Source of the DNA: a virus
Taxonomy: Duplodnaviria; Caudoviricetes
DNA: 43,237 nucleotides
Virus record (IMG/VR): IMGVR_UViG_3300042334_001174
Coordinates: 1 to 43,237 of that record
Direction: 5' to 3' (one strand)
This document shows, one piece after another, positions 1 through 43,237 of the stretch. Both the position numbers and the translations under genes were made by a program. The notes beneath the pieces were generated by a model. That model made no database searches. It saw only the letters and a program-made list of their open reading frames with translations, and had not been told where the DNA came from. Every line of letters begins with the position of its first letter. The stretch's first letter is position 1.

Positions 1-68
1 CTCTCTGCCGCGCTTTCAATCGCTGGATTACCTCTATACCGCAGAATGCAGAATAGGCGAGCCCAGCC

Positions 69-97
69 TTGACGCCGGGCCGGGCTTGGCGTAGGCT
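69..97 (+). promoter_or_regulatory. Putative sigma70-type promoter for the replication operon
   Basis: TTGACG (69-74), 17-bp spacer, TAGGCT (92-97), about 100 nt upstream of the initiator ATG. Confidence 0.5.
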
Positions 98-108
98 TGC
101 CCTGCCGC

Positions 109-197
109 CTGTTCTTCCCAGGCCGTAGCGATAAAACTTTCCCCTCTCTGTGCCAGTCGCCTTCGGGCTTCTGGGGAAGACACAGAGAGGGATTTTT
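109..197 (+). promoter_or_regulatory. Structured leader with alternative hairpins (attenuator-like)
   Basis: CCCTCTCTGTG (142-152) pairs with CACAGAGAGGG (181-191) and is followed by ATTTTT. Segment 109-121 (CTGTTCTTCCCAG) can alternatively pair with 171-185. Confidence 0.45.
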
Positions 198-865
<668 letters not shown>

Positions 866-875
<10 letters not shown>

Positions 876-2263
876 ACGACACGCCCAAGCCCCAGCAGGG
901 CAAGTCTGCCGAAGACATCCTAGCCGAACTTTCAAAGGCTAAGATGCCAAGCGATGCCGAAACAGAGATTGCAGTGCTTTCCTGCGCCATCCAAGCCCCA
1001 GGCTGGGCGGCCAAGCACGCGCCAAACATCCCGATTGGCGCTTTCTCCAAAGACGCTCACCGCCACATCTGGGGGGCTATCTCGTTTCTCCTGATCCAAG
1101 ACACGCCGGTTGATGTCCATACTGTCTGCCACCGTTTGAAGGATATTGGCAAACTTGACCTAGCTGGCGGCTACTCGAATGTAACGGATATTGCCGTTAC
1201 TGTTCTGGGGGCTTACAACGCCGACGCCTACCTCCGCCCCCTGGTGGACATGCACATTCAGCGCCAGCACATCCTAGCCCACGCTCGTAGCCTAGAACTC
1301 CTTCTCCGCACGCAGGTATCCGAGGCCACCGCCCTAGCCGATGCCGTCGAGGCCAACAAGCAGGCCGTCGAGGATGCAGGCAAGGTGTCGGGCCGCAGCC
1401 TCGCCCGGCTCACCATGTCGCAGGCGATTGATGCCACTGTGAACGAGATCAACGAGCGCGTCCAGCGTGGCGGAGCCTTGCCGGGCTGGCCGAGCGGGTT
1501 CCCGTCCATGGATCAGCGCACAGGCGGGCTACAAAAGGGCCGTGTGACCATCTTTGCCGGGCTTCCGAGCGATGGAAAGAGCGCCATTATGCAGAACTGC
1601 GCCCGTAACGCCCTCATGGCCGGAGCTAAAGTTGGCTGGTATTCGCTAGAAATGCCCATTCCTGAGCAGACGTTGCGCATTCTGGCCGAGCAGTCGGGCG
1701 TGGATAACGGCGACCTTTACAGCGGGCTACTATCCCGAGCACAGCAAGATTTGCTAACGCGGGCTGTTCGTGAGTTGCGCGACAAGGGCGCGGTGATGGT
1801 GGATACTGAGAATGCCACCTCCGCCGACATCTTGGCCGATATTGAGCGGTCGGGCTTTGATGTTGCCGTGATTGACTACCTCCAACTTTTGGAGCCCGGC
1901 GACGTTCGCAAGGGGGCGAGCCGTGAAGAGGTGATTTCCAGCATCTCCCGCCGCATTAAGGCCGTAGCAAGGCGGACAGGCTGCCACATCCTAAGCGCCA
2001 GCCAGCTTAACGACCAAGGCCGCCTCCGTGAGAGCCGGGCCATCGGCCAAGATGCTGATAGCGTGTACTTGGTCAACAAGTGCCCCATGGAGCGCAAAGA
2101 CGGCAAAGCCACCGACGCCGACGACCAACTAGAGTTCGACGACACCCGCCGCCTTCTTTGGTGCGAGAAAAACCGTGGAGGCAAACGGCATTGGGAATTG
2201 CCTTTGTGGTTTTTTGGATCTACATTTACCTTTAAAGAAATACAGGCCACTGACAGCATGTAA
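866..2263 (+). CDS. dnaB: Replicative DNA helicase, DnaB family
   Basis: Walker A GLPSDGKS, SLEM, IDYLQL, ASQLN, LRESRAIGQDAD and KNRGG motifs, plus an N-terminal DnaB helical domain. Confidence 0.93.
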
Positions 2264-2281
2264 CCCCAGACATCCGACACC

Positions 2282-2560
2282 ATGACCACCGAAGACGCCC
2301 TCTTTACCCTCCCAGCCAGCCCGCCGCCAGCCCTGGCCCGCCTCCGGGCAGAATACGCCGAGTCCGTGGCGGCATGGCACGCCGCAGACGAGCACGAAGA
2401 CGAAAGTGGGGAGGCTGTGCCCCGTGAGGTCACTCGCCGAATGCACCGCGCCGAATGCTGCCTCCGCGCCGAAGAAGCCCGGCTGGCTGCCCTGGCCGAC
2501 ACTAGCCACTGCGCCGAGCTTGGCGTGGCTTTTGCTGAACTTCCACACGCGCTGCCATGA
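2282..2560 (+). CDS. Hypothetical protein
   Basis: ATG after an A/C-rich leader, ATGA overlap with the next gene. Confidence 0.6.
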   Translation: MTTEDALFTLPASPPPALARLRAEYAESVAAWHAADEHEDESGEAVPREVTRRMHRAECCLRAEEARLAALADTSHCAELGVAFAELPHALP

Positions 2561-2775
2561 CTGCCACCCAAGCCTGCCCCATCGCCCGAGCCGAGGCCAG
2601 CCTAGCCGCCATCTTCGCCGCCTGCCAAGCCTACAAGGCCCGCCACGCCCAGGCCCGGCAGGCCAAGGCCGACGCCCGGCTCGCCCAGGGCGGGCTATGG
2701 TGGCGGAAGGAGGGGAACGAAATAGGTCAGCCACCGCCGCCGGGAGCGAGCGAGGCCGACACGAAAAATCTATGA
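2557..2775 (+). CDS. Hypothetical protein whose C-terminus is encoded in the first attC-like site
   Basis: ATGA overlaps at both ends, reads through AAC 2716-2718 in frame. Confidence 0.6.
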   Translation: MTATQACPIARAEASLAAIFAACQAYKARHAQARQAKADARLAQGGLWWRKEGNEIGQPPPPGASEADTKNL

Positions 2776-2837
2776 GACACAACAGGGCAACGAAACGGAA
2801 ACGCGGGCGGGTGTTGGCTGCACCGCCATTGTTAGGC
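2712..2837 (-). repeat. attC-like site 1
   Basis: GGGGAAC-gaaata-GGTCAGCCA ... TTGGCTG(C)ACC-gccatt-GTTAGGC, with an unpaired C in the right arm. Confidence 0.7.
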
Positions 2838-3029
2838 ACGTTTGGCGAGCAATACGAAGTCAGCCTCGACTACCGGAAGCCGGATGGATACTGGGTGTGC
2901 TCGCACAAAGAACACGTCACCGTGCCGGTGGTGCATGGAGTGAATGAGAAGAAAAACCACGCAGCGGCGGAAGCCATCGCAAAACAACGATACCCAAAAT
3001 GCAGAATCAACAGCGTGACATACTGCTAG
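2772..3029 (+). CDS. Hypothetical cassette protein (cassette A)
   Basis: ATG 2772 lies inside attC 1 with an ATGA overlap, and the stop falls just before attC 2. This is the C-terminal part of ORF-track 2406..3029. Confidence 0.6.
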   Translation: MRHNRATKRKRGRVLAAPPLLGTFGEQYEVSLDYRKPDGYWVCSHKEHVTVPVVHGVNEKKNHAAAEAIAKQRYPKCRINSVTYC

Positions 3030-3030
3030 T

Positions 3031-3129
3031 GCCTAACGACAAGCTGACCCACGGAGGCCCGACTAATGAGCATTGAATCCACAAAAGACGAGCAACGGGA
3101 CTCCGTTGCGGTCCAGCGCCTTGTTCGGC
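3031..3129 (-). repeat. attC-like site 2
   Basis: GCCTAAC-gacaa-GCTGACCCACGGAG ... CTCCGTTGCGGTC(C)AGC-gcctt-GTTCGGC. Confidence 0.8.
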
Positions 3130-3302
3130 AGGTTGAATGCCTGACCGAAGCTGTGGCGTCTCTCGCCTACTGCCTTCAGCGCGGCCCATGCTGGGGGTCA
3201 ACTGGCGAGGTAAACAACGCACTCCAGAAAGCGTGGCGGCTGGTGGAGCAAGCCCGAAGCAATCCGCCGAACGCCAAGGATCACGCGACCGATGGGGCTT
3301 AG
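3066..3302 (+). CDS. Hypothetical cassette protein (cassette B)
   Basis: Starts in the loop of attC 2 and ends inside attC 3. Confidence 0.6.
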   Translation: MSIESTKDEQRDSVAVQRLVRQVECLTEAVASLAYCLQRGPCWGSTGEVNNALQKAWRLVEQARSNPPNAKDHATDGA

Positions 3303-3401
3303 CCACAAATGAATCTCAACCGCCAAACGATATGACCGAAGCTGTAAACCCCGAAGTAAAAGAGCAGGCCCCATCTGGTCGCGTGCATCCTCTTGTTCGC
3401 C
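3266..3401 (-). repeat. attC-like site 3
   Basis: GCCGAAC-gccaa-GGATCACGCGACCGATGGGGC ... GCCCCATC(T)GGTCGCGTG(C)ATCC-tctt-GTTCGCC, a perfect stem with two extrahelical bases. Confidence 0.85.
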
Positions 3402-3724
3402 ATTCGTTGTCGCGCAAGGCTGGATGGCGGATGCCTGCGAATACCGTGAAGGTGTCGCGCCCTGGCAAATGGGGGAATCCGTTTCTCGTCGGGCCGGAAC
3501 GCACGCAAGTCGAGGCAGTGGGAGCGTTCCGAATCTGGCTCACGACTGAGGGCGTGACGGCTGGAATCCACGAACGCAAACAGTGGATGCTCGACCACTT
3601 GCACGAACTGCGCGGGAAAAATCTGGCGTGCTGGTGCAAGGCAGGCACGCCGTGCCATGCCGATGTGCTGCTCGATATGGCGAACGCTAGCCTATCCCAC
3701 GGGGAGGGCGGAAAAAAATCATGA
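3332..3724 (+). CDS. DUF4326 family protein (cassette C)
   Basis: VSRPGKWGNPF, ELRGKNLACWC and PCHADVL motifs. ATG 3332 lies in the loop of attC 3. Confidence 0.85.
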   Translation: MTEAVNPEVKEQAPSGRVHPLVRHSLSRKAGWRMPANTVKVSRPGKWGNPFLVGPERTQVEAVGAFRIWLTTEGVTAGIHERKQWMLDHLHELRGKNLACWCKAGTPCHADVLLDMANASLSHGEGGKKS

Positions 3725-3776
3725 ATACTGAAACGACATCGCCGCCCTCCCCGTTGGGATCAGGCAATTGTTCTCC
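3679..3776 (-). repeat. attC-like site 4
   Basis: GGCGAAC-gcta-GCCTATCCCACGGGGAGGGCGG ... CCGCCCTCCCCG(T)TGGGAT(C)AGGC-aatt-GTTCTCC, a perfect stem with two extrahelical bases. Confidence 0.85.
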
Positions 3777-4419
3777 GTTGCTGGATCTACGGTTGACCGA
3801 CTGTATGGAGTTCCTGCGGGCGACTCCCGACAATGCCTATGACCTCGCCATCGTAGATCCGCCGTATGGACTCGGTGACGTGCTTGTGGCTGGTGGAACG
3901 TGGTCGGTCAAGTATCAGGCCAAGGGCGCGAAATGGGACGTAAAACCAGAGGCGGAATACTTCGAGCAACTCCGTCGCGTGGCGAAAAACTGGATCGTAT
4001 GGGGAGCGAACTACTACTCGGAACACCTCCCGCCAACGCGGGGCTTCGTCGTGTGGCACAAGCCGAACATGGAAGGGATGCACACGATGGCGAACTGTGA
4101 ACTGGCGTGGACGAGCTTCGACAGGAACGCCAAGACGGTATCAATCACGCGGCCAAACGAGGACAGAATCCACGTCTGCCAAAAGCCGGTGAAGCTCTAC
4201 GAATGGCTACTGGCGAACTACGCCAAGCCGGGCGACCGCATCCTCGATACGCACATGGGAAGCGGAAGCATCGCCATCGCCTGCCACTTCAGGGGGCATC
4301 CGCTCACTGCCTGCGAGATCGACCCCGAATACTTCGCCGCCGCAAAAGCCCGCATTGAACGGGAGACGGCGCAACTCACCCTTTTTACGGAGAACAGTAC
4401 GGATCATCCAACGAATTGA
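3721..4419 (+). CDS. DNA N6-adenine/N4-cytosine methyltransferase, beta class (cassette D)
   Basis: Catalytic DPPY precedes HVCQKPVKLY and the SAM-binding ILDTHMGSGS, with ACEID downstream. Confidence 0.92.
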   Translation: MNTETTSPPSPLGSGNCSPLLDLRLTDCMEFLRATPDNAYDLAIVDPPYGLGDVLVAGGTWSVKYQAKGAKWDVKPEAEYFEQLRRVAKNWIVWGANYYSEHLPPTRGFVVWHKPNMEGMHTMANCELAWTSFDRNAKTVSITRPNEDRIHVCQKPVKLYEWLLANYAKPGDRILDTHMGSGSIAIACHFRGHPLTACEIDPEYFAAAKARIERETAQLTLFTENSTDHPTN

Positions 4420-4443
4420 CGACATATCACGCATCCGTATGGT
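4416..4443 (+). promoter_or_regulatory. Possible sigma70 promoter at the end of the cassette array
   Basis: TTGACG-N16-TATGGT, 20 nt before ATG 4463. Confidence 0.3.
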
Positions 4444-4462
4444 GCAAACCCACACCAACCCC

Positions 4463-4702
4463 ATGACTGACCTCACCCTATCCGAACAAGCCTTCTCTGC
4501 CGTAGCCGCCGCCCTAGCCCCGCTCCCGCCCGCCGAGGCCGAGGCCCTGCTAGCCTTCATGTTGGCCTCCGTGGCCGTGAAGTACCGCACCGGCCTCCCC
4601 GCCTCCGGCATCAAGGCCGAGCTGGCCGCCAAGGTGGGCCTCGCCGTGGACGGGCTGGCGGGGCCTGCCCAGGCTTACGATGCCGCGCAGGTGGCGGGCT
4701 AG
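4463..4702 (+). CDS. Hypothetical protein
   Basis: ATG after an A/C-rich leader, Ala/Leu-rich helical sequence, codon style like the phage backbone. Confidence 0.6.
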   Translation: MTDLTLSEQAFSAVAAALAPLPPAEAEALLAFMLASVAVKYRTGLPASGIKAELAAKVGLAVDGLAGPAQAYDAAQVAG

Positions 4703-4705
4703 GCT

Positions 4706-4936
4706 ATGAATGCGCTCGTCCATCACTGCACGCCTGTTAATCGGGATGCGGCGTTTATCCTGCGCCACTCCACTCTGCAAGGCCAGCCAAGCGTGCCGAT
4801 TGAACGGCAAGGCGCTATCAGCAAATGCCCGTACTGCGGCGGGCGGGCCTACCGGGGCGGCTGGTGCTTTGGCTGTGGGGCCTCGCTGCCTAGAGTTGCC
4901 CTGCGCTGCGGTAAAGCAGGGACAGATTGCGAATAA
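4706..4936 (+). CDS. Small zinc-ribbon-like protein
   Basis: CPYCGG...CFGCG motif. Overlaps the 3' end of the convergent tail gene by 47 bp. Confidence 0.5.
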   Translation: MNALVHHCTPVNRDAAFILRHSTLQGQPSVPIERQGAISKCPYCGGRAYRGGWCFGCGASLPRVALRCGKAGTDCE

Positions 4937-7874
4937 CCCACGGGCTTTGTTCTGCGGAGGTGATGGTAAAGCGGATCTTCACAGACTCCCCTCCCAACAT
5001 ACACATAACCTTGCGCAACTGCTGCGTGTTAGTGCTGTAAAGGTCGTCAATAGTACGCAAAACGCTAAAGCCAGATTTGTTGATTAACTCGATGTCCACC
5101 CACGCTCTGCTGTTCTTGATTGTGGAGAACAGTAAGCCGGAAAATTGTTTAAAACTTGAGAGCTTACCCAAGTCAATGAACCCTGTTTCGATTACTGCCT
5201 GATAGGCTTGGTAATATCTGTAGCCTGCGCGGTCAACGTAGCCGTACCCAGCATAAGCAGCCGGGATAGGATCAATGATTGCGTGCGGAGTGTAAGCAGA
5301 GCTAGTGCTAAGCTCATCTCCGCTGTCATTTTGTTCGCGTGAGTCAATAAAGAAAAGGTTGCCGTCCTCATCGTTGAAAACAACCTCTGGACGCTCTGCT
5401 TCCATTTTTGCCACACAGAAAACTTTAGGATAGGTGAACTGTCCCACAATTCCTGAGTTCTGGAAATCGTAGGCGAAACTTGTGAGTGTGTTATCTTGCC
5501 CAGGGAACGAATACCAATAGAGTTCTGAGCGCAGGTCGATATAGGTATTTACTCGGTCCGGCTGCTGTCCAATGCGATCAATATTAGCAATATCTAGCAG
5601 GTATTCTATCGAGTCCTTCGTGCTTGCCGCAATGTTTCGGCGACCATATCGGGCACCGCTGAACTCATATATCTGTAAATCAGATCCCAAGAAGAAGATT
5701 TTTGAGTTCTCGTAATCCGTGATGCAGGCCGGATTGAGTGCGCCCACCGTCACTTGTGGGATATGCTTGTCTGCGGTCGGGTCAGATGGGTTGAGCAAGA
5801 TGACCCCATTGTTGCTGTGAACGTGAAGCCGGTAATCGTCCGTGTACAAGGCCGTTACCTTTAACCGGCTAGTCTGGCGGGCTAGGCTGATTAGAACAGG
5901 CTCTAACGAATAAGCACCCTCGGGAGCAATTTCATCGTCGGTAGCAGTCTTTGAGACATAAAGCAAGTCCGGCCCATCCAGGCCGCCGCCGTACCAGACT
6001 TGGCCGCCCACCATCACCACGTCTTTGTACGGCAATGGCCGATTCTGATCGACCGACATCGCGGTTCCGATTTCCGTATTCGTGCCTACTTGCAGCGTCT
6101 TTGTCCCCGAGGTATTCGCCACATCACCCACAAATGACCACACGGCAGCCGTACCTTCTCCAAACTGGAAATACACCCGGATCAAATCAAACCGCCCGCC
6201 CTCGGCAGCCGGGTCTGGCGTGATAGTAACAAGGATGTCAGAGCGGGTGGACTCGTCCAAGATGATCGTGTTGGAGATGTCGGAGGAAACGCCCTCGTAG
6301 CCTAGCCTCTCCGTGCCCGAGTCGAAATAGCGCAGATACACCGTGCAGGTCTGGCTAGTCAGGCCCTCCGAAGTGCCCGCCCCCAGGCCGCCCGACAAGA
6401 AGGCCGGGCCGTAGCTGCCAGTGTCGCTTGTGGCATCGGCGGCGGACTTGGCGGCCTCCAGAATGCCCACAACGCGGGTATCGGCGTTGACGTAGGCCAC
6501 GATGGCGTCGGTGGAGTTGATGGGGCCGGTGCTGCCCGTAATGATGGTGTAGAGGTACGGGTTGCTGGTCGTGCCGCTGCCGGAGAGGGTGGAGCTAATC
6601 GAGGTGGCGTAGGCTGATTGCTGGATGGCTACTTGAATGCGATTGTTGCCGGACGAGCCGGGGAAGTTCGTCGCGTCCGCCGTGAACGTGAGCGTGGCCG
6701 TGCCAGCCCTGACCGCCGTTCCTGTGGGCACAATGCTTTGCGTGCCACTGCCAGCCGTGGTGAGATTGATCGCCGCGCCGCCAGCCGTGGCCGCCAGTTT
6801 GAAGAAAAAGACGTTCGTGGACACGTCCCGCATGTAGTAGGTCGTAGCCGTGGCGAGGGGGGCAGGCAATGTGCCCGATGTCGTGACCGTGATGGCCTGC
6901 GCGTCGCTGTAGCCGTGGCCGAAAAGCTGGTAGAGCACCACGCCAGAGCCCGCCGTGGTGATGTCGATGGCGGCCCCGCCAGCCGTGGCGGCTAGGCTTG
7001 TCGTCGTGCCAGACACCGATTTGCAGTAATAGAGCGTGTTGTTGGTGAGGCCAGCCGGGGCCGAGGTCGCCACCAGCAAGACGGCCATGCCCTCCGTGGG
7101 CAGAAAGCCAGACACGGCCAGCGTATTAGCCGAGGCCGAGACAACGCACGTTGCTGACGCTGAGTAGCTGTAAACGTAATCCGTCGCCACCACGGGCCGG
7201 AACATGAAGGCCGCCGAGCCCGCCGAGCCCGGCAAGGCCCACTTGGCCTGCACGTTGCTGGTGCCCGCAGGCGTGGCCCGGCTAATGACCGGCGTGGCTG
7301 GCTGGACGTTGCTGCCTGCCGAGCGCCACTTGCCCGGCGTGGCCGTGCGGCCTAGCTGGAAGATGCCGGGCGTGTCCACGTTGTTGGAGAGCATGAGCTG
7401 GGTCGCCGTGCGCTTGCCATACCAGCGGGCGTTGGCGTCGAAGCCCACGGCCAGCACTTCCCAGGTGGGCGGCCCGGCGCTGAAATCGTAGTTGCCCGAG
7501 GTGAAGCTACCGTCATCGCCGCCGTAGAAGAGTCCGCGTGCCTTGCTCTGGGTGAGGTCGTAGAAGAGAATGAAGTTCTTGCCCTGGCGATAGACGCGCA
7601 CCAGCACGGTCTTGTTGGCCGCTATGGCCGCCGAGTCCACGCCCACGCCGGACGGGTAGCCGGTGAAAGGCAGGCTGCGGATCTTGGTGGCGGCGGTTTC
7701 GCTGGAGAACGTGGCCCAGAGTCGGGTGTACTTGGGAATGCCTTTTATTGCGCCAGTTGGCCGCAAAAGAGTATTGATGGCGCGTTGCAAACGCCCTCCC
7801 ATATCGGTGGACTCGATGGAGCTGGCGAGAGTGCCAAACTCGCGGACATCGTGCGTGTAAAGTTGTGCGCCCAT
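4890..7874 (-). CDS. Tail nozzle / packaged-DNA stabilization protein (T7 gp12 / P22 gp10-like) with inserted repeat domains
   Basis: 994 aa, beta-rich. N-terminal AINTLLRPTGAIK, propeller-like C-terminal half, ends with KIRFTITS...WVIRNLSLLY. Follows the adaptor gene. Confidence 0.65.
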   Translation of the reverse strand: MGAQLYTHDVREFGTLASSIESTDMGGRLQRAINTLLRPTGAIKGIPKYTRLWATFSSETAATKIRSLPFTGYPSGVGVDSAAIAANKTVLVRVYRQGKNFILFYDLTQSKARGLFYGGDDGSFTSGNYDFSAGPPTWEVLAVGFDANARWYGKRTATQLMLSNNVDTPGIFQLGRTATPGKWRSAGSNVQPATPVISRATPAGTSNVQAKWALPGSAGSAAFMFRPVVATDYVYSYSASATCVVSASANTLAVSGFLPTEGMAVLLVATSAPAGLTNNTLYYCKSVSGTTTSLAATAGGAAIDITTAGSGVVLYQLFGHGYSDAQAITVTTSGTLPAPLATATTYYMRDVSTNVFFFKLAATAGGAAINLTTAGSGTQSIVPTGTAVRAGTATLTFTADATNFPGSSGNNRIQVAIQQSAYATSISSTLSGSGTTSNPYLYTIITGSTGPINSTDAIVAYVNADTRVVGILEAAKSAADATSDTGSYGPAFLSGGLGAGTSEGLTSQTCTVYLRYFDSGTERLGYEGVSSDISNTIILDESTRSDILVTITPDPAAEGGRFDLIRVYFQFGEGTAAVWSFVGDVANTSGTKTLQVGTNTEIGTAMSVDQNRPLPYKDVVMVGGQVWYGGGLDGPDLLYVSKTATDDEIAPEGAYSLEPVLISLARQTSRLKVTALYTDDYRLHVHSNNGVILLNPSDPTADKHIPQVTVGALNPACITDYENSKIFFLGSDLQIYEFSGARYGRRNIAASTKDSIEYLLDIANIDRIGQQPDRVNTYIDLRSELYWYSFPGQDNTLTSFAYDFQNSGIVGQFTYPKVFCVAKMEAERPEVVFNDEDGNLFFIDSREQNDSGDELSTSSAYTPHAIIDPIPAAYAGYGYVDRAGYRYYQAYQAVIETGFIDLGKLSSFKQFSGLLFSTIKNSRAWVDIELINKSGFSVLRTIDDLYSTNTQQLRKVMCMLGGESVKIRFTITSAEQSPWVIRNLSLLYRSAGQL

Positions 7875-7876
7875 TA

Positions 7877-8803
7877 TTACCTCTGGTTCGAGTAGCGGTA
7901 GCGTTTTTGAATGTTGCCCGCAATCGTGAGTTGGGAAGCCTTAGTCATGGCTAGGGTGTAGTCGTCTTGGAGTTCAGACTTTGGAATGCTGCAAAACTGG
8001 TACGAAGCGAAGAACCAGCGAACCACCGGCAAAAGAATCTCAACGTCTTTTCCTTGTGGCATGAGGGTTGTGCGTGTGTCCGCCAGTGTAGTGACTGGGG
8101 CAAAAACGAGTTTCCTAGCATCATAAACGAGCTTGTGAGCCTCGCCCGGCAGCGTGTCGAGCATGAGCCCGCCGCGAAGCGTACCAAGCACCATCTGGGC
8201 GTAGGGCCAGTAGCGGGAGGCAAGTTGCACCTGCTTTTGGAGGGCCAGCACAAGCCCGGCGTAGCGGCGGTCCCAGTCCATGCTGTAGTTCATCCAACCC
8301 ATGTTCAAGTCGGAGGCTCCCTGGGCGGGCAGGAGGATTGTTTGCTTGTCGAGGCTGACAGGGTCCATAACTTGGCGGACTCCAGTAGGCATCATAATCC
8401 AATCATTATACACCGTGGCCGAGTAAGTGCCAGACGCCCCCATGAACGGCTCGGCTAGGGCCGGGGCGGACGGGCTGGCCTCGTCCTCGATGCGGTTGAG
8501 CGTGCTGTCTCCCGTGATAAGGATGCCGCACCCTGGCATCCAAGTGGAGACGTAGCCGCCGGTAAACGTAACCGCTTTGGAATACTGAACGCATGTCACC
8601 GTTACCGTGGCGGGCGGCCTGATCACCTCGGCCTGATCTGGCCGTACTTGATAGTAAACGGCTGGGTTTGACTCGCCGACGTGTTCTAAACCACGGTTGA
8701 TGTCGCTTATCAGGCGGGCCTCCAAGTTGGGAGGTCCATGCGACACATCCTCAAGGCCAGCCATGCCAAGGAGTTCGTCACGAATTGTCTGTACGATAGC
8801 CAT
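7877..8803 (-). CDS. Head-tail adaptor (tail tubular A-like)
   Basis: Helical N-terminus (LISDINRGLEHV), size, and position just before the nozzle gene. Confidence 0.55.
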   Translation of the reverse strand: MAIVQTIRDELLGMAGLEDVSHGPPNLEARLISDINRGLEHVGESNPAVYYQVRPDQAEVIRPPATVTVTCVQYSKAVTFTGGYVSTWMPGCGILITGDSTLNRIEDEASPSAPALAEPFMGASGTYSATVYNDWIMMPTGVRQVMDPVSLDKQTILLPAQGASDLNMGWMNYSMDWDRRYAGLVLALQKQVQLASRYWPYAQMVLGTLRGGLMLDTLPGEAHKLVYDARKLVFAPVTTLADTRTTLMPQGKDVEILLPVVRWFFASYQFCSIPKSELQDDYTLAMTKASQLTIAGNIQKRYRYSNQR

Positions 8804-8845
8804 TCCTCAGCTATACCCCGCCCGCCAGCCGTGGGCAAGCCCTTT

Positions 8846-9082
8846 TCAGAGCGCGTAAACCAGCCCGCCAGCCTCTCTGAACGCCTTTGGCTGGCTCCTG
8901 ACCGCCGAGGCCGTGACGGGGAAGCTGTGCCCGGACTTGGCGGCGAGGGCGGCTAGGCTGAGGGGGCCGGAGGCTAGGGCGGCCTTGAGGGCGGCCTTGA
9001 GGGCGGGCGTGATGCTGGGGGCGATGTCGCGGAGGCTGGCGGCATATTGACCGGCGGTGAGGCGTGGGCGGTGGGTGGACAT
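8846..9082 (-). CDS. Small winged-helix-like protein
   Basis: ALASGPLSLAALAAKSG...GGLVYAL resembles the C-terminus of the upstream ORF. Confidence 0.5.
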   Translation of the reverse strand: MSTHRPRLTAGQYAASLRDIAPSITPALKAALKAALASGPLSLAALAAKSGHSFPVTASAVRSQPKAFREAGGLVYAL

Positions 9083-9094
9083 GGCAGGAAGCGG

Positions 9095-9829
9095 TTAACT
9101 GACAAGGAACACCCGCCCGCCGTTCGTGGCGAACTGGCCCGGCAGGCTCTTGGCCGTGGCGCGCACCTGGGCGGGCGTCAGGCCGGTGGCCTTGGCTGCC
9201 TCGGCGATTTTGAGGCCGCGCTGGCTAACGGCGGAGGCTAGGAGGCGGGCAGCCTCGGCTTGGCTGGGCTGGGCCTCGGCGGCCTTGGCTGCTTCGATAC
9301 ATTGACGCTCGCGCTCTTTGTCTTCCTCCTGCTTTGGGGTGAGCGGAGGCATCACGTTGGCGGTGGTGGGGGCGTTGACTGCGCTATAGCTTGTGCTGCC
9401 TGTAGGCACGCCGGAGAATGGCGGGTTGCCGTTGGCGTCGTAGAGCGCGGCTTCGACATCGCCCACAGTGAGCTTGGCCTTGTCGGCAAGGGCCTTCATC
9501 TGGGCCTCCACCTCGGCCAGCGTCTCCACGCTAAATCGTTTCTTCAACTCATGTGCAAGGCAAGCCTCCGCCGTCGGGTGTAGGCTACCGTCCTCGGCCT
9601 CAAAGTCCACGTCTGGCACAGGCCGCATGGGCTGGTAGGCCGCCAAGTACGGCCCGGCTGGCTTGTTCTGGTCGTCCCACTCGGCGCGGGTTAAGATGCG
9701 GACTGGGTAGCCTTTCTTGGGCCTCACGTCTGAGCGGGCGCGTGTGGGCAAGGTCTGGCCGTTGCTGGCGGCGATGGGGAAGGCTTGGCCTGGGTGTTGC
9801 GGGTAGGTGATTTGGAGGTGTGTGATCAT
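9095..9829 (-). CDS. Hypothetical protein with a C-terminal HTH-like domain
   Basis: ATGA overlap with the LexA-like gene, C-terminal GLKIAEAAKATGLTPAQVR. Confidence 0.65.
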   Translation of the reverse strand: MITHLQITYPQHPGQAFPIAASNGQTLPTRARSDVRPKKGYPVRILTRAEWDDQNKPAGPYLAAYQPMRPVPDVDFEAEDGSLHPTAEACLAHELKKRFSVETLAEVEAQMKALADKAKLTVGDVEAALYDANGNPPFSGVPTGSTSYSAVNAPTTANVMPPLTPKQEEDKERERQCIEAAKAAEAQPSQAEAARLLASAVSQRGLKIAEAAKATGLTPAQVRATAKSLPGQFATNGGRVFLVS

Positions 9830-10065
9830 AGTTTGAGAGTGAATCGGTTTTTGGGAAGTGCATTGCCATCATACCCAAGCAGCCCCCGGCGAACGAGCGC
9901 CCAGAAGTGGAACATAGCCGCCGTCTGGCTGGCATGACCGAACTTGGCCTGGATGGCCCGGCTGCTTGGCAGGCGGCCTGTCTCGGCGTGCCTGGCCCGG
10001 CAAAAGGCCAGGATGGCGGCTTGCTTGGCCGTGGCCGGGCGGGTGATGGGGGCTAGGACTGGCAT
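9826..10065 (-). CDS. Stand-alone LexA-type N-terminal DNA-binding domain protein
   Basis: TAKQAAILAFCRARHAETGRLPSSRAIQAKFGHASQTAAMFHFWALVRRGLL follows the LexA wHTH pattern. No peptidase domain. Confidence 0.75.
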   Translation of the reverse strand: MPVLAPITRPATAKQAAILAFCRARHAETGRLPSSRAIQAKFGHASQTAAMFHFWALVRRGLLGYDGNALPKNRFTLKL

Positions 10066-10084
10066 CGGATGTCGTAGGCCAACA

Positions 10085-10119
10085 ATAAGCCCGGCCCGCC
10101 GAAAAGGCAAGGCCGGGCT
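10085..10119 (-). terminator. Putative terminator hairpin after the decoration gene
   Basis: AGCCCGGCC...GGCCGGGCT stem followed by TATT on the minus strand. Confidence 0.45.
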
Positions 10120-10142
10120 GGCTGATTGTTTGGCCGGGCGGC

Positions 10143-10685
10143 TTAGGCGGCGGCTTCGATCTTGGCAAGGTCGCCGTCGGCATCCATGAACCAGCCTTTC
10201 CATGCAGTCGCGGAGACGCATGTGAGGTAGCATGTGGAGTTGGCGGCAATCGCGGACTCTGCGCTAGCGCCTGTGCCGCCGTTGATGGCGATGGTAGCCG
10301 GGTCTGAGCTGCGAAGCTCAAAGCCGGTTGCAGCGACGTTGATTACAAGTTGCTTGCCTACCACGGGGGCGGGCAAGATAACGATGTCGTTGGCACCTGC
10401 GCTGGTGACAGTGACGTGGCTGGAGGCTGCCGCAATGGCGACACCGCCTGCGGTTGCTGTGACGGCTTCCACCACATCGGAACGCGGGCCGCTGATTGTG
10501 CCTGCGTTGACGAGGGCATTCACGCCGCTGAAAAACTGAGCCAAGGTCATGTCGGCACAGATCCGAGGATCGCCGGATGGCTTGGACGAGTCGTAAACAA
10601 AGACGCGGTGATTGGTGGACAGGCTGGAGCCCAGAAGGGCTGGCAGGTCCGCCGGATTCGTTGGAATGGGAGTGATCTGGAGCAT
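10143..10685 (-). CDS. Putative capsid decoration/cement protein
   Basis: Directly after the major capsid gene, small beta-rich domain (VILPAPVVGKQLVINV). Confidence 0.55.
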   Translation of the reverse strand: MLQITPIPTNPADLPALLGSSLSTNHRVFVYDSSKPSGDPRICADMTLAQFFSGVNALVNAGTISGPRSDVVEAVTATAGGVAIAAASSHVTVTSAGANDIVILPAPVVGKQLVINVAATGFELRSSDPATIAINGGTGASAESAIAANSTCYLTCVSATAWKGWFMDADGDLAKIEAAA

Positions 10686-10721
10686 TGAAGTAGGTAGCTA
10701 GAGGGTTGCGTTGAGTTTGCC

Positions 10722-10756
10722 AAAAGGGCCGCCCGGCGGGTGGGCTAGGCGGCCCC
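10722..10756 (-). terminator. Rho-independent terminator after the major capsid gene
   Basis: Minus strand GGGCCGCCT...GGGCGGCCC followed by TTTT. Confidence 0.65.
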
Positions 10757-10768
10757 AAGGCGTGACCG

Positions 10769-12304
10769 TTAGCTCACCTCCGGCATACCGGGGGCGTTCC
10801 AAGCACCGTAAACGACGATGTAGCCGTTTTTGATGAGCGCGGCGTTTTTATACGCGGTTGCGCCCCAGACCATCTGGACACCGATACCGAAGCGGTTGGT
10901 GTAGTCGTTCTCCTGGGTGACGCGCTGGCCCATGGCCGTGCTGGCCTTGCCGTTGACGGTGCCGTAGCCGCAGTACACGGCATTGTTGCCGAGGAAGTAG
11001 CCGCACACATACGGCTGTCCCTTGCTGTTACAAGGGATCATCAGGGAACCGATTGGAATAATGCCTTCCGTGAGGTAGGTAGAGGTCCAAGGAGCCGTCC
11101 CCCAGGTAATCGTGGAGCCGGTGAGGGTGGTTTCGTAGTCTCCCGAGGTCGTGGAGCCAAGGCGGGTAAGGCCAGTGTCGGAGATGGTCAAGCCATCGGT
11201 CGTGGTGTACTTGAAGAAACTGAACTTGCCAGCATCCGCACCCGAGCCGTTGATGACCATGAGGTATTTATTGTCAGTGTTGGAGGCGATGAACGTCTGC
11301 TCGAACGCGGTGAACGGAGCACCGGGAAAGTAGCGGAAGTAGTCGTTTGCAGTCTTCGCAACGGCGTTGGTGGTGAGCACCGAACTACCATTGAATCCGC
11401 CGCCGCTGAGAGCGGTGAGGGTGGTGGTGGTGGCCTTTGCTGCGATTGCCACGCCGAGGTAGGCACGGGGAGCGCAGAACGCACCCTGGGCAGCATCAGC
11501 GGCGGTGTTGGAGACTGCCCAGTTGTTGAGCATGACGCCATCATATTCCGGCAGGCTGCCCGCGAACAGGTAGTTGGTAGGGCCGCGTGTGCCAGCAGTG
11601 GCGAGCAGGCTTTCCCAAGTCGAGTTTTCGCGCAGGCCCTGGAACAGGTAGTCGTTGCCCTGGAAGAAGTACTTGAGGATGCGCTGGCCGTTGGGGCCAC
11701 GGGCAATCTCGATTTCCTGCATTTTGATGCCGTTCGCCATGATCTTCGCTTGGGAGATCGTGGACTTAGTGACAACATCAGTCGAGGTGAGGGCGTTGAC
11801 ACTGGATTTGTTGCCAGCGTAGAGAGTGTTGTAGCTCTCCAGGCTGCCGATCATCACGGCTTCGATACAGTCGCACTTGAGGCGCTGCACCCATTCGTTG
11901 AGGCCACGGCGGGCCGATTGGTCAAACGTGGTGCCGATGAACGTCAGATCCTTGGTGGTGACGGTTTCGGCGACGGCGTGACGGTGAAGGCCGATAGTCA
12001 GCGTAAACTGGCTGTACTTGCGGACTTCTTCAGCGCCGACGAGGTTGGTGTTGCCCTGGACGCCCTTGCCACCGAGGCCAGCTTCGGAGCTGAACACGAT
12101 GGTGTTGCCGCGCACTTTGGCGGTGTCGAGCACTTCCTTAACGGGCTTAACGGAGCCAAGTCCGCCCATGAGTTCAGAGAACGGGTTGTAGCGTTCGTTA
12201 TCGAAGGCGATAGAGGACACCCAGAGGATCTGGCGTGCGTAGGTGGGGGACTGATCAACAAGCTGTTGAACGGTCTGAGCGTTGATTTCGGTATATGAGG
12301 CCAT
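10769..12304 (-). CDS. Major capsid protein, N4 gp56/DUF4043-like
   Basis: GNTIVFS..GLGGKGVQGNTNLVGAEE...TLTIGLHRHAV, LFAGSLPEYDGVML and ENDYTNRFGIG. Follows the scaffold gene. Start at ATG 12304 preferred. Confidence 0.8.
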   Translation of the reverse strand: MASYTEINAQTVQQLVDQSPTYARQILWVSSIAFDNERYNPFSELMGGLGSVKPVKEVLDTAKVRGNTIVFSSEAGLGGKGVQGNTNLVGAEEVRKYSQFTLTIGLHRHAVAETVTTKDLTFIGTTFDQSARRGLNEWVQRLKCDCIEAVMIGSLESYNTLYAGNKSSVNALTSTDVVTKSTISQAKIMANGIKMQEIEIARGPNGQRILKYFFQGNDYLFQGLRENSTWESLLATAGTRGPTNYLFAGSLPEYDGVMLNNWAVSNTAADAAQGAFCAPRAYLGVAIAAKATTTTLTALSGGGFNGSSVLTTNAVAKTANDYFRYFPGAPFTAFEQTFIASNTDNKYLMVINGSGADAGKFSFFKYTTTDGLTISDTGLTRLGSTTSGDYETTLTGSTITWGTAPWTSTYLTEGIIPIGSLMIPCNSKGQPYVCGYFLGNNAVYCGYGTVNGKASTAMGQRVTQENDYTNRFGIGVQMVWGATAYKNAALIKNGYIVVYGAWNAPGMPEVS

Positions 12305-12415
12305 TACGGTAGTGTGGTGGTGATTTGCGAGCAGATTGTTCCTCAAGGCTTCTTGGGCCTTGTTAATCTGTCGTCACGCCACACAGGCGTCGGCTGCCTT
12401 TCGGCTACCGCTATC

Positions 12416-13309
12416 TCAAGACATTCTTACGCTGCCCAGCGAAGGCGAATTGCCAAGCACTGAGTCAAACAGCCCGGCAAGGCCTGCGCCTCCGGTGACT
12501 GCCGCCCGGACCTGGGCCACGATGTCAGGCGCAGTTGGCTGGCCGGGCGCGGGGCGCTGGGCCATGGCTACGCTGGTCGAGGCCGGGGCAGCCGGGGCCT
12601 TGGCTGGCACGGGGCCAGGGGCGGGCTGAGGCTGGCTGACTGGCACGGCGGGAGATTTTGAGGCGCGCATCTGGGCGGCCAGATTGGCGGCATACTCGGC
12701 CACGGCGGTTGGGCTGCTGCTGGCGAACTCGGGGTTCACGGCGAGCAGGCTCTTTACGGCCAAGGTGGCGGGGTGGTTGTCGTCACGCAGTTCGGGGTAC
12801 TGGCTCATTGCCAGTTCAAGGGAGTCGTCGCCGATTTCTTCAAACGCTTTTTCGGCGGCGGCGGCGGCCTTCATTTTGGCCTCCATGGCGTCGGCCATCT
12901 CGGGCGTAAACTCGGCAATGCCCTCGGCGTTGTTCTGGAGGTCGGCGAGCTTCTGGGCGGCCTCCTGGGCGGCTTGGGCGGCGAAGTTGTAATCTTCGAG
13001 GGCCTGCGTGAAGACAGGTGCCAAGTCAACCGGCTCGGCGGCTGGGGCAGGCTGGCCGGGCACAGCCTCGGCTGGGGCGGTGACTTCGCTATCTGGCTTG
13101 AGTTCGTAGGTGCCTGGGTCTGTGGCGGGCACTGGATTGGCGGGATCGTGGCCGGTGGCGTCGTCGGGGTCGGGCAAAAGGGCCGCATTCACGGGGGCTG
13201 GCTTGGCGGCCCCGGCGGTGAAGGAGGAAGCGAAGGCCTCTGGGGACTTATCTAGGCTGCCATACAAAAGTGAGGCAGGATCAAAAGGCGCTGTCGTGGT
13301 GTCGGACAT
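12416..13309 (-). CDS. Putative capsid scaffolding protein
   Basis: Acidic, Ala/Pro-rich with coiled coil, immediately upstream of the major capsid gene. Confidence 0.6.
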   Translation of the reverse strand: MSDTTTAPFDPASLLYGSLDKSPEAFASSFTAGAAKPAPVNAALLPDPDDATGHDPANPVPATDPGTYELKPDSEVTAPAEAVPGQPAPAAEPVDLAPVFTQALEDYNFAAQAAQEAAQKLADLQNNAEGIAEFTPEMADAMEAKMKAAAAAEKAFEEIGDDSLELAMSQYPELRDDNHPATLAVKSLLAVNPEFASSSPTAVAEYAANLAAQMRASKSPAVPVSQPQPAPGPVPAKAPAAPASTSVAMAQRPAPGQPTAPDIVAQVRAAVTGGAGLAGLFDSVLGNSPSLGSVRMS

Positions 13310-13316
13310 ATTGGCT

Positions 13317-13334
13317 ATATTGTGTGTAGTTATG
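13317..13334 (-). promoter_or_regulatory. Conserved upstream motif CATAACTACACACAATAT (copy 1)
   Basis: Identical 18-mer at 23817-23834 and 16-mer at 21370-21385. Confidence 0.7.
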
Positions 13335-13354
13335 ACTTTCTTGCAAGGGGAATC

Positions 13355-14020
13355 TTACGGCTCGAAAACTGCACGGTGCCTTTCCAGAAAGGCGGCCTTC
13401 TCGGCTAATGGCACCCCGGCGGCATGAAGCACCTTAATACCGCCCTGCCAGTCCAGCCATCCGCGATGGCAGGCATGGGGCCAGAAATTCCAGTCGTTAC
13501 CTAAAAACATCATATCCACGCCAGCCCTATGCCAAGCGGCATTGAGTATGCTCTGCTCGGTTACATCCTTCAAGACTGGCCCAATGCCAGCCCGGCTTTC
13601 TGCCATGAGCCGCCGGGCCAAGTCGAAGGCGGCCCGGACGGCAGGCTGGCGGGCGTTGGCGAAGAAAAAGCCGGTGTTGCAGTATCTGTCAGGCGGGAAG
13701 TCGAGGGCCAAGGCATCAGGCAGGCAGAACGAGTCGAGGGCTTGGCGGCTGGCGTCCCGGACGGCGGCTATGCCTGCGATGTTGCGGAAGGGGGCGAGGT
13801 CTAGGGGCTTGATGAAAAGTACGTCTGAATCGAAGAAGCAAAAAACGCGATCTCCGGCGATCTCGGGCAGCGTGTATTTCCAGTCGTACCCAGCCTCATC
13901 CGTTGTCAGGACTAGGGCTGGAGCACGGGCATACTTGCGGAAACTGGCGGCGGCAGTTTCCGCCAAGTCAAAATAGCCCGGCGTGGCGATGGTGATGCCG
14001 ATAACAGAAGGGAGATTCAC
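13355..14020 (-). CDS. Glycosyltransferase, GT8-like (GT-A fold)
   Basis: FFDSDV (DxD), CNTGFF, EQSILN, WNF and LHAAG motifs. GTG start with a GTGA overlap. Confidence 0.8.
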   Translation of the reverse strand: MNLPSVIGITIATPGYFDLAETAAASFRKYARAPALVLTTDEAGYDWKYTLPEIAGDRVFCFFDSDVLFIKPLDLAPFRNIAGIAAVRDASRQALDSFCLPDALALDFPPDRYCNTGFFFANARQPAVRAAFDLARRLMAESRAGIGPVLKDVTEQSILNAAWHRAGVDMMFLGNDWNFWPHACHRGWLDWQGGIKVLHAAGVPLAEKAAFLERHRAVFEP

Positions 14021-15264
14021 CAGAGGCAACGGGGATGGCGCGCAAGTGTGAGAACGCATCTCCACCACGGCGATTTTTCTTCTGTTTTGAATAAACTTTC
14101 GGCCCACTCTGGTTTATAGAAATACACTGAAACGCGGCCCATGGCGTGCATGAGGCGCATCATCAGATACAACGGGGTTGAGTCCTTTCGCATCTCGATA
14201 TAGCGGTACGGGTTTTCCATGGGATTGATTTTCGTCCACGTTTCACCCCAAAGCCGATAAACCTCAGATACGGTGACGGCGCACTCTTCCTCGTCGCCGT
14301 CCAAGTACTGCTTGTAGGCTAGCAGGCTCCCGACTCGGACTAAGTTGGCGCAAGCTCCAGGGTTGTCAGCTAAGACGGAAGTTGTTTGGCAGGTTGCTAG
14401 GTAGCCTTTAGCCTCCTCAATCCATGGTGCTTCATTCTTGATTTTGAGATACACCTCTGCGGCGGATTGCGAGGTGGACCAGCGGGCATCCATTTTAGGC
14501 TGGCCAGTTTGTGGCAATTTCACCGCATCGACATTCTTCAACCAGTCATTCCATGTAACCTCGCCGTCGAAAGCGCGATAAGTAAGCCAACACTTTGCAT
14601 GTGCCCGCTCGCCTGTGGAATACCTTTGAACATTGGTGTGTAGCGCCCCCCAAGCTACCTCGTACTGTTCTTTGCGTGGCAGCACAGAGTTTGGGAAAAG
14701 CGCCAGTAGTTCATGCTCAAATTCTGCGACATCCCAAGGCTTTGGCCTGCCGTGATACACCACCACTCCATACTCGGCCTTCTTGCCGTGCTTCTTGTAG
14801 CTCACTACGGCGGGCGGCTGGATCAAACGAATAGCACTCCCTAGCTTGCGCCATATCCATTCCTGATCTCCGCCAGGACAGCCCGCCATAGCTTCCGGCC
14901 CAAAGCCAGCCACGATGGCAGGCATGGGGCCTTGCCAGACCATGACTGAGCTATTGACCGGGCAGCCGCCCGGCTGGTAGGCGTCGGCCATGGCGTAGAA
15001 GGCGGCGGAGTCGAGGTCTTTCAGCCAGTCAAGGCTTTGCGCCGTCACATCCAGGTCGAAGTAACAGACGTGCCCAAGGTCATGCTCAAAGAGTTCAAGT
15101 TTAGACCACCAACCGGGCCAGCCATGCCGGAGCGGCAAAGTGGGGCCGGGCACGTCTGGGCAATCCGTCAGGCATGTGACAGGCTGCCAGACCATTGCGC
15201 GCAGGCGCTCGACATGGGCAGGGGTGTAGATGCCGCCTGATTTGAGGACGCAAACGAAGTTCAT
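14017..15264 (-). CDS. Phage glycosyltransferase (GT-A) with an unknown C-terminal domain
   Basis: VCVLKSGGIY, GWWSKLELF, YFDLDV, NSSVM, GDQEWI and YHGRPKPW, followed by about 235 further residues. Confidence 0.8.
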   Translation of the reverse strand: MNFVCVLKSGGIYTPAHVERLRAMVWQPVTCLTDCPDVPGPTLPLRHGWPGWWSKLELFEHDLGHVCYFDLDVTAQSLDWLKDLDSAAFYAMADAYQPGGCPVNSSVMVWQGPMPAIVAGFGPEAMAGCPGGDQEWIWRKLGSAIRLIQPPAVVSYKKHGKKAEYGVVVYHGRPKPWDVAEFEHELLALFPNSVLPRKEQYEVAWGALHTNVQRYSTGERAHAKCWLTYRAFDGEVTWNDWLKNVDAVKLPQTGQPKMDARWSTSQSAAEVYLKIKNEAPWIEEAKGYLATCQTTSVLADNPGACANLVRVGSLLAYKQYLDGDEEECAVTVSEVYRLWGETWTKINPMENPYRYIEMRKDSTPLYLMMRLMHAMGRVSVYFYKPEWAESLFKTEEKSPWWRCVLTLARHPRCLW

Positions 15265-15875
15265 GGAGTGTAAATGTTGTCGCGGCCTATCGACTCGGCC
15301 AGTTTGTAGCCTCGCGCAGTTAGCCAGTCGTGGGCCATGGCGTCAGGCCAGCCGTGGGCAGAGCCTAGCCCTTTGGCCTCTACGGCAACGACAGGGCGAC
15401 ACCGCTCAATGGTGGTGGCGGCTCCAAGGATGGCGGGAGTCTCGTAGCCTTCCACATCGAGTAGTAGGAAATCCAAACTCCCAAGCTGCATATCGTCAAT
15501 AATCTTGATGGGAGCGCCAGAGTGCGCGGGCTTTACCATAGTGGCTCCATAGTTGGACGCTTCGCTAGGCGGGCGGAAGGTTTGCACAAAGCCGGGCTGG
15601 TGCCCTAGCGCAGCGTGGTGAGCCACAATATTAGGCGCGGTGCAGTTCTTTTGAAGGCACTCCCAATTCTCGGGATCTGGCTCCACAGTGATGACCGTTT
15701 GGAAGTGCCGCGCCAGCCATTGAGCGTACACGCCCACATTGCCGCCAGCCTGAATACAGGTGCGGTAGCTTTTGACGTGTTTCAAGTAACCAGGGAGCCG
15801 CTGGACTTCACGCAGCACTGCAACGGCGGTTCTTTCGTCGCCATCAGGCCAGTAGTAGTTCACAAAAAGTTTCAT
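15261..15875 (-). CDS. FkbM family methyltransferase
   Basis: IQAGGNVG, VEPDPEN, LDVEGYE and RPVVAVE motifs, ATGA overlaps at both ends. Confidence 0.88.
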   Translation of the reverse strand: MKLFVNYYWPDGDERTAVAVLREVQRLPGYLKHVKSYRTCIQAGGNVGVYAQWLARHFQTVITVEPDPENWECLQKNCTAPNIVAHHAALGHQPGFVQTFRPPSEASNYGATMVKPAHSGAPIKIIDDMQLGSLDFLLLDVEGYETPAILGAATTIERCRPVVAVEAKGLGSAHGWPDAMAHDWLTARGYKLAESIGRDNIYTP

Positions 15876-16129
15876 GGATTTTGAGTCAAACGTGACACTG
15901 CCCACATACCCGGCACATCCAAGACAACAGTGTGAGAGCCCGCCACACGGCGAGCTTTGGAGAAAATCGTTTCTGCGTTTGGTTCTTCATGGTCTGGGAT
16001 GCCGATGCCGCGCAAGAAGACTTGCCACATGGCGCGGGTGAGAACGGTGGTGACGTGGTGGTGATCTTGCCCATGGGCGGCTTTGGCGACTTGCCGGTGG
16101 AGTTCAAAAGCTACGCGCTCCTCGGTCAT
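15872..16129 (-). CDS. Hypothetical protein
   Basis: ATGA-coupled to both neighbours. Confidence 0.6.
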   Translation of the reverse strand: MTEERVAFELHRQVAKAAHGQDHHHVTTVLTRAMWQVFLRGIGIPDHEEPNAETIFSKARRVAGSHTVVLDVPGMWAVSRLTQNP

Positions 16130-16914
16130 GCGAAGTTGAAGCGAAGGAAACAGCGGGCCACTTCTTGCGGGCGGTTCTTCTCCCAGCAGCCGTCCCCGTC
16201 CCGCTCGCCAGCCGGGCCTGTGTTGGCCTCAATCGTGGCGATCCGGCCCTTGGCGGGCTGGCCGGTGACTAGGCCGATGTGGGAAAAATCGAAAACTACG
16301 ATGTCGCCCTTCTGCGGCGTGGCGGAGTCGGGCAAGACAGTCACGCCCTTGGCCTTCTTGGCCCAAGCCTGCCAAGCCCACGCGCCTGCCGATTTGCAGC
16401 GCCATTTCTCGAACTGCTCGGCGTTCATGCCGGTCAGGCTTTCCAGCAGGCCAGCCTTGGCTAGCTCGTCGCCTACTGTGTCCAGCCAAAAGGCCATGGC
16501 TGCCGCGCAGTAGGGCTCTCTGTTGCTGTAGCCGTCTGGGTAGGAGGTGGAAGGCCAGAATCGCTTGATCCATGCGCCTTGGTTGTTGCGGGGGGACTCA
16601 ACTTTGCCCACGTCACGCTTGGCAATGTTCACCAGCCAGTCGGCGAAGCTAGGGCCTGTGGCAGGCTTGGCGGCAGGCGGCACAGCCTTGGCGGGCGGCT
16701 GGAGGGCGGCCCAAGTGGCTGGGCCTACTACGCCGTCTGCGGCGAGTTTGCGCGCTTCTTGGAAGTCTGTTACGGCGTCATCCGTAATGGATCCAAAAAA
16801 ACCGTCTGGCTTGGACTTGAGGTAGCCGAGATCATGCAGGCGGCCTTGGAGGCGAAGAACTGCCAGACCTTTATCGCCTTCTTGCAGAATGGGTGTGTCG
16901 GGTGTCGTGCTCAT
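16126..16914 (-). CDS. Endolysin: peptidoglycan-binding domain plus CHAP amidase
   Basis: LQGRLHDLGY..DGFFGSITDDAVTDFQ..DGVVGPATW, then catalytic PYCAA, SHIGLV and TIEANT. Confidence 0.88.
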   Translation of the reverse strand: MSTTPDTPILQEGDKGLAVLRLQGRLHDLGYLKSKPDGFFGSITDDAVTDFQEARKLAADGVVGPATWAALQPPAKAVPPAAKPATGPSFADWLVNIAKRDVGKVESPRNNQGAWIKRFWPSTSYPDGYSNREPYCAAAMAFWLDTVGDELAKAGLLESLTGMNAEQFEKWRCKSAGAWAWQAWAKKAKGVTVLPDSATPQKGDIVVFDFSHIGLVTGQPAKGRIATIEANTGPAGERDGDGCWEKNRPQEVARCFLRFNFA

Positions 16915-16926
16915 AGCAGCCCAAGC

Positions 16927-17046
16927 CTACTTGCCTAGCGGCCCCTTGTCAATCGCGATGAAAACCCCAATCACGGCCAGCACCAGCCCGGCCATGACGG
17001 CCAAGGCTAGACCAAGGCCGCTGAGTTCGTGGAGGAAGGCTAGCAT
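16927..17046 (-). CDS. Small membrane protein (39 aa), possible lysis accessory
   Basis: Not in the ORF track. Reads MLAFLHELSGLGLALAVMAGLVLAVIGVFIAIDKGPLGK, a single TM helix just upstream of the endolysin. Confidence 0.55.
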   Translation of the reverse strand: MLAFLHELSGLGLALAVMAGLVLAVIGVFIAIDKGPLGK

Positions 17047-17198
17047 GGGAACAACTGGAGTTTCGCCATCCACAAGCAAAACACCAGCCGCTCACACATT
17101 GAGGCGTTACGGCAGAACTGCCACGAATGCCGTAGCAAGGCTGGCAGCCGGGCTAGGCGCTGGCGGAATGGGCGGCGGCGGAGAATGAATGGTTTCAT
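17040..17198 (-). CDS. Small basic protein (52 aa)
   Basis: Not in the ORF track. Reads MKPFILRRRPFRQRLARLP..., has an ATGA overlap with the upstream gene and fills the gap. Confidence 0.45.
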   Translation of the reverse strand: MKPFILRRRPFRQRLARLPALLRHSWQFCRNASMCERLVFCLWMAKLQLFPC

Positions 17199-17680
17199 GG
17201 CTTTTTGAATATCCTGTCAAAGATCGAAGACGGCCTAGCCCAGCCCTGCGGACCAAAAGCTGCTACGGCTCGGCCCATGAGGGCGGCCTTGCGGGGGCGG
17301 ACGCCTGCTTGGAGGAGGCGGTAGTAGAAATGGCGGTGGACCACCCAGGCGGGCGGGGCGGCGGGCAGGTGTCCTAGCTTCTCGACAAGCCAATAGCTGC
17401 CGCCGGTCAGTAGATCACAAAGGAAGTCGTGCTCTAGGGCTGGCATGGTGCAAAGGCCGTCTGGCGTGTAGTTGAGGGGCGGCCCCCAAAAAATGGGCGG
17501 GATGCTGGCCTTGTCGAACTGGTAGCCAGCCGGAATGGTGAACCCATGCTCTACCGGCCAGATGCCAGAGCATAGCTTGAACGTGTACTCTTCATCCGTC
17601 TGCCACATTGGCCCCTTTGACCACGGTAGCAGGCCAAAGCCGGGCTCAGGATCTTGGAGGCATGTGATGTCGAGATTCAT
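17195..17680 (-). CDS. DUF1353 family protein
   Basis: FTIPAGYQFDKASIP and ALEHDFLC motifs. Confidence 0.75.
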   Translation of the reverse strand: MNLDITCLQDPEPGFGLLPWSKGPMWQTDEEYTFKLCSGIWPVEHGFTIPAGYQFDKASIPPIFWGPPLNYTPDGLCTMPALEHDFLCDLLTGGSYWLVEKLGHLPAAPPAWVVHRHFYYRLLQAGVRPRKAALMGRAVAAFGPQGWARPSSIFDRIFKKP

Positions 17681-18048
17681 CGTGGAGTAACGGTTAAAGC
17701 GTTGCGCACAGCCTGTTTGGCGATGTCATCGAAGTACTCCACCTGCTTCTCGCTCGTCTCGTTGAGCTTATGCAGGGCTTCTGTGAGGCTATTCAATGCG
17801 TCAAGCATCTTGGTTGCTCCCCACCAGATTACCGATGCTAGAGAGGTGAACAGCACGACGATAGCCACGATGAGAACTCCATAAAAGCTCCACTGCCCGG
17901 CCTGCTCAGGGCTAGGCACCTGCCCCGTAAAGGCGTGCCAAGCCATCTCTGCCAAGGTCATGGCCGAGGCCAGCCCGGCTGACATGACGGCCAAGATGGG
18001 GTTAGGGATTTCAGTGAGGGCGTGATGAATGGGCGGCGTGATGTTCAT
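17677..18048 (-). CDS. Holin-like membrane protein
   Basis: Two hydrophobic segments plus a coiled-coil tail, located in the lysis region. Confidence 0.5.
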   Translation of the reverse strand: MNITPPIHHALTEIPNPILAVMSAGLASAMTLAEMAWHAFTGQVPSPEQAGQWSFYGVLIVAIVVLFTSLASVIWWGATKMLDALNSLTEALHKLNETSEKQVEYFDDIAKQAVRNALTVTPR

Positions 18049-18057
18049 CTTGTTAAA

Positions 18058-18534
18058 TTATGATTGATCCAGTTTTTGAGCTGCGGCAAAAAGGGCGTCC
18101 ATTTGTGCATCTGTTTTGTTAAGGATGGCGGCAACTTGCACAACAAACGGATGCCTTCGGTGAATTGATCGTGCGCGGGTAATATGTACTTTTGCCTCGC
18201 GTTTGGCGTCAATGTCCTGAATGTTACGAATGTAATTGTTGAGTAGTATTTCGTCGTCGGCGGACATGGCGCGGAAGAGTGCGTAGTCGGAAACTACGAC
18301 TGGTTCCACCTCGCGGGGAACAACTTCCCAGCCGCGTATGACAGTTTTAGCCTGTGTGTCGATCTCTTCCGGTAGACGGCGTATTTCGTGCGTGGTGGGG
18401 TCGAAAGTGGGGCGGGCAGGCTCAATAAGGTCGAAGACTTCATATTCCGCAGCGAGCCCGACGACGGGCTCGTTGTCGCTGCGAGGGTAGGGCTTCGTGG
18501 TTCCTGTTGGGGTGTGGAAAAGGATTTTGCTCAT
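18058..18534 (-). CDS. Tail fibre assembly/accessory protein
   Basis: Follows the fibre genes. RPTFDPTTHE and C-terminal AQMDALFAAA are typical of such proteins. Confidence 0.55.
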   Translation of the reverse strand: MSKILFHTPTGTTKPYPRSDNEPVVGLAAEYEVFDLIEPARPTFDPTTHEIRRLPEEIDTQAKTVIRGWEVVPREVEPVVVSDYALFRAMSADDEILLNNYIRNIQDIDAKREAKVHITRARSIHRRHPFVVQVAAILNKTDAQMDALFAAAQKLDQS

Positions 18535-18536
18535 GT

Positions 18537-19181
18537 TCAGAAGGCTGCGGAAGCGATTTGGATGGCGTCGTAGTATGCCTCATACGTGCTTGAAACGGTG
18601 TGTCCAAGGTAGATGCGGTCAGCATCAAGTGTTCCTGTTCCATTGGAGGCGATGCAGGTTTGTGCTCCGGTCACAGACAGGTCCGGTTTCACATCCGTCA
18701 AAGCCCATCCCGCTCTTGTGATCGCGTTTGATCCTGTCCCTTTCACATACTCAAACCAGATATAGATGTCCGTATTCGTGGCAATCGTCGCGGAAGACGA
18801 TCCATTTGATCCACCACCATTGACGCGCATCGTGCGGTTAGCTCCGACGAGAAGCAGTGAAGCCAGAGTGGTTGTGCCATTGCGGATCGTTGCGATGGTC
18901 GGGTTGCTAGACGTGCTGGCAACACGGAACCGAAACTTGGTGAAAAGCGAACTTTGCGCAGCAAAACTCGTATAAGTACTTCCTGTTTGAGAAGATAGAA
19001 CGATCTGAAGCGACTGCGTTCCGACAATGACCACGGTGGCTTCGGCAGGGTCAATCGTGCCTGTTCCTGCCGCAGTCCAAGTCTCCCCGTTGTCGTAGCC
19101 GGTTGTCGGCGTCTCGAAGTTCTGGTTCACCAAGAAACTTGATCCTGCCGCAGCAAACCGATAGGGGTTCATCAGGTTCAT
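18537..19181 (-). CDS. Virion protein with a lectin/jelly-roll-like domain
   Basis: N-terminal MNPYRF, NFET...YYDAIQI beta-sandwich pattern. Confidence 0.55.
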   Translation of the reverse strand: MNLMNPYRFAAAGSSFLVNQNFETPTTGYDNGETWTAAGTGTIDPAEATVVIVGTQSLQIVLSSQTGSTYTSFAAQSSLFTKFRFRVASTSSNPTIATIRNGTTTLASLLLVGANRTMRVNGGGSNGSSSATIATNTDIYIWFEYVKGTGSNAITRAGWALTDVKPDLSVTGAQTCIASNGTGTLDADRIYLGHTVSSTYEAYYDAIQIASAAF

Positions 19182-20299
19182 GCGCGGGTTCCGATAAGGG
19201 TTACTTTAAGCCCTGCTCCAGCGATGGTGCTGCCGAGCTGGTCAATGTCGATGGTCATCTCCGCGTCATCAGCAAGGGCCGAGTCTGAAATGACTGGTGG
19301 TGTTGCCGCCGTGGTGCTAGTTTTCTCGCTCGCGTCAATGCTTAGTTTGGTGCTGAGAATGGACGCGCCAGCTTCGTTGATGTCCACAACCAAAGTTGAG
19401 CCGGTAGGGGCCGTCGTGACACTGGCTCGAACGGCGGTAAGAGTGACGGCACAAGGCATTCGGAATGTCACTTTTGCGGTCCCTGTCGTGAGGGAAGTCG
19501 TCTCGTCACTGATGGCTAGACTATACTCGAACGGCATCCCAACGAACGAGCCTCCTGCACGATAAAGCAGGTTCCCTTCCACGGTGACGTTTCCTGCGGA
19601 ACTGCGTGCAAGAGTCGTATCAGAGGCGTTGCCAAGTTCCAAACTACCAACTCCAAGGGCCGTCGATGTAGAGGACGTGATGCCTGCGACGGGTAGGCCA
19701 GTGGCATTTGTGAGCGTGAGACTGCTAGGCGTGCCGCCCGCCCCATTGAGCACCACTGGAGCGCCCGCACTTCCGACGTTGACGGCCATGGCTGTAGCTA
19801 CACCCGTGCCAAGTCCTGTGATGCTCCCCACCGCAGGCGTGATCGTGTTCGTGCTCACCGCAGTCACAAGGCCCTTGGCATTCACTGTGACAGCTGGCGC
19901 TGCTGTAGCTGAACCATAGCTTCCCACGTTACTGTTGACCGTGGCTAGTGTGAGAGCGCCTGTGCTTGCTAGCGTAGCATCGCCCGAGGCCGCCACTGGC
20001 GCGTAGGCCGTGCCGCCTGCATTGCCCACAAGAATTTGCCCCGCTGATGGCGCGGTGTTCGGCACTACTGCCGCCTGCGTCTGTGCATGGTCGGTGACGT
20101 TGGTAAGGCCTACCTGCGCTTTTGTGACGCTGTGGGGATTACTGGTGTTGCCAACGTGAGAGGAAAGATCGCTTGCGGTGGCAAAAGCCGTGGCTGCCTC
20201 GGTGGCGGCGGTGCCGAGGCCGAGATTTGTCCTCATGGCGGCTTGGTTAGCCGAGCCCATGAAGGTATCAACATCGGAGGATGTAGTGAGGTTAGCCAT
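19178..20299 (-). CDS. Tail fibre protein
   Basis: MRTNLGLG and NPHSVTKAQVGLTNV shaft motifs, Gly/Ala/Thr-rich, C-terminal beta domain. Confidence 0.75.
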   Translation of the reverse strand: MANLTTSSDVDTFMGSANQAAMRTNLGLGTAATEAATAFATASDLSSHVGNTSNPHSVTKAQVGLTNVTDHAQTQAAVVPNTAPSAGQILVGNAGGTAYAPVAASGDATLASTGALTLATVNSNVGSYGSATAAPAVTVNAKGLVTAVSTNTITPAVGSITGLGTGVATAMAVNVGSAGAPVVLNGAGGTPSSLTLTNATGLPVAGITSSTSTALGVGSLELGNASDTTLARSSAGNVTVEGNLLYRAGGSFVGMPFEYSLAISDETTSLTTGTAKVTFRMPCAVTLTAVRASVTTAPTGSTLVVDINEAGASILSTKLSIDASEKTSTTAATPPVISDSALADDAEMTIDIDQLGSTIAGAGLKVTLIGTRA

Positions 20300-21003
20300 T
20301 AGGGGCGAATATAAAGGTCTGTGCCGCCTGGGCGGCGGTAGCCATCAACCCCGCCAGGGCGGAGGTAGGTGTATTCAAGCGGTGGAGGAAGGGTAATGTT
20401 GACTTGCCAGACGTTGCTGTGGAGTCCTTCAAAAGCTCCTGCAAATGGGGTGACGCGGTAGTAGTAGTTGCCAGTTGCCGCCTCCGACGTATCGAAGGTA
20501 AGTAGAGCAGTCGTGGTGAGCGGTCCAAACGTGATATTGTCCGTGCTGCGTTCAAGGTGGTATTCTGTGGCTCCAGAAATGTCATTCCAATTAAGAGTAA
20601 AGGTTTCATTTTCTTGTGCTTGCCCCGGTCCGCTAAGGACTGGGGCTTCACCCTCCCCCGGCAGGAGAATACTAACCTCATTACTGATTGGCCCCTCCCC
20701 TGCGTCATTGTATGGCTCGATATAATACTCGTAAGACGTTTCTGGTGTCGTTTCGCCAGTTACATCCTCATAAACGCGATTAGTGGTTGTCGTTAGTTCG
20801 GTGAACGATACTGCTGGAGAGATTTTGCGGTAGATGCGGTACCCAAAACCTGCGCTGCTGGTCTTGTTGCTTGCTGTCCATTGCAAATTCGCCGTATCGC
20901 TTCCGAGATCCGCAGACACGTCCAACACGGGTGCCACGTTTGGCGGTGTGAGTACGCCACTGCCACCGCTTCCGCAGCCAAGAAGTAGTAGCGCATTTGC
21001 CAT
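20299..21003 (-). CDS. Virion protein with two fibronectin type III-like domains
   Basis: LQWT..GYRIYR..YEYYIEPYN.AGEG and LNWN..EYHLERS..YYYRVTP. Confidence 0.75.
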   Translation of the reverse strand: MANALLLLGCGSGGSGVLTPPNVAPVLDVSADLGSDTANLQWTASNKTSSAGFGYRIYRKISPAVSFTELTTTTNRVYEDVTGETTPETSYEYYIEPYNDAGEGPISNEVSILLPGEGEAPVLSGPGQAQENETFTLNWNDISGATEYHLERSTDNITFGPLTTTALLTFDTSEAATGNYYYRVTPFAGAFEGLHSNVWQVNITLPPPLEYTYLRPGGVDGYRRPGGTDLYIRP

Positions 21004-21008
21004 TAGCG

Positions 21009-21371
21009 TTACGGGATAGGAGCCCAGATTACACGCACCGATACGCTGGCCGTGCCAGTTGAGGTGACGGTCAACGCCTCGCTTGATTTGGTGATAAACA
21101 AAGGTGTTTGGTTGTCAGGATTACCCCGGTTGCTGCCACCTGATGCGGCTACATACTCGGGAGCGTCAATGGCGGTGGATGCGGAATTAAATGTTACCGT
21201 GGCGTCGGCATCGGCGCGAAGTTCCACGTAGAACACTGCAATTTTTTTGCCCGTCACAGCGGCCACAACCTCCTCAGCGGTATCTGGTGAGGTGATAGTC
21301 TCAAAAGCGCGCTGCTTTTGGATGATGAGCCCACCCATATAGTGGTAGTAGTTTTGGGGGTAGCGTTCCAT
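21009..21371 (-). CDS. Hypothetical beta-rich virion protein
   Basis: Clean ORF directly after the conserved motif. Confidence 0.6.
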   Translation of the reverse strand: MERYPQNYYHYMGGLIIQKQRAFETITSPDTAEEVVAAVTGKKIAVFYVELRADADATVTFNSASTAIDAPEYVAASGGSNRGNPDNQTPLFITKSSEALTVTSTGTASVSVRVIWAPIP

Positions 21372-21385
21372 TGTGTGTAGTTATG
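21370..21385 (-). promoter_or_regulatory. Conserved upstream motif CATAACTACACACAAT (copy 2)
   Basis: Exact 16-mer spanning from the upstream gene's stop codon to this gene's ATG. Confidence 0.7.
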
Positions 21386-21737
21386 CGGGTTCTTCGCCTG
21401 CTTGCAAGTCTTTTTGCCCGCCCTGCCCGGCCTTTTCCTTGGCGGCCCGGCCCTGGCGCACGGCGGCGAGCTGGCCGGTGACAAGCGTGGCGACTTCGTT
21501 GTAAATAGTGTATTCGCGCAGGCAGTCGGAGATAATCTGGAGATTGCGCACCTTGAGCGGGTCGTCGGCGTCCTCGGCCTTGACCGGCCCGGCTGGCTTG
21601 GCGGCCTCGGCAATGGCCCGGCGTAGCGCACCCTGGGCGTAGGCCGTGTAGGGCTTCACGATGATCTTATCAAACGCCTCGTTGTTCTCCAACTGAATGA
21701 GGAACTCTTCGGCTAGGGCTTCAATGGGCTTGGACAT
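21381..21737 (-). CDS. Hypothetical protein downstream of the portal
   Basis: Helical ORF in the position usual for a small portal-adjacent gene. Confidence 0.65.
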   Translation of the reverse strand: MSKPIEALAEEFLIQLENNEAFDKIIVKPYTAYAQGALRRAIAEAAKPAGPVKAEDADDPLKVRNLQIISDCLREYTIYNEVATLVTGQLAAVRQGRAAKEKAGQGGQKDLQAGEEPA

Positions 21738-21743
21738 GGGCGG

Positions 21744-23813
21744 TTATCGGGTGGGCGGTTCTGCTGGCGGCTGGCCTGCCTCGGCCTCGGCTGCCATGGC
21801 TTCGGCCTGTGCCTGGGCCATGACGGCCGTGGCTTGCTGGATGGCTGCTAGGGTGGTTTCTGGGTTTGGCTCGCCAATACCTTTAAGGATGTCGGTGTAC
21901 TGGCGCATCATAGCTTGCTGCATGGGCGGGGCCATGGCGGCGAACTGGTTCAGCACGTTGATGATGGCTTGGCCGACTTCCACCATTTGCGAGCTGTGCG
22001 ACTTGGTGAGGCTGATTTCAAAGACGTTGCGCACGTCCTCGGGGAAGCCCTTCACCCACTCAATCAGCACCATGGCCTTGTCTTGACCCACTTGCTTAAT
22101 GAGGGCCGCCAGCCCGGCCTCGGTGTTCGTCATCGTGTAAAGCTCGATGTCGATAAAGTCGTTGAGCATGGCTGTCAGGCCTTCCACGACTTCGTTTTCT
22201 CGGGCGCGCAGGCTTTGGTTGCTGGTGTTTTCGAGGATCTTGGCAACGCCTAGCGTGTCCTGGCCCGGCACGTCGGCCACGGTGGAGTCGGCGGGGCTGG
22301 TCAGCCCGGCGTTGATCTCGGCCCGGCCAATGAAGCGGTCCATGAGCGTAGAGAAGATTTCCACGTTGGCGGGCTCTACGGTCTTCACGGCCATGGCGTC
22401 GTCGGCGGTGAAGCCTGCGCGGAGTTGGTAGCCTTCGGAGTTGCGGAACTGGATACCGCCGCCGTCGATGCCCTGCTGTGTGGCTAGGGGGTTCTCAAAG
22501 AGCACGTTGCCGGAGGTGTTGGCGTCAAATTCGATGCGGTTTAGCATCTTGTCGGATACTTCATGCCAAGTGTCCAAAAGCTCGTAGTAGCCTCGGCCTG
22601 TCCAGCGGTGCAGTTTTGGCCAGATACGGTGGTCGGTATAGGGGTGCGGTGCCTCCTTGTCTGACCATGGCAAGATGATTGTGGCGTATTCGTAGTGAAT
22701 GGGGATTTTAGCGTCCCAGTCAATCAGCACATAAATGGGCTCTGCGTAGCCGTCGCCGTCGGCATCGTAGCGAATCCATGTCTCTACATAAACGCGGGTG
22801 CGGAAGCGTTTAGGATCTTCCGTGGCTGGGCGCATGGAGGCTTCATTCTCGCCATCGCGGACACGGTTTAGATTGGCGCGGACGGTGTAGGTGGCGGTAT
22901 CTGCCCCGCCTGTCAGATTGCCGGTCTTGGCCTTGTCGTTGTAGTCGTCAAACGCCTTTTTCTCGCGTGTCTCGGGCGCGTAGCCAATGAGCAGGTCGCC
23001 GGGATTGGCGGCGAAGACGTGGCCTTTTAAGGGTGAAACGTCGAGGTTTTCGGCGTTGATGTGACAGAAGAAGTCCCCGTAGTGGATGACTTTAGTTTCT
23101 GCACCGGGCTCCTTGCTGGTGCGCTGCATCACAACCTTGGGCTTGGAGATTTGCAGGGCCGCCCCTACGGGCACAAAAATAGCCGGGTCACGCTCCAATA
23201 CTTGACGGTCTGGATAAGCTGGGTCGGCAATCCATTTGTCAGTCGATAAAACAGGCTGGCCTTGGCTGTCTTTGATCACTTTACCGTCGAGCGTCACAGT
23301 TTGAGTAACGACGGGCTTCATGTAATAGGCTTCGCTCAGCCCAGCCCGCGTAATCTCCTGGCCTCGGATGAGGCTGCCTTGCTTGGCCTTTTTGCCCACC
23401 TCGTTTAGCTTTGTGAGCTTGGCGCGGTGCTTGAGGCGCTGCATCAAAATCTCAATCGCCGGGTTTTCGTCCTCGGCCCCCTCGGCGTTTGGACCAAAAA
23501 AGGCGGGCGTAGAAAGCAAGTCGTTGTCCATCTTGTCGCCGTGCTGGTTAACCGGCGTCATGGGCAGGTTCAGCGATAGGTTTGTCTCGCGGAAAAGCAG
23601 GCAGTTGGCCTTGCGGTGCTCGAAGTCCTGCTCGTAGGCTAGCTGGTAGTTGTCCCAGCGCCAAAGAAGTGAACCAACGGTGTAGTCTCGGCTGGTGGTC
23701 TGGACGCCCATAAGTTGGCGGCAGTTCTCCACTTCGGCGATGACGTACTGAACGAATGCGTTCTCGGCGGCGTCATTGTCGAAAGTGAGGTGGGAGTTGA
23801 TGAGGCGCTGCAT
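21744..23813 (-). CDS. Portal protein
   Basis: 689 aa with VYVETWIRYDADGDGYAE, WTGRGYYELL and QDTLGVAKIL, plus a Gln/Ala-rich C-terminal barrel typical of podovirus portals. Confidence 0.8.
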   Translation of the reverse strand: MQRLINSHLTFDNDAAENAFVQYVIAEVENCRQLMGVQTTSRDYTVGSLLWRWDNYQLAYEQDFEHRKANCLLFRETNLSLNLPMTPVNQHGDKMDNDLLSTPAFFGPNAEGAEDENPAIEILMQRLKHRAKLTKLNEVGKKAKQGSLIRGQEITRAGLSEAYYMKPVVTQTVTLDGKVIKDSQGQPVLSTDKWIADPAYPDRQVLERDPAIFVPVGAALQISKPKVVMQRTSKEPGAETKVIHYGDFFCHINAENLDVSPLKGHVFAANPGDLLIGYAPETREKKAFDDYNDKAKTGNLTGGADTATYTVRANLNRVRDGENEASMRPATEDPKRFRTRVYVETWIRYDADGDGYAEPIYVLIDWDAKIPIHYEYATIILPWSDKEAPHPYTDHRIWPKLHRWTGRGYYELLDTWHEVSDKMLNRIEFDANTSGNVLFENPLATQQGIDGGGIQFRNSEGYQLRAGFTADDAMAVKTVEPANVEIFSTLMDRFIGRAEINAGLTSPADSTVADVPGQDTLGVAKILENTSNQSLRARENEVVEGLTAMLNDFIDIELYTMTNTEAGLAALIKQVGQDKAMVLIEWVKGFPEDVRNVFEISLTKSHSSQMVEVGQAIINVLNQFAAMAPPMQQAMMRQYTDILKGIGEPNPETTLAAIQQATAVMAQAQAEAMAAEAEAGQPPAEPPTR

Positions 23814-23816
23814 TCG

Positions 23817-23834
23817 ATATTGTGTGTAGTTATG
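23817..23834 (-). promoter_or_regulatory. Conserved upstream motif CATAACTACACACAATAT (copy 3)
   Basis: Exact 18-mer match to 13317-13334, 3 nt before the portal ATG. Confidence 0.7.
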
Positions 23835-26800
23835 GCGTGGCTGTGGCTTTGTGCAAGCCCATTGCGTGGGCCTGTGCCCTGGCGGCGGCCATGGCGTCTT
23901 CGCGGGCCTTCTTGAACGCCTTAATTAAGCTCTCGCCCGGCGCTGCCTTCTCGCTTGGCATGGCCTTGGCTGCCACCTTGGCGGCATTGGCGGCATAAAG
24001 GCGGCCTGCCAGTTCGGCAAACTGGCGTTTCTTGGCCGGATCTATGATGGGCACGGGCTTGGCCTTGCCGGGAGGGTCGGCGTTGTAGTCGTCCCGTTGG
24101 AGCGGTTGCGGGCTCCAGCGTTTCGTTGGGTGTAGGCGGTTGGCGCGGTAGAGAAGTGCGTCGGGCTGGGGTGTGACTTTGGTGTTGGCCTGGAATAGCA
24201 GGCGGGCAGGCGGCGTGAAGGCTTTGGGCAGGCGCTCGCCGGTTGTGCTGATTTTGGGCTGGGCGGCGAAGACTGGCAGTTTGGGGGCAATGGTGGGGTT
24301 TGGCAGGGCGGCATAGCCTGGGCCTGCCGTTGTGCGCTCGCGGAGCACGTCGTCCATGTTGCGGAGCGGCTGCTTGATGAGATTGGGAATCACGTTGTTC
24401 ATCAGCATTTTTACCCCGGCGCTTTGGTCGGGATTCTCGCGCTTCTCTTCCACGTCGCGGACAAACTGCATGGCGTTGGCGAAGCCTTGCAGGAATGATT
24501 TATCCTCCAGTGACGAGACGAGGCTGGACAGCATGTAGGTGGAGTAGCTGGCGTTTTCGCCCTGTGACTTGAGGCGTTTGACCTCCTGATAGTTGCGGTA
24601 GGCGTCGATCCACGTTGTCAGGAGCGTGGCAGCGGGCTCGTAGCGGCCAAAGGGCAGGCTGCCAAGCACCTTGCCTTTGCCGTCCTGCCAGACAATGGAG
24701 TTTTCCCCGCCGTATTTGCGCAAGAACTGATCTGTGGCGGCCCGCTCCTTGAGGGAGTGCGAGCGGGTGCCGACAAGTAGCACAGGCTTTTCGTCGTCGT
24801 TGTCGTCACCTTCCAGCATGGAGGCCAAGGCCAGCCAGCCAAGCCCGGCAAGCAGCGTCTCGGAGGCGTCTTTGATCTGCATGGCCTTCGGGTAGGATTT
24901 AATCACGGGCACGCCTTTCTTGCCCATTGCCAGCCAGCCAGCCCGCGTGAGGCCGTAGAGCAGGCTGATAGCCGAGCCGCCAGCCTTTTTGATGCCGGTG
25001 CGCACGATGTTGGTGGGGGTGCGTTGGAATGGGAAGATCCAGCGCATGAGGCTACCCACGAATTTACGGGAGCGGATGCGTTTTTGGAGCTTGGCGGCAA
25101 GGTCTGAGTCGCCCTTGGCCTCGGCCTCAGCGAGTAGCTTTTCCAAGTCTTTGATGCCTTTATAGCCGCCTAGCACGGTGTCCACGATCTCGGTTGCGGA
25201 GTTGTCGTCTTGGAACAGGAGTTCCTCGGCGGTTTTCATCACCTCCCCCCACACGGCGCTGGATGTGTCGTTGAGGGTGTTGGCAATCTCGGTGTCGATG
25301 AAGGCGGCCCGCGCCTGCCCTTTCAGGCCTTGGCGCTTGGCCTCCACATGGGCCCGGCGGTAGGCCACGGCAGATGCCTCGGCATACATGATGGCCGTCT
25401 TGAAGAAGGCGTCTGTGAAGCGGAGCACACGGCCCGGCAGGCGGCTGATTCGGCCTGCCTGCCCGCCCACGCTGGCGCGGATGTTACCCACCTTGTCGAG
25501 GTCGCCGTCCACCACGTCGATTTCAAGCGGCTGGCCGAGGTATTTGTGGCGTATGGTGTCGCCTTCGGTGAGGAAGGTTTCGCGGGCCATCTCAAAGGCT
25601 GGGCCGATGCCCTGCCAGAAGCCTTTTAAAATGTGCTTGAACTCGCGGAACTGCGCGGAGTTCGGGTCTTGGTAGGCAAGGTTCAGTGTTGCCTCGGCGA
25701 GGCGCTGGCCGGTGTAGTGCCATGCCACCTGCGCGGCGTTGCCGGTGATGTTTGCCACCTGGGTCTGCGGGCCTGACAGGAGGGGCCAGTTGATCCAGTA
25801 TTCGTAAACCTTGTCGAAGGCGCTGGCCTTGGCTGCCGTGTATTCGCGGGCGAAGGCGTAGTAGTTCGCCATGTCGTCGGGGTCGAATGGCACAAACACG
25901 CGGACCTTTTGGCCGTTTGGCGTGTTGATGACTTTGGACATTAGCTTGCGGGAGTTGCGAGCCTTGGCGGATTGCAGGGCATAGCCCATCACGCGGTTTA
26001 CCTCTGCCGTCACTTGGTCGAGAGTTTGTTTTTTGCCTTTGATGAGTGTCCGCCAGTCTTCCAAAGGCCTAATCTTTGGCGGCAGCCCCAGCCCCACGGC
26101 CTTCTTGAGCCTGGCAAAGCCAGCCTTGATGAGGCCTCCAAAGCCTGTGCCCGCCTTGACCTGGGCGGCCACGGCGGGGCGGATGATGGCGGCGGTGGCG
26201 TCGTGGATGAACTTGCCTACGTCGTCTTGGTTGAGGTTGAGATAGTTTGCAATGTGCTCGTCGGAGAAGCCTCGGAAGGCGAGGCGCATGATGTTGTAGC
26301 CGTCGTTGTCTTTGCCTTTGTAGGCGTCGAGGCCTTCTTTGACGGCAGGGAGGTCGAGGATGGCGGATTGCAGGGCTACGCGGTCGGTGCCGGAGAGCAT
26401 AAGGTCGTCTTCGGTGACTCCCATGTTCTTGAGCACGGCTTGCTTGATCTTCTCGCTCTCGGCGTCGTCCTTCTCCAGCAACTCCTCTTTCGTCTCCTGG
26501 GCGCGGGCCGTCTTTAGCGCGGCCTCCACGTCTGCCCGGCGGCTGCCCCGTGCCTCGGCTAGCTCGGCCTCCAGGCTGGCGATGCGGCGGGCCTTGCCTG
26601 CCTGGGTGGGCAGGATGCGGAGCTTACGGCGGACGGCCTCGCTTGGGCCAAACACGATGTCGAGGGCTTTGGTCCAGCGTTCCTGCGGGCTTTCCAACGG
26701 GTCACGGCGGGCGCTCATGGCCTGGGCTAGGCGGGTGCCGGTGTCCAGGTAGTAGTTGCCTACCTTGTTGAGGAGGGCGCGGATATTCTTGTCGCCAGTG

Positions 26801-29800
26801 AGGCGGGCCTCGCGGGTGAGGAACTGGAACGCCTGCCCAAGTACGGCCTGCTCGTCCACGTCGAGGAGCTTGCTTTCTTCGGCCATGTCGGCGGCCCACT
26901 GCACGTACTTCTCGGGGTCGCTCTCGAACGTCTTCTTGGCCCATTCGCGGAGCTTGTCGAGTTGCACGGTTTCCGGCCCGCCTAGCTGGTCGCGGGCGGC
27001 TGTCAAAGCCTGATACACGGCGCGGGCTTCGGGATACTCGAACTGTTTGGACAGGTTGCGCGCCGACATCTTGCCACTTGCCTGCACGGCGTCGATGGCG
27101 TCGGGGTCGTTGCGTAGCGCCTCCCTGGCGGCGGCCTCCTCCTCGGCTAGGCGTTGCTGCTCTGCCATGAAGGCGGCCAAGTCTGGGTCGGCCTCTTCGT
27201 CGGCCTCGGGCTGGCTGGCCTCTTGGCTGGCTGCCGGGCCGCCTTCGGGGGCGGGCGGGTTGCGGAGGATGGATTGGCTGGCGGGGTTGAAGCGTTCGGA
27301 GAGAGGGATGACTTGGCCGGACTCGTCGCTGGAGGTGTTTGTCCAGCGTTCCATGACTGCCTGAATGCTTTCCCGGAGTTCAAAGCGAGCCTTGGAGCGT
27401 TCACGCGAGGTGTCTTCGTCCAGGTTGCGGGCGTTCTTCAGTCGGTCGTCGTAGTCGGTGTAGTTGTGGCGGGCGTAGGCTTGGGCGACAAGGAAGGTGT
27501 CCGTGTTGTCTGTGTTGCGCGTTTTGGCGATGTCGATGGCTTCCTCGCGGGTCATGCCGGGGAAGTCGCGCTGTAGTTTTTCGACAAAGGACGGCTGGGC
27601 TAAAATCTCCAGCTTGGGAATATCGTCCCAATCTCCAAAGCGATCTTTGCCGCGTGTGGTGTCCCCGGTGTAGTAAACGAGCCTCTTGTCTTCGGACGAC
27701 TCTTTGACATACATTTTGACCGCATCGTGCAAGGATAGGGTCACTTGTTCTTCGTCCATCCAGCCTGATTCTCCATCGTTGGTTTCGACGGCGTAATATG
27801 GCTGCTCTGCATCCCAGGTATCGCGGTCTTTGGAATCTACAGTTGGAACTTGCCACCATGATCCGGGCGCTTCTTCCCAGATGTCTGAGATGTTGCGCGG
27901 CACATTTCCCCATGAGGCATCTTGGTAAACGGTCAGTTCTTTGTCGAGATGGGCATTATAACCATTGTCCGAATCTTCGACATCTTCAGCTAAAAAGGTT
28001 TTGTCTCTAATAGAGATTTCCCACTTTTTGCCAGCAAACTCTACGGTGATCGGGGATTGGTCGGCATCAAAGTCGGCGACTGGACGAGGATCAATCTCCT
28101 CGTCGTATTTTTTTAACAAACGCTGATATAGGGTCTCGGTGTCGGTGGCATCCCGCCCCGCCGTGACGGCCTGCCCGGCGGGCGGCAGGGCTAGGCTGGC
28201 GGGCTGGCCTTCGTCGGCGGGCTTGGTAATTGTCACCATCTGAGTACGCACGCCTGTCTGGCGGAAGGCGTCGGAGCCTGCGAAGCTGCCCTCTGGCATG
28301 GCCTCATGGCTGCCGCCTACGCTGTCCAGCCACTCACGGAAGGCCGTAGCCTGCTTGTCTTGGCGGTAGAATGGCCCGGCGGACATGATGGCGACGAGCT
28401 TGCCGCCCGGTTTCAGGAACTTATAGGCGTGCCGGATGTGCTCCATATCCTGCCCGTTCTCAAAGGGCGGGTTCATCACCACGGCATCATATTTTGGCTC
28501 TGGCTCTACGCTGGTAAAGTCGTTGTCGATGACGTTGACGCCTTTAGCGGTGAGGATGTCGCGGAGGCGGTTGGAAAGCTCGATAGCGTCCACCTCGGCC
28601 CCAGCCTCCTGCATTGCCTCGGCAATGTCGCCTTTGCCTGCGCTTGGCTCCAGTACCTTCATGCCGGGCTCAATGCCTGCTATACCCACCATCTCGTCAA
28701 TGACGGCGCGGGGGGTGGGGAAGAAGCCGGGTAGCTTCATGCCGACTAGCTCGCGCTCCATCTTTTTGATGGGGTCTTCTTTGGCTGCTTGGCCTCGGTA
28801 TTGCAGGAACTCGCGCAGGGCAGCCCGCAGGCTTGGCAGGTTGGTCAGGCCCATGGCCTTGAGGCGGTCGTACGTCTCGTACTTCCACTTGATCGTGTCC
28901 CAGACGGGCTTGCCGCGCTCGGTGACTTTCTGGGCGAGTTCCTTCACATCGTCCATTTCGGAGTCGGAGCGCAGGGTTACGGCTTGCCCTTCGTTCTCGT
29001 TCATGCGGATCTTTGCCACGCGCTCGGCCAGCAGCTTCGCGCCGGGCGTTTCACGGCCTTTCTCTACCAATCGCAGTATATCGCCTTTGTCGAGGTATGG
29101 GTATGGAATGCGGGTGGCATCCATCATCTCCGCCGTCGGGCCTCCTGCCTCGGTCTTTTCGCGGTCCATCATGCCCATCTTGCGGTCACGAATCCAATAC
29201 GTCATAGCTCCACGCGCCATACCGTCCAGTGTCTCCACATGCGTTCCCATCCGCACGCCGTCTAGGTGCGTGGCCTCGCCTGATTCCATGGCGGCGGCTA
29301 GGTTGCGCATCGTCTGGGCCATGGCTTTCATCCCTCGGGCCGTGGCTTCTTGCCCGGCGGCCTCGCGGGCACGCTTGGCGGTGTTGGTCTTGCGGTCGGC
29401 GTTCAGGATGCCATCAGCCTTGCCATCCAGAACCTCAGCCACGGCGGTCAGGCGGCTGGCGGTGGCGGACTTCTTGGCCTCCTGGCGTTCCTGAATCTGC
29501 TCTTTCTGGTCCACTGTCTCGCCTTTGGATACGGCAATGAAGTTCTCGGCGGCGGCTCGGGTGGTGAACTGGAAGCCGGGCACGGCTCCGCCCTTGGCGT
29601 AGGACGAGTAGTAGCCGCCGAGTTTCTTGGAGGCGGCGTTGAGGCTGTCGTAAACGGGGCGCTCCACACGTTCGGAGAGCTTCACCACAAAGAGGTCGTG
29701 GCCTTTCTGTGTGTGCTTTGTTTCGATGATGTCGGCCTCTACGCCGGATGCCACGCCATAAACGCGGGCCTTGGCCTCTGTGCGGGCCTGCTCTTGGGCC

Positions 29801-32800
29801 TTGCGGTCGATGCCACGCACGGCGTCGTAGGCGGCTAGTTGCTCGGGAGTGAGCACGGACTCGCCTTTCTTGCGCACGGCATCATTACGGGCCTGTGAGC
29901 TTTTGAGCTTCAGAACTTCCTTCACTTCTGCCTCGCTCATGGCTTTGCGGCCTGTGCTCCACACAAAGCGGTCCCATTCCTCGGGCGTTTCCGGGTTGGT
30001 GAGTGCCTTCTCTTTGGCTGCCTTGCTGGCCTCGGCAGCCTCGCGGCGGGCCTTGGCTTGCTCCACAATCATTTCGTCGGTCCACTTGGCTACTTTCTCG
30101 TCCATCGCGGCGTCTTTGTTGGCTTGGAAATCGCCACCATAAGAGTAGGAAATGGAATCGTCAGGATTGAAGTACAGATCCAGTGTGCTTAGCACGCTTT
30201 CAGCAATCGAAGCCTTGCCGTCTGACTTGCGGGCGCTCATGCCTGCCATGGGCAAAAGCTCGTCCACTTTCATCTTGTTGAGGTCGGCCAAGATGGCGGG
30301 GCGCTGGGCTTTGAGTTGAGCCCATGCCGTGCGGACCTGCTCGGCGGTCACTTCGCCTTTGCGGAGCTGGGCAATGAAGGCGCGGGCGCTGTCAAAGCCT
30401 GTTATAGGCTTCACCTGCCCGCCCTGCCCTTCGGGGGCTGGCGCTTGGGCAGGCTGGGCCGCCTCTTGGCCCGGCTGGGCTGCGGCCTGTTTGGCGGCGT
30501 TGATAGCCTCCCATGAGGTAGGGTCGTTCTCGCGGTCCCATTTGGAAACAGCCTCATCCACCAATTTATCGGCTATGGCTCCAAGCGCCCTTTCGTGGGC
30601 GTTTTGTTGCTGTTCCCACTCGGACAGTTGGGAGTATCCTTTTTCGGTCAATTTGGCCTCTTTGGTTTTTGTCACCCATCCTGCACGGATGCCTACGGCC
30701 AAGCGGGCGGGCGTGAGCTTGTCTGGTTTGTAAGGTTTGCGGTTTGCACGATCACGCAAGGCTTGCAGGGTTTCTAGGTCGTCTGGGGCTGGTGGTGGAA
30801 GGGACGGATCTTTGCCGGCAAAGACACGGGCGGCCTCGGCTGCCTCTTCTCTGGTCTGGCCCGGCTGGGCGGGCGGCTCGGCTGCCGGGCTGGCAGAGGC
30901 TAGGCGGCGTTGATTCTCCTGGGCGAGGGCAAGTGCTCGGGCCTTGGTGGCTGGGCTGGCGTAGGGCTTGAGGGCAAGCGGGCCAAGGCGTAGAAGCTCG
31001 CGGCCAAGCTCTTCCTCGGTGAGGTCGGCAACGGGGTTGCTGGTGGCGTGGTATTCGGTGATAAACTTAGCGAATGCGTCCTCGCTGGCCTTGACGCCTG
31101 CCGGGAGTTTTTGGCGTGTCCATGCCTCCCAGATGGCTCGGGAGCGTTTGTTGTCAGGGTGTAGTAGGTTAGTCCATTCGCCGGTTTCGATAGCCTCCAT
31201 CATCTTTTCGCCATTCTTGACGGCCACATCCTCTGGAATGCTATAGTCGCGGTAAAACTGTGCAAACCTCTCCGCCGTTGGCTTGAACGGCTCTTGCGGC
31301 GGCAGGGTGAACTTTTCGGCCTTCTTCTTCTCGGGCCGTACTTGGCCTGCCATGTTCATAGGCCGGGGCTTGGCCGCCTTTGGCGCTGCCGGGCTGGCCT
31401 CTGCCGTGACAGGCGGGGCCGGGCGGGCGGTAGAGTAGGCTGGCGCTCCGTTCACGCGCATAGGCATAAGCACAAACAGGGCCTTGCCTGCCCGCAGGGT
31501 GGCGGGGCTTACGTCGTCGCCAATGCGTAGCTCAATCTGCTCGTTGCCAAGGTTGCGGGCTACGCGCAGGACGGTCTGGAAGTAGTCGGGGCTGTAGGCG
31601 GCGAGAATTTTGGCCTCGGGCTGGATGTTGTGGGCGTAGTCGCCTCGGTTGATGTCGCTAGCGAATAGGCCAAGGCTGCCGTCTGGGTTGCGGTAGAGGG
31701 AGACGGCTTTGGAGGCTGTGCTACTTTCATTTGGCAGTTCTTTGATAATAGCTCGGGCTTGGCTCATCAGGCTGAACCAGCGGGCGGTGTCGAGGGTGTA
31801 GGGCGTGAAGGCTTTGTCATCGGGGATGATTGCCTCCATCGTTGGATTTTGTTCACCTTCGGGCCATGGCTGCGCATTACCTTTTTCGTCATAGACGATA
31901 GCCTCTTGGCCTTTACCTCCGCCATTTTCATGCTCTACACGCACAGCAAAGCGGCCATTGGTTGCCCAAAGGTAAGCGCCTTCACCTTTTACTTTTTGCA
32001 AACCTTCGCCGCGTGTCGTGTCCGTGGACACCATCGGGAACACCGCCGCCACCACGTCCGCCGTGGTCTTGGCCTTCTTGAGGGCTGGCACCGCTGTAGG
32101 GGCCTGGGCCGTGGGCTTGGCTGGCAGGTCGTCCTTGGCCTGCGAGACGGGGAACTTATCGGCCTTCTTCTGGAAGCGGTAGAGGGCTTCTTTCTCGTTC
32201 AGGATGGTGAACGTACCGTCGCCGGGCACTTCAATGGTGACGTAGCCAATCAGGCGCTCGGCATCTGCCTTGGCGGCGGCTAGTTCGCTTGCATACGTCT
32301 TGCGCTCCTCTTCGTTGAGGCTGTCCCAATTACGAAACTTGTCCTCAAGGTTGGTAATCGCGTCCTTCTGTTCCTGTGTCATGTCCGCCCGCTTTGGCGC
32401 GGCCTTCACGGCGGCAGCCACCTCGGCTAGTAGGAACTTCTTCTGCCCCTTGGCGGCGGCGGCATCGAACGGCGCGGCCTGCTTGGCTGGCTCAGGCATG
32501 GCGGCCTCTTCGGCTACGGCCTCGGCCTGGGCTGGCGTTACGGAGGCTGGGAGGGCCGGGACTTCTTCGGCAGTCTCTTCCTCTTTGATAAGCATTTGAC
32601 TGTCGCCAAACGGAACGCCATTCAAAACCTGCTGGTCTGTGAGCTTGTTGACGCTGTAAAGCCCATAGAGTGAATCGCCGATTTTGAACAATCCTGGCAG
32701 AACCTTCGTTACGGGCGCATTGCCTCCATAGTAGGCGCGGAACCACTTACTCACCATTTCAGCAGTGACGGGGACGTTTGCCTCTGCGGTGGTAGGCGCT

Positions 32801-35800
32801 TCTGGCGAGGTTGCTGGCGGCATTGTCGCCTTGAGGCGTGCAATCAACTGAGGGGCTAAACTTTTGGCGGTGCCTTTGTAGTTCGGGTTAGCCAATAGGT
32901 CGATCAAGTAGCCTTTGGCGTCGTCGGATGCGGTTCCTGCCTTGAGGTCTTTGAGGGCTGCTGCTCGGCTGCCGTCTGAGTTCTCCGAGGCAAAGAATCT
33001 ACTCAAGTCCGCCCAAAGCGTCTGGTCGGCCTTGGCAGCCACGGGGGCTGGGCTGGCCTGATACACGGCCTGCCAGTCGGGCTTTTCTTCCAGTGTGGAG
33101 TCAAAGCCGGTCATCAGCCGCCAAAAGGCCCGGCTGTATTGCCGGAGCTGCCCGCCTGGGGCTAGCTTGTCGAGGCGGGCGGCTAGCTCGGCTGGCGTCT
33201 TCACGCCTGCGTCAACCAGCACAGAGGCCGCCTTCATCATGGCGTCTCGGCGGTCGCGTGGTAGGTCGGTTTGCTCTAGGCTGCCCTGCGGGGGAAGTCG
33301 GAGGCTTGCTTGATTGCTTCCTGTAGAATCAAGTCCTCCACTTCCTCCTGATCTTTGATTTTGGATACCTGTTGGAACAACCGATCCAATTCGGTCGTTG
33401 AGGGTTCCGCGTTTGTTGAGTTCTCGGAGGTAAGAGTCATAAGATTCTGGGGTGTTGCCTGCTTTTCGGATGGATGCCGCCCACATAGCGGCTTGAACTT
33501 GTCTTGGCTGCCAGCCTAGCACGTTTGCTATCTGTGTTAACACTTGCTGGCCTTTTTGAAACTGTTTTGCTGTTGGTGAATCAACGCCAAAAAGCATCCT
33601 TGAGATATGCCGATCGACAACAACGACCTCGTCGGCTCCGGTGTTGGCCTGTTGGTATGCTGCAATCTTTTGGCCTTGGACCTGGGCGGCGTCTTTGACC
33701 CGTTGCAGGTTTTTAATCACCGCAGGCAAATAGCCTTCAAAGGGTGCGCCTGTTTTGAGTTGGACATACGCTTTCAGGGCCAGCCCTACGTTTGCCTTAA
33801 CTGAGGCCGCTTGGGAGGTGACAGAAAGGATTCTTTGGAAAAGGTCTGCATCGACACCAAAAAACTCGGTGAGCGTGTCTTCGTGGCGCTGATACCAGTC
33901 TTTCCAGTCAGAAGAGTCTTCGGTAGCTTTAATCAACTGGGCCCTTGTCTGTTTCAGACGCAGCCCGCTAGGCGGCAGAAACAGGCCGGTGAAGGCCTCG
34001 GCAAGTGCCTTGTCGGCTTCATCGGTCTGGCTGGCCTGGGCTGGCTTTGCCTGCGGGGCGGGCTGGGCCTCGTTCTGCGCGTAAGCGGCTTTGAGTTTGG
34101 CGCTCGCAGTATCTAGGTCCGCTTGTCTGGACGCCTTCTCTTGCGCGTATTCTTTCCGCAGTTTGTCAACCTTGTCGGCGCTTTTCCCGCCCCCCACACT
34201 TGGGTACTGCAAACTTTCTAGGCGTTTACGCGCATTACGCTCGGCCTCCTCAAGAGGTCGCGTGTTAATTAGCCCGGCAGCCTCCGGCCCGGCCTGTATC
34301 TCCAGCCCGGCCTTGGCGGCCATGTCGGCCACGATGGCCTGCACGGCGTCTGCCTCGGCCTCAATGCGGGCGGCTTGGGCCTTGTCGGTGACAAGTTTGG
34401 CGATGTCGCGGAGCTGGGCCACGAAGTCGCGGAGCAGGGCAAGCAGGCGGTCGCGGAAGGCCGGGTCTTGGCTGGCCTCGATCTCGGCTTGGTTGCTGAT
34501 CTTGCCGCGAAGACGGGCTTCGACTAGCTGGGCAAACCATTCATGGGCTGCGGCAAACTCCTTGTCATCCTGCCAGAAGTCGGTAAGGCCACTGTCGGAG
34601 AGGTAGAGGGCCTTGCTGGCGGCCTTGGCCTCGGGGGTGAGAAGGTTGTAAAGGCCAATGATCTTGGCTCCATCCATGTTACCGATGGCGGCCTTGTGGA
34701 TGAACTCATGCAGAATGAACGTGTCCATGCCTTCGCGGGCGGCCTCGGTGGTGGCGTGCTTGGCGGTGAGGCGGTCAATGAGCTTTTCAGGGTTGATGAA
34801 GAGGATGCTGCCCTTTCTGCCCACTGGCTTGACTTCCAACTCTCCGCTCTTTTCGCGCAGTTCTTTGGCGTAAACGTCATAGTCCACGGCCCCTGTCATG
34901 GCCTTGAGCCTAGCCCGCAGGCGCTTGGCAAGGTCGAGCTTGCGGCCTGCCAAATCCTTGGCGGCCTTGTCTGGCCTGCCGACGAGGCTTTGGCGGACGG
35001 TGGCCTCATACTCGGCTAGGACGGCCTCTGCCCGGCCCTCTGGCGTGGCTGGGCGGGGCGGCTGGGCGGGCTGGCTATCAAATCCAGGGAATCCACCTTT
35101 AACCGCCTCTTTTGTGGCAGCGTCTTCGGTGGATTTCACAAGAATTTTTGCCGCATCTTCCGCTGAGTATGAGCCTTGCCCGTTGGCGAGATACAACCAC
35201 CCGTCAGAGCCGATGGATTCAATCTTGAAGACTGGGCCTTTCCCGTTAGCGCGGACAAAATCGCCCACTTTGAACGCCTCCGCCTGCCCGGCTGGCTGGG
35301 CGGGCTGGGCCTTGGCTTGGCTGGCTTTGGTGGCCTCGTATTCCTCCACAGTGTCTCTAAGTTCCCAAGCCATTACACCCCAGCGAAATTCAAATGTGTC
35401 ACGCCCTGGCGATATTGTTACCTTCTCTCCTGTTTCTGGATCTGTTTTTTCGACGCGCTTAAACTCGCCTGATTTTGTAATCAGCCCTTCTTTTTTGAGT
35501 TCACGGACTATCTCGGCACCACGTTTATTCCTTGTGGCGATCTCAATAATCTCCTTGTCCGTATATTTGTTCTGCAAATAACTAAATACGCCATCTTCAA
35601 GGCTGGTGGCCTCCGCCTGCCCGGCTAGCTGGCTGGCTGGGGCCGGGCTGGGGGCGGGGCGGTAAACGTAGAGGTCGCCTTCGCGGGTGTAGCCCTCGGG
35701 GAGGGCGATGCCGTAGGCGTCCACGGCGGCAGCGTTGACGGGGCTATTTGCTTTGGTGGCATCTGCGAGAATGCGCTTGTGGAAACTTGCCACCAATGCC

Positions 35801-38800
35801 TGCCCGGCTGCCGTCTGGCTTCCGATTCTCTTTGTTGGCAGTTCCTTTTTTGCTATCGCGATTATCTCGGTGCCTATGCCGCGCCGCTGGTATGCGGGCT
35901 CCACTACAAACGCTTTACCGTCGCCATACCCCACGTTTTTTTCGCCGTCGAAAGCGTGGACTCCACCGTATTGATCTGTGAGGAAGTCGATACCGTTTAC
36001 GGACGAGACTTGTGTTTTGTTTTTGCGCGTCTCATTGAATTGGTGGTCTGCAAAGTAGTCGGCAGGCAGTCCACGGTCTTCATTTTCATCAAAGTGATTG
36101 TTTCTCCACTCCTCCGGCGTCATCTGCTCAGGCGGCTTGGCGGCAGGCGCAGGCTGGCTGGCCTCTTCCTGCCCGGCCTGGGCGGGTTGGCGGAGTTTAT
36201 TTAATTGCCGCAGGAGCACCTGTTTATCTGGATATGGATGCCCAAGCCCGCGTGTCAAATCAGCGTGAAGATCGTTTAGTTCGTTTTTATCCATGCCGAG
36301 AAGATCGGCATCGCTAAGTGATTGCAGCCTTTGCTCTGCTTCTGTCTGTCTTGCAACTTTCGCGTCTCTCGACTGTTGGGCTAATTCCCCTAGTTGAATA
36401 GATTGATTCGTTACGCGCCTAAATTCTTTAGCCTCCTCGGTCTGGCCGCCTTGGGGGCGGGCTTGTGTCTGGGCTGGCTCTGGCCTGGCCTCGACTGGCG
36501 CGGCCTTGGCTTGGCTGGCGATGAACTCGGCCAGTGTGGGCGGCGTGAATGCCTCGCCTACTGCCACGGCCTTGGCCTGCTCGCGGACGGCGGCGGTGTA
36601 ATATGTGAGGATAGAGCGCAATTCTGCCTCTGGAATGCCCATCTTGGCAGACACGCGGGCGAGTTTGTTCTTGGCGGCTTCCCTCTCAGCGGCCATCTGT
36701 TGATCGGATAGGTTGCGGCCTGACATGGCTTTACCCATCTTGGCGGCGTAGTCGTAGGCGTCGGCGTCTGTATCGCTTTGGAAGTTGGCGTATGAGCTTC
36801 CACCCTTCGCACCTTTGCCGAATGCCCGGCGGGCGCTTGGCGGCGATTGCTTGGGCTTCTTGGCGGCCCTGGCCTTCTGCTCGGGCGTGGCGCGGGCCTC
36901 TTGGGCGGGGCTTAGGCCGGTTGGCGAAGCTGCTGGTGCAGGGGTGGAGCTCGTAATGAATCTTTCAGCGACCTTGAATGTCCTGCCGCCTTGAGTGAGC
37001 GCGGGGTGTTTCCACTCGCCATCCTCGTAAACAGGATCTCCTGTAATGGTAATATCGCCCTCACTGCGGTACACGTCAGATTTGATGATTGCACCTTTCC
37101 CAAGTTGCTTGGCGGGGGCGGGCTCCGCCGTAGGTGCTGGCGTGTCGTTGGCAGCATCAGCCTCGGCGGCGGCCTTTGCAAAGGCGCTGGATGTGCGAGC
37201 GGGAGCGGCTGGCGCGGGTGTCGGGGTGGTTGCAGGCGAAAGAGTTGAACTTTCGTTTTCTGATAATGAGTCAGATGTCTTAACCTCTGGACCAGCCTGC
37301 GGTGTGGATTCTGCCTTGGCAGGCGCGGCCTGTCCAGCCTTTTTCTTGGCGGGCTGGTTGAGTTGGCGTGCCACTTCGTCGGCTTTGCTGTAAAGCTCTA
37401 CGATGATGTCGGGACGCAGTTTGTGGACCTCTCTGCGGATAGCCTCAAGTTGTCCAGCGTTGGCGTCATTGACAAGAATGGCGCTCACGGATGCCATATC
37501 TTTGATGCCTTTCCCCTTTTTGGATTCTGCGGCTGATTGCACCAAAATAAAGGGGCCATCTCTATAAGAGGTTCCTCCACCAGTCGTGCCAGCCATCGCT
37601 GCTGCTGATCCCTTTCCTACTGTAAGAGGAGCCACATCGAGCCCCCCTGGCTCTACACTGCCACGCTTGCCGCGAGTGGGATCTACATTGTTTTGCAGCA
37701 GCCCCATAAGAGCGTCGAACGCTCCTGATAGGGTGCCATACTTCGCCATTCCGTGTGTGGCAAGGTTTTCACCTCCTACACTGTGAGCACGCTCAAAGGC
37801 GGCGTTCACATCTTCGTTTGCCATGCCTTCTTCAAACCACTCGTCTGTGGCTCTGCGGCGAACCTTGCCTTTTTCTGTCCAATCCCAATCTTCGATTTCG
37901 GACGGCCTCGCTTTCTTGGTTGGCGATGCGGCTGGCTTGGCCTTGGCGGCGGCCTCTTCGGCGTCGATCTGGGCCTTTCGCTCGGCCTCGGTGAGGTTGA
38001 CCAAGCCCGCCAAGCCTTCCTGGGCCTCGTCTGTCAGCCACTCGGCGGCGGCGTTGCGGAGGACTGGCTTGTCTTTATAGAGGTAAACGAGGGGTGTTAC
38101 TTTGGTGTCTGGCGTAGGCTTGCCGCCCTTGTTGATGAATCCAAGCGCCTCCTGCTCCTCAATGTCGAGGCTTTCGAGACTCTGGCCCTGGGCGATCTTG
38201 ACCACGCCTGCGGCGGCCTGCCTAGCCACGGCGGCAGGCGGGCGGCCTGTGCGCTTGGCGGTGGCAGCCACGGATTGCGGGAGGGGAGTAGCGCCTGTGG
38301 GGTTGAACTTGGCGATTTGATTGGCAATCGCTTTAGATATTGCAGTTGGCGCAGTCAGCCCAGCCTCGGCGGCGGCGGCGACATCTTGCGGTCTAGGCCG
38401 AATAGGGGCAACTAATCCCGCTTGTGCAGCGGCTTCTATCGGATTGGGTCGTTTAGGAGCGACCAAACCAGCTACAGTAGCGGCTTCTATCGGATCTTGT
38501 TCTGTAAGCGTCTCGGGCGCTGGCGTCGGAGCCGGGCCAGCCTCGCGGGGCTGAACTGGCATAGGCGCCGGGCCTTCTTCCGGGTTTGGCGCCATGCCAG
38601 GGCCTTCGGTGCCTGCTTGGCGGCGGGCCTGCATGAGCGCGCCTGCACCGCCCATGAGGGCTGTGACGCCTGCCAGTTCGGGTAAGGTGTTGGCGAAGTT
38701 TTTGAAGGTGGCGACGGGATCGGCAGAGGCTGCGGACTCTTGGAGGACAGTGGTAAAGTATTCGTCGGCGATTTCTTCGGGCAATTCTTCGGCAGCCCCT

Positions 38801-41268
38801 TTGACAAACTGCCCAAGCATGGCCTTGAAGGTGTTCCGTGCTGTCTCCTGTGTGGCGGTGTCGGAGAACACACGCTCCAAACCAGTCGCGCCCATGCCCT
38901 TCGTGAGCAAGCCTGTAATCGTGCCAGCCAAGGCGGCAGGCAAGGCGGCCTTCTTCCAGGCCTCGCCATGGCTAAGCCCAGAGTCCTCTTTGGCGGTGCG
39001 GTAGAGGTCGGCGAACATGCTGCCCGCTGTCTGCCCGCCTGCCAGAATAGAAGCCGTCGTCAGGCCTCCGCCCACGGCTCCTGCCCCGGCGATCATGGCG
39101 GCTACGGCGGGCGTCATGCGTGCGCCCATACCCATCACGCGGAGGGCGTAATCGGTGTCGGAGCCTTCAAGGCTCTGCGCGCCCACGACGCTTTGGGTGT
39201 TCTCAGTGTTGGCGGCGGCAAGGTCGGCTAGTGTTTCGGAGCCTGTTACCATTGCGCCCACTCCTAGCGCCTGCGTGGCGATGTCTTGGAAGCCTGCCAG
39301 TAGGCCCAAGCCCACCTGCTCGCCTGCTTTGCGGAACCATGAACGATTCTTCATTTCCTCCATGTAGGCGATGGCCTGCTTGGCGGGGGACTGGCGGGCA
39401 AAGCCTAGCTTGCCCTGCGTGGCTTGGTCCTCTTCAATCTTGCGCTCGCGCCATGCCATGAAATTATCGGCACCAGGGATGTTGGCGGACTTGCTCAGGA
39501 TCTCTACAGCCTTTTCAGCGTGGATTTCTTGGAGTTTTGGAAACGCTTCGAGAGCCTTAGCCTTGCCTTCTGGCGTGCCCTGGCTGGCGTCCACGGCCTT
39601 CTTGTAGGCATCGGCATCGCCCCACATGGTAGGGTTGACGGTAACATTGCCGTCTGGAAGCGTGCGGACTTCTTCGGCGATGGTCTGGCCGGTCTTGGCA
39701 TCTCGGCGCGGGTTGCTCCAGTCAAGCTGGCGGTAGGTCTGCAAAGCCTCCTTGGCGCTAGCTACGTCCAGGCCAGCCTTGGCGGCCTCTTGGGCGAGGC
39801 GCGGCGTTTCCTCTTCGGTTCTCCAGTCATCGGAGTAAAGCCCTTTGGCCCACCCCTCATAAAGTGGCTTGGCCTTTGCCAGCGTCTCAGCCTTGGCCTT
39901 TGCCTGCCCGGCTGCCTCGGCCTGCTTGGCGGCCCGGCCCTCAAGCTCGGTGCCTGCCACGGCCAGCACGTCACGGCGGTCTGCGGCGGCCTTCAAAGCG
40001 GCGTCTGACTCGGCCTTGGCTTCGCCGTTGTGCTCGTCGTAGTCGGTTAGCGACTGTTCTAGGCGGGCCTGCTGGAGGTTCAGGGCTTCGAGTTCTTCGG
40101 CGGATAGGCCTTGCTCAGATTGGAGGCGGCGATCTTCTTGGAAGGCGTTAATTTCCTCCACGATCTTATTCCGGCCTTTGGTGATGAAATCAAGGGTGCC
40201 AACGGCCTGTTCTTCTTGCTCGTTGATGATGTCGGCCTGTGCTTTCACTTCGGCCACTAGGTCGTCATCGGCCATAGCTGTCACGCTGGCGGCCTTTTCG
40301 GCTTTCCATGTCTTCGGGTCAAGAATCTGGCGTTTGATGTCGCGGGCGCGGGCTTTGAGTTCTTGGGCTTTAGCCTCTGCCTCCTTGGCAGGCTTTACCT
40401 TGTCCTTGTAGGCGAGATAGTTCTCAGCGGCGGCCTTAGCCTGCTGGCTGGTCTCATCAGTGGCGGGTGCTGCGGCATACTTGGCGGCGGCCTCGTCCAT
40501 ATCCTGCCCGGCGGCGAACTGGCTCAAGGCAGACTCGGCGGCGGTGAATGCCTCTTCATCTTCCTTGGCGGGCTTGGGGGCCGATTCACGGACATCTTCG
40601 GCGTCGAGTTCGAGTAAGTCGGCCTGATCTTTGAGCCTCTTCACGCGGGCGGCCTCGTCCAGTTTAGCGGCCTTGGCCTGCTTGGTGGCGGCCCATTCCT
40701 CATCTGACTGGAGGGGCACTGGCTCGCCTGTCACGCGGTCGATGTTGTAGGGGCGCTTCTCGCGGGCCAAGGCTAGGCGGCGGTTTTCGGCCTCGCGCTT
40801 GGCGGTGGCCTTGGTGGCGTCTTCGGCTACCTTGGGGTCCACTCCAATCTCACGTTCGCCCACGCCAGAGATGGTTTTAAACACCTTGCCGTCTTTTGTG
40901 ACCTGCCGGGCATTGTTCCACGCGGAACGTAGCCCAGTTGGCTGGCTGGGGTCTGCTTGATAGGGCTCGCCCGTGGTCGGGTCAAGATAGAGGTTTGACT
41001 TGCCGGGGGCCTTCACAAGGCGGCCAGATGGCGTGGCTGGCTTCACAAGGCTGCCGTCGGGCAACTGAACCTGCTCAATGACTTCGCCCGTTTCTAGTGT
41101 GTTCGGCTCGTCCTCTTTGGCTTGGCTGGCGCGACTAGCGGGCCTGCGCCCCACTCGGGCCGGGCTGCCTTGGCTGGCGTAGGACAAAGCACTTTCGTAG
41201 TTCCCAGGGGTGCTGGCAAATTGACGGAGGCGGCGGGGATTGCTGAGAAGGTCGGAGAGGCCGGGCAT
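23830..41268 (-). CDS. Giant polyvalent internal virion/ejection protein (5812 aa)
   Basis: Coiled-coil and hydrophobic N-terminus, GNAT (PAYQRRGIG), zincin (HEFIH), beta-clamp-like domain (LMPMRV), N6A methyltransferase (VLEPSAGKG, NPPF), DUF2293-like segment, and a C-terminal internal-virion-type region (FPFQRTPTNI). Confidence 0.85.
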   Translation of the reverse strand: MPGLSDLLSNPRRLRQFASTPGNYESALSYASQGSPARVGRRPASRASQAKEDEPNTLETGEVIEQVQLPDGSLVKPATPSGRLVKAPGKSNLYLDPTTGEPYQADPSQPTGLRSAWNNARQVTKDGKVFKTISGVGEREIGVDPKVAEDATKATAKREAENRRLALAREKRPYNIDRVTGEPVPLQSDEEWAATKQAKAAKLDEAARVKRLKDQADLLELDAEDVRESAPKPAKEDEEAFTAAESALSQFAAGQDMDEAAAKYAAAPATDETSQQAKAAAENYLAYKDKVKPAKEAEAKAQELKARARDIKRQILDPKTWKAEKAASVTAMADDDLVAEVKAQADIINEQEEQAVGTLDFITKGRNKIVEEINAFQEDRRLQSEQGLSAEELEALNLQQARLEQSLTDYDEHNGEAKAESDAALKAAADRRDVLAVAGTELEGRAAKQAEAAGQAKAKAETLAKAKPLYEGWAKGLYSDDWRTEEETPRLAQEAAKAGLDVASAKEALQTYRQLDWSNPRRDAKTGQTIAEEVRTLPDGNVTVNPTMWGDADAYKKAVDASQGTPEGKAKALEAFPKLQEIHAEKAVEILSKSANIPGADNFMAWRERKIEEDQATQGKLGFARQSPAKQAIAYMEEMKNRSWFRKAGEQVGLGLLAGFQDIATQALGVGAMVTGSETLADLAAANTENTQSVVGAQSLEGSDTDYALRVMGMGARMTPAVAAMIAGAGAVGGGLTTASILAGGQTAGSMFADLYRTAKEDSGLSHGEAWKKAALPAALAGTITGLLTKGMGATGLERVFSDTATQETARNTFKAMLGQFVKGAAEELPEEIADEYFTTVLQESAASADPVATFKNFANTLPELAGVTALMGGAGALMQARRQAGTEGPGMAPNPEEGPAPMPVQPREAGPAPTPAPETLTEQDPIEAATVAGLVAPKRPNPIEAAAQAGLVAPIRPRPQDVAAAAEAGLTAPTAISKAIANQIAKFNPTGATPLPQSVAATAKRTGRPPAAVARQAAAGVVKIAQGQSLESLDIEEQEALGFINKGGKPTPDTKVTPLVYLYKDKPVLRNAAAEWLTDEAQEGLAGLVNLTEAERKAQIDAEEAAAKAKPAASPTKKARPSEIEDWDWTEKGKVRRRATDEWFEEGMANEDVNAAFERAHSVGGENLATHGMAKYGTLSGAFDALMGLLQNNVDPTRGKRGSVEPGGLDVAPLTVGKGSAAAMAGTTGGGTSYRDGPFILVQSAAESKKGKGIKDMASVSAILVNDANAGQLEAIRREVHKLRPDIIVELYSKADEVARQLNQPAKKKAGQAAPAKAESTPQAGPEVKTSDSLSENESSTLSPATTPTPAPAAPARTSSAFAKAAAEADAANDTPAPTAEPAPAKQLGKGAIIKSDVYRSEGDITITGDPVYEDGEWKHPALTQGGRTFKVAERFITSSTPAPAASPTGLSPAQEARATPEQKARAAKKPKQSPPSARRAFGKGAKGGSSYANFQSDTDADAYDYAAKMGKAMSGRNLSDQQMAAEREAAKNKLARVSAKMGIPEAELRSILTYYTAAVREQAKAVAVGEAFTPPTLAEFIASQAKAAPVEARPEPAQTQARPQGGQTEEAKEFRRVTNQSIQLGELAQQSRDAKVARQTEAEQRLQSLSDADLLGMDKNELNDLHADLTRGLGHPYPDKQVLLRQLNKLRQPAQAGQEEASQPAPAAKPPEQMTPEEWRNNHFDENEDRGLPADYFADHQFNETRKNKTQVSSVNGIDFLTDQYGGVHAFDGEKNVGYGDGKAFVVEPAYQRRGIGTEIIAIAKKELPTKRIGSQTAAGQALVASFHKRILADATKANSPVNAAAVDAYGIALPEGYTREGDLYVYRPAPSPAPASQLAGQAEATSLEDGVFSYLQNKYTDKEIIEIATRNKRGAEIVRELKKEGLITKSGEFKRVEKTDPETGEKVTISPGRDTFEFRWGVMAWELRDTVEEYEATKASQAKAQPAQPAGQAEAFKVGDFVRANGKGPVFKIESIGSDGWLYLANGQGSYSAEDAAKILVKSTEDAATKEAVKGGFPGFDSQPAQPPRPATPEGRAEAVLAEYEATVRQSLVGRPDKAAKDLAGRKLDLAKRLRARLKAMTGAVDYDVYAKELREKSGELEVKPVGRKGSILFINPEKLIDRLTAKHATTEAAREGMDTFILHEFIHKAAIGNMDGAKIIGLYNLLTPEAKAASKALYLSDSGLTDFWQDDKEFAAAHEWFAQLVEARLRGKISNQAEIEASQDPAFRDRLLALLRDFVAQLRDIAKLVTDKAQAARIEAEADAVQAIVADMAAKAGLEIQAGPEAAGLINTRPLEEAERNARKRLESLQYPSVGGGKSADKVDKLRKEYAQEKASRQADLDTASAKLKAAYAQNEAQPAPQAKPAQASQTDEADKALAEAFTGLFLPPSGLRLKQTRAQLIKATEDSSDWKDWYQRHEDTLTEFFGVDADLFQRILSVTSQAASVKANVGLALKAYVQLKTGAPFEGYLPAVIKNLQRVKDAAQVQGQKIAAYQQANTGADEVVVVDRHISRMLFGVDSPTAKQFQKGQQVLTQIANVLGWQPRQVQAAMWAASIRKAGNTPESYDSYLRELNKRGTLNDRIGSVVPTGIQNQRSGGSGGLDSTGSNQASLRLPPQGSLEQTDLPRDRRDAMMKAASVLVDAGVKTPAELAARLDKLAPGGQLRQYSRAFWRLMTGFDSTLEEKPDWQAVYQASPAPVAAKADQTLWADLSRFFASENSDGSRAAALKDLKAGTASDDAKGYLIDLLANPNYKGTAKSLAPQLIARLKATMPPATSPEAPTTAEANVPVTAEMVSKWFRAYYGGNAPVTKVLPGLFKIGDSLYGLYSVNKLTDQQVLNGVPFGDSQMLIKEEETAEEVPALPASVTPAQAEAVAEEAAMPEPAKQAAPFDAAAAKGQKKFLLAEVAAAVKAAPKRADMTQEQKDAITNLEDKFRNWDSLNEEERKTYASELAAAKADAERLIGYVTIEVPGDGTFTILNEKEALYRFQKKADKFPVSQAKDDLPAKPTAQAPTAVPALKKAKTTADVVAAVFPMVSTDTTRGEGLQKVKGEGAYLWATNGRFAVRVEHENGGGKGQEAIVYDEKGNAQPWPEGEQNPTMEAIIPDDKAFTPYTLDTARWFSLMSQARAIIKELPNESSTASKAVSLYRNPDGSLGLFASDINRGDYAHNIQPEAKILAAYSPDYFQTVLRVARNLGNEQIELRIGDDVSPATLRAGKALFVLMPMRVNGAPAYSTARPAPPVTAEASPAAPKAAKPRPMNMAGQVRPEKKKAEKFTLPPQEPFKPTAERFAQFYRDYSIPEDVAVKNGEKMMEAIETGEWTNLLHPDNKRSRAIWEAWTRQKLPAGVKASEDAFAKFITEYHATSNPVADLTEEELGRELLRLGPLALKPYASPATKARALALAQENQRRLASASPAAEPPAQPGQTREEAAEAARVFAGKDPSLPPPAPDDLETLQALRDRANRKPYKPDKLTPARLAVGIRAGWVTKTKEAKLTEKGYSQLSEWEQQQNAHERALGAIADKLVDEAVSKWDRENDPTSWEAINAAKQAAAQPGQEAAQPAQAPAPEGQGGQVKPITGFDSARAFIAQLRKGEVTAEQVRTAWAQLKAQRPAILADLNKMKVDELLPMAGMSARKSDGKASIAESVLSTLDLYFNPDDSISYSYGGDFQANKDAAMDEKVAKWTDEMIVEQAKARREAAEASKAAKEKALTNPETPEEWDRFVWSTGRKAMSEAEVKEVLKLKSSQARNDAVRKKGESVLTPEQLAAYDAVRGIDRKAQEQARTEAKARVYGVASGVEADIIETKHTQKGHDLFVVKLSERVERPVYDSLNAASKKLGGYYSSYAKGGAVPGFQFTTRAAAENFIAVSKGETVDQKEQIQERQEAKKSATASRLTAVAEVLDGKADGILNADRKTNTAKRAREAAGQEATARGMKAMAQTMRNLAAAMESGEATHLDGVRMGTHVETLDGMARGAMTYWIRDRKMGMMDREKTEAGGPTAEMMDATRIPYPYLDKGDILRLVEKGRETPGAKLLAERVAKIRMNENEGQAVTLRSDSEMDDVKELAQKVTERGKPVWDTIKWKYETYDRLKAMGLTNLPSLRAALREFLQYRGQAAKEDPIKKMERELVGMKLPGFFPTPRAVIDEMVGIAGIEPGMKVLEPSAGKGDIAEAMQEAGAEVDAIELSNRLRDILTAKGVNVIDNDFTSVEPEPKYDAVVMNPPFENGQDMEHIRHAYKFLKPGGKLVAIMSAGPFYRQDKQATAFREWLDSVGGSHEAMPEGSFAGSDAFRQTGVRTQMVTITKPADEGQPASLALPPAGQAVTAGRDATDTETLYQRLLKKYDEEIDPRPVADFDADQSPITVEFAGKKWEISIRDKTFLAEDVEDSDNGYNAHLDKELTVYQDASWGNVPRNISDIWEEAPGSWWQVPTVDSKDRDTWDAEQPYYAVETNDGESGWMDEEQVTLSLHDAVKMYVKESSEDKRLVYYTGDTTRGKDRFGDWDDIPKLEILAQPSFVEKLQRDFPGMTREEAIDIAKTRNTDNTDTFLVAQAYARHNYTDYDDRLKNARNLDEDTSRERSKARFELRESIQAVMERWTNTSSDESGQVIPLSERFNPASQSILRNPPAPEGGPAASQEASQPEADEEADPDLAAFMAEQQRLAEEEAAAREALRNDPDAIDAVQASGKMSARNLSKQFEYPEARAVYQALTAARDQLGGPETVQLDKLREWAKKTFESDPEKYVQWAADMAEESKLLDVDEQAVLGQAFQFLTREARLTGDKNIRALLNKVGNYYLDTGTRLAQAMSARRDPLESPQERWTKALDIVFGPSEAVRRKLRILPTQAGKARRIASLEAELAEARGSRRADVEAALKTARAQETKEELLEKDDAESEKIKQAVLKNMGVTEDDLMLSGTDRVALQSAILDLPAVKEGLDAYKGKDNDGYNIMRLAFRGFSDEHIANYLNLNQDDVGKFIHDATAAIIRPAVAAQVKAGTGFGGLIKAGFARLKKAVGLGLPPKIRPLEDWRTLIKGKKQTLDQVTAEVNRVMGYALQSAKARNSRKLMSKVINTPNGQKVRVFVPFDPDDMANYYAFAREYTAAKASAFDKVYEYWINWPLLSGPQTQVANITGNAAQVAWHYTGQRLAEATLNLAYQDPNSAQFREFKHILKGFWQGIGPAFEMARETFLTEGDTIRHKYLGQPLEIDVVDGDLDKVGNIRASVGGQAGRISRLPGRVLRFTDAFFKTAIMYAEASAVAYRRAHVEAKRQGLKGQARAAFIDTEIANTLNDTSSAVWGEVMKTAEELLFQDDNSATEIVDTVLGGYKGIKDLEKLLAEAEAKGDSDLAAKLQKRIRSRKFVGSLMRWIFPFQRTPTNIVRTGIKKAGGSAISLLYGLTRAGWLAMGKKGVPVIKSYPKAMQIKDASETLLAGLGWLALASMLEGDDNDDEKPVLLVGTRSHSLKERAATDQFLRKYGGENSIVWQDGKGKVLGSLPFGRYEPAATLLTTWIDAYRNYQEVKRLKSQGENASYSTYMLSSLVSSLEDKSFLQGFANAMQFVRDVEEKRENPDQSAGVKMLMNNVIPNLIKQPLRNMDDVLRERTTAGPGYAALPNPTIAPKLPVFAAQPKISTTGERLPKAFTPPARLLFQANTKVTPQPDALLYRANRLHPTKRWSPQPLQRDDYNADPPGKAKPVPIIDPAKKRQFAELAGRLYAANAAKVAAKAMPSEKAAPGESLIKAFKKAREDAMAAARAQAHAMGLHKATATP

Positions 41269-41274
41269 TCCGCA

Positions 41275-41303
41275 TTTTTAGGCGATGCGGGCGCGTGTGT
41301 CAA
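41275..41303 (-). promoter_or_regulatory. Putative sigma70 promoter for the giant gene (possibly leaderless transcript)
   Basis: Minus strand TTGACA-N17-TAAAAA, then 6 nt, then ATG 41268. Confidence 0.5.
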
Positions 41304-41389
41304 TACAACGTCTCCGCTGCAAACGCACGCTCCGGCCCAAAGCTCGCGGCCCCAGCTATTCCAGCACGTCTCACAGAAAAGCCGGGCCG

Positions 41390-41662
41390 TCATGCCAAGC
41401 CCGGCTTTGGTTTGGCGTGGATTGGTGACAACTGGCGTGGATTCGCGTCTTTTCTGGCGGCTTCCTCTTCTTTCCGCACTTCTTCGCGGGTTTCCTTTTT
41501 GAGGCGTTGCTTGGTTTTTAGCATATCCTCCAAACTTACCTCGCCTTCGATTCCTTTGAGATGGCGGCGAATATCTCGATTCGTCTCGTATAGATCACGC
41601 ATCAAACTACCCTTTGGGGCGTTTTTCTTGCGCGCTTTCTTGTAATCGTCAGGGAGTGGCAT
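41390..41662 (-). CDS. Small basic hypothetical protein
   Basis: Lys/Arg/Glu-rich ORF within the operon. Confidence 0.6.
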   Translation of the reverse strand: MPLPDDYKKARKKNAPKGSLMRDLYETNRDIRRHLKGIEGEVSLEDMLKTKQRLKKETREEVRKEEEAARKDANPRQLSPIHAKPKPGLA

Positions 41663-41673
41663 TGCGGTGTTGG

Positions 41674-42357
41674 CTACTTGGCGGCAGCTAGGCGGCGGCG
41701 GGCATCTGGATCACCTCCAAGCCAACGGCGGGCTCGACCAAGATAGCCTGCCTGCATATCAGCATAAGCTTTACCTGCCTTGGCTCCGGCCACGGTAGCT
41801 TGGCCCACGGCCTTTAGGGCTGGCTTCTCGATTTTATCAACGGCAGCATCGGCTTTTTCGAGGAAGTTCTTAGACTCCCATTCATCGCTCTCGCGCTGCT
41901 TTTTACGGCCAGCCTCGGCAGCCACTTTGGCGCGGGCTTCGGATTGGAGGCGGTGCAGGCTAGAACGCCCTTCATCCTCTGATCTGCGCACGATACTACG
42001 CACACGTCCGGCCTGCTTCGCGGCATCCCGCTTGGCGGTCCACTCGGCCTCCGAACCCTTGGCCTGCCCTGGCGCTGGGCGAGATGGCTTGGCAGGCTCG
42101 GCCTTCTTGGGGGCTTCTGGCGTGCGGGCCTTGGTGATCTGCTCTTGGGTGGAGCGTATCAGGGTGTCCAAGTCTTTCTTGGGCTCGGCAGCCTTCGCCG
42201 GGCTGGCATGGCTGGCAGGCTTGGGCATAGCTGCCGTTTGCCGGGCGGGCTCGGGCTTGGTGGGCTCCTCGTACTTGGCGTAGGCGTTGGAGCGTTTCTG
42301 GCGTTGGGCAGCGTCTTTGAACCATTCTGCGGAGGATTTGCCTTCAATAGTAGCCAT
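41674..42357 (-). CDS. Ala/Lys-rich hypothetical protein (possible ejection protein)
   Basis: Low-complexity helical sequence, upstream of the giant gene. Confidence 0.6.
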   Translation of the reverse strand: MATIEGKSSAEWFKDAAQRQKRSNAYAKYEEPTKPEPARQTAAMPKPASHASPAKAAEPKKDLDTLIRSTQEQITKARTPEAPKKAEPAKPSRPAPGQAKGSEAEWTAKRDAAKQAGRVRSIVRRSEDEGRSSLHRLQSEARAKVAAEAGRKKQRESDEWESKNFLEKADAAVDKIEKPALKAVGQATVAGAKAGKAYADMQAGYLGRARRWLGGDPDARRRLAAAK

Positions 42358-42367
42358 TGTGGTGTGA

Positions 42368-42850
42368 TTAGCGGATTACGAGAGTTCCTTTGCGCCTTGC
42401 CTTGCGGGCCATGTCTAAAAGTCCGGCGGGCTCGGTCATGGCGACTGTCTCGGCCACCTTCTGGCCTGCCGGGCGGGCCATGCCCATGGGCGTGGCGCGG
42501 GCGGGCTTCTTTGGCGTGTAGGCGGTGGGGGCGGTGTAATCGGCGCGCTTTTTCCGAGTAATTGTTCCGGCATTATCCATAGCAACATCGGAGCCCATGT
42601 CTGCGGCCTCTTCGTTGTAGGTGTCCTTGGTTTCCTCAAAAGTGCCCTCATGCTTGGCTTTAGCAACACGCTGGGCGCGCTGCCGGGCGGCCTGAATGCT
42701 GCGACCATCCTCGTAAAGGTGCTCTTGGGATTCATAAACGCGCTGGTTGGCGCGGGACCTAGCCTGATCTGCCCCGCCTTGGGCTAGGCGTGAGTAGCCT
42801 AGAATTTGGCGGCGGCCTTTGGAGTTGTAGCCTTCGGCGTCGTATTTCAT
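42368..42850 (-). CDS. Hypothetical protein (possible ejection protein)
   Basis: TAATG overlap with the upstream gene. Confidence 0.6.
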   Translation of the reverse strand: MKYDAEGYNSKGRRQILGYSRLAQGGADQARSRANQRVYESQEHLYEDGRSIQAARQRAQRVAKAKHEGTFEETKDTYNEEAADMGSDVAMDNAGTITRKKRADYTAPTAYTPKKPARATPMGMARPAGQKVAETVAMTEPAGLLDMARKARRKGTLVIR

Positions 42851-43236
42851 TAGCGTCCGATCTTGGGGGCTGAGATTGGTTTGCGGGCTGATCCTGCCGC
42901 CGGGTTGCGAGCAAGGCTGGCTTGGCTAGCGGCAATCTGCTGCTGTAGGCGGAGGTTTTCTGGATCGGCGGCAACGCGGGCCTGCGCCAAGCCCATCTGG
43001 GCCTTTTTGCGGGCGGCTGCATTGGCGGCGGCAAGGCCTCCTGTAGCCTGATTCAGCGTCATACCACGACGGCCAGAGCCTCCTCGGGCGATACCTCCGC
43101 CGGGCTGGCTCTTGCTTCCGGCTTGGCTGAGGGCGTACTGGAAGGCAGTTTGCCCGGCTGCCCGGTTCTGTTCGGCTTCGTAGTCCTGGGCGTCGGCCTC
43201 GACCTCGGCGGTAGCAAGGTTGGTCTGGGCGGTGAG
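42850..43236 (-). CDS. Partial CDS (5' end beyond the window), Ala/Gln-rich
   Basis: The frame of ORF-track 42850..43062 stays open to the window edge (LTAQTNLATAEVEADAQDYE...). Confidence 0.65.
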   Translation of the reverse strand, partial: LTAQTNLATAEVEADAQDYEAEQNRAAGQTAFQYALSQAGSKSQPGGGIARGGSGRRGMTLNQATGGLAAANAAARKKAQMGLAQARVAADPENLRLQQQIAASQASLARNPAAGSARKPISAPKIGR

Positions 43237-43237
43237 T

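Follow-up and report, generated by a model that had tools for sequence, protein, structure and literature searches.

Reversed integron-type cassettes in a phage replication operon, one of them present or absent exactly at the predicted cut site

A replication operon of a tailed phage carries four reversed integron-type cassettes; near-identical phages have or lack one of them, with AA/C as the exact boundary (the slash marks the cut). The cassettes are therefore mobile in nature. As to the agent of this mobility, we consider it likely that the IntI of the probable host, a member of the Verrucomicrobiaceae, is responsible for their insertion and excision, the probable target being an attI-like site that lies just downstream of the array.

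The window, i.e. the whole stretch of 43,237 nucleotides that was analysed, is a phage contig about 70% complete by the estimate of its own record; the record of a near-identical relative (L001) overlaps both of its ends, which gives a circle of about 62.7 kb. The array is found downstream of a gene for a DUF1376 protein and of the DnaB helicase gene, behind two small ORFs, and the portal and capsid families are encoded on the opposite strand. The features needed for what follows are these:

198-875, + strand: DUF1376 primosomal/replication protein (family match), at the window start
866-2263, + strand: DnaB helicase (family match)
2557-2775, + strand: left-flank ORF, in whose 3' end the array is inserted
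2712-2837, + strand (= bottom strand): attC site 1, cut AA/C at 2717/2718, 52.6 bits with the covariance model
2718-3036, + strand: cassette 1, 319 bp, hairpin body and an 85-aa gene (2772-3029) with no assigned function
3031-3129, + strand: attC site 2, cut at 3036/3037, 38.9 bits
3037-3271, + strand: cassette 2, 235 bp, with a 78-aa gene (3066-3302) that ends inside hairpin 3
3266-3401, + strand: attC site 3, cut at 3271/3272, 36 bits
3272-3684, + strand: cassette 3, 413 bp, with a DUF4326 gene (3332-3724), PF14216
3679-3776, + strand: attC site 4, cut at 3684/3685, 39.5 bits
3685-4394, + strand: cassette 4, 710 bp, with an N6/N4 DNA methyltransferase gene (3721-4419), PF01555
4393-4462, + strand: terminal site with no partner hairpin, cut at 4394/4395, its first 12 nt resembling attI
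4416-4443, + strand: sigma-70-like promoter motif, pointing away from the array
4463-4702, + strand: right-flank ORF, directly behind the left-flank ORF in array-less relatives

Elsewhere in the window, we observe tandem AACCAG repeats within the replication gene (552-611), which are probably origin repeats, and an ORF of 5812 aa on the - strand (23830-41268), inside which Rfam matches a tRNA on the same strand (37230-37301, 52 bits). A small protein encoded at 9829-10233 on the - strand matches the LexA DNA-binding domain (27.8 bits), and could bear on the SOS control of the host integrase.

Four hairpins of one architecture had been predicted at this place, and all of them are there, with AAC boxes at 2716, 3035, 3270 and 3683, GTT boxes at 2831, 3123, 3395 and 3770, an unpaired C placed 9, 9, 8 and 8 nt before GTT in hairpins 1 to 4, and an unpaired T further in. 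They thus display what characterizes attC sites: AAC and GTT boxes, an unpaired central spacer, paired L boxes and extrahelical bases on the bottom strand. The pairing from one site to the next, also put forward in the original prediction, holds as well. Each GTT box mismatches its own AAC box, with which it pairs over 3, 3, 5 and 4 nt, and complements the AAC box of the next site over 9, 7, 9 and 9 nt, a pairing equalled by only 0-0.5% of the other AAC positions of the + strand (398 in total). The hairpins had on the other hand been taken for unrelated in sequence, and this has to be corrected: all four belong to a single attC family, within which they have diverged, hairpin 2 being 73% like a site of another phage (L042) and the core of hairpin 4 being 88% like one in L155.

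The four sites score 13.2 to 20.4 with our structural detector, whose background, estimated on 20 block-wise shuffles, is 0.3 matches per 43 kb at a score of at least 13. Hairpins 2, 3 and 4 fold better than shuffled sequences (z = -2.6, -4.0 and -5.7 respectively); hairpin 1 as a whole is not more stable than its shuffles (z 0.25), and its arms give the top model score. A covariance model of attC, which had been proposed as a check, was trained solely on sites from Verrucomicrobiaceae chromosomal integrons (27 host attC sites, whose arms pair in 94% of the cells, with many two-sided changes). This model recovers exactly the four hairpins, on the + strand, with E-values from 1e-10 to 8e-7 (a rough calibration), the sole further match having an E-value of 0.28. 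A search of the array against Rfam gave no match.

The bottom strand of attCaadA7 presents AAC, a spacer beginning with G, paired arms, and an extrahelical T and G in the 3' arm, according to the supplement of PMC9892861 and the accessible text of PMC2727003. The + strand of the window has the same layout, but the first extrahelical base is C instead of G, a change that the latter text (PMC2727003) describes as tolerated; for TJE1_attC2, the detector assigns the published bottom strand correctly. Since the + strand has the layout of a bottom strand, the genes are encoded on the bottom strand, the cut falls at AA/C, and a cassette consists of a hairpin and of the gene behind it. This layout is the reverse of that of a canonical cassette; the reversal, like the gene starts in the loops and the resemblance of the right end to attI, went unnoticed in the original prediction. 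The opposite polarity, with the crossover at the GTT end and each hairpin belonging to the upstream gene, was considered and rejected because the unit missing in L001 is made of hairpin 4 and the gene behind it. With four attC sites in 1.1 kb and no match to PF00589, the array belongs to the CALINs; it is not a complete integron, having no intI beside it, and its cassettes are not canonical ones, all four genes being on the bottom strand and starting in their own hairpin.

The boundaries first proposed for the cassettes stand, and give the lengths listed above. The genes begin in the loop and take their last codons and their stop from the next site, so that the gain or loss of a cassette leaves no open-ended frame. 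Thus the upstream ORF continues into attC site 1, where its stop codon and the start codon of gene 1 overlap (ATGA, 2772-2775); gene 2 starts at 3066, in the loop of hairpin 2; in site 3, a leader of eight codons (3309-3335) overlaps the start of gene 3 at 3332; and in site 4 genes 3 and 4 overlap, stop with start (ATGA, 3721-3724). More generally, the gene start is found inside the hairpin in 29 of 36 viral cassettes. The AAC at the end of cassette 3 is the conserved Asn codon of the DUF4326 family, and in all of the 20 viral genes that read through a cassette end AAC is an in-frame Asn codon, for a background of 57-65% (p about 1e-5 to 2e-4 if the cassettes were independent, which not all of them are).

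For genes 1 and 2, the family search in the protein atlas returned nothing, the best feature scores (0.80 and 0.83) being within chance, and cassette 1 has no viral relatives beyond four near-identical contigs. The homologs of gene 1, compared as proteins only, have short N-termini without the leader derived from the hairpin, and at least two different leaders also occur. Between 2200 and 5000 we found one promoter-like motif for 0.5 expected, which is the chance level; this sole motif, at 4416-4443, does not correspond to a Pc promoter, since its direction is away from the array and the genes are read towards the terminal site. The positions 4416-4435 share two short motifs, maybe by chance, with the stretch that separates attI from intI in several hosts (positions 9080-9100 of the host sequence L353).

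Natural variants were sought among 48 helicase loci, seven of which are close to the window. One of them (L003) matches it. Three others (L001, L002 and L007) are 100% identical to it over 3-3685 and are devoid of exactly 3685-4394, i.e. of the 710 bp of cassette 4, so that the mobility of the cassettes and their boundaries at AA/C, both predicted, are now seen in near-identical phages. At the joint of the forms lacking cassette 4 there are 4 shared nt, which include AA/C and within which the exact base is ambiguous. The 710-bp skip was found in six of eight lake metagenomes, and contigs bearing the left junction of the cassette in four of them, both being present in two; these figures come from assembled contigs of 8 of the 24 listed runs, all lake metagenomes and possibly of one campaign. 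An assembly artefact was rejected, the two forms occurring in separate contigs and runs. The variants are compatible with a gain as well as with a loss of cassette 4.

Related phages had also been expected to differ in cassette content, and they do: the same slot, between homologous flanks, has four fillings, namely the four cassettes, three of them, a single different methyltransferase cassette (L357, L360 and L364, which are identical), and one other cassette between the same borders (L004). The homology of L357, L360 and L364 to the window ends at 2720 and restarts at 4393; among differently filled relatives it is lost at most 3 nt from the left AAC and is recovered at the AAC on the right. 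Other cassettes stand before the same terminal site, with other neighbours, in L358 and L363, and two relatives (L005 and L006) have neither cassettes nor terminal site. The left-flank protein has 26 homologs, of which about half share the native tail and 8 carry different tails right after the Asn at the cut position of the window; L418 represents the native state, with the two flank genes overlapping.

Could these variants arise without any site-specific event? The array might be an inert relic, whose forms differ because phages recombine with one another by homology or microhomology. Up to 4633 the sequence is the same whether or not cassette 4 is present; beyond it the two forms are about 88% alike, and this divergence downstream of 4634 indicates that the lineages recombined near the array; besides, the conserved flanks could allow the exchange of whole arrays. 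Nevertheless the joint shares just 4 nt and these are on the predicted cut, the homology breaks and restarts at the two AACs, and the tails of the left-flank protein switch precisely after the Asn, so that we hold the relic to be very improbable and retain cassettes that move at their attC sites. Certainly, not all gene turnover in the operon uses such sites: L004 (1850-2430) and L005 (3406-4005) have, behind the helicase, a gene for a protein of about 199 aa that the window lacks and that no hairpin borders.

The right-hand end of the array appears attI-like, in that it resembles the attI sites of the host family. Of 23 host integron regions, 11 gave a readable attI site, the other 12 having no attC, an attC end or a weak match. 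On a 12-nt profile drawn from these 11 sites, the terminal site ranks second among 1066 AAC positions, and the four attC sites rank from 214 to 1036; its rank drops to 5 and 10 with profiles of 16 and 20 nt. None of the 11 host attI sites has a G after AAC, versus 35 of 36 viral attC sites. The gene placed before the terminal site receives from it a near-identical tail of eight residues and its stop, in the window as in L001, L357 and L004. Lastly, it is the adjoining cassette that varies, different ones directly abutting the terminal site in six arrangements, as would be expected for an entry at attI.

The likeness to host attI is however limited to about 12 nt, and the GATCA part of it is shared with the left arms of attC. 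The host IntI might then move the cassettes without any dedicated entry point, the terminal site being an eroded attC half or a chance attG, and the array growing by attC x attG and attC x attC recombination. In this direction, the arrays of two related phages (L035 and L041) end in short attC sites that also have an A after AAC, so that the terminal site of the window could be an eroded attC; arrays are found at several places in related phages; and insertion at GWT sites, with excision outside the insertion point, is reported in the accessible text of 10.1101/2022.09.11.507474. At the opposite, the terminal site is kept, 77-94% identical over about 62 nt, in phages where its neighbours are different, it folds no better than shuffled sequences (z -0.56), it scores 6.8 with the 12-nt attI profile versus -3.9 with that of attC, and six arrangements place different cassettes against it. 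An array without entry point is for these reasons an unlikely explanation, though the least unlikely of those we weighed against an attI-like entry site.

The empty form that had been predicted, a direct join of 2717 to 4395, did not appear among the 10 viral contigs that have the terminal motif, nor in the metagenome collection; relatives without cassettes also lack the terminal site. The 28-nt terminal motif had no match in the metagenome collection. A shorter motif had 11, which we treated as chance matches: no attC is found upstream of them at the distance of a cassette, and they have no conserved continuation.

The original prediction attributed the integrase to the host or to a region outside the window. 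A search for PF00589 at E 0.1 found no match in the window or in 10 related viral records, mostly fragments (two are at least 90% complete), and 38 ORFs of about 90 aa or more, picked from the part of the circle outside the window as read from a related contig, gave no site-specific recombinase family. As this contig spans the rest of the circle and no tyrosine recombinase was found, the enzyme of the host is the better reading; the first option is reinforced, since intI is present in genomes of the host family, and the second is not. A recombinase other than IntI, coming from the phage, a co-infecting phage or the host, might also be invoked, all the more that most viral records searched are fragments. 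It is, to our mind, quite improbable, in view of these two negative searches and of the hairpins, which belong to an attC family found beside IntI; we thus keep to the host IntI.

The Verrucomicrobiaceae are the likely host family, as judged by the attC family only. A degenerate hairpin pattern, scanned over GTDB genomes (19 of 64 parts covered), matched mainly in Verrucomicrobiaceae and their relatives, and it is in genomes of this family that the attC family of the window adjoins a full IntI; of 121 genomes of the family, 46 have an IntI match above the cut-off. The helicase of the window had no match at E 1e-95 in 145 genomes of the host family, a search which had no positive control and shows little. 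The DNA of the array matched 4 of these 145 genomes. In one of them (L425, 1148-1600) an inverted cassette, with a loop start and a hairpin 76% like hairpin 1, lies at an attI beside an intact intI, whose product scores 387 bits for a cut-off of 265. In another (L423, 1500-1632) a host attI directly abuts the 3' end of a methyltransferase gene that is 76% similar to cassette 4; this junction is at the contig end and no intI is seen behind it. Both genomes, like the other host genomes, are metagenome bins. They are the best signs that the host IntI may handle cassettes of the phage type. Besides, in a canonical host array, the loop of an attC (L390, 1921-2010) resembles the start region of hairpin 4 of the window, which hints at a traffic of hairpins between phage and host.

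The inverted orientation prevails on the phage side. Applied to 35 phage loci, the attC model made from host sites only identifies 26 sites, without exception on the + strand of the loci. When orientation is assigned crudely, from the longest ORF, inverted genes are found in 32 of 35 viral cassettes, and 93 of the 110 host cassettes have the canonical layout; one viral exception to the inversion is a double count. We considered that replication might set the orientation, by placing the bottom strand on the lagging template (as the available part of PMC5371416 presents it), and discarded this in favour of gene direction, because the strand is the same in arrays that lie 3 kb upstream of the helicase. 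About ten inverted cassettes, two of them with nearly the same hairpin, are found behind the helicase of the complete 40-kb phage L042 (7470-10900), and five viral contigs reached through their cargo genes (L103, L105, L116, L136 and L157) also bear inverted cassettes, some with an extrahelical G.

A mechanism can be proposed from these elements. During infection the coding strand would fold when single-stranded, and the host IntI would recombine the terminal site, in double-stranded form, with the attC carried by an incoming circle. The inserted gene would then be read from the early-operon transcript coming from upstream, and the cassette nearest to the terminal site, here that of the methyltransferase, likely an anti-restriction gene, would be the newest. 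An integrase acting on phage sites is on record: of six phage attC sites that Qi et al. assayed, IntI1 recombines five (PMC9892861, available text).

How the cassettes themselves are formed is suggested by gene families that occur with and without hairpins, and with different hairpins. In the DUF4326 homologs devoid of hairpin, a conserved motif ends in Asn. It is at the codon of this Asn that the cassette ends in the window, L137 and L138, and different hairpins are joined at different N-terminal points; the window and L155 have the gene-side junction in common and not the hairpin body. This pattern fits a repeated capture of ordinary phage genes as cassettes. A cassette would be born when a hairpin of host type is joined in front of an ordinary phage gene, with a cut at an in-frame Asn codon near the gene end, and when the sequence following the GTT box is changed so as to pair with the cassette end. 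We may then venture a wider proposal, which seems to us possible but falls somewhat short of an even chance: that phages run their own non-autonomous integron, an attI plus cassettes fitted to the operon, on the host IntI, and also make new cassettes from ordinary phage genes. If this is true, the birth of cassettes would be visible in nature and testable, and the integrons of phages and hosts would form a single, two-way gene pool.

Integrons are regarded as devices of bacteria, and anti-phage genes are now known to be stored in them; if a phage adds and drops methyltransferases and other genes by means of the host IntI, the same enzyme would serve both sides. Gene families found with and without hairpins moreover provide material on how cassettes first arise, a step called largely unknown in the accessible text of PMC5371416.

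Compared with known systems, the array is closest in content to the 17 phage CALINs with methyltransferase cargo described by Qi et al. in 2023 (PMC9892861): as far as the available text of that study goes, these phages also have several attC sites between small genes, no intI and a DNA methyltransferase as cargo, and the use of a bacterial IntI is proposed for them too. It differs from one of these, TJE1, which is canonical with genes on the top strand (same source), by genes on the bottom strand, starts in hairpins and borrowed ends, and from the set as presented there by its natural gain or loss at the cut and by its attI-like end. On the orientation of P12002L, the accessible text mentions only "divergent directions" (PMC9892861); in our analysis P12002L_attC1 lies on the coding strand and is therefore inverted. 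It is the tested site that failed with IntI1 (PMC9892861), and as the sole tested site that we find inverted, it counts against our main explanation. In the same Polaribacter phage P12002L (L366, 29200-31320) we note sites on the coding strand and one gene that apparently starts inside a longer inverted repeat.

The chromosomal integrons of Verrucomicrobiaceae (L350, L351, L353, L391 and L398) share with the window the attC family and its geometry, a GTT box that pairs with the cassette's own end, and a similar core at the array end. Unlike those of the phage, the host cassettes are mostly canonical (93 of 110) and longer (median 628 versus 363 bp), and the host has an intI beside attI whereas the phage has none. 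The insertion at attG and the SALINs described by Loot et al. (10.1101/2022.09.11.507474) explain how a cassette may come to sit in a gene remote from any integron, and how it may leave by an excision that does not fall on the insertion point; however, attG is there, in the part of the text available, a GWT consensus only, whereas the window has a conserved end site that is reused and cassette genes of the phage type.

In the literature searched, with a coverage outside of which most subscription journals fall, we found no inverted, loop-initiated phage cassettes and no phage attI used by a host IntI. Published clusters of attC in phages, as far as the accessible texts go, are documented by single genomes and by assays with IntI1; in the present case a natural population shows cassette gain or loss at the exact cut. 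Phage attC clusters were thus already known, and what is new, within that literature, is the inverted layout anchored at an attI-like site. Judged by its sequence, the array works like an integron without its enzyme.

Follow-up and report, generated by a model that had tools for sequence, protein, structure and literature searches.

A probable back-to-front integron-type cassette array in a phage genome, with the crossover triplet read in frame as asparagine by read-through genes

Cassettes and hairpin sites at the locus

The window analysed here, the whole stretch of 43,237 nucleotides, is a linear phage record, about 70% complete, in which a primosomal protein, a DnaB helicase, a major head protein and an endolysin were recognised. 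At the end of its plus-strand replication region lies an array of four cassettes, built on four attC-type hairpins (sites 1–4) and one target half-site (site 5) and headed by a resident gene (Table 1); cassette D, the variable one, adjoins site 5. The DNA sequencing runs that contain the array are lake water metagenomes. With four sites and no integrase found, the array falls within the definition of a CALIN (at least two attC sites without a neighbouring intI) and outside that of a complete integron, in which intI stands beside the array: neither a PF00589 integrase nor, in six frames, an IntI-type motif was matched in this ~70% complete record.

Table 1. Coordinates of the resident gene, recombination sites and cassettes in the window
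Feature	Positions	Strand	Remarks
Resident phage gene, 72 aa, function not assigned	2557–2775	+	Ahead of the array; core 2557–2715
Resident gene tail	from Asn codon 2716	+	Borrowed from the following site
attC-type site 1	2712–2837	+	AAC 2716–2718, GTT box 2831–2837; contains the resident-gene stop and cassette A ATG (ATGA 2772–2775)
Cassette A unit	2718–3036	+	ORF 2772–3029, 85 aa, no family
attC-type site 2	3031–3129	+	AAC 3035; extra bases C, C, T in 3' arm; unused Asn-frame tail, stop 3074–3076; GGAGG ahead of ATG 3066
Cassette B unit	3037–3271	+	ORF 3066–3302, 78 aa; AAC 3270 is Asn69
attC-type site 3	3266–3401	+	AAC 3270; extra C and T in 3' arm; tail stop 3300–3302, cassette C start 3332
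Mini-ORF, 8 codons	3309–3335	+	Loop of site 3, Asn frame
Cassette C unit	3272–3684	+	ORF 3332–3724, DUF4326 (PF14216); reads AAC 3683 as Asn
attC-type site 4	3679–3776	+	AAC 3683; ATGA 3721–3724; extra C and T in 3' arm, six bases apart
Cassette D unit, 710 bp	3685–4394	+	ORF 3721–4419, N6/N4 DNA methyltransferase (PF01555)
Site 5, terminal target half-site (attI- or attG-like, no hairpin)	4389–4450	+	AAC 4393; right border approximate; gives cassette D an 8-residue tail and stop 4417–4419

Sites 1–4 are imperfect inverted repeats between AAC and GTT boxes, and in all four the GTT box is the exact seven-base complement of the next AAC box. They were found with a custom hairpin detector, a generic repeat search not having revealed them; sites 2–4 were called by the detector, and site 1 has the boxes and the weakest stem, below the thresholds used. 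Applied as a chance control to 150 shuffled loci, the procedure yielded 14 sites and no chained pairs. Of the five recombination sites listed in an earlier note on this DNA, all carry the AAC triplet, but site 5 lacks a hairpin and is only a target half-site. In sites 2–4 the plus strand has extrahelical C and T bases in its 3' arm, opposite the AAC. According to PMC5027507, it is on the bottom strand, the one that recombines, that such bases occupy the arm facing the AAC; the coding strand is therefore the attC bottom strand. The genes of the array thus run in reverse of those of bacterial integrons, and the classical arrangement, a top-strand gene followed by its own attC, does not occur in it.

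To assess how general this polarity is, a single DNA pattern was searched for in a viral collection (37 of 64 parts scanned) and a bacterial one (6 of 64), with full flanks for 80 loci in each. All 51 viral chained cassettes with a confident coding call were reversed (88 examined), whereas 58 of 60 such bacterial cassettes were classical (118 examined). Most bacterial matches to the hairpin pattern come from Planctomycetota and Verrucomicrobiota. Of the 132 bacterial loci, 3 contain an IntI-type motif; the viral loci examined, whose flanks are short, have none.

Hairpin identity averages 0.85 between loci that share the downstream gene (13 pairs) and 0.54 between those that share the upstream gene (5 pairs), so that the hairpin travels with the gene that follows it and not with the one before it. 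The mobile unit begins at the C of an AAC, takes in the hairpin and the body of the gene, and ends with the AA of the AAC that follows. The terminal target sites have a weak consensus, and some of the 30 aligned rows are probably missed hairpins; no consensus of site 5 with bacterial attI could be established from the bacterial collection, its three loci with the IntI-type motif being insufficient to define attI. A promoter-like match near site 5 (4416–4443) is at chance level.

The predicted mRNA folds of the sites, at −49 to −70 kcal/mol with flanks included, would also suit RNA regulatory structures or terminators beside which the Asn codons are coincidental. Such a reading has a negligible chance of being right, since the chained boxes, the geometry of the bulges, a unit lost exactly at the AAC (see below) and a pattern common to bacterial integrons all indicate sites of DNA recombination; moreover, the hairpins matched no family in Rfam and none of the four was called by plus-strand terminator prediction. 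Judged by its sequence, the feature is a real one, a variant of the integron cassette system.

Reading frame at the crossover

At four of the five junctions of the array the upstream ORF is open into the crossover AAC and reads it as Asn (2716, 3270, 3683 and 4393), as the earlier note had described, and the codon model favours the Asn frame for all four ORFs. The Asn-frame tails proposed in that note are exact, with stops at 2773, 3074, 3300, 3722 and 4417, so that all five sites offer a stop in this frame and, within this array, any cassette order would give terminated ORFs. Cassette A terminates itself, with a TAG at 3027–3029 that lies 8 nt ahead of the next AAC.

To place these junctions in a wider context, we carried out a census of 509 viral sequences, including the window, using three DNA patterns and two protein queries. 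(A second viral search pattern gave mostly chance matches, 80 of its 120 loci being without a site.) The census gave 234 distinct chained cassettes, of which 153, from 121 protein families and 90 loci and including those of the window, are confidently reversed; the 81 left out comprise 80 without a confident call and one confidently classical. Frame calls for most cassettes come from the codon model. Among the 153 cassettes, 48 read through the AAC, 57 stop within the box and 48 stop before it, and 47 of the 48 read-throughs are in the Asn frame (45 versus one other when counted by protein family). The frame lock claimed earlier therefore stands for read-through genes and for those only, while 105 of the 153 cassettes (~69%) carry their own stop. 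For the 148 cassettes that end within 30 nt of the AAC or beyond it, the ratio of read-through to stop is 47/20 in the Asn frame versus 1/59 and 0/21 in the other two (Fisher p = 2e-21; relatedness inflates the p-values, related phages and shared hairpins making the counts non-independent). The two exceptional loci are L418, with a read-through in another frame, and L145, in which an Asn-frame read-through runs for 224 codons.

A check that does not depend on the codon model gave the same picture: frames open for at least 40 codons across the AAC number 128 in the Asn frame, 30 and 58 in the others, and matches to PHROG were obtained for 16 of the 128 open Asn frames versus none of the 88 other open frames (p = 2.5e-4). 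The rule recurs in three groups of phage arrays that were found with different search patterns. For the bacterial control, in which 78 of 144 cassettes were confidently classical, the corresponding ratios are 1/9 in the Asn frame, 6/29 and 2/13, with 18 cassettes ending further away, and only one of nine read-throughs is in the Asn frame. A common frame is needed only where the hairpin belongs to the next cassette, as in the reversed geometry, and the bacterial control fits this. A read-through frame locked on Asn is well supported by the sequence comparisons.

Homologues of the encoded proteins indicate where the joints fall with respect to protein families. The earlier note expected similarity to begin after the GTT box and to end at the Asn codon. 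Non-cassette homologues of the methyltransferase bear this out, starting at about the residue that follows the GTT box and ending a few residues before the Asn. In DUF4326 the Asn is a conserved residue of the family itself: the same A-N motif closes almost every homologue outside cassettes, with AAT or AAC as its codon. Asn69 of cassette B is invariant in six of six aligned proteins, which carry six different tails. The resident gene belongs to a family whose 26 members are conserved up to a GGxWW motif and vary in their tails beyond it, many sharing one common short tail and others having different Asn-led tails (proteins only). Cassette A had no match in Pfam or PHROG, and related-locus searches with cassettes A and B gave only identical copies.

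Since the DUF4326 Asn is ancestral, it could be argued that the reversed cassettes are real and their tails incidental, genes having been captured or inserted at Asn codons close to their ends and translation simply running to the first stop, with no selection on tails or coupling other than against long fusions. Integrases do insert at short GWT targets (bioRxiv 2022.09.11.507474), the tails range from 2 to 26 codons with no common sequence, ATGA is common wherever an A comes after ATG, and the A bases of AAC can complete stops in other frames (35 at −1), which alone would lower read-through there. Bacterial arrays have the same option of overlapping stops, yet eight of their nine read-throughs are not in the Asn frame. 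Read-throughs tend to occur together in the same arrays: 26 of 37 multi-cassette loci are uniform (permutation p = 0.0002), and of the 65 cassettes in read-through loci 48 read through. Among the 16 unused hairpins of these arrays, 15 keep an Asn-frame stop, against 7 in each of the other two frames; in other arrays 48 of 85 hairpins have one in the Asn frame (p = 0.004). Equally against incidental tails, fusion in the Asn frame would occur at none of 65 hairpins in read-through arrays versus 20 of 84 elsewhere (p = 4e-6), a difference that also limits the earlier expectation of termination in any order, which does not hold as a general rule. An ATGA overlap is found in the Asn frame in 13 of 31 hairpins of read-through arrays and in the other frames in 2 and 1. 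On balance we regard incidental tails as an improbable explanation. A conserved attC sequence that forces Asn-frame stops was considered separately and rejected for the hairpins on the evidence of bacterial bottom strands, in which stops show no frame bias (59/67/48 of 122, Asn first).

The position of the stop relative to the following start shows a comparable pattern. In read-through arrays an Asn-frame stop lies within 10 nt of the loop ATG in 23 of 31 hairpins, compared with 3 and 3 in the other frames, whereas in other arrays the three frames are alike (17/15/19 of 39); of the tails actually used that have a loop ATG, only 7 of 11 stop within this distance. In the window, the ATGs of all four cassettes (2772, 3066, 3332 and 3721) lie between the hairpin arms, as claimed, and the ATGA overlaps at 2772–2775 and 3721–3724 are real. 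Starts within the hairpin are frequent in long sites (69 of 103) but nearly absent from short ones (1 of 46), and tight coupling in every order, also envisaged in the earlier note, is contradicted by the array itself, where stop and start overlap directly at only two of five junctions: the site 3 tail ends 32 nt before ATG 3332, the site 5 tail ends 22 nt before ATG 4439 and the unused site 2 tail ends 8 nt past ATG 3066. The mini-ORF in the loop of site 3, which starts 6 nt past the tail stop and ends in an ATGA overlap with the DUF4326 start, is possibly a relay between the two; a mini-ORF of this kind is present in only two of eight uncoupled hairpins, one being site 3 itself, and the arrangement may be due to chance. 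In predicted mRNA folds the mean unpaired probability around the cassette AUGs is 0.59–0.72. Melting of the hairpins by ribosomes, as the earlier note proposed, is plausible by analogy with work on class 1 integrons as reviewed in PMC8876359. In RNA sequencing runs, searched as contigs only, at most 8% of the words were present.

Natural exchange of cassettes and a possible mechanism

The proposal that C-termini are swappable is borne out by natural phages, in which tails differ with the neighbour (loci L001, L003, L004, L461 and L651) and cassettes are gained or lost precisely at the AAC/GTT crossover, as for attC cassettes. Loci L001, L003 and L004, from sister phages, share the sequence of the window without a difference as far as 3685 and, compared with the sequence predicted for a loss of 3685–4394, show 0 mismatches in 390 positions; their DUF4326 tail is NSTDHPTN, compared with NASLSHGEGGKKS in the window, and the join lies in a four-base stretch shared around the AAC. 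The same skip of 710 nt was present in five of eight lake runs, two of which have both forms, and three runs are without it; only one of the five joints has at least 31 letters on its short side, so the claim is carried by the IMG/VR contigs. The form without cassette D has about 14 further differences downstream, and it is therefore a separate lineage that demonstrates neither current excision nor the direction of the event.

Two further arrangements were observed. L461 has the same hairpin and methyltransferase (94.7% identical over 3679–4398) among other neighbours, with the tail NSEL. In three identical loci (L651, L653 and L658) a different methyltransferase cassette stands between a homologue of the resident gene, which thus also heads a different array, and the same terminal site. 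The terminal site accordingly follows three different cassette genes, so that a single platform occurs with three contents and one tail is common to three different proteins. Loci L654, L656 and L657, considered as relatives by their terminal site, proved to be chance matches to the pattern, and nothing was found in two metagenome scans. Exchange of C-terminal tails among these phages is well supported by the sequences.

Taken together, we consider it probable that the locus is a back-to-front phage integron-type array in which AAC serves as an in-frame Asn codon for read-through genes and which is likely shuffled by a host integrase. An IntI-type enzyme acting in trans, most likely the host's, would recombine the folded plus strand between AA and C, and cassettes would be inserted at site 5, the first position in classical terms. 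Each incoming hairpin would bring the start of its own gene (in long sites) and a tail with a stop for the gene upstream. The same joints might instead be moved by a phage-encoded or other non-IntI tyrosine recombinase, or by homologous or illegitimate recombination between hairpins, and the lack of an integrase in the contig, where ~30% of the genome may be missing, together with that of an IntI motif in the short viral flanks, would be compatible with this. We rate this as very unlikely: the four-base stretch shared at the join is too short for homologous recombination, the site pattern is common to the arrays of Planctomycetota and Verrucomicrobiota in which the few loci with an IntI-type motif occur, and phage attC sites are reported to recombine with IntI1 (PMC9892861).

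Under shuffling by a host integrase, the frame convention would be self-reinforcing, hairpins keeping an Asn-frame stop because some of their neighbours need one. Genes without a stop would be viable only if they arrive in the Asn frame, where the neighbour supplies it, and genes arriving in other frames would usually end on a stop that overlaps the AAC, as the 35 stops at −1 do. The target site is a possible seed of the rule, since a TAG stands three codons past the Asn at 7 of 30 terminal sites. The least supported step is that ribosomes translating the left arm would unwind the mRNA stem and make re-initiation within the loop more likely. A more far-reaching reading, to which we would give slightly less than an even chance, is that of a mirror-image cassette system with a shared frame rule, the hairpin acting as a portable joint (tail, stop and start) by which any cassette fits any operon gene that ends in Asn and continues to be expressed. 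Hairpins that land on Asn codons near gene ends could also make new cassettes, as the ancestral Asn of DUF4326 suggests.

Comparison with known integron systems

In the textbook view, an integron cassette is a promoterless gene with a non-coding attC behind it. In the phage array the attC-type site stands before its gene and is predicted to be translated from both sides. If a host integrase does the shuffling, phages would be drawing on a system by which bacteria adapt in order to exchange accessory genes, DNA methyltransferases among them, while leaving a compact operon unbroken. The three contents of one platform provide concrete substrates for studying strand choice, cassette birth and translational coupling, and if hairpins do make cassettes at the Asn codons of gene ends, the open question of cassette birth becomes testable. 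The arrays are also a warning that many short phage proteins bear N- or C-terminal peptides encoded by recombination sites.

The AAC and GTT boxes, the extra bases opposite the AAC, the complementary ends and the hairpin pattern itself are shared with classical integron cassettes, from which the phage cassettes differ in the reversed polarity of their genes (51 of 51 viral versus 2 of 60 bacterial), in that each gene is followed by the hairpin of the next cassette, which makes the tail exchangeable, and in the Asn bias that bacterial read-throughs lack. Arrays of attC sites without intI, with DNA methyltransferases among their cargo, have been described in phage genomes, with 17 phage CALINs, and their sites characterised as IntI1 substrates; two arrays were called typical, with divergent attC sites in one (PMC9892861). 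Genes on the bottom strand, starts within attC, read-through of the crossover and a frame rule are not known to be described in that study. Nor did a literature search that covered few subscription papers return any paper on reversed phage cassettes or on an Asn frame rule.

The closest parallel in translation is ORF-11 in attI1, which according to the review PMC8876359, citing Hanau-Bercot 2002 and Jacquier 2009, crosses the crossover and receives its stop from the inserted cassette, as the upstream ORFs at four of the five junctions do here. The same review describes coupled translation for ORF-11 and the relief of the hairpin block by translation of short ORFs within attC. ORF-11 and ORF-18 are, as presented there, leader peptides at one site, whereas in the phage array the C-termini of cargo and resident proteins are affected, at most junctions and in one fixed frame. 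Sites of the attC type have also been engineered to encode a peptide and to allow in-frame shuffling (Nivina et al. 2020, PMC7439510). The phage sites would be a natural counterpart to these and, unlike them, combine a tail with a stop and a fresh start, so that for the most part the genes are not fused. Finally, attG sites, described in connection with SALINs as short GWT targets at which cassettes enter non-integron DNA (bioRxiv 2022.09.11.507474), resemble site 5 by the GTT on its minus strand, the one motif on which the likeness is based; unlike them, site 5 serves a number of different cassettes across related phages and would thus represent a standing insertion point.

Read-through cassettes and arrays of self-stopping genes

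Among the read-through cassettes whose cargo can be named, DNA methyltransferases occur most often (8 of the 16 with a PHROG match), and proline directly precedes the crossover Asn in 22 of the 47 cassettes read in that frame. At eight array loci (L079, L085, L090, L097, L113, L116, L118, L119), most genes terminate by themselves a few bases 5' of the crossover AAC, and the Asn frame remains open for about 260–380 nt into the following gene. A cassette without a stop would, if placed in any of these arrays, yield a fusion protein. Many protein homologues of the resident gene, which lies ahead of the array, share one short C-terminal tail of the SPTQ[HY]ND type; this tail may represent the empty-site allele of that gene.

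Array boundary and other features of the window

Identity between the window and three sister phages lacking methyltransferase cassette D (L001, L003, L004) is complete through the array and only 85–91% downstream of about 4630, in a zone that extends into the tail-region genes. This fall in identity suggests a recombination boundary directly after the array.

Elsewhere, the window contains a giant ORF that may resemble the giant DarB-like virion proteins; near the C-terminal third of this ORF, motifs spotted by eye mark a stretch that looks like a methyltransferase. A tandem repeat within the primosomal protein gene encodes an Asn-Gln run, a typical feature of replication initiator genes.

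Locations of features and members of sequence groups
Feature	Window position or members	Strand
Six-base tandem repeat	564-599	
Terminal target site	4389-4450	plus
Terminal-site match, runs X11 and X15	about 4390-4430 or 4454	
5812-aa ORF	23830-41268	minus
Terminal sites with CTA six bases before GTT	L121, L123, L512, L528, L550, L565, L582	opposite
SPTQ[HY]ND-type tail carriers	P0003, P0005, P0007-P0010, P0013 and others	

The terminal target site

Contigs from two metagenome runs match the window only at the terminal target site and differ from it on both flanks; since the site is common to contigs with unlike surroundings, it could be an insertion element conserved among phages. Among the 30 terminal sites compared, some of which are probably missed hairpins, seven share the CTA placement listed in the table, which puts a TAG three codons past the Asn. 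This CTA/GTT arrangement may resemble the L box of an attI site.
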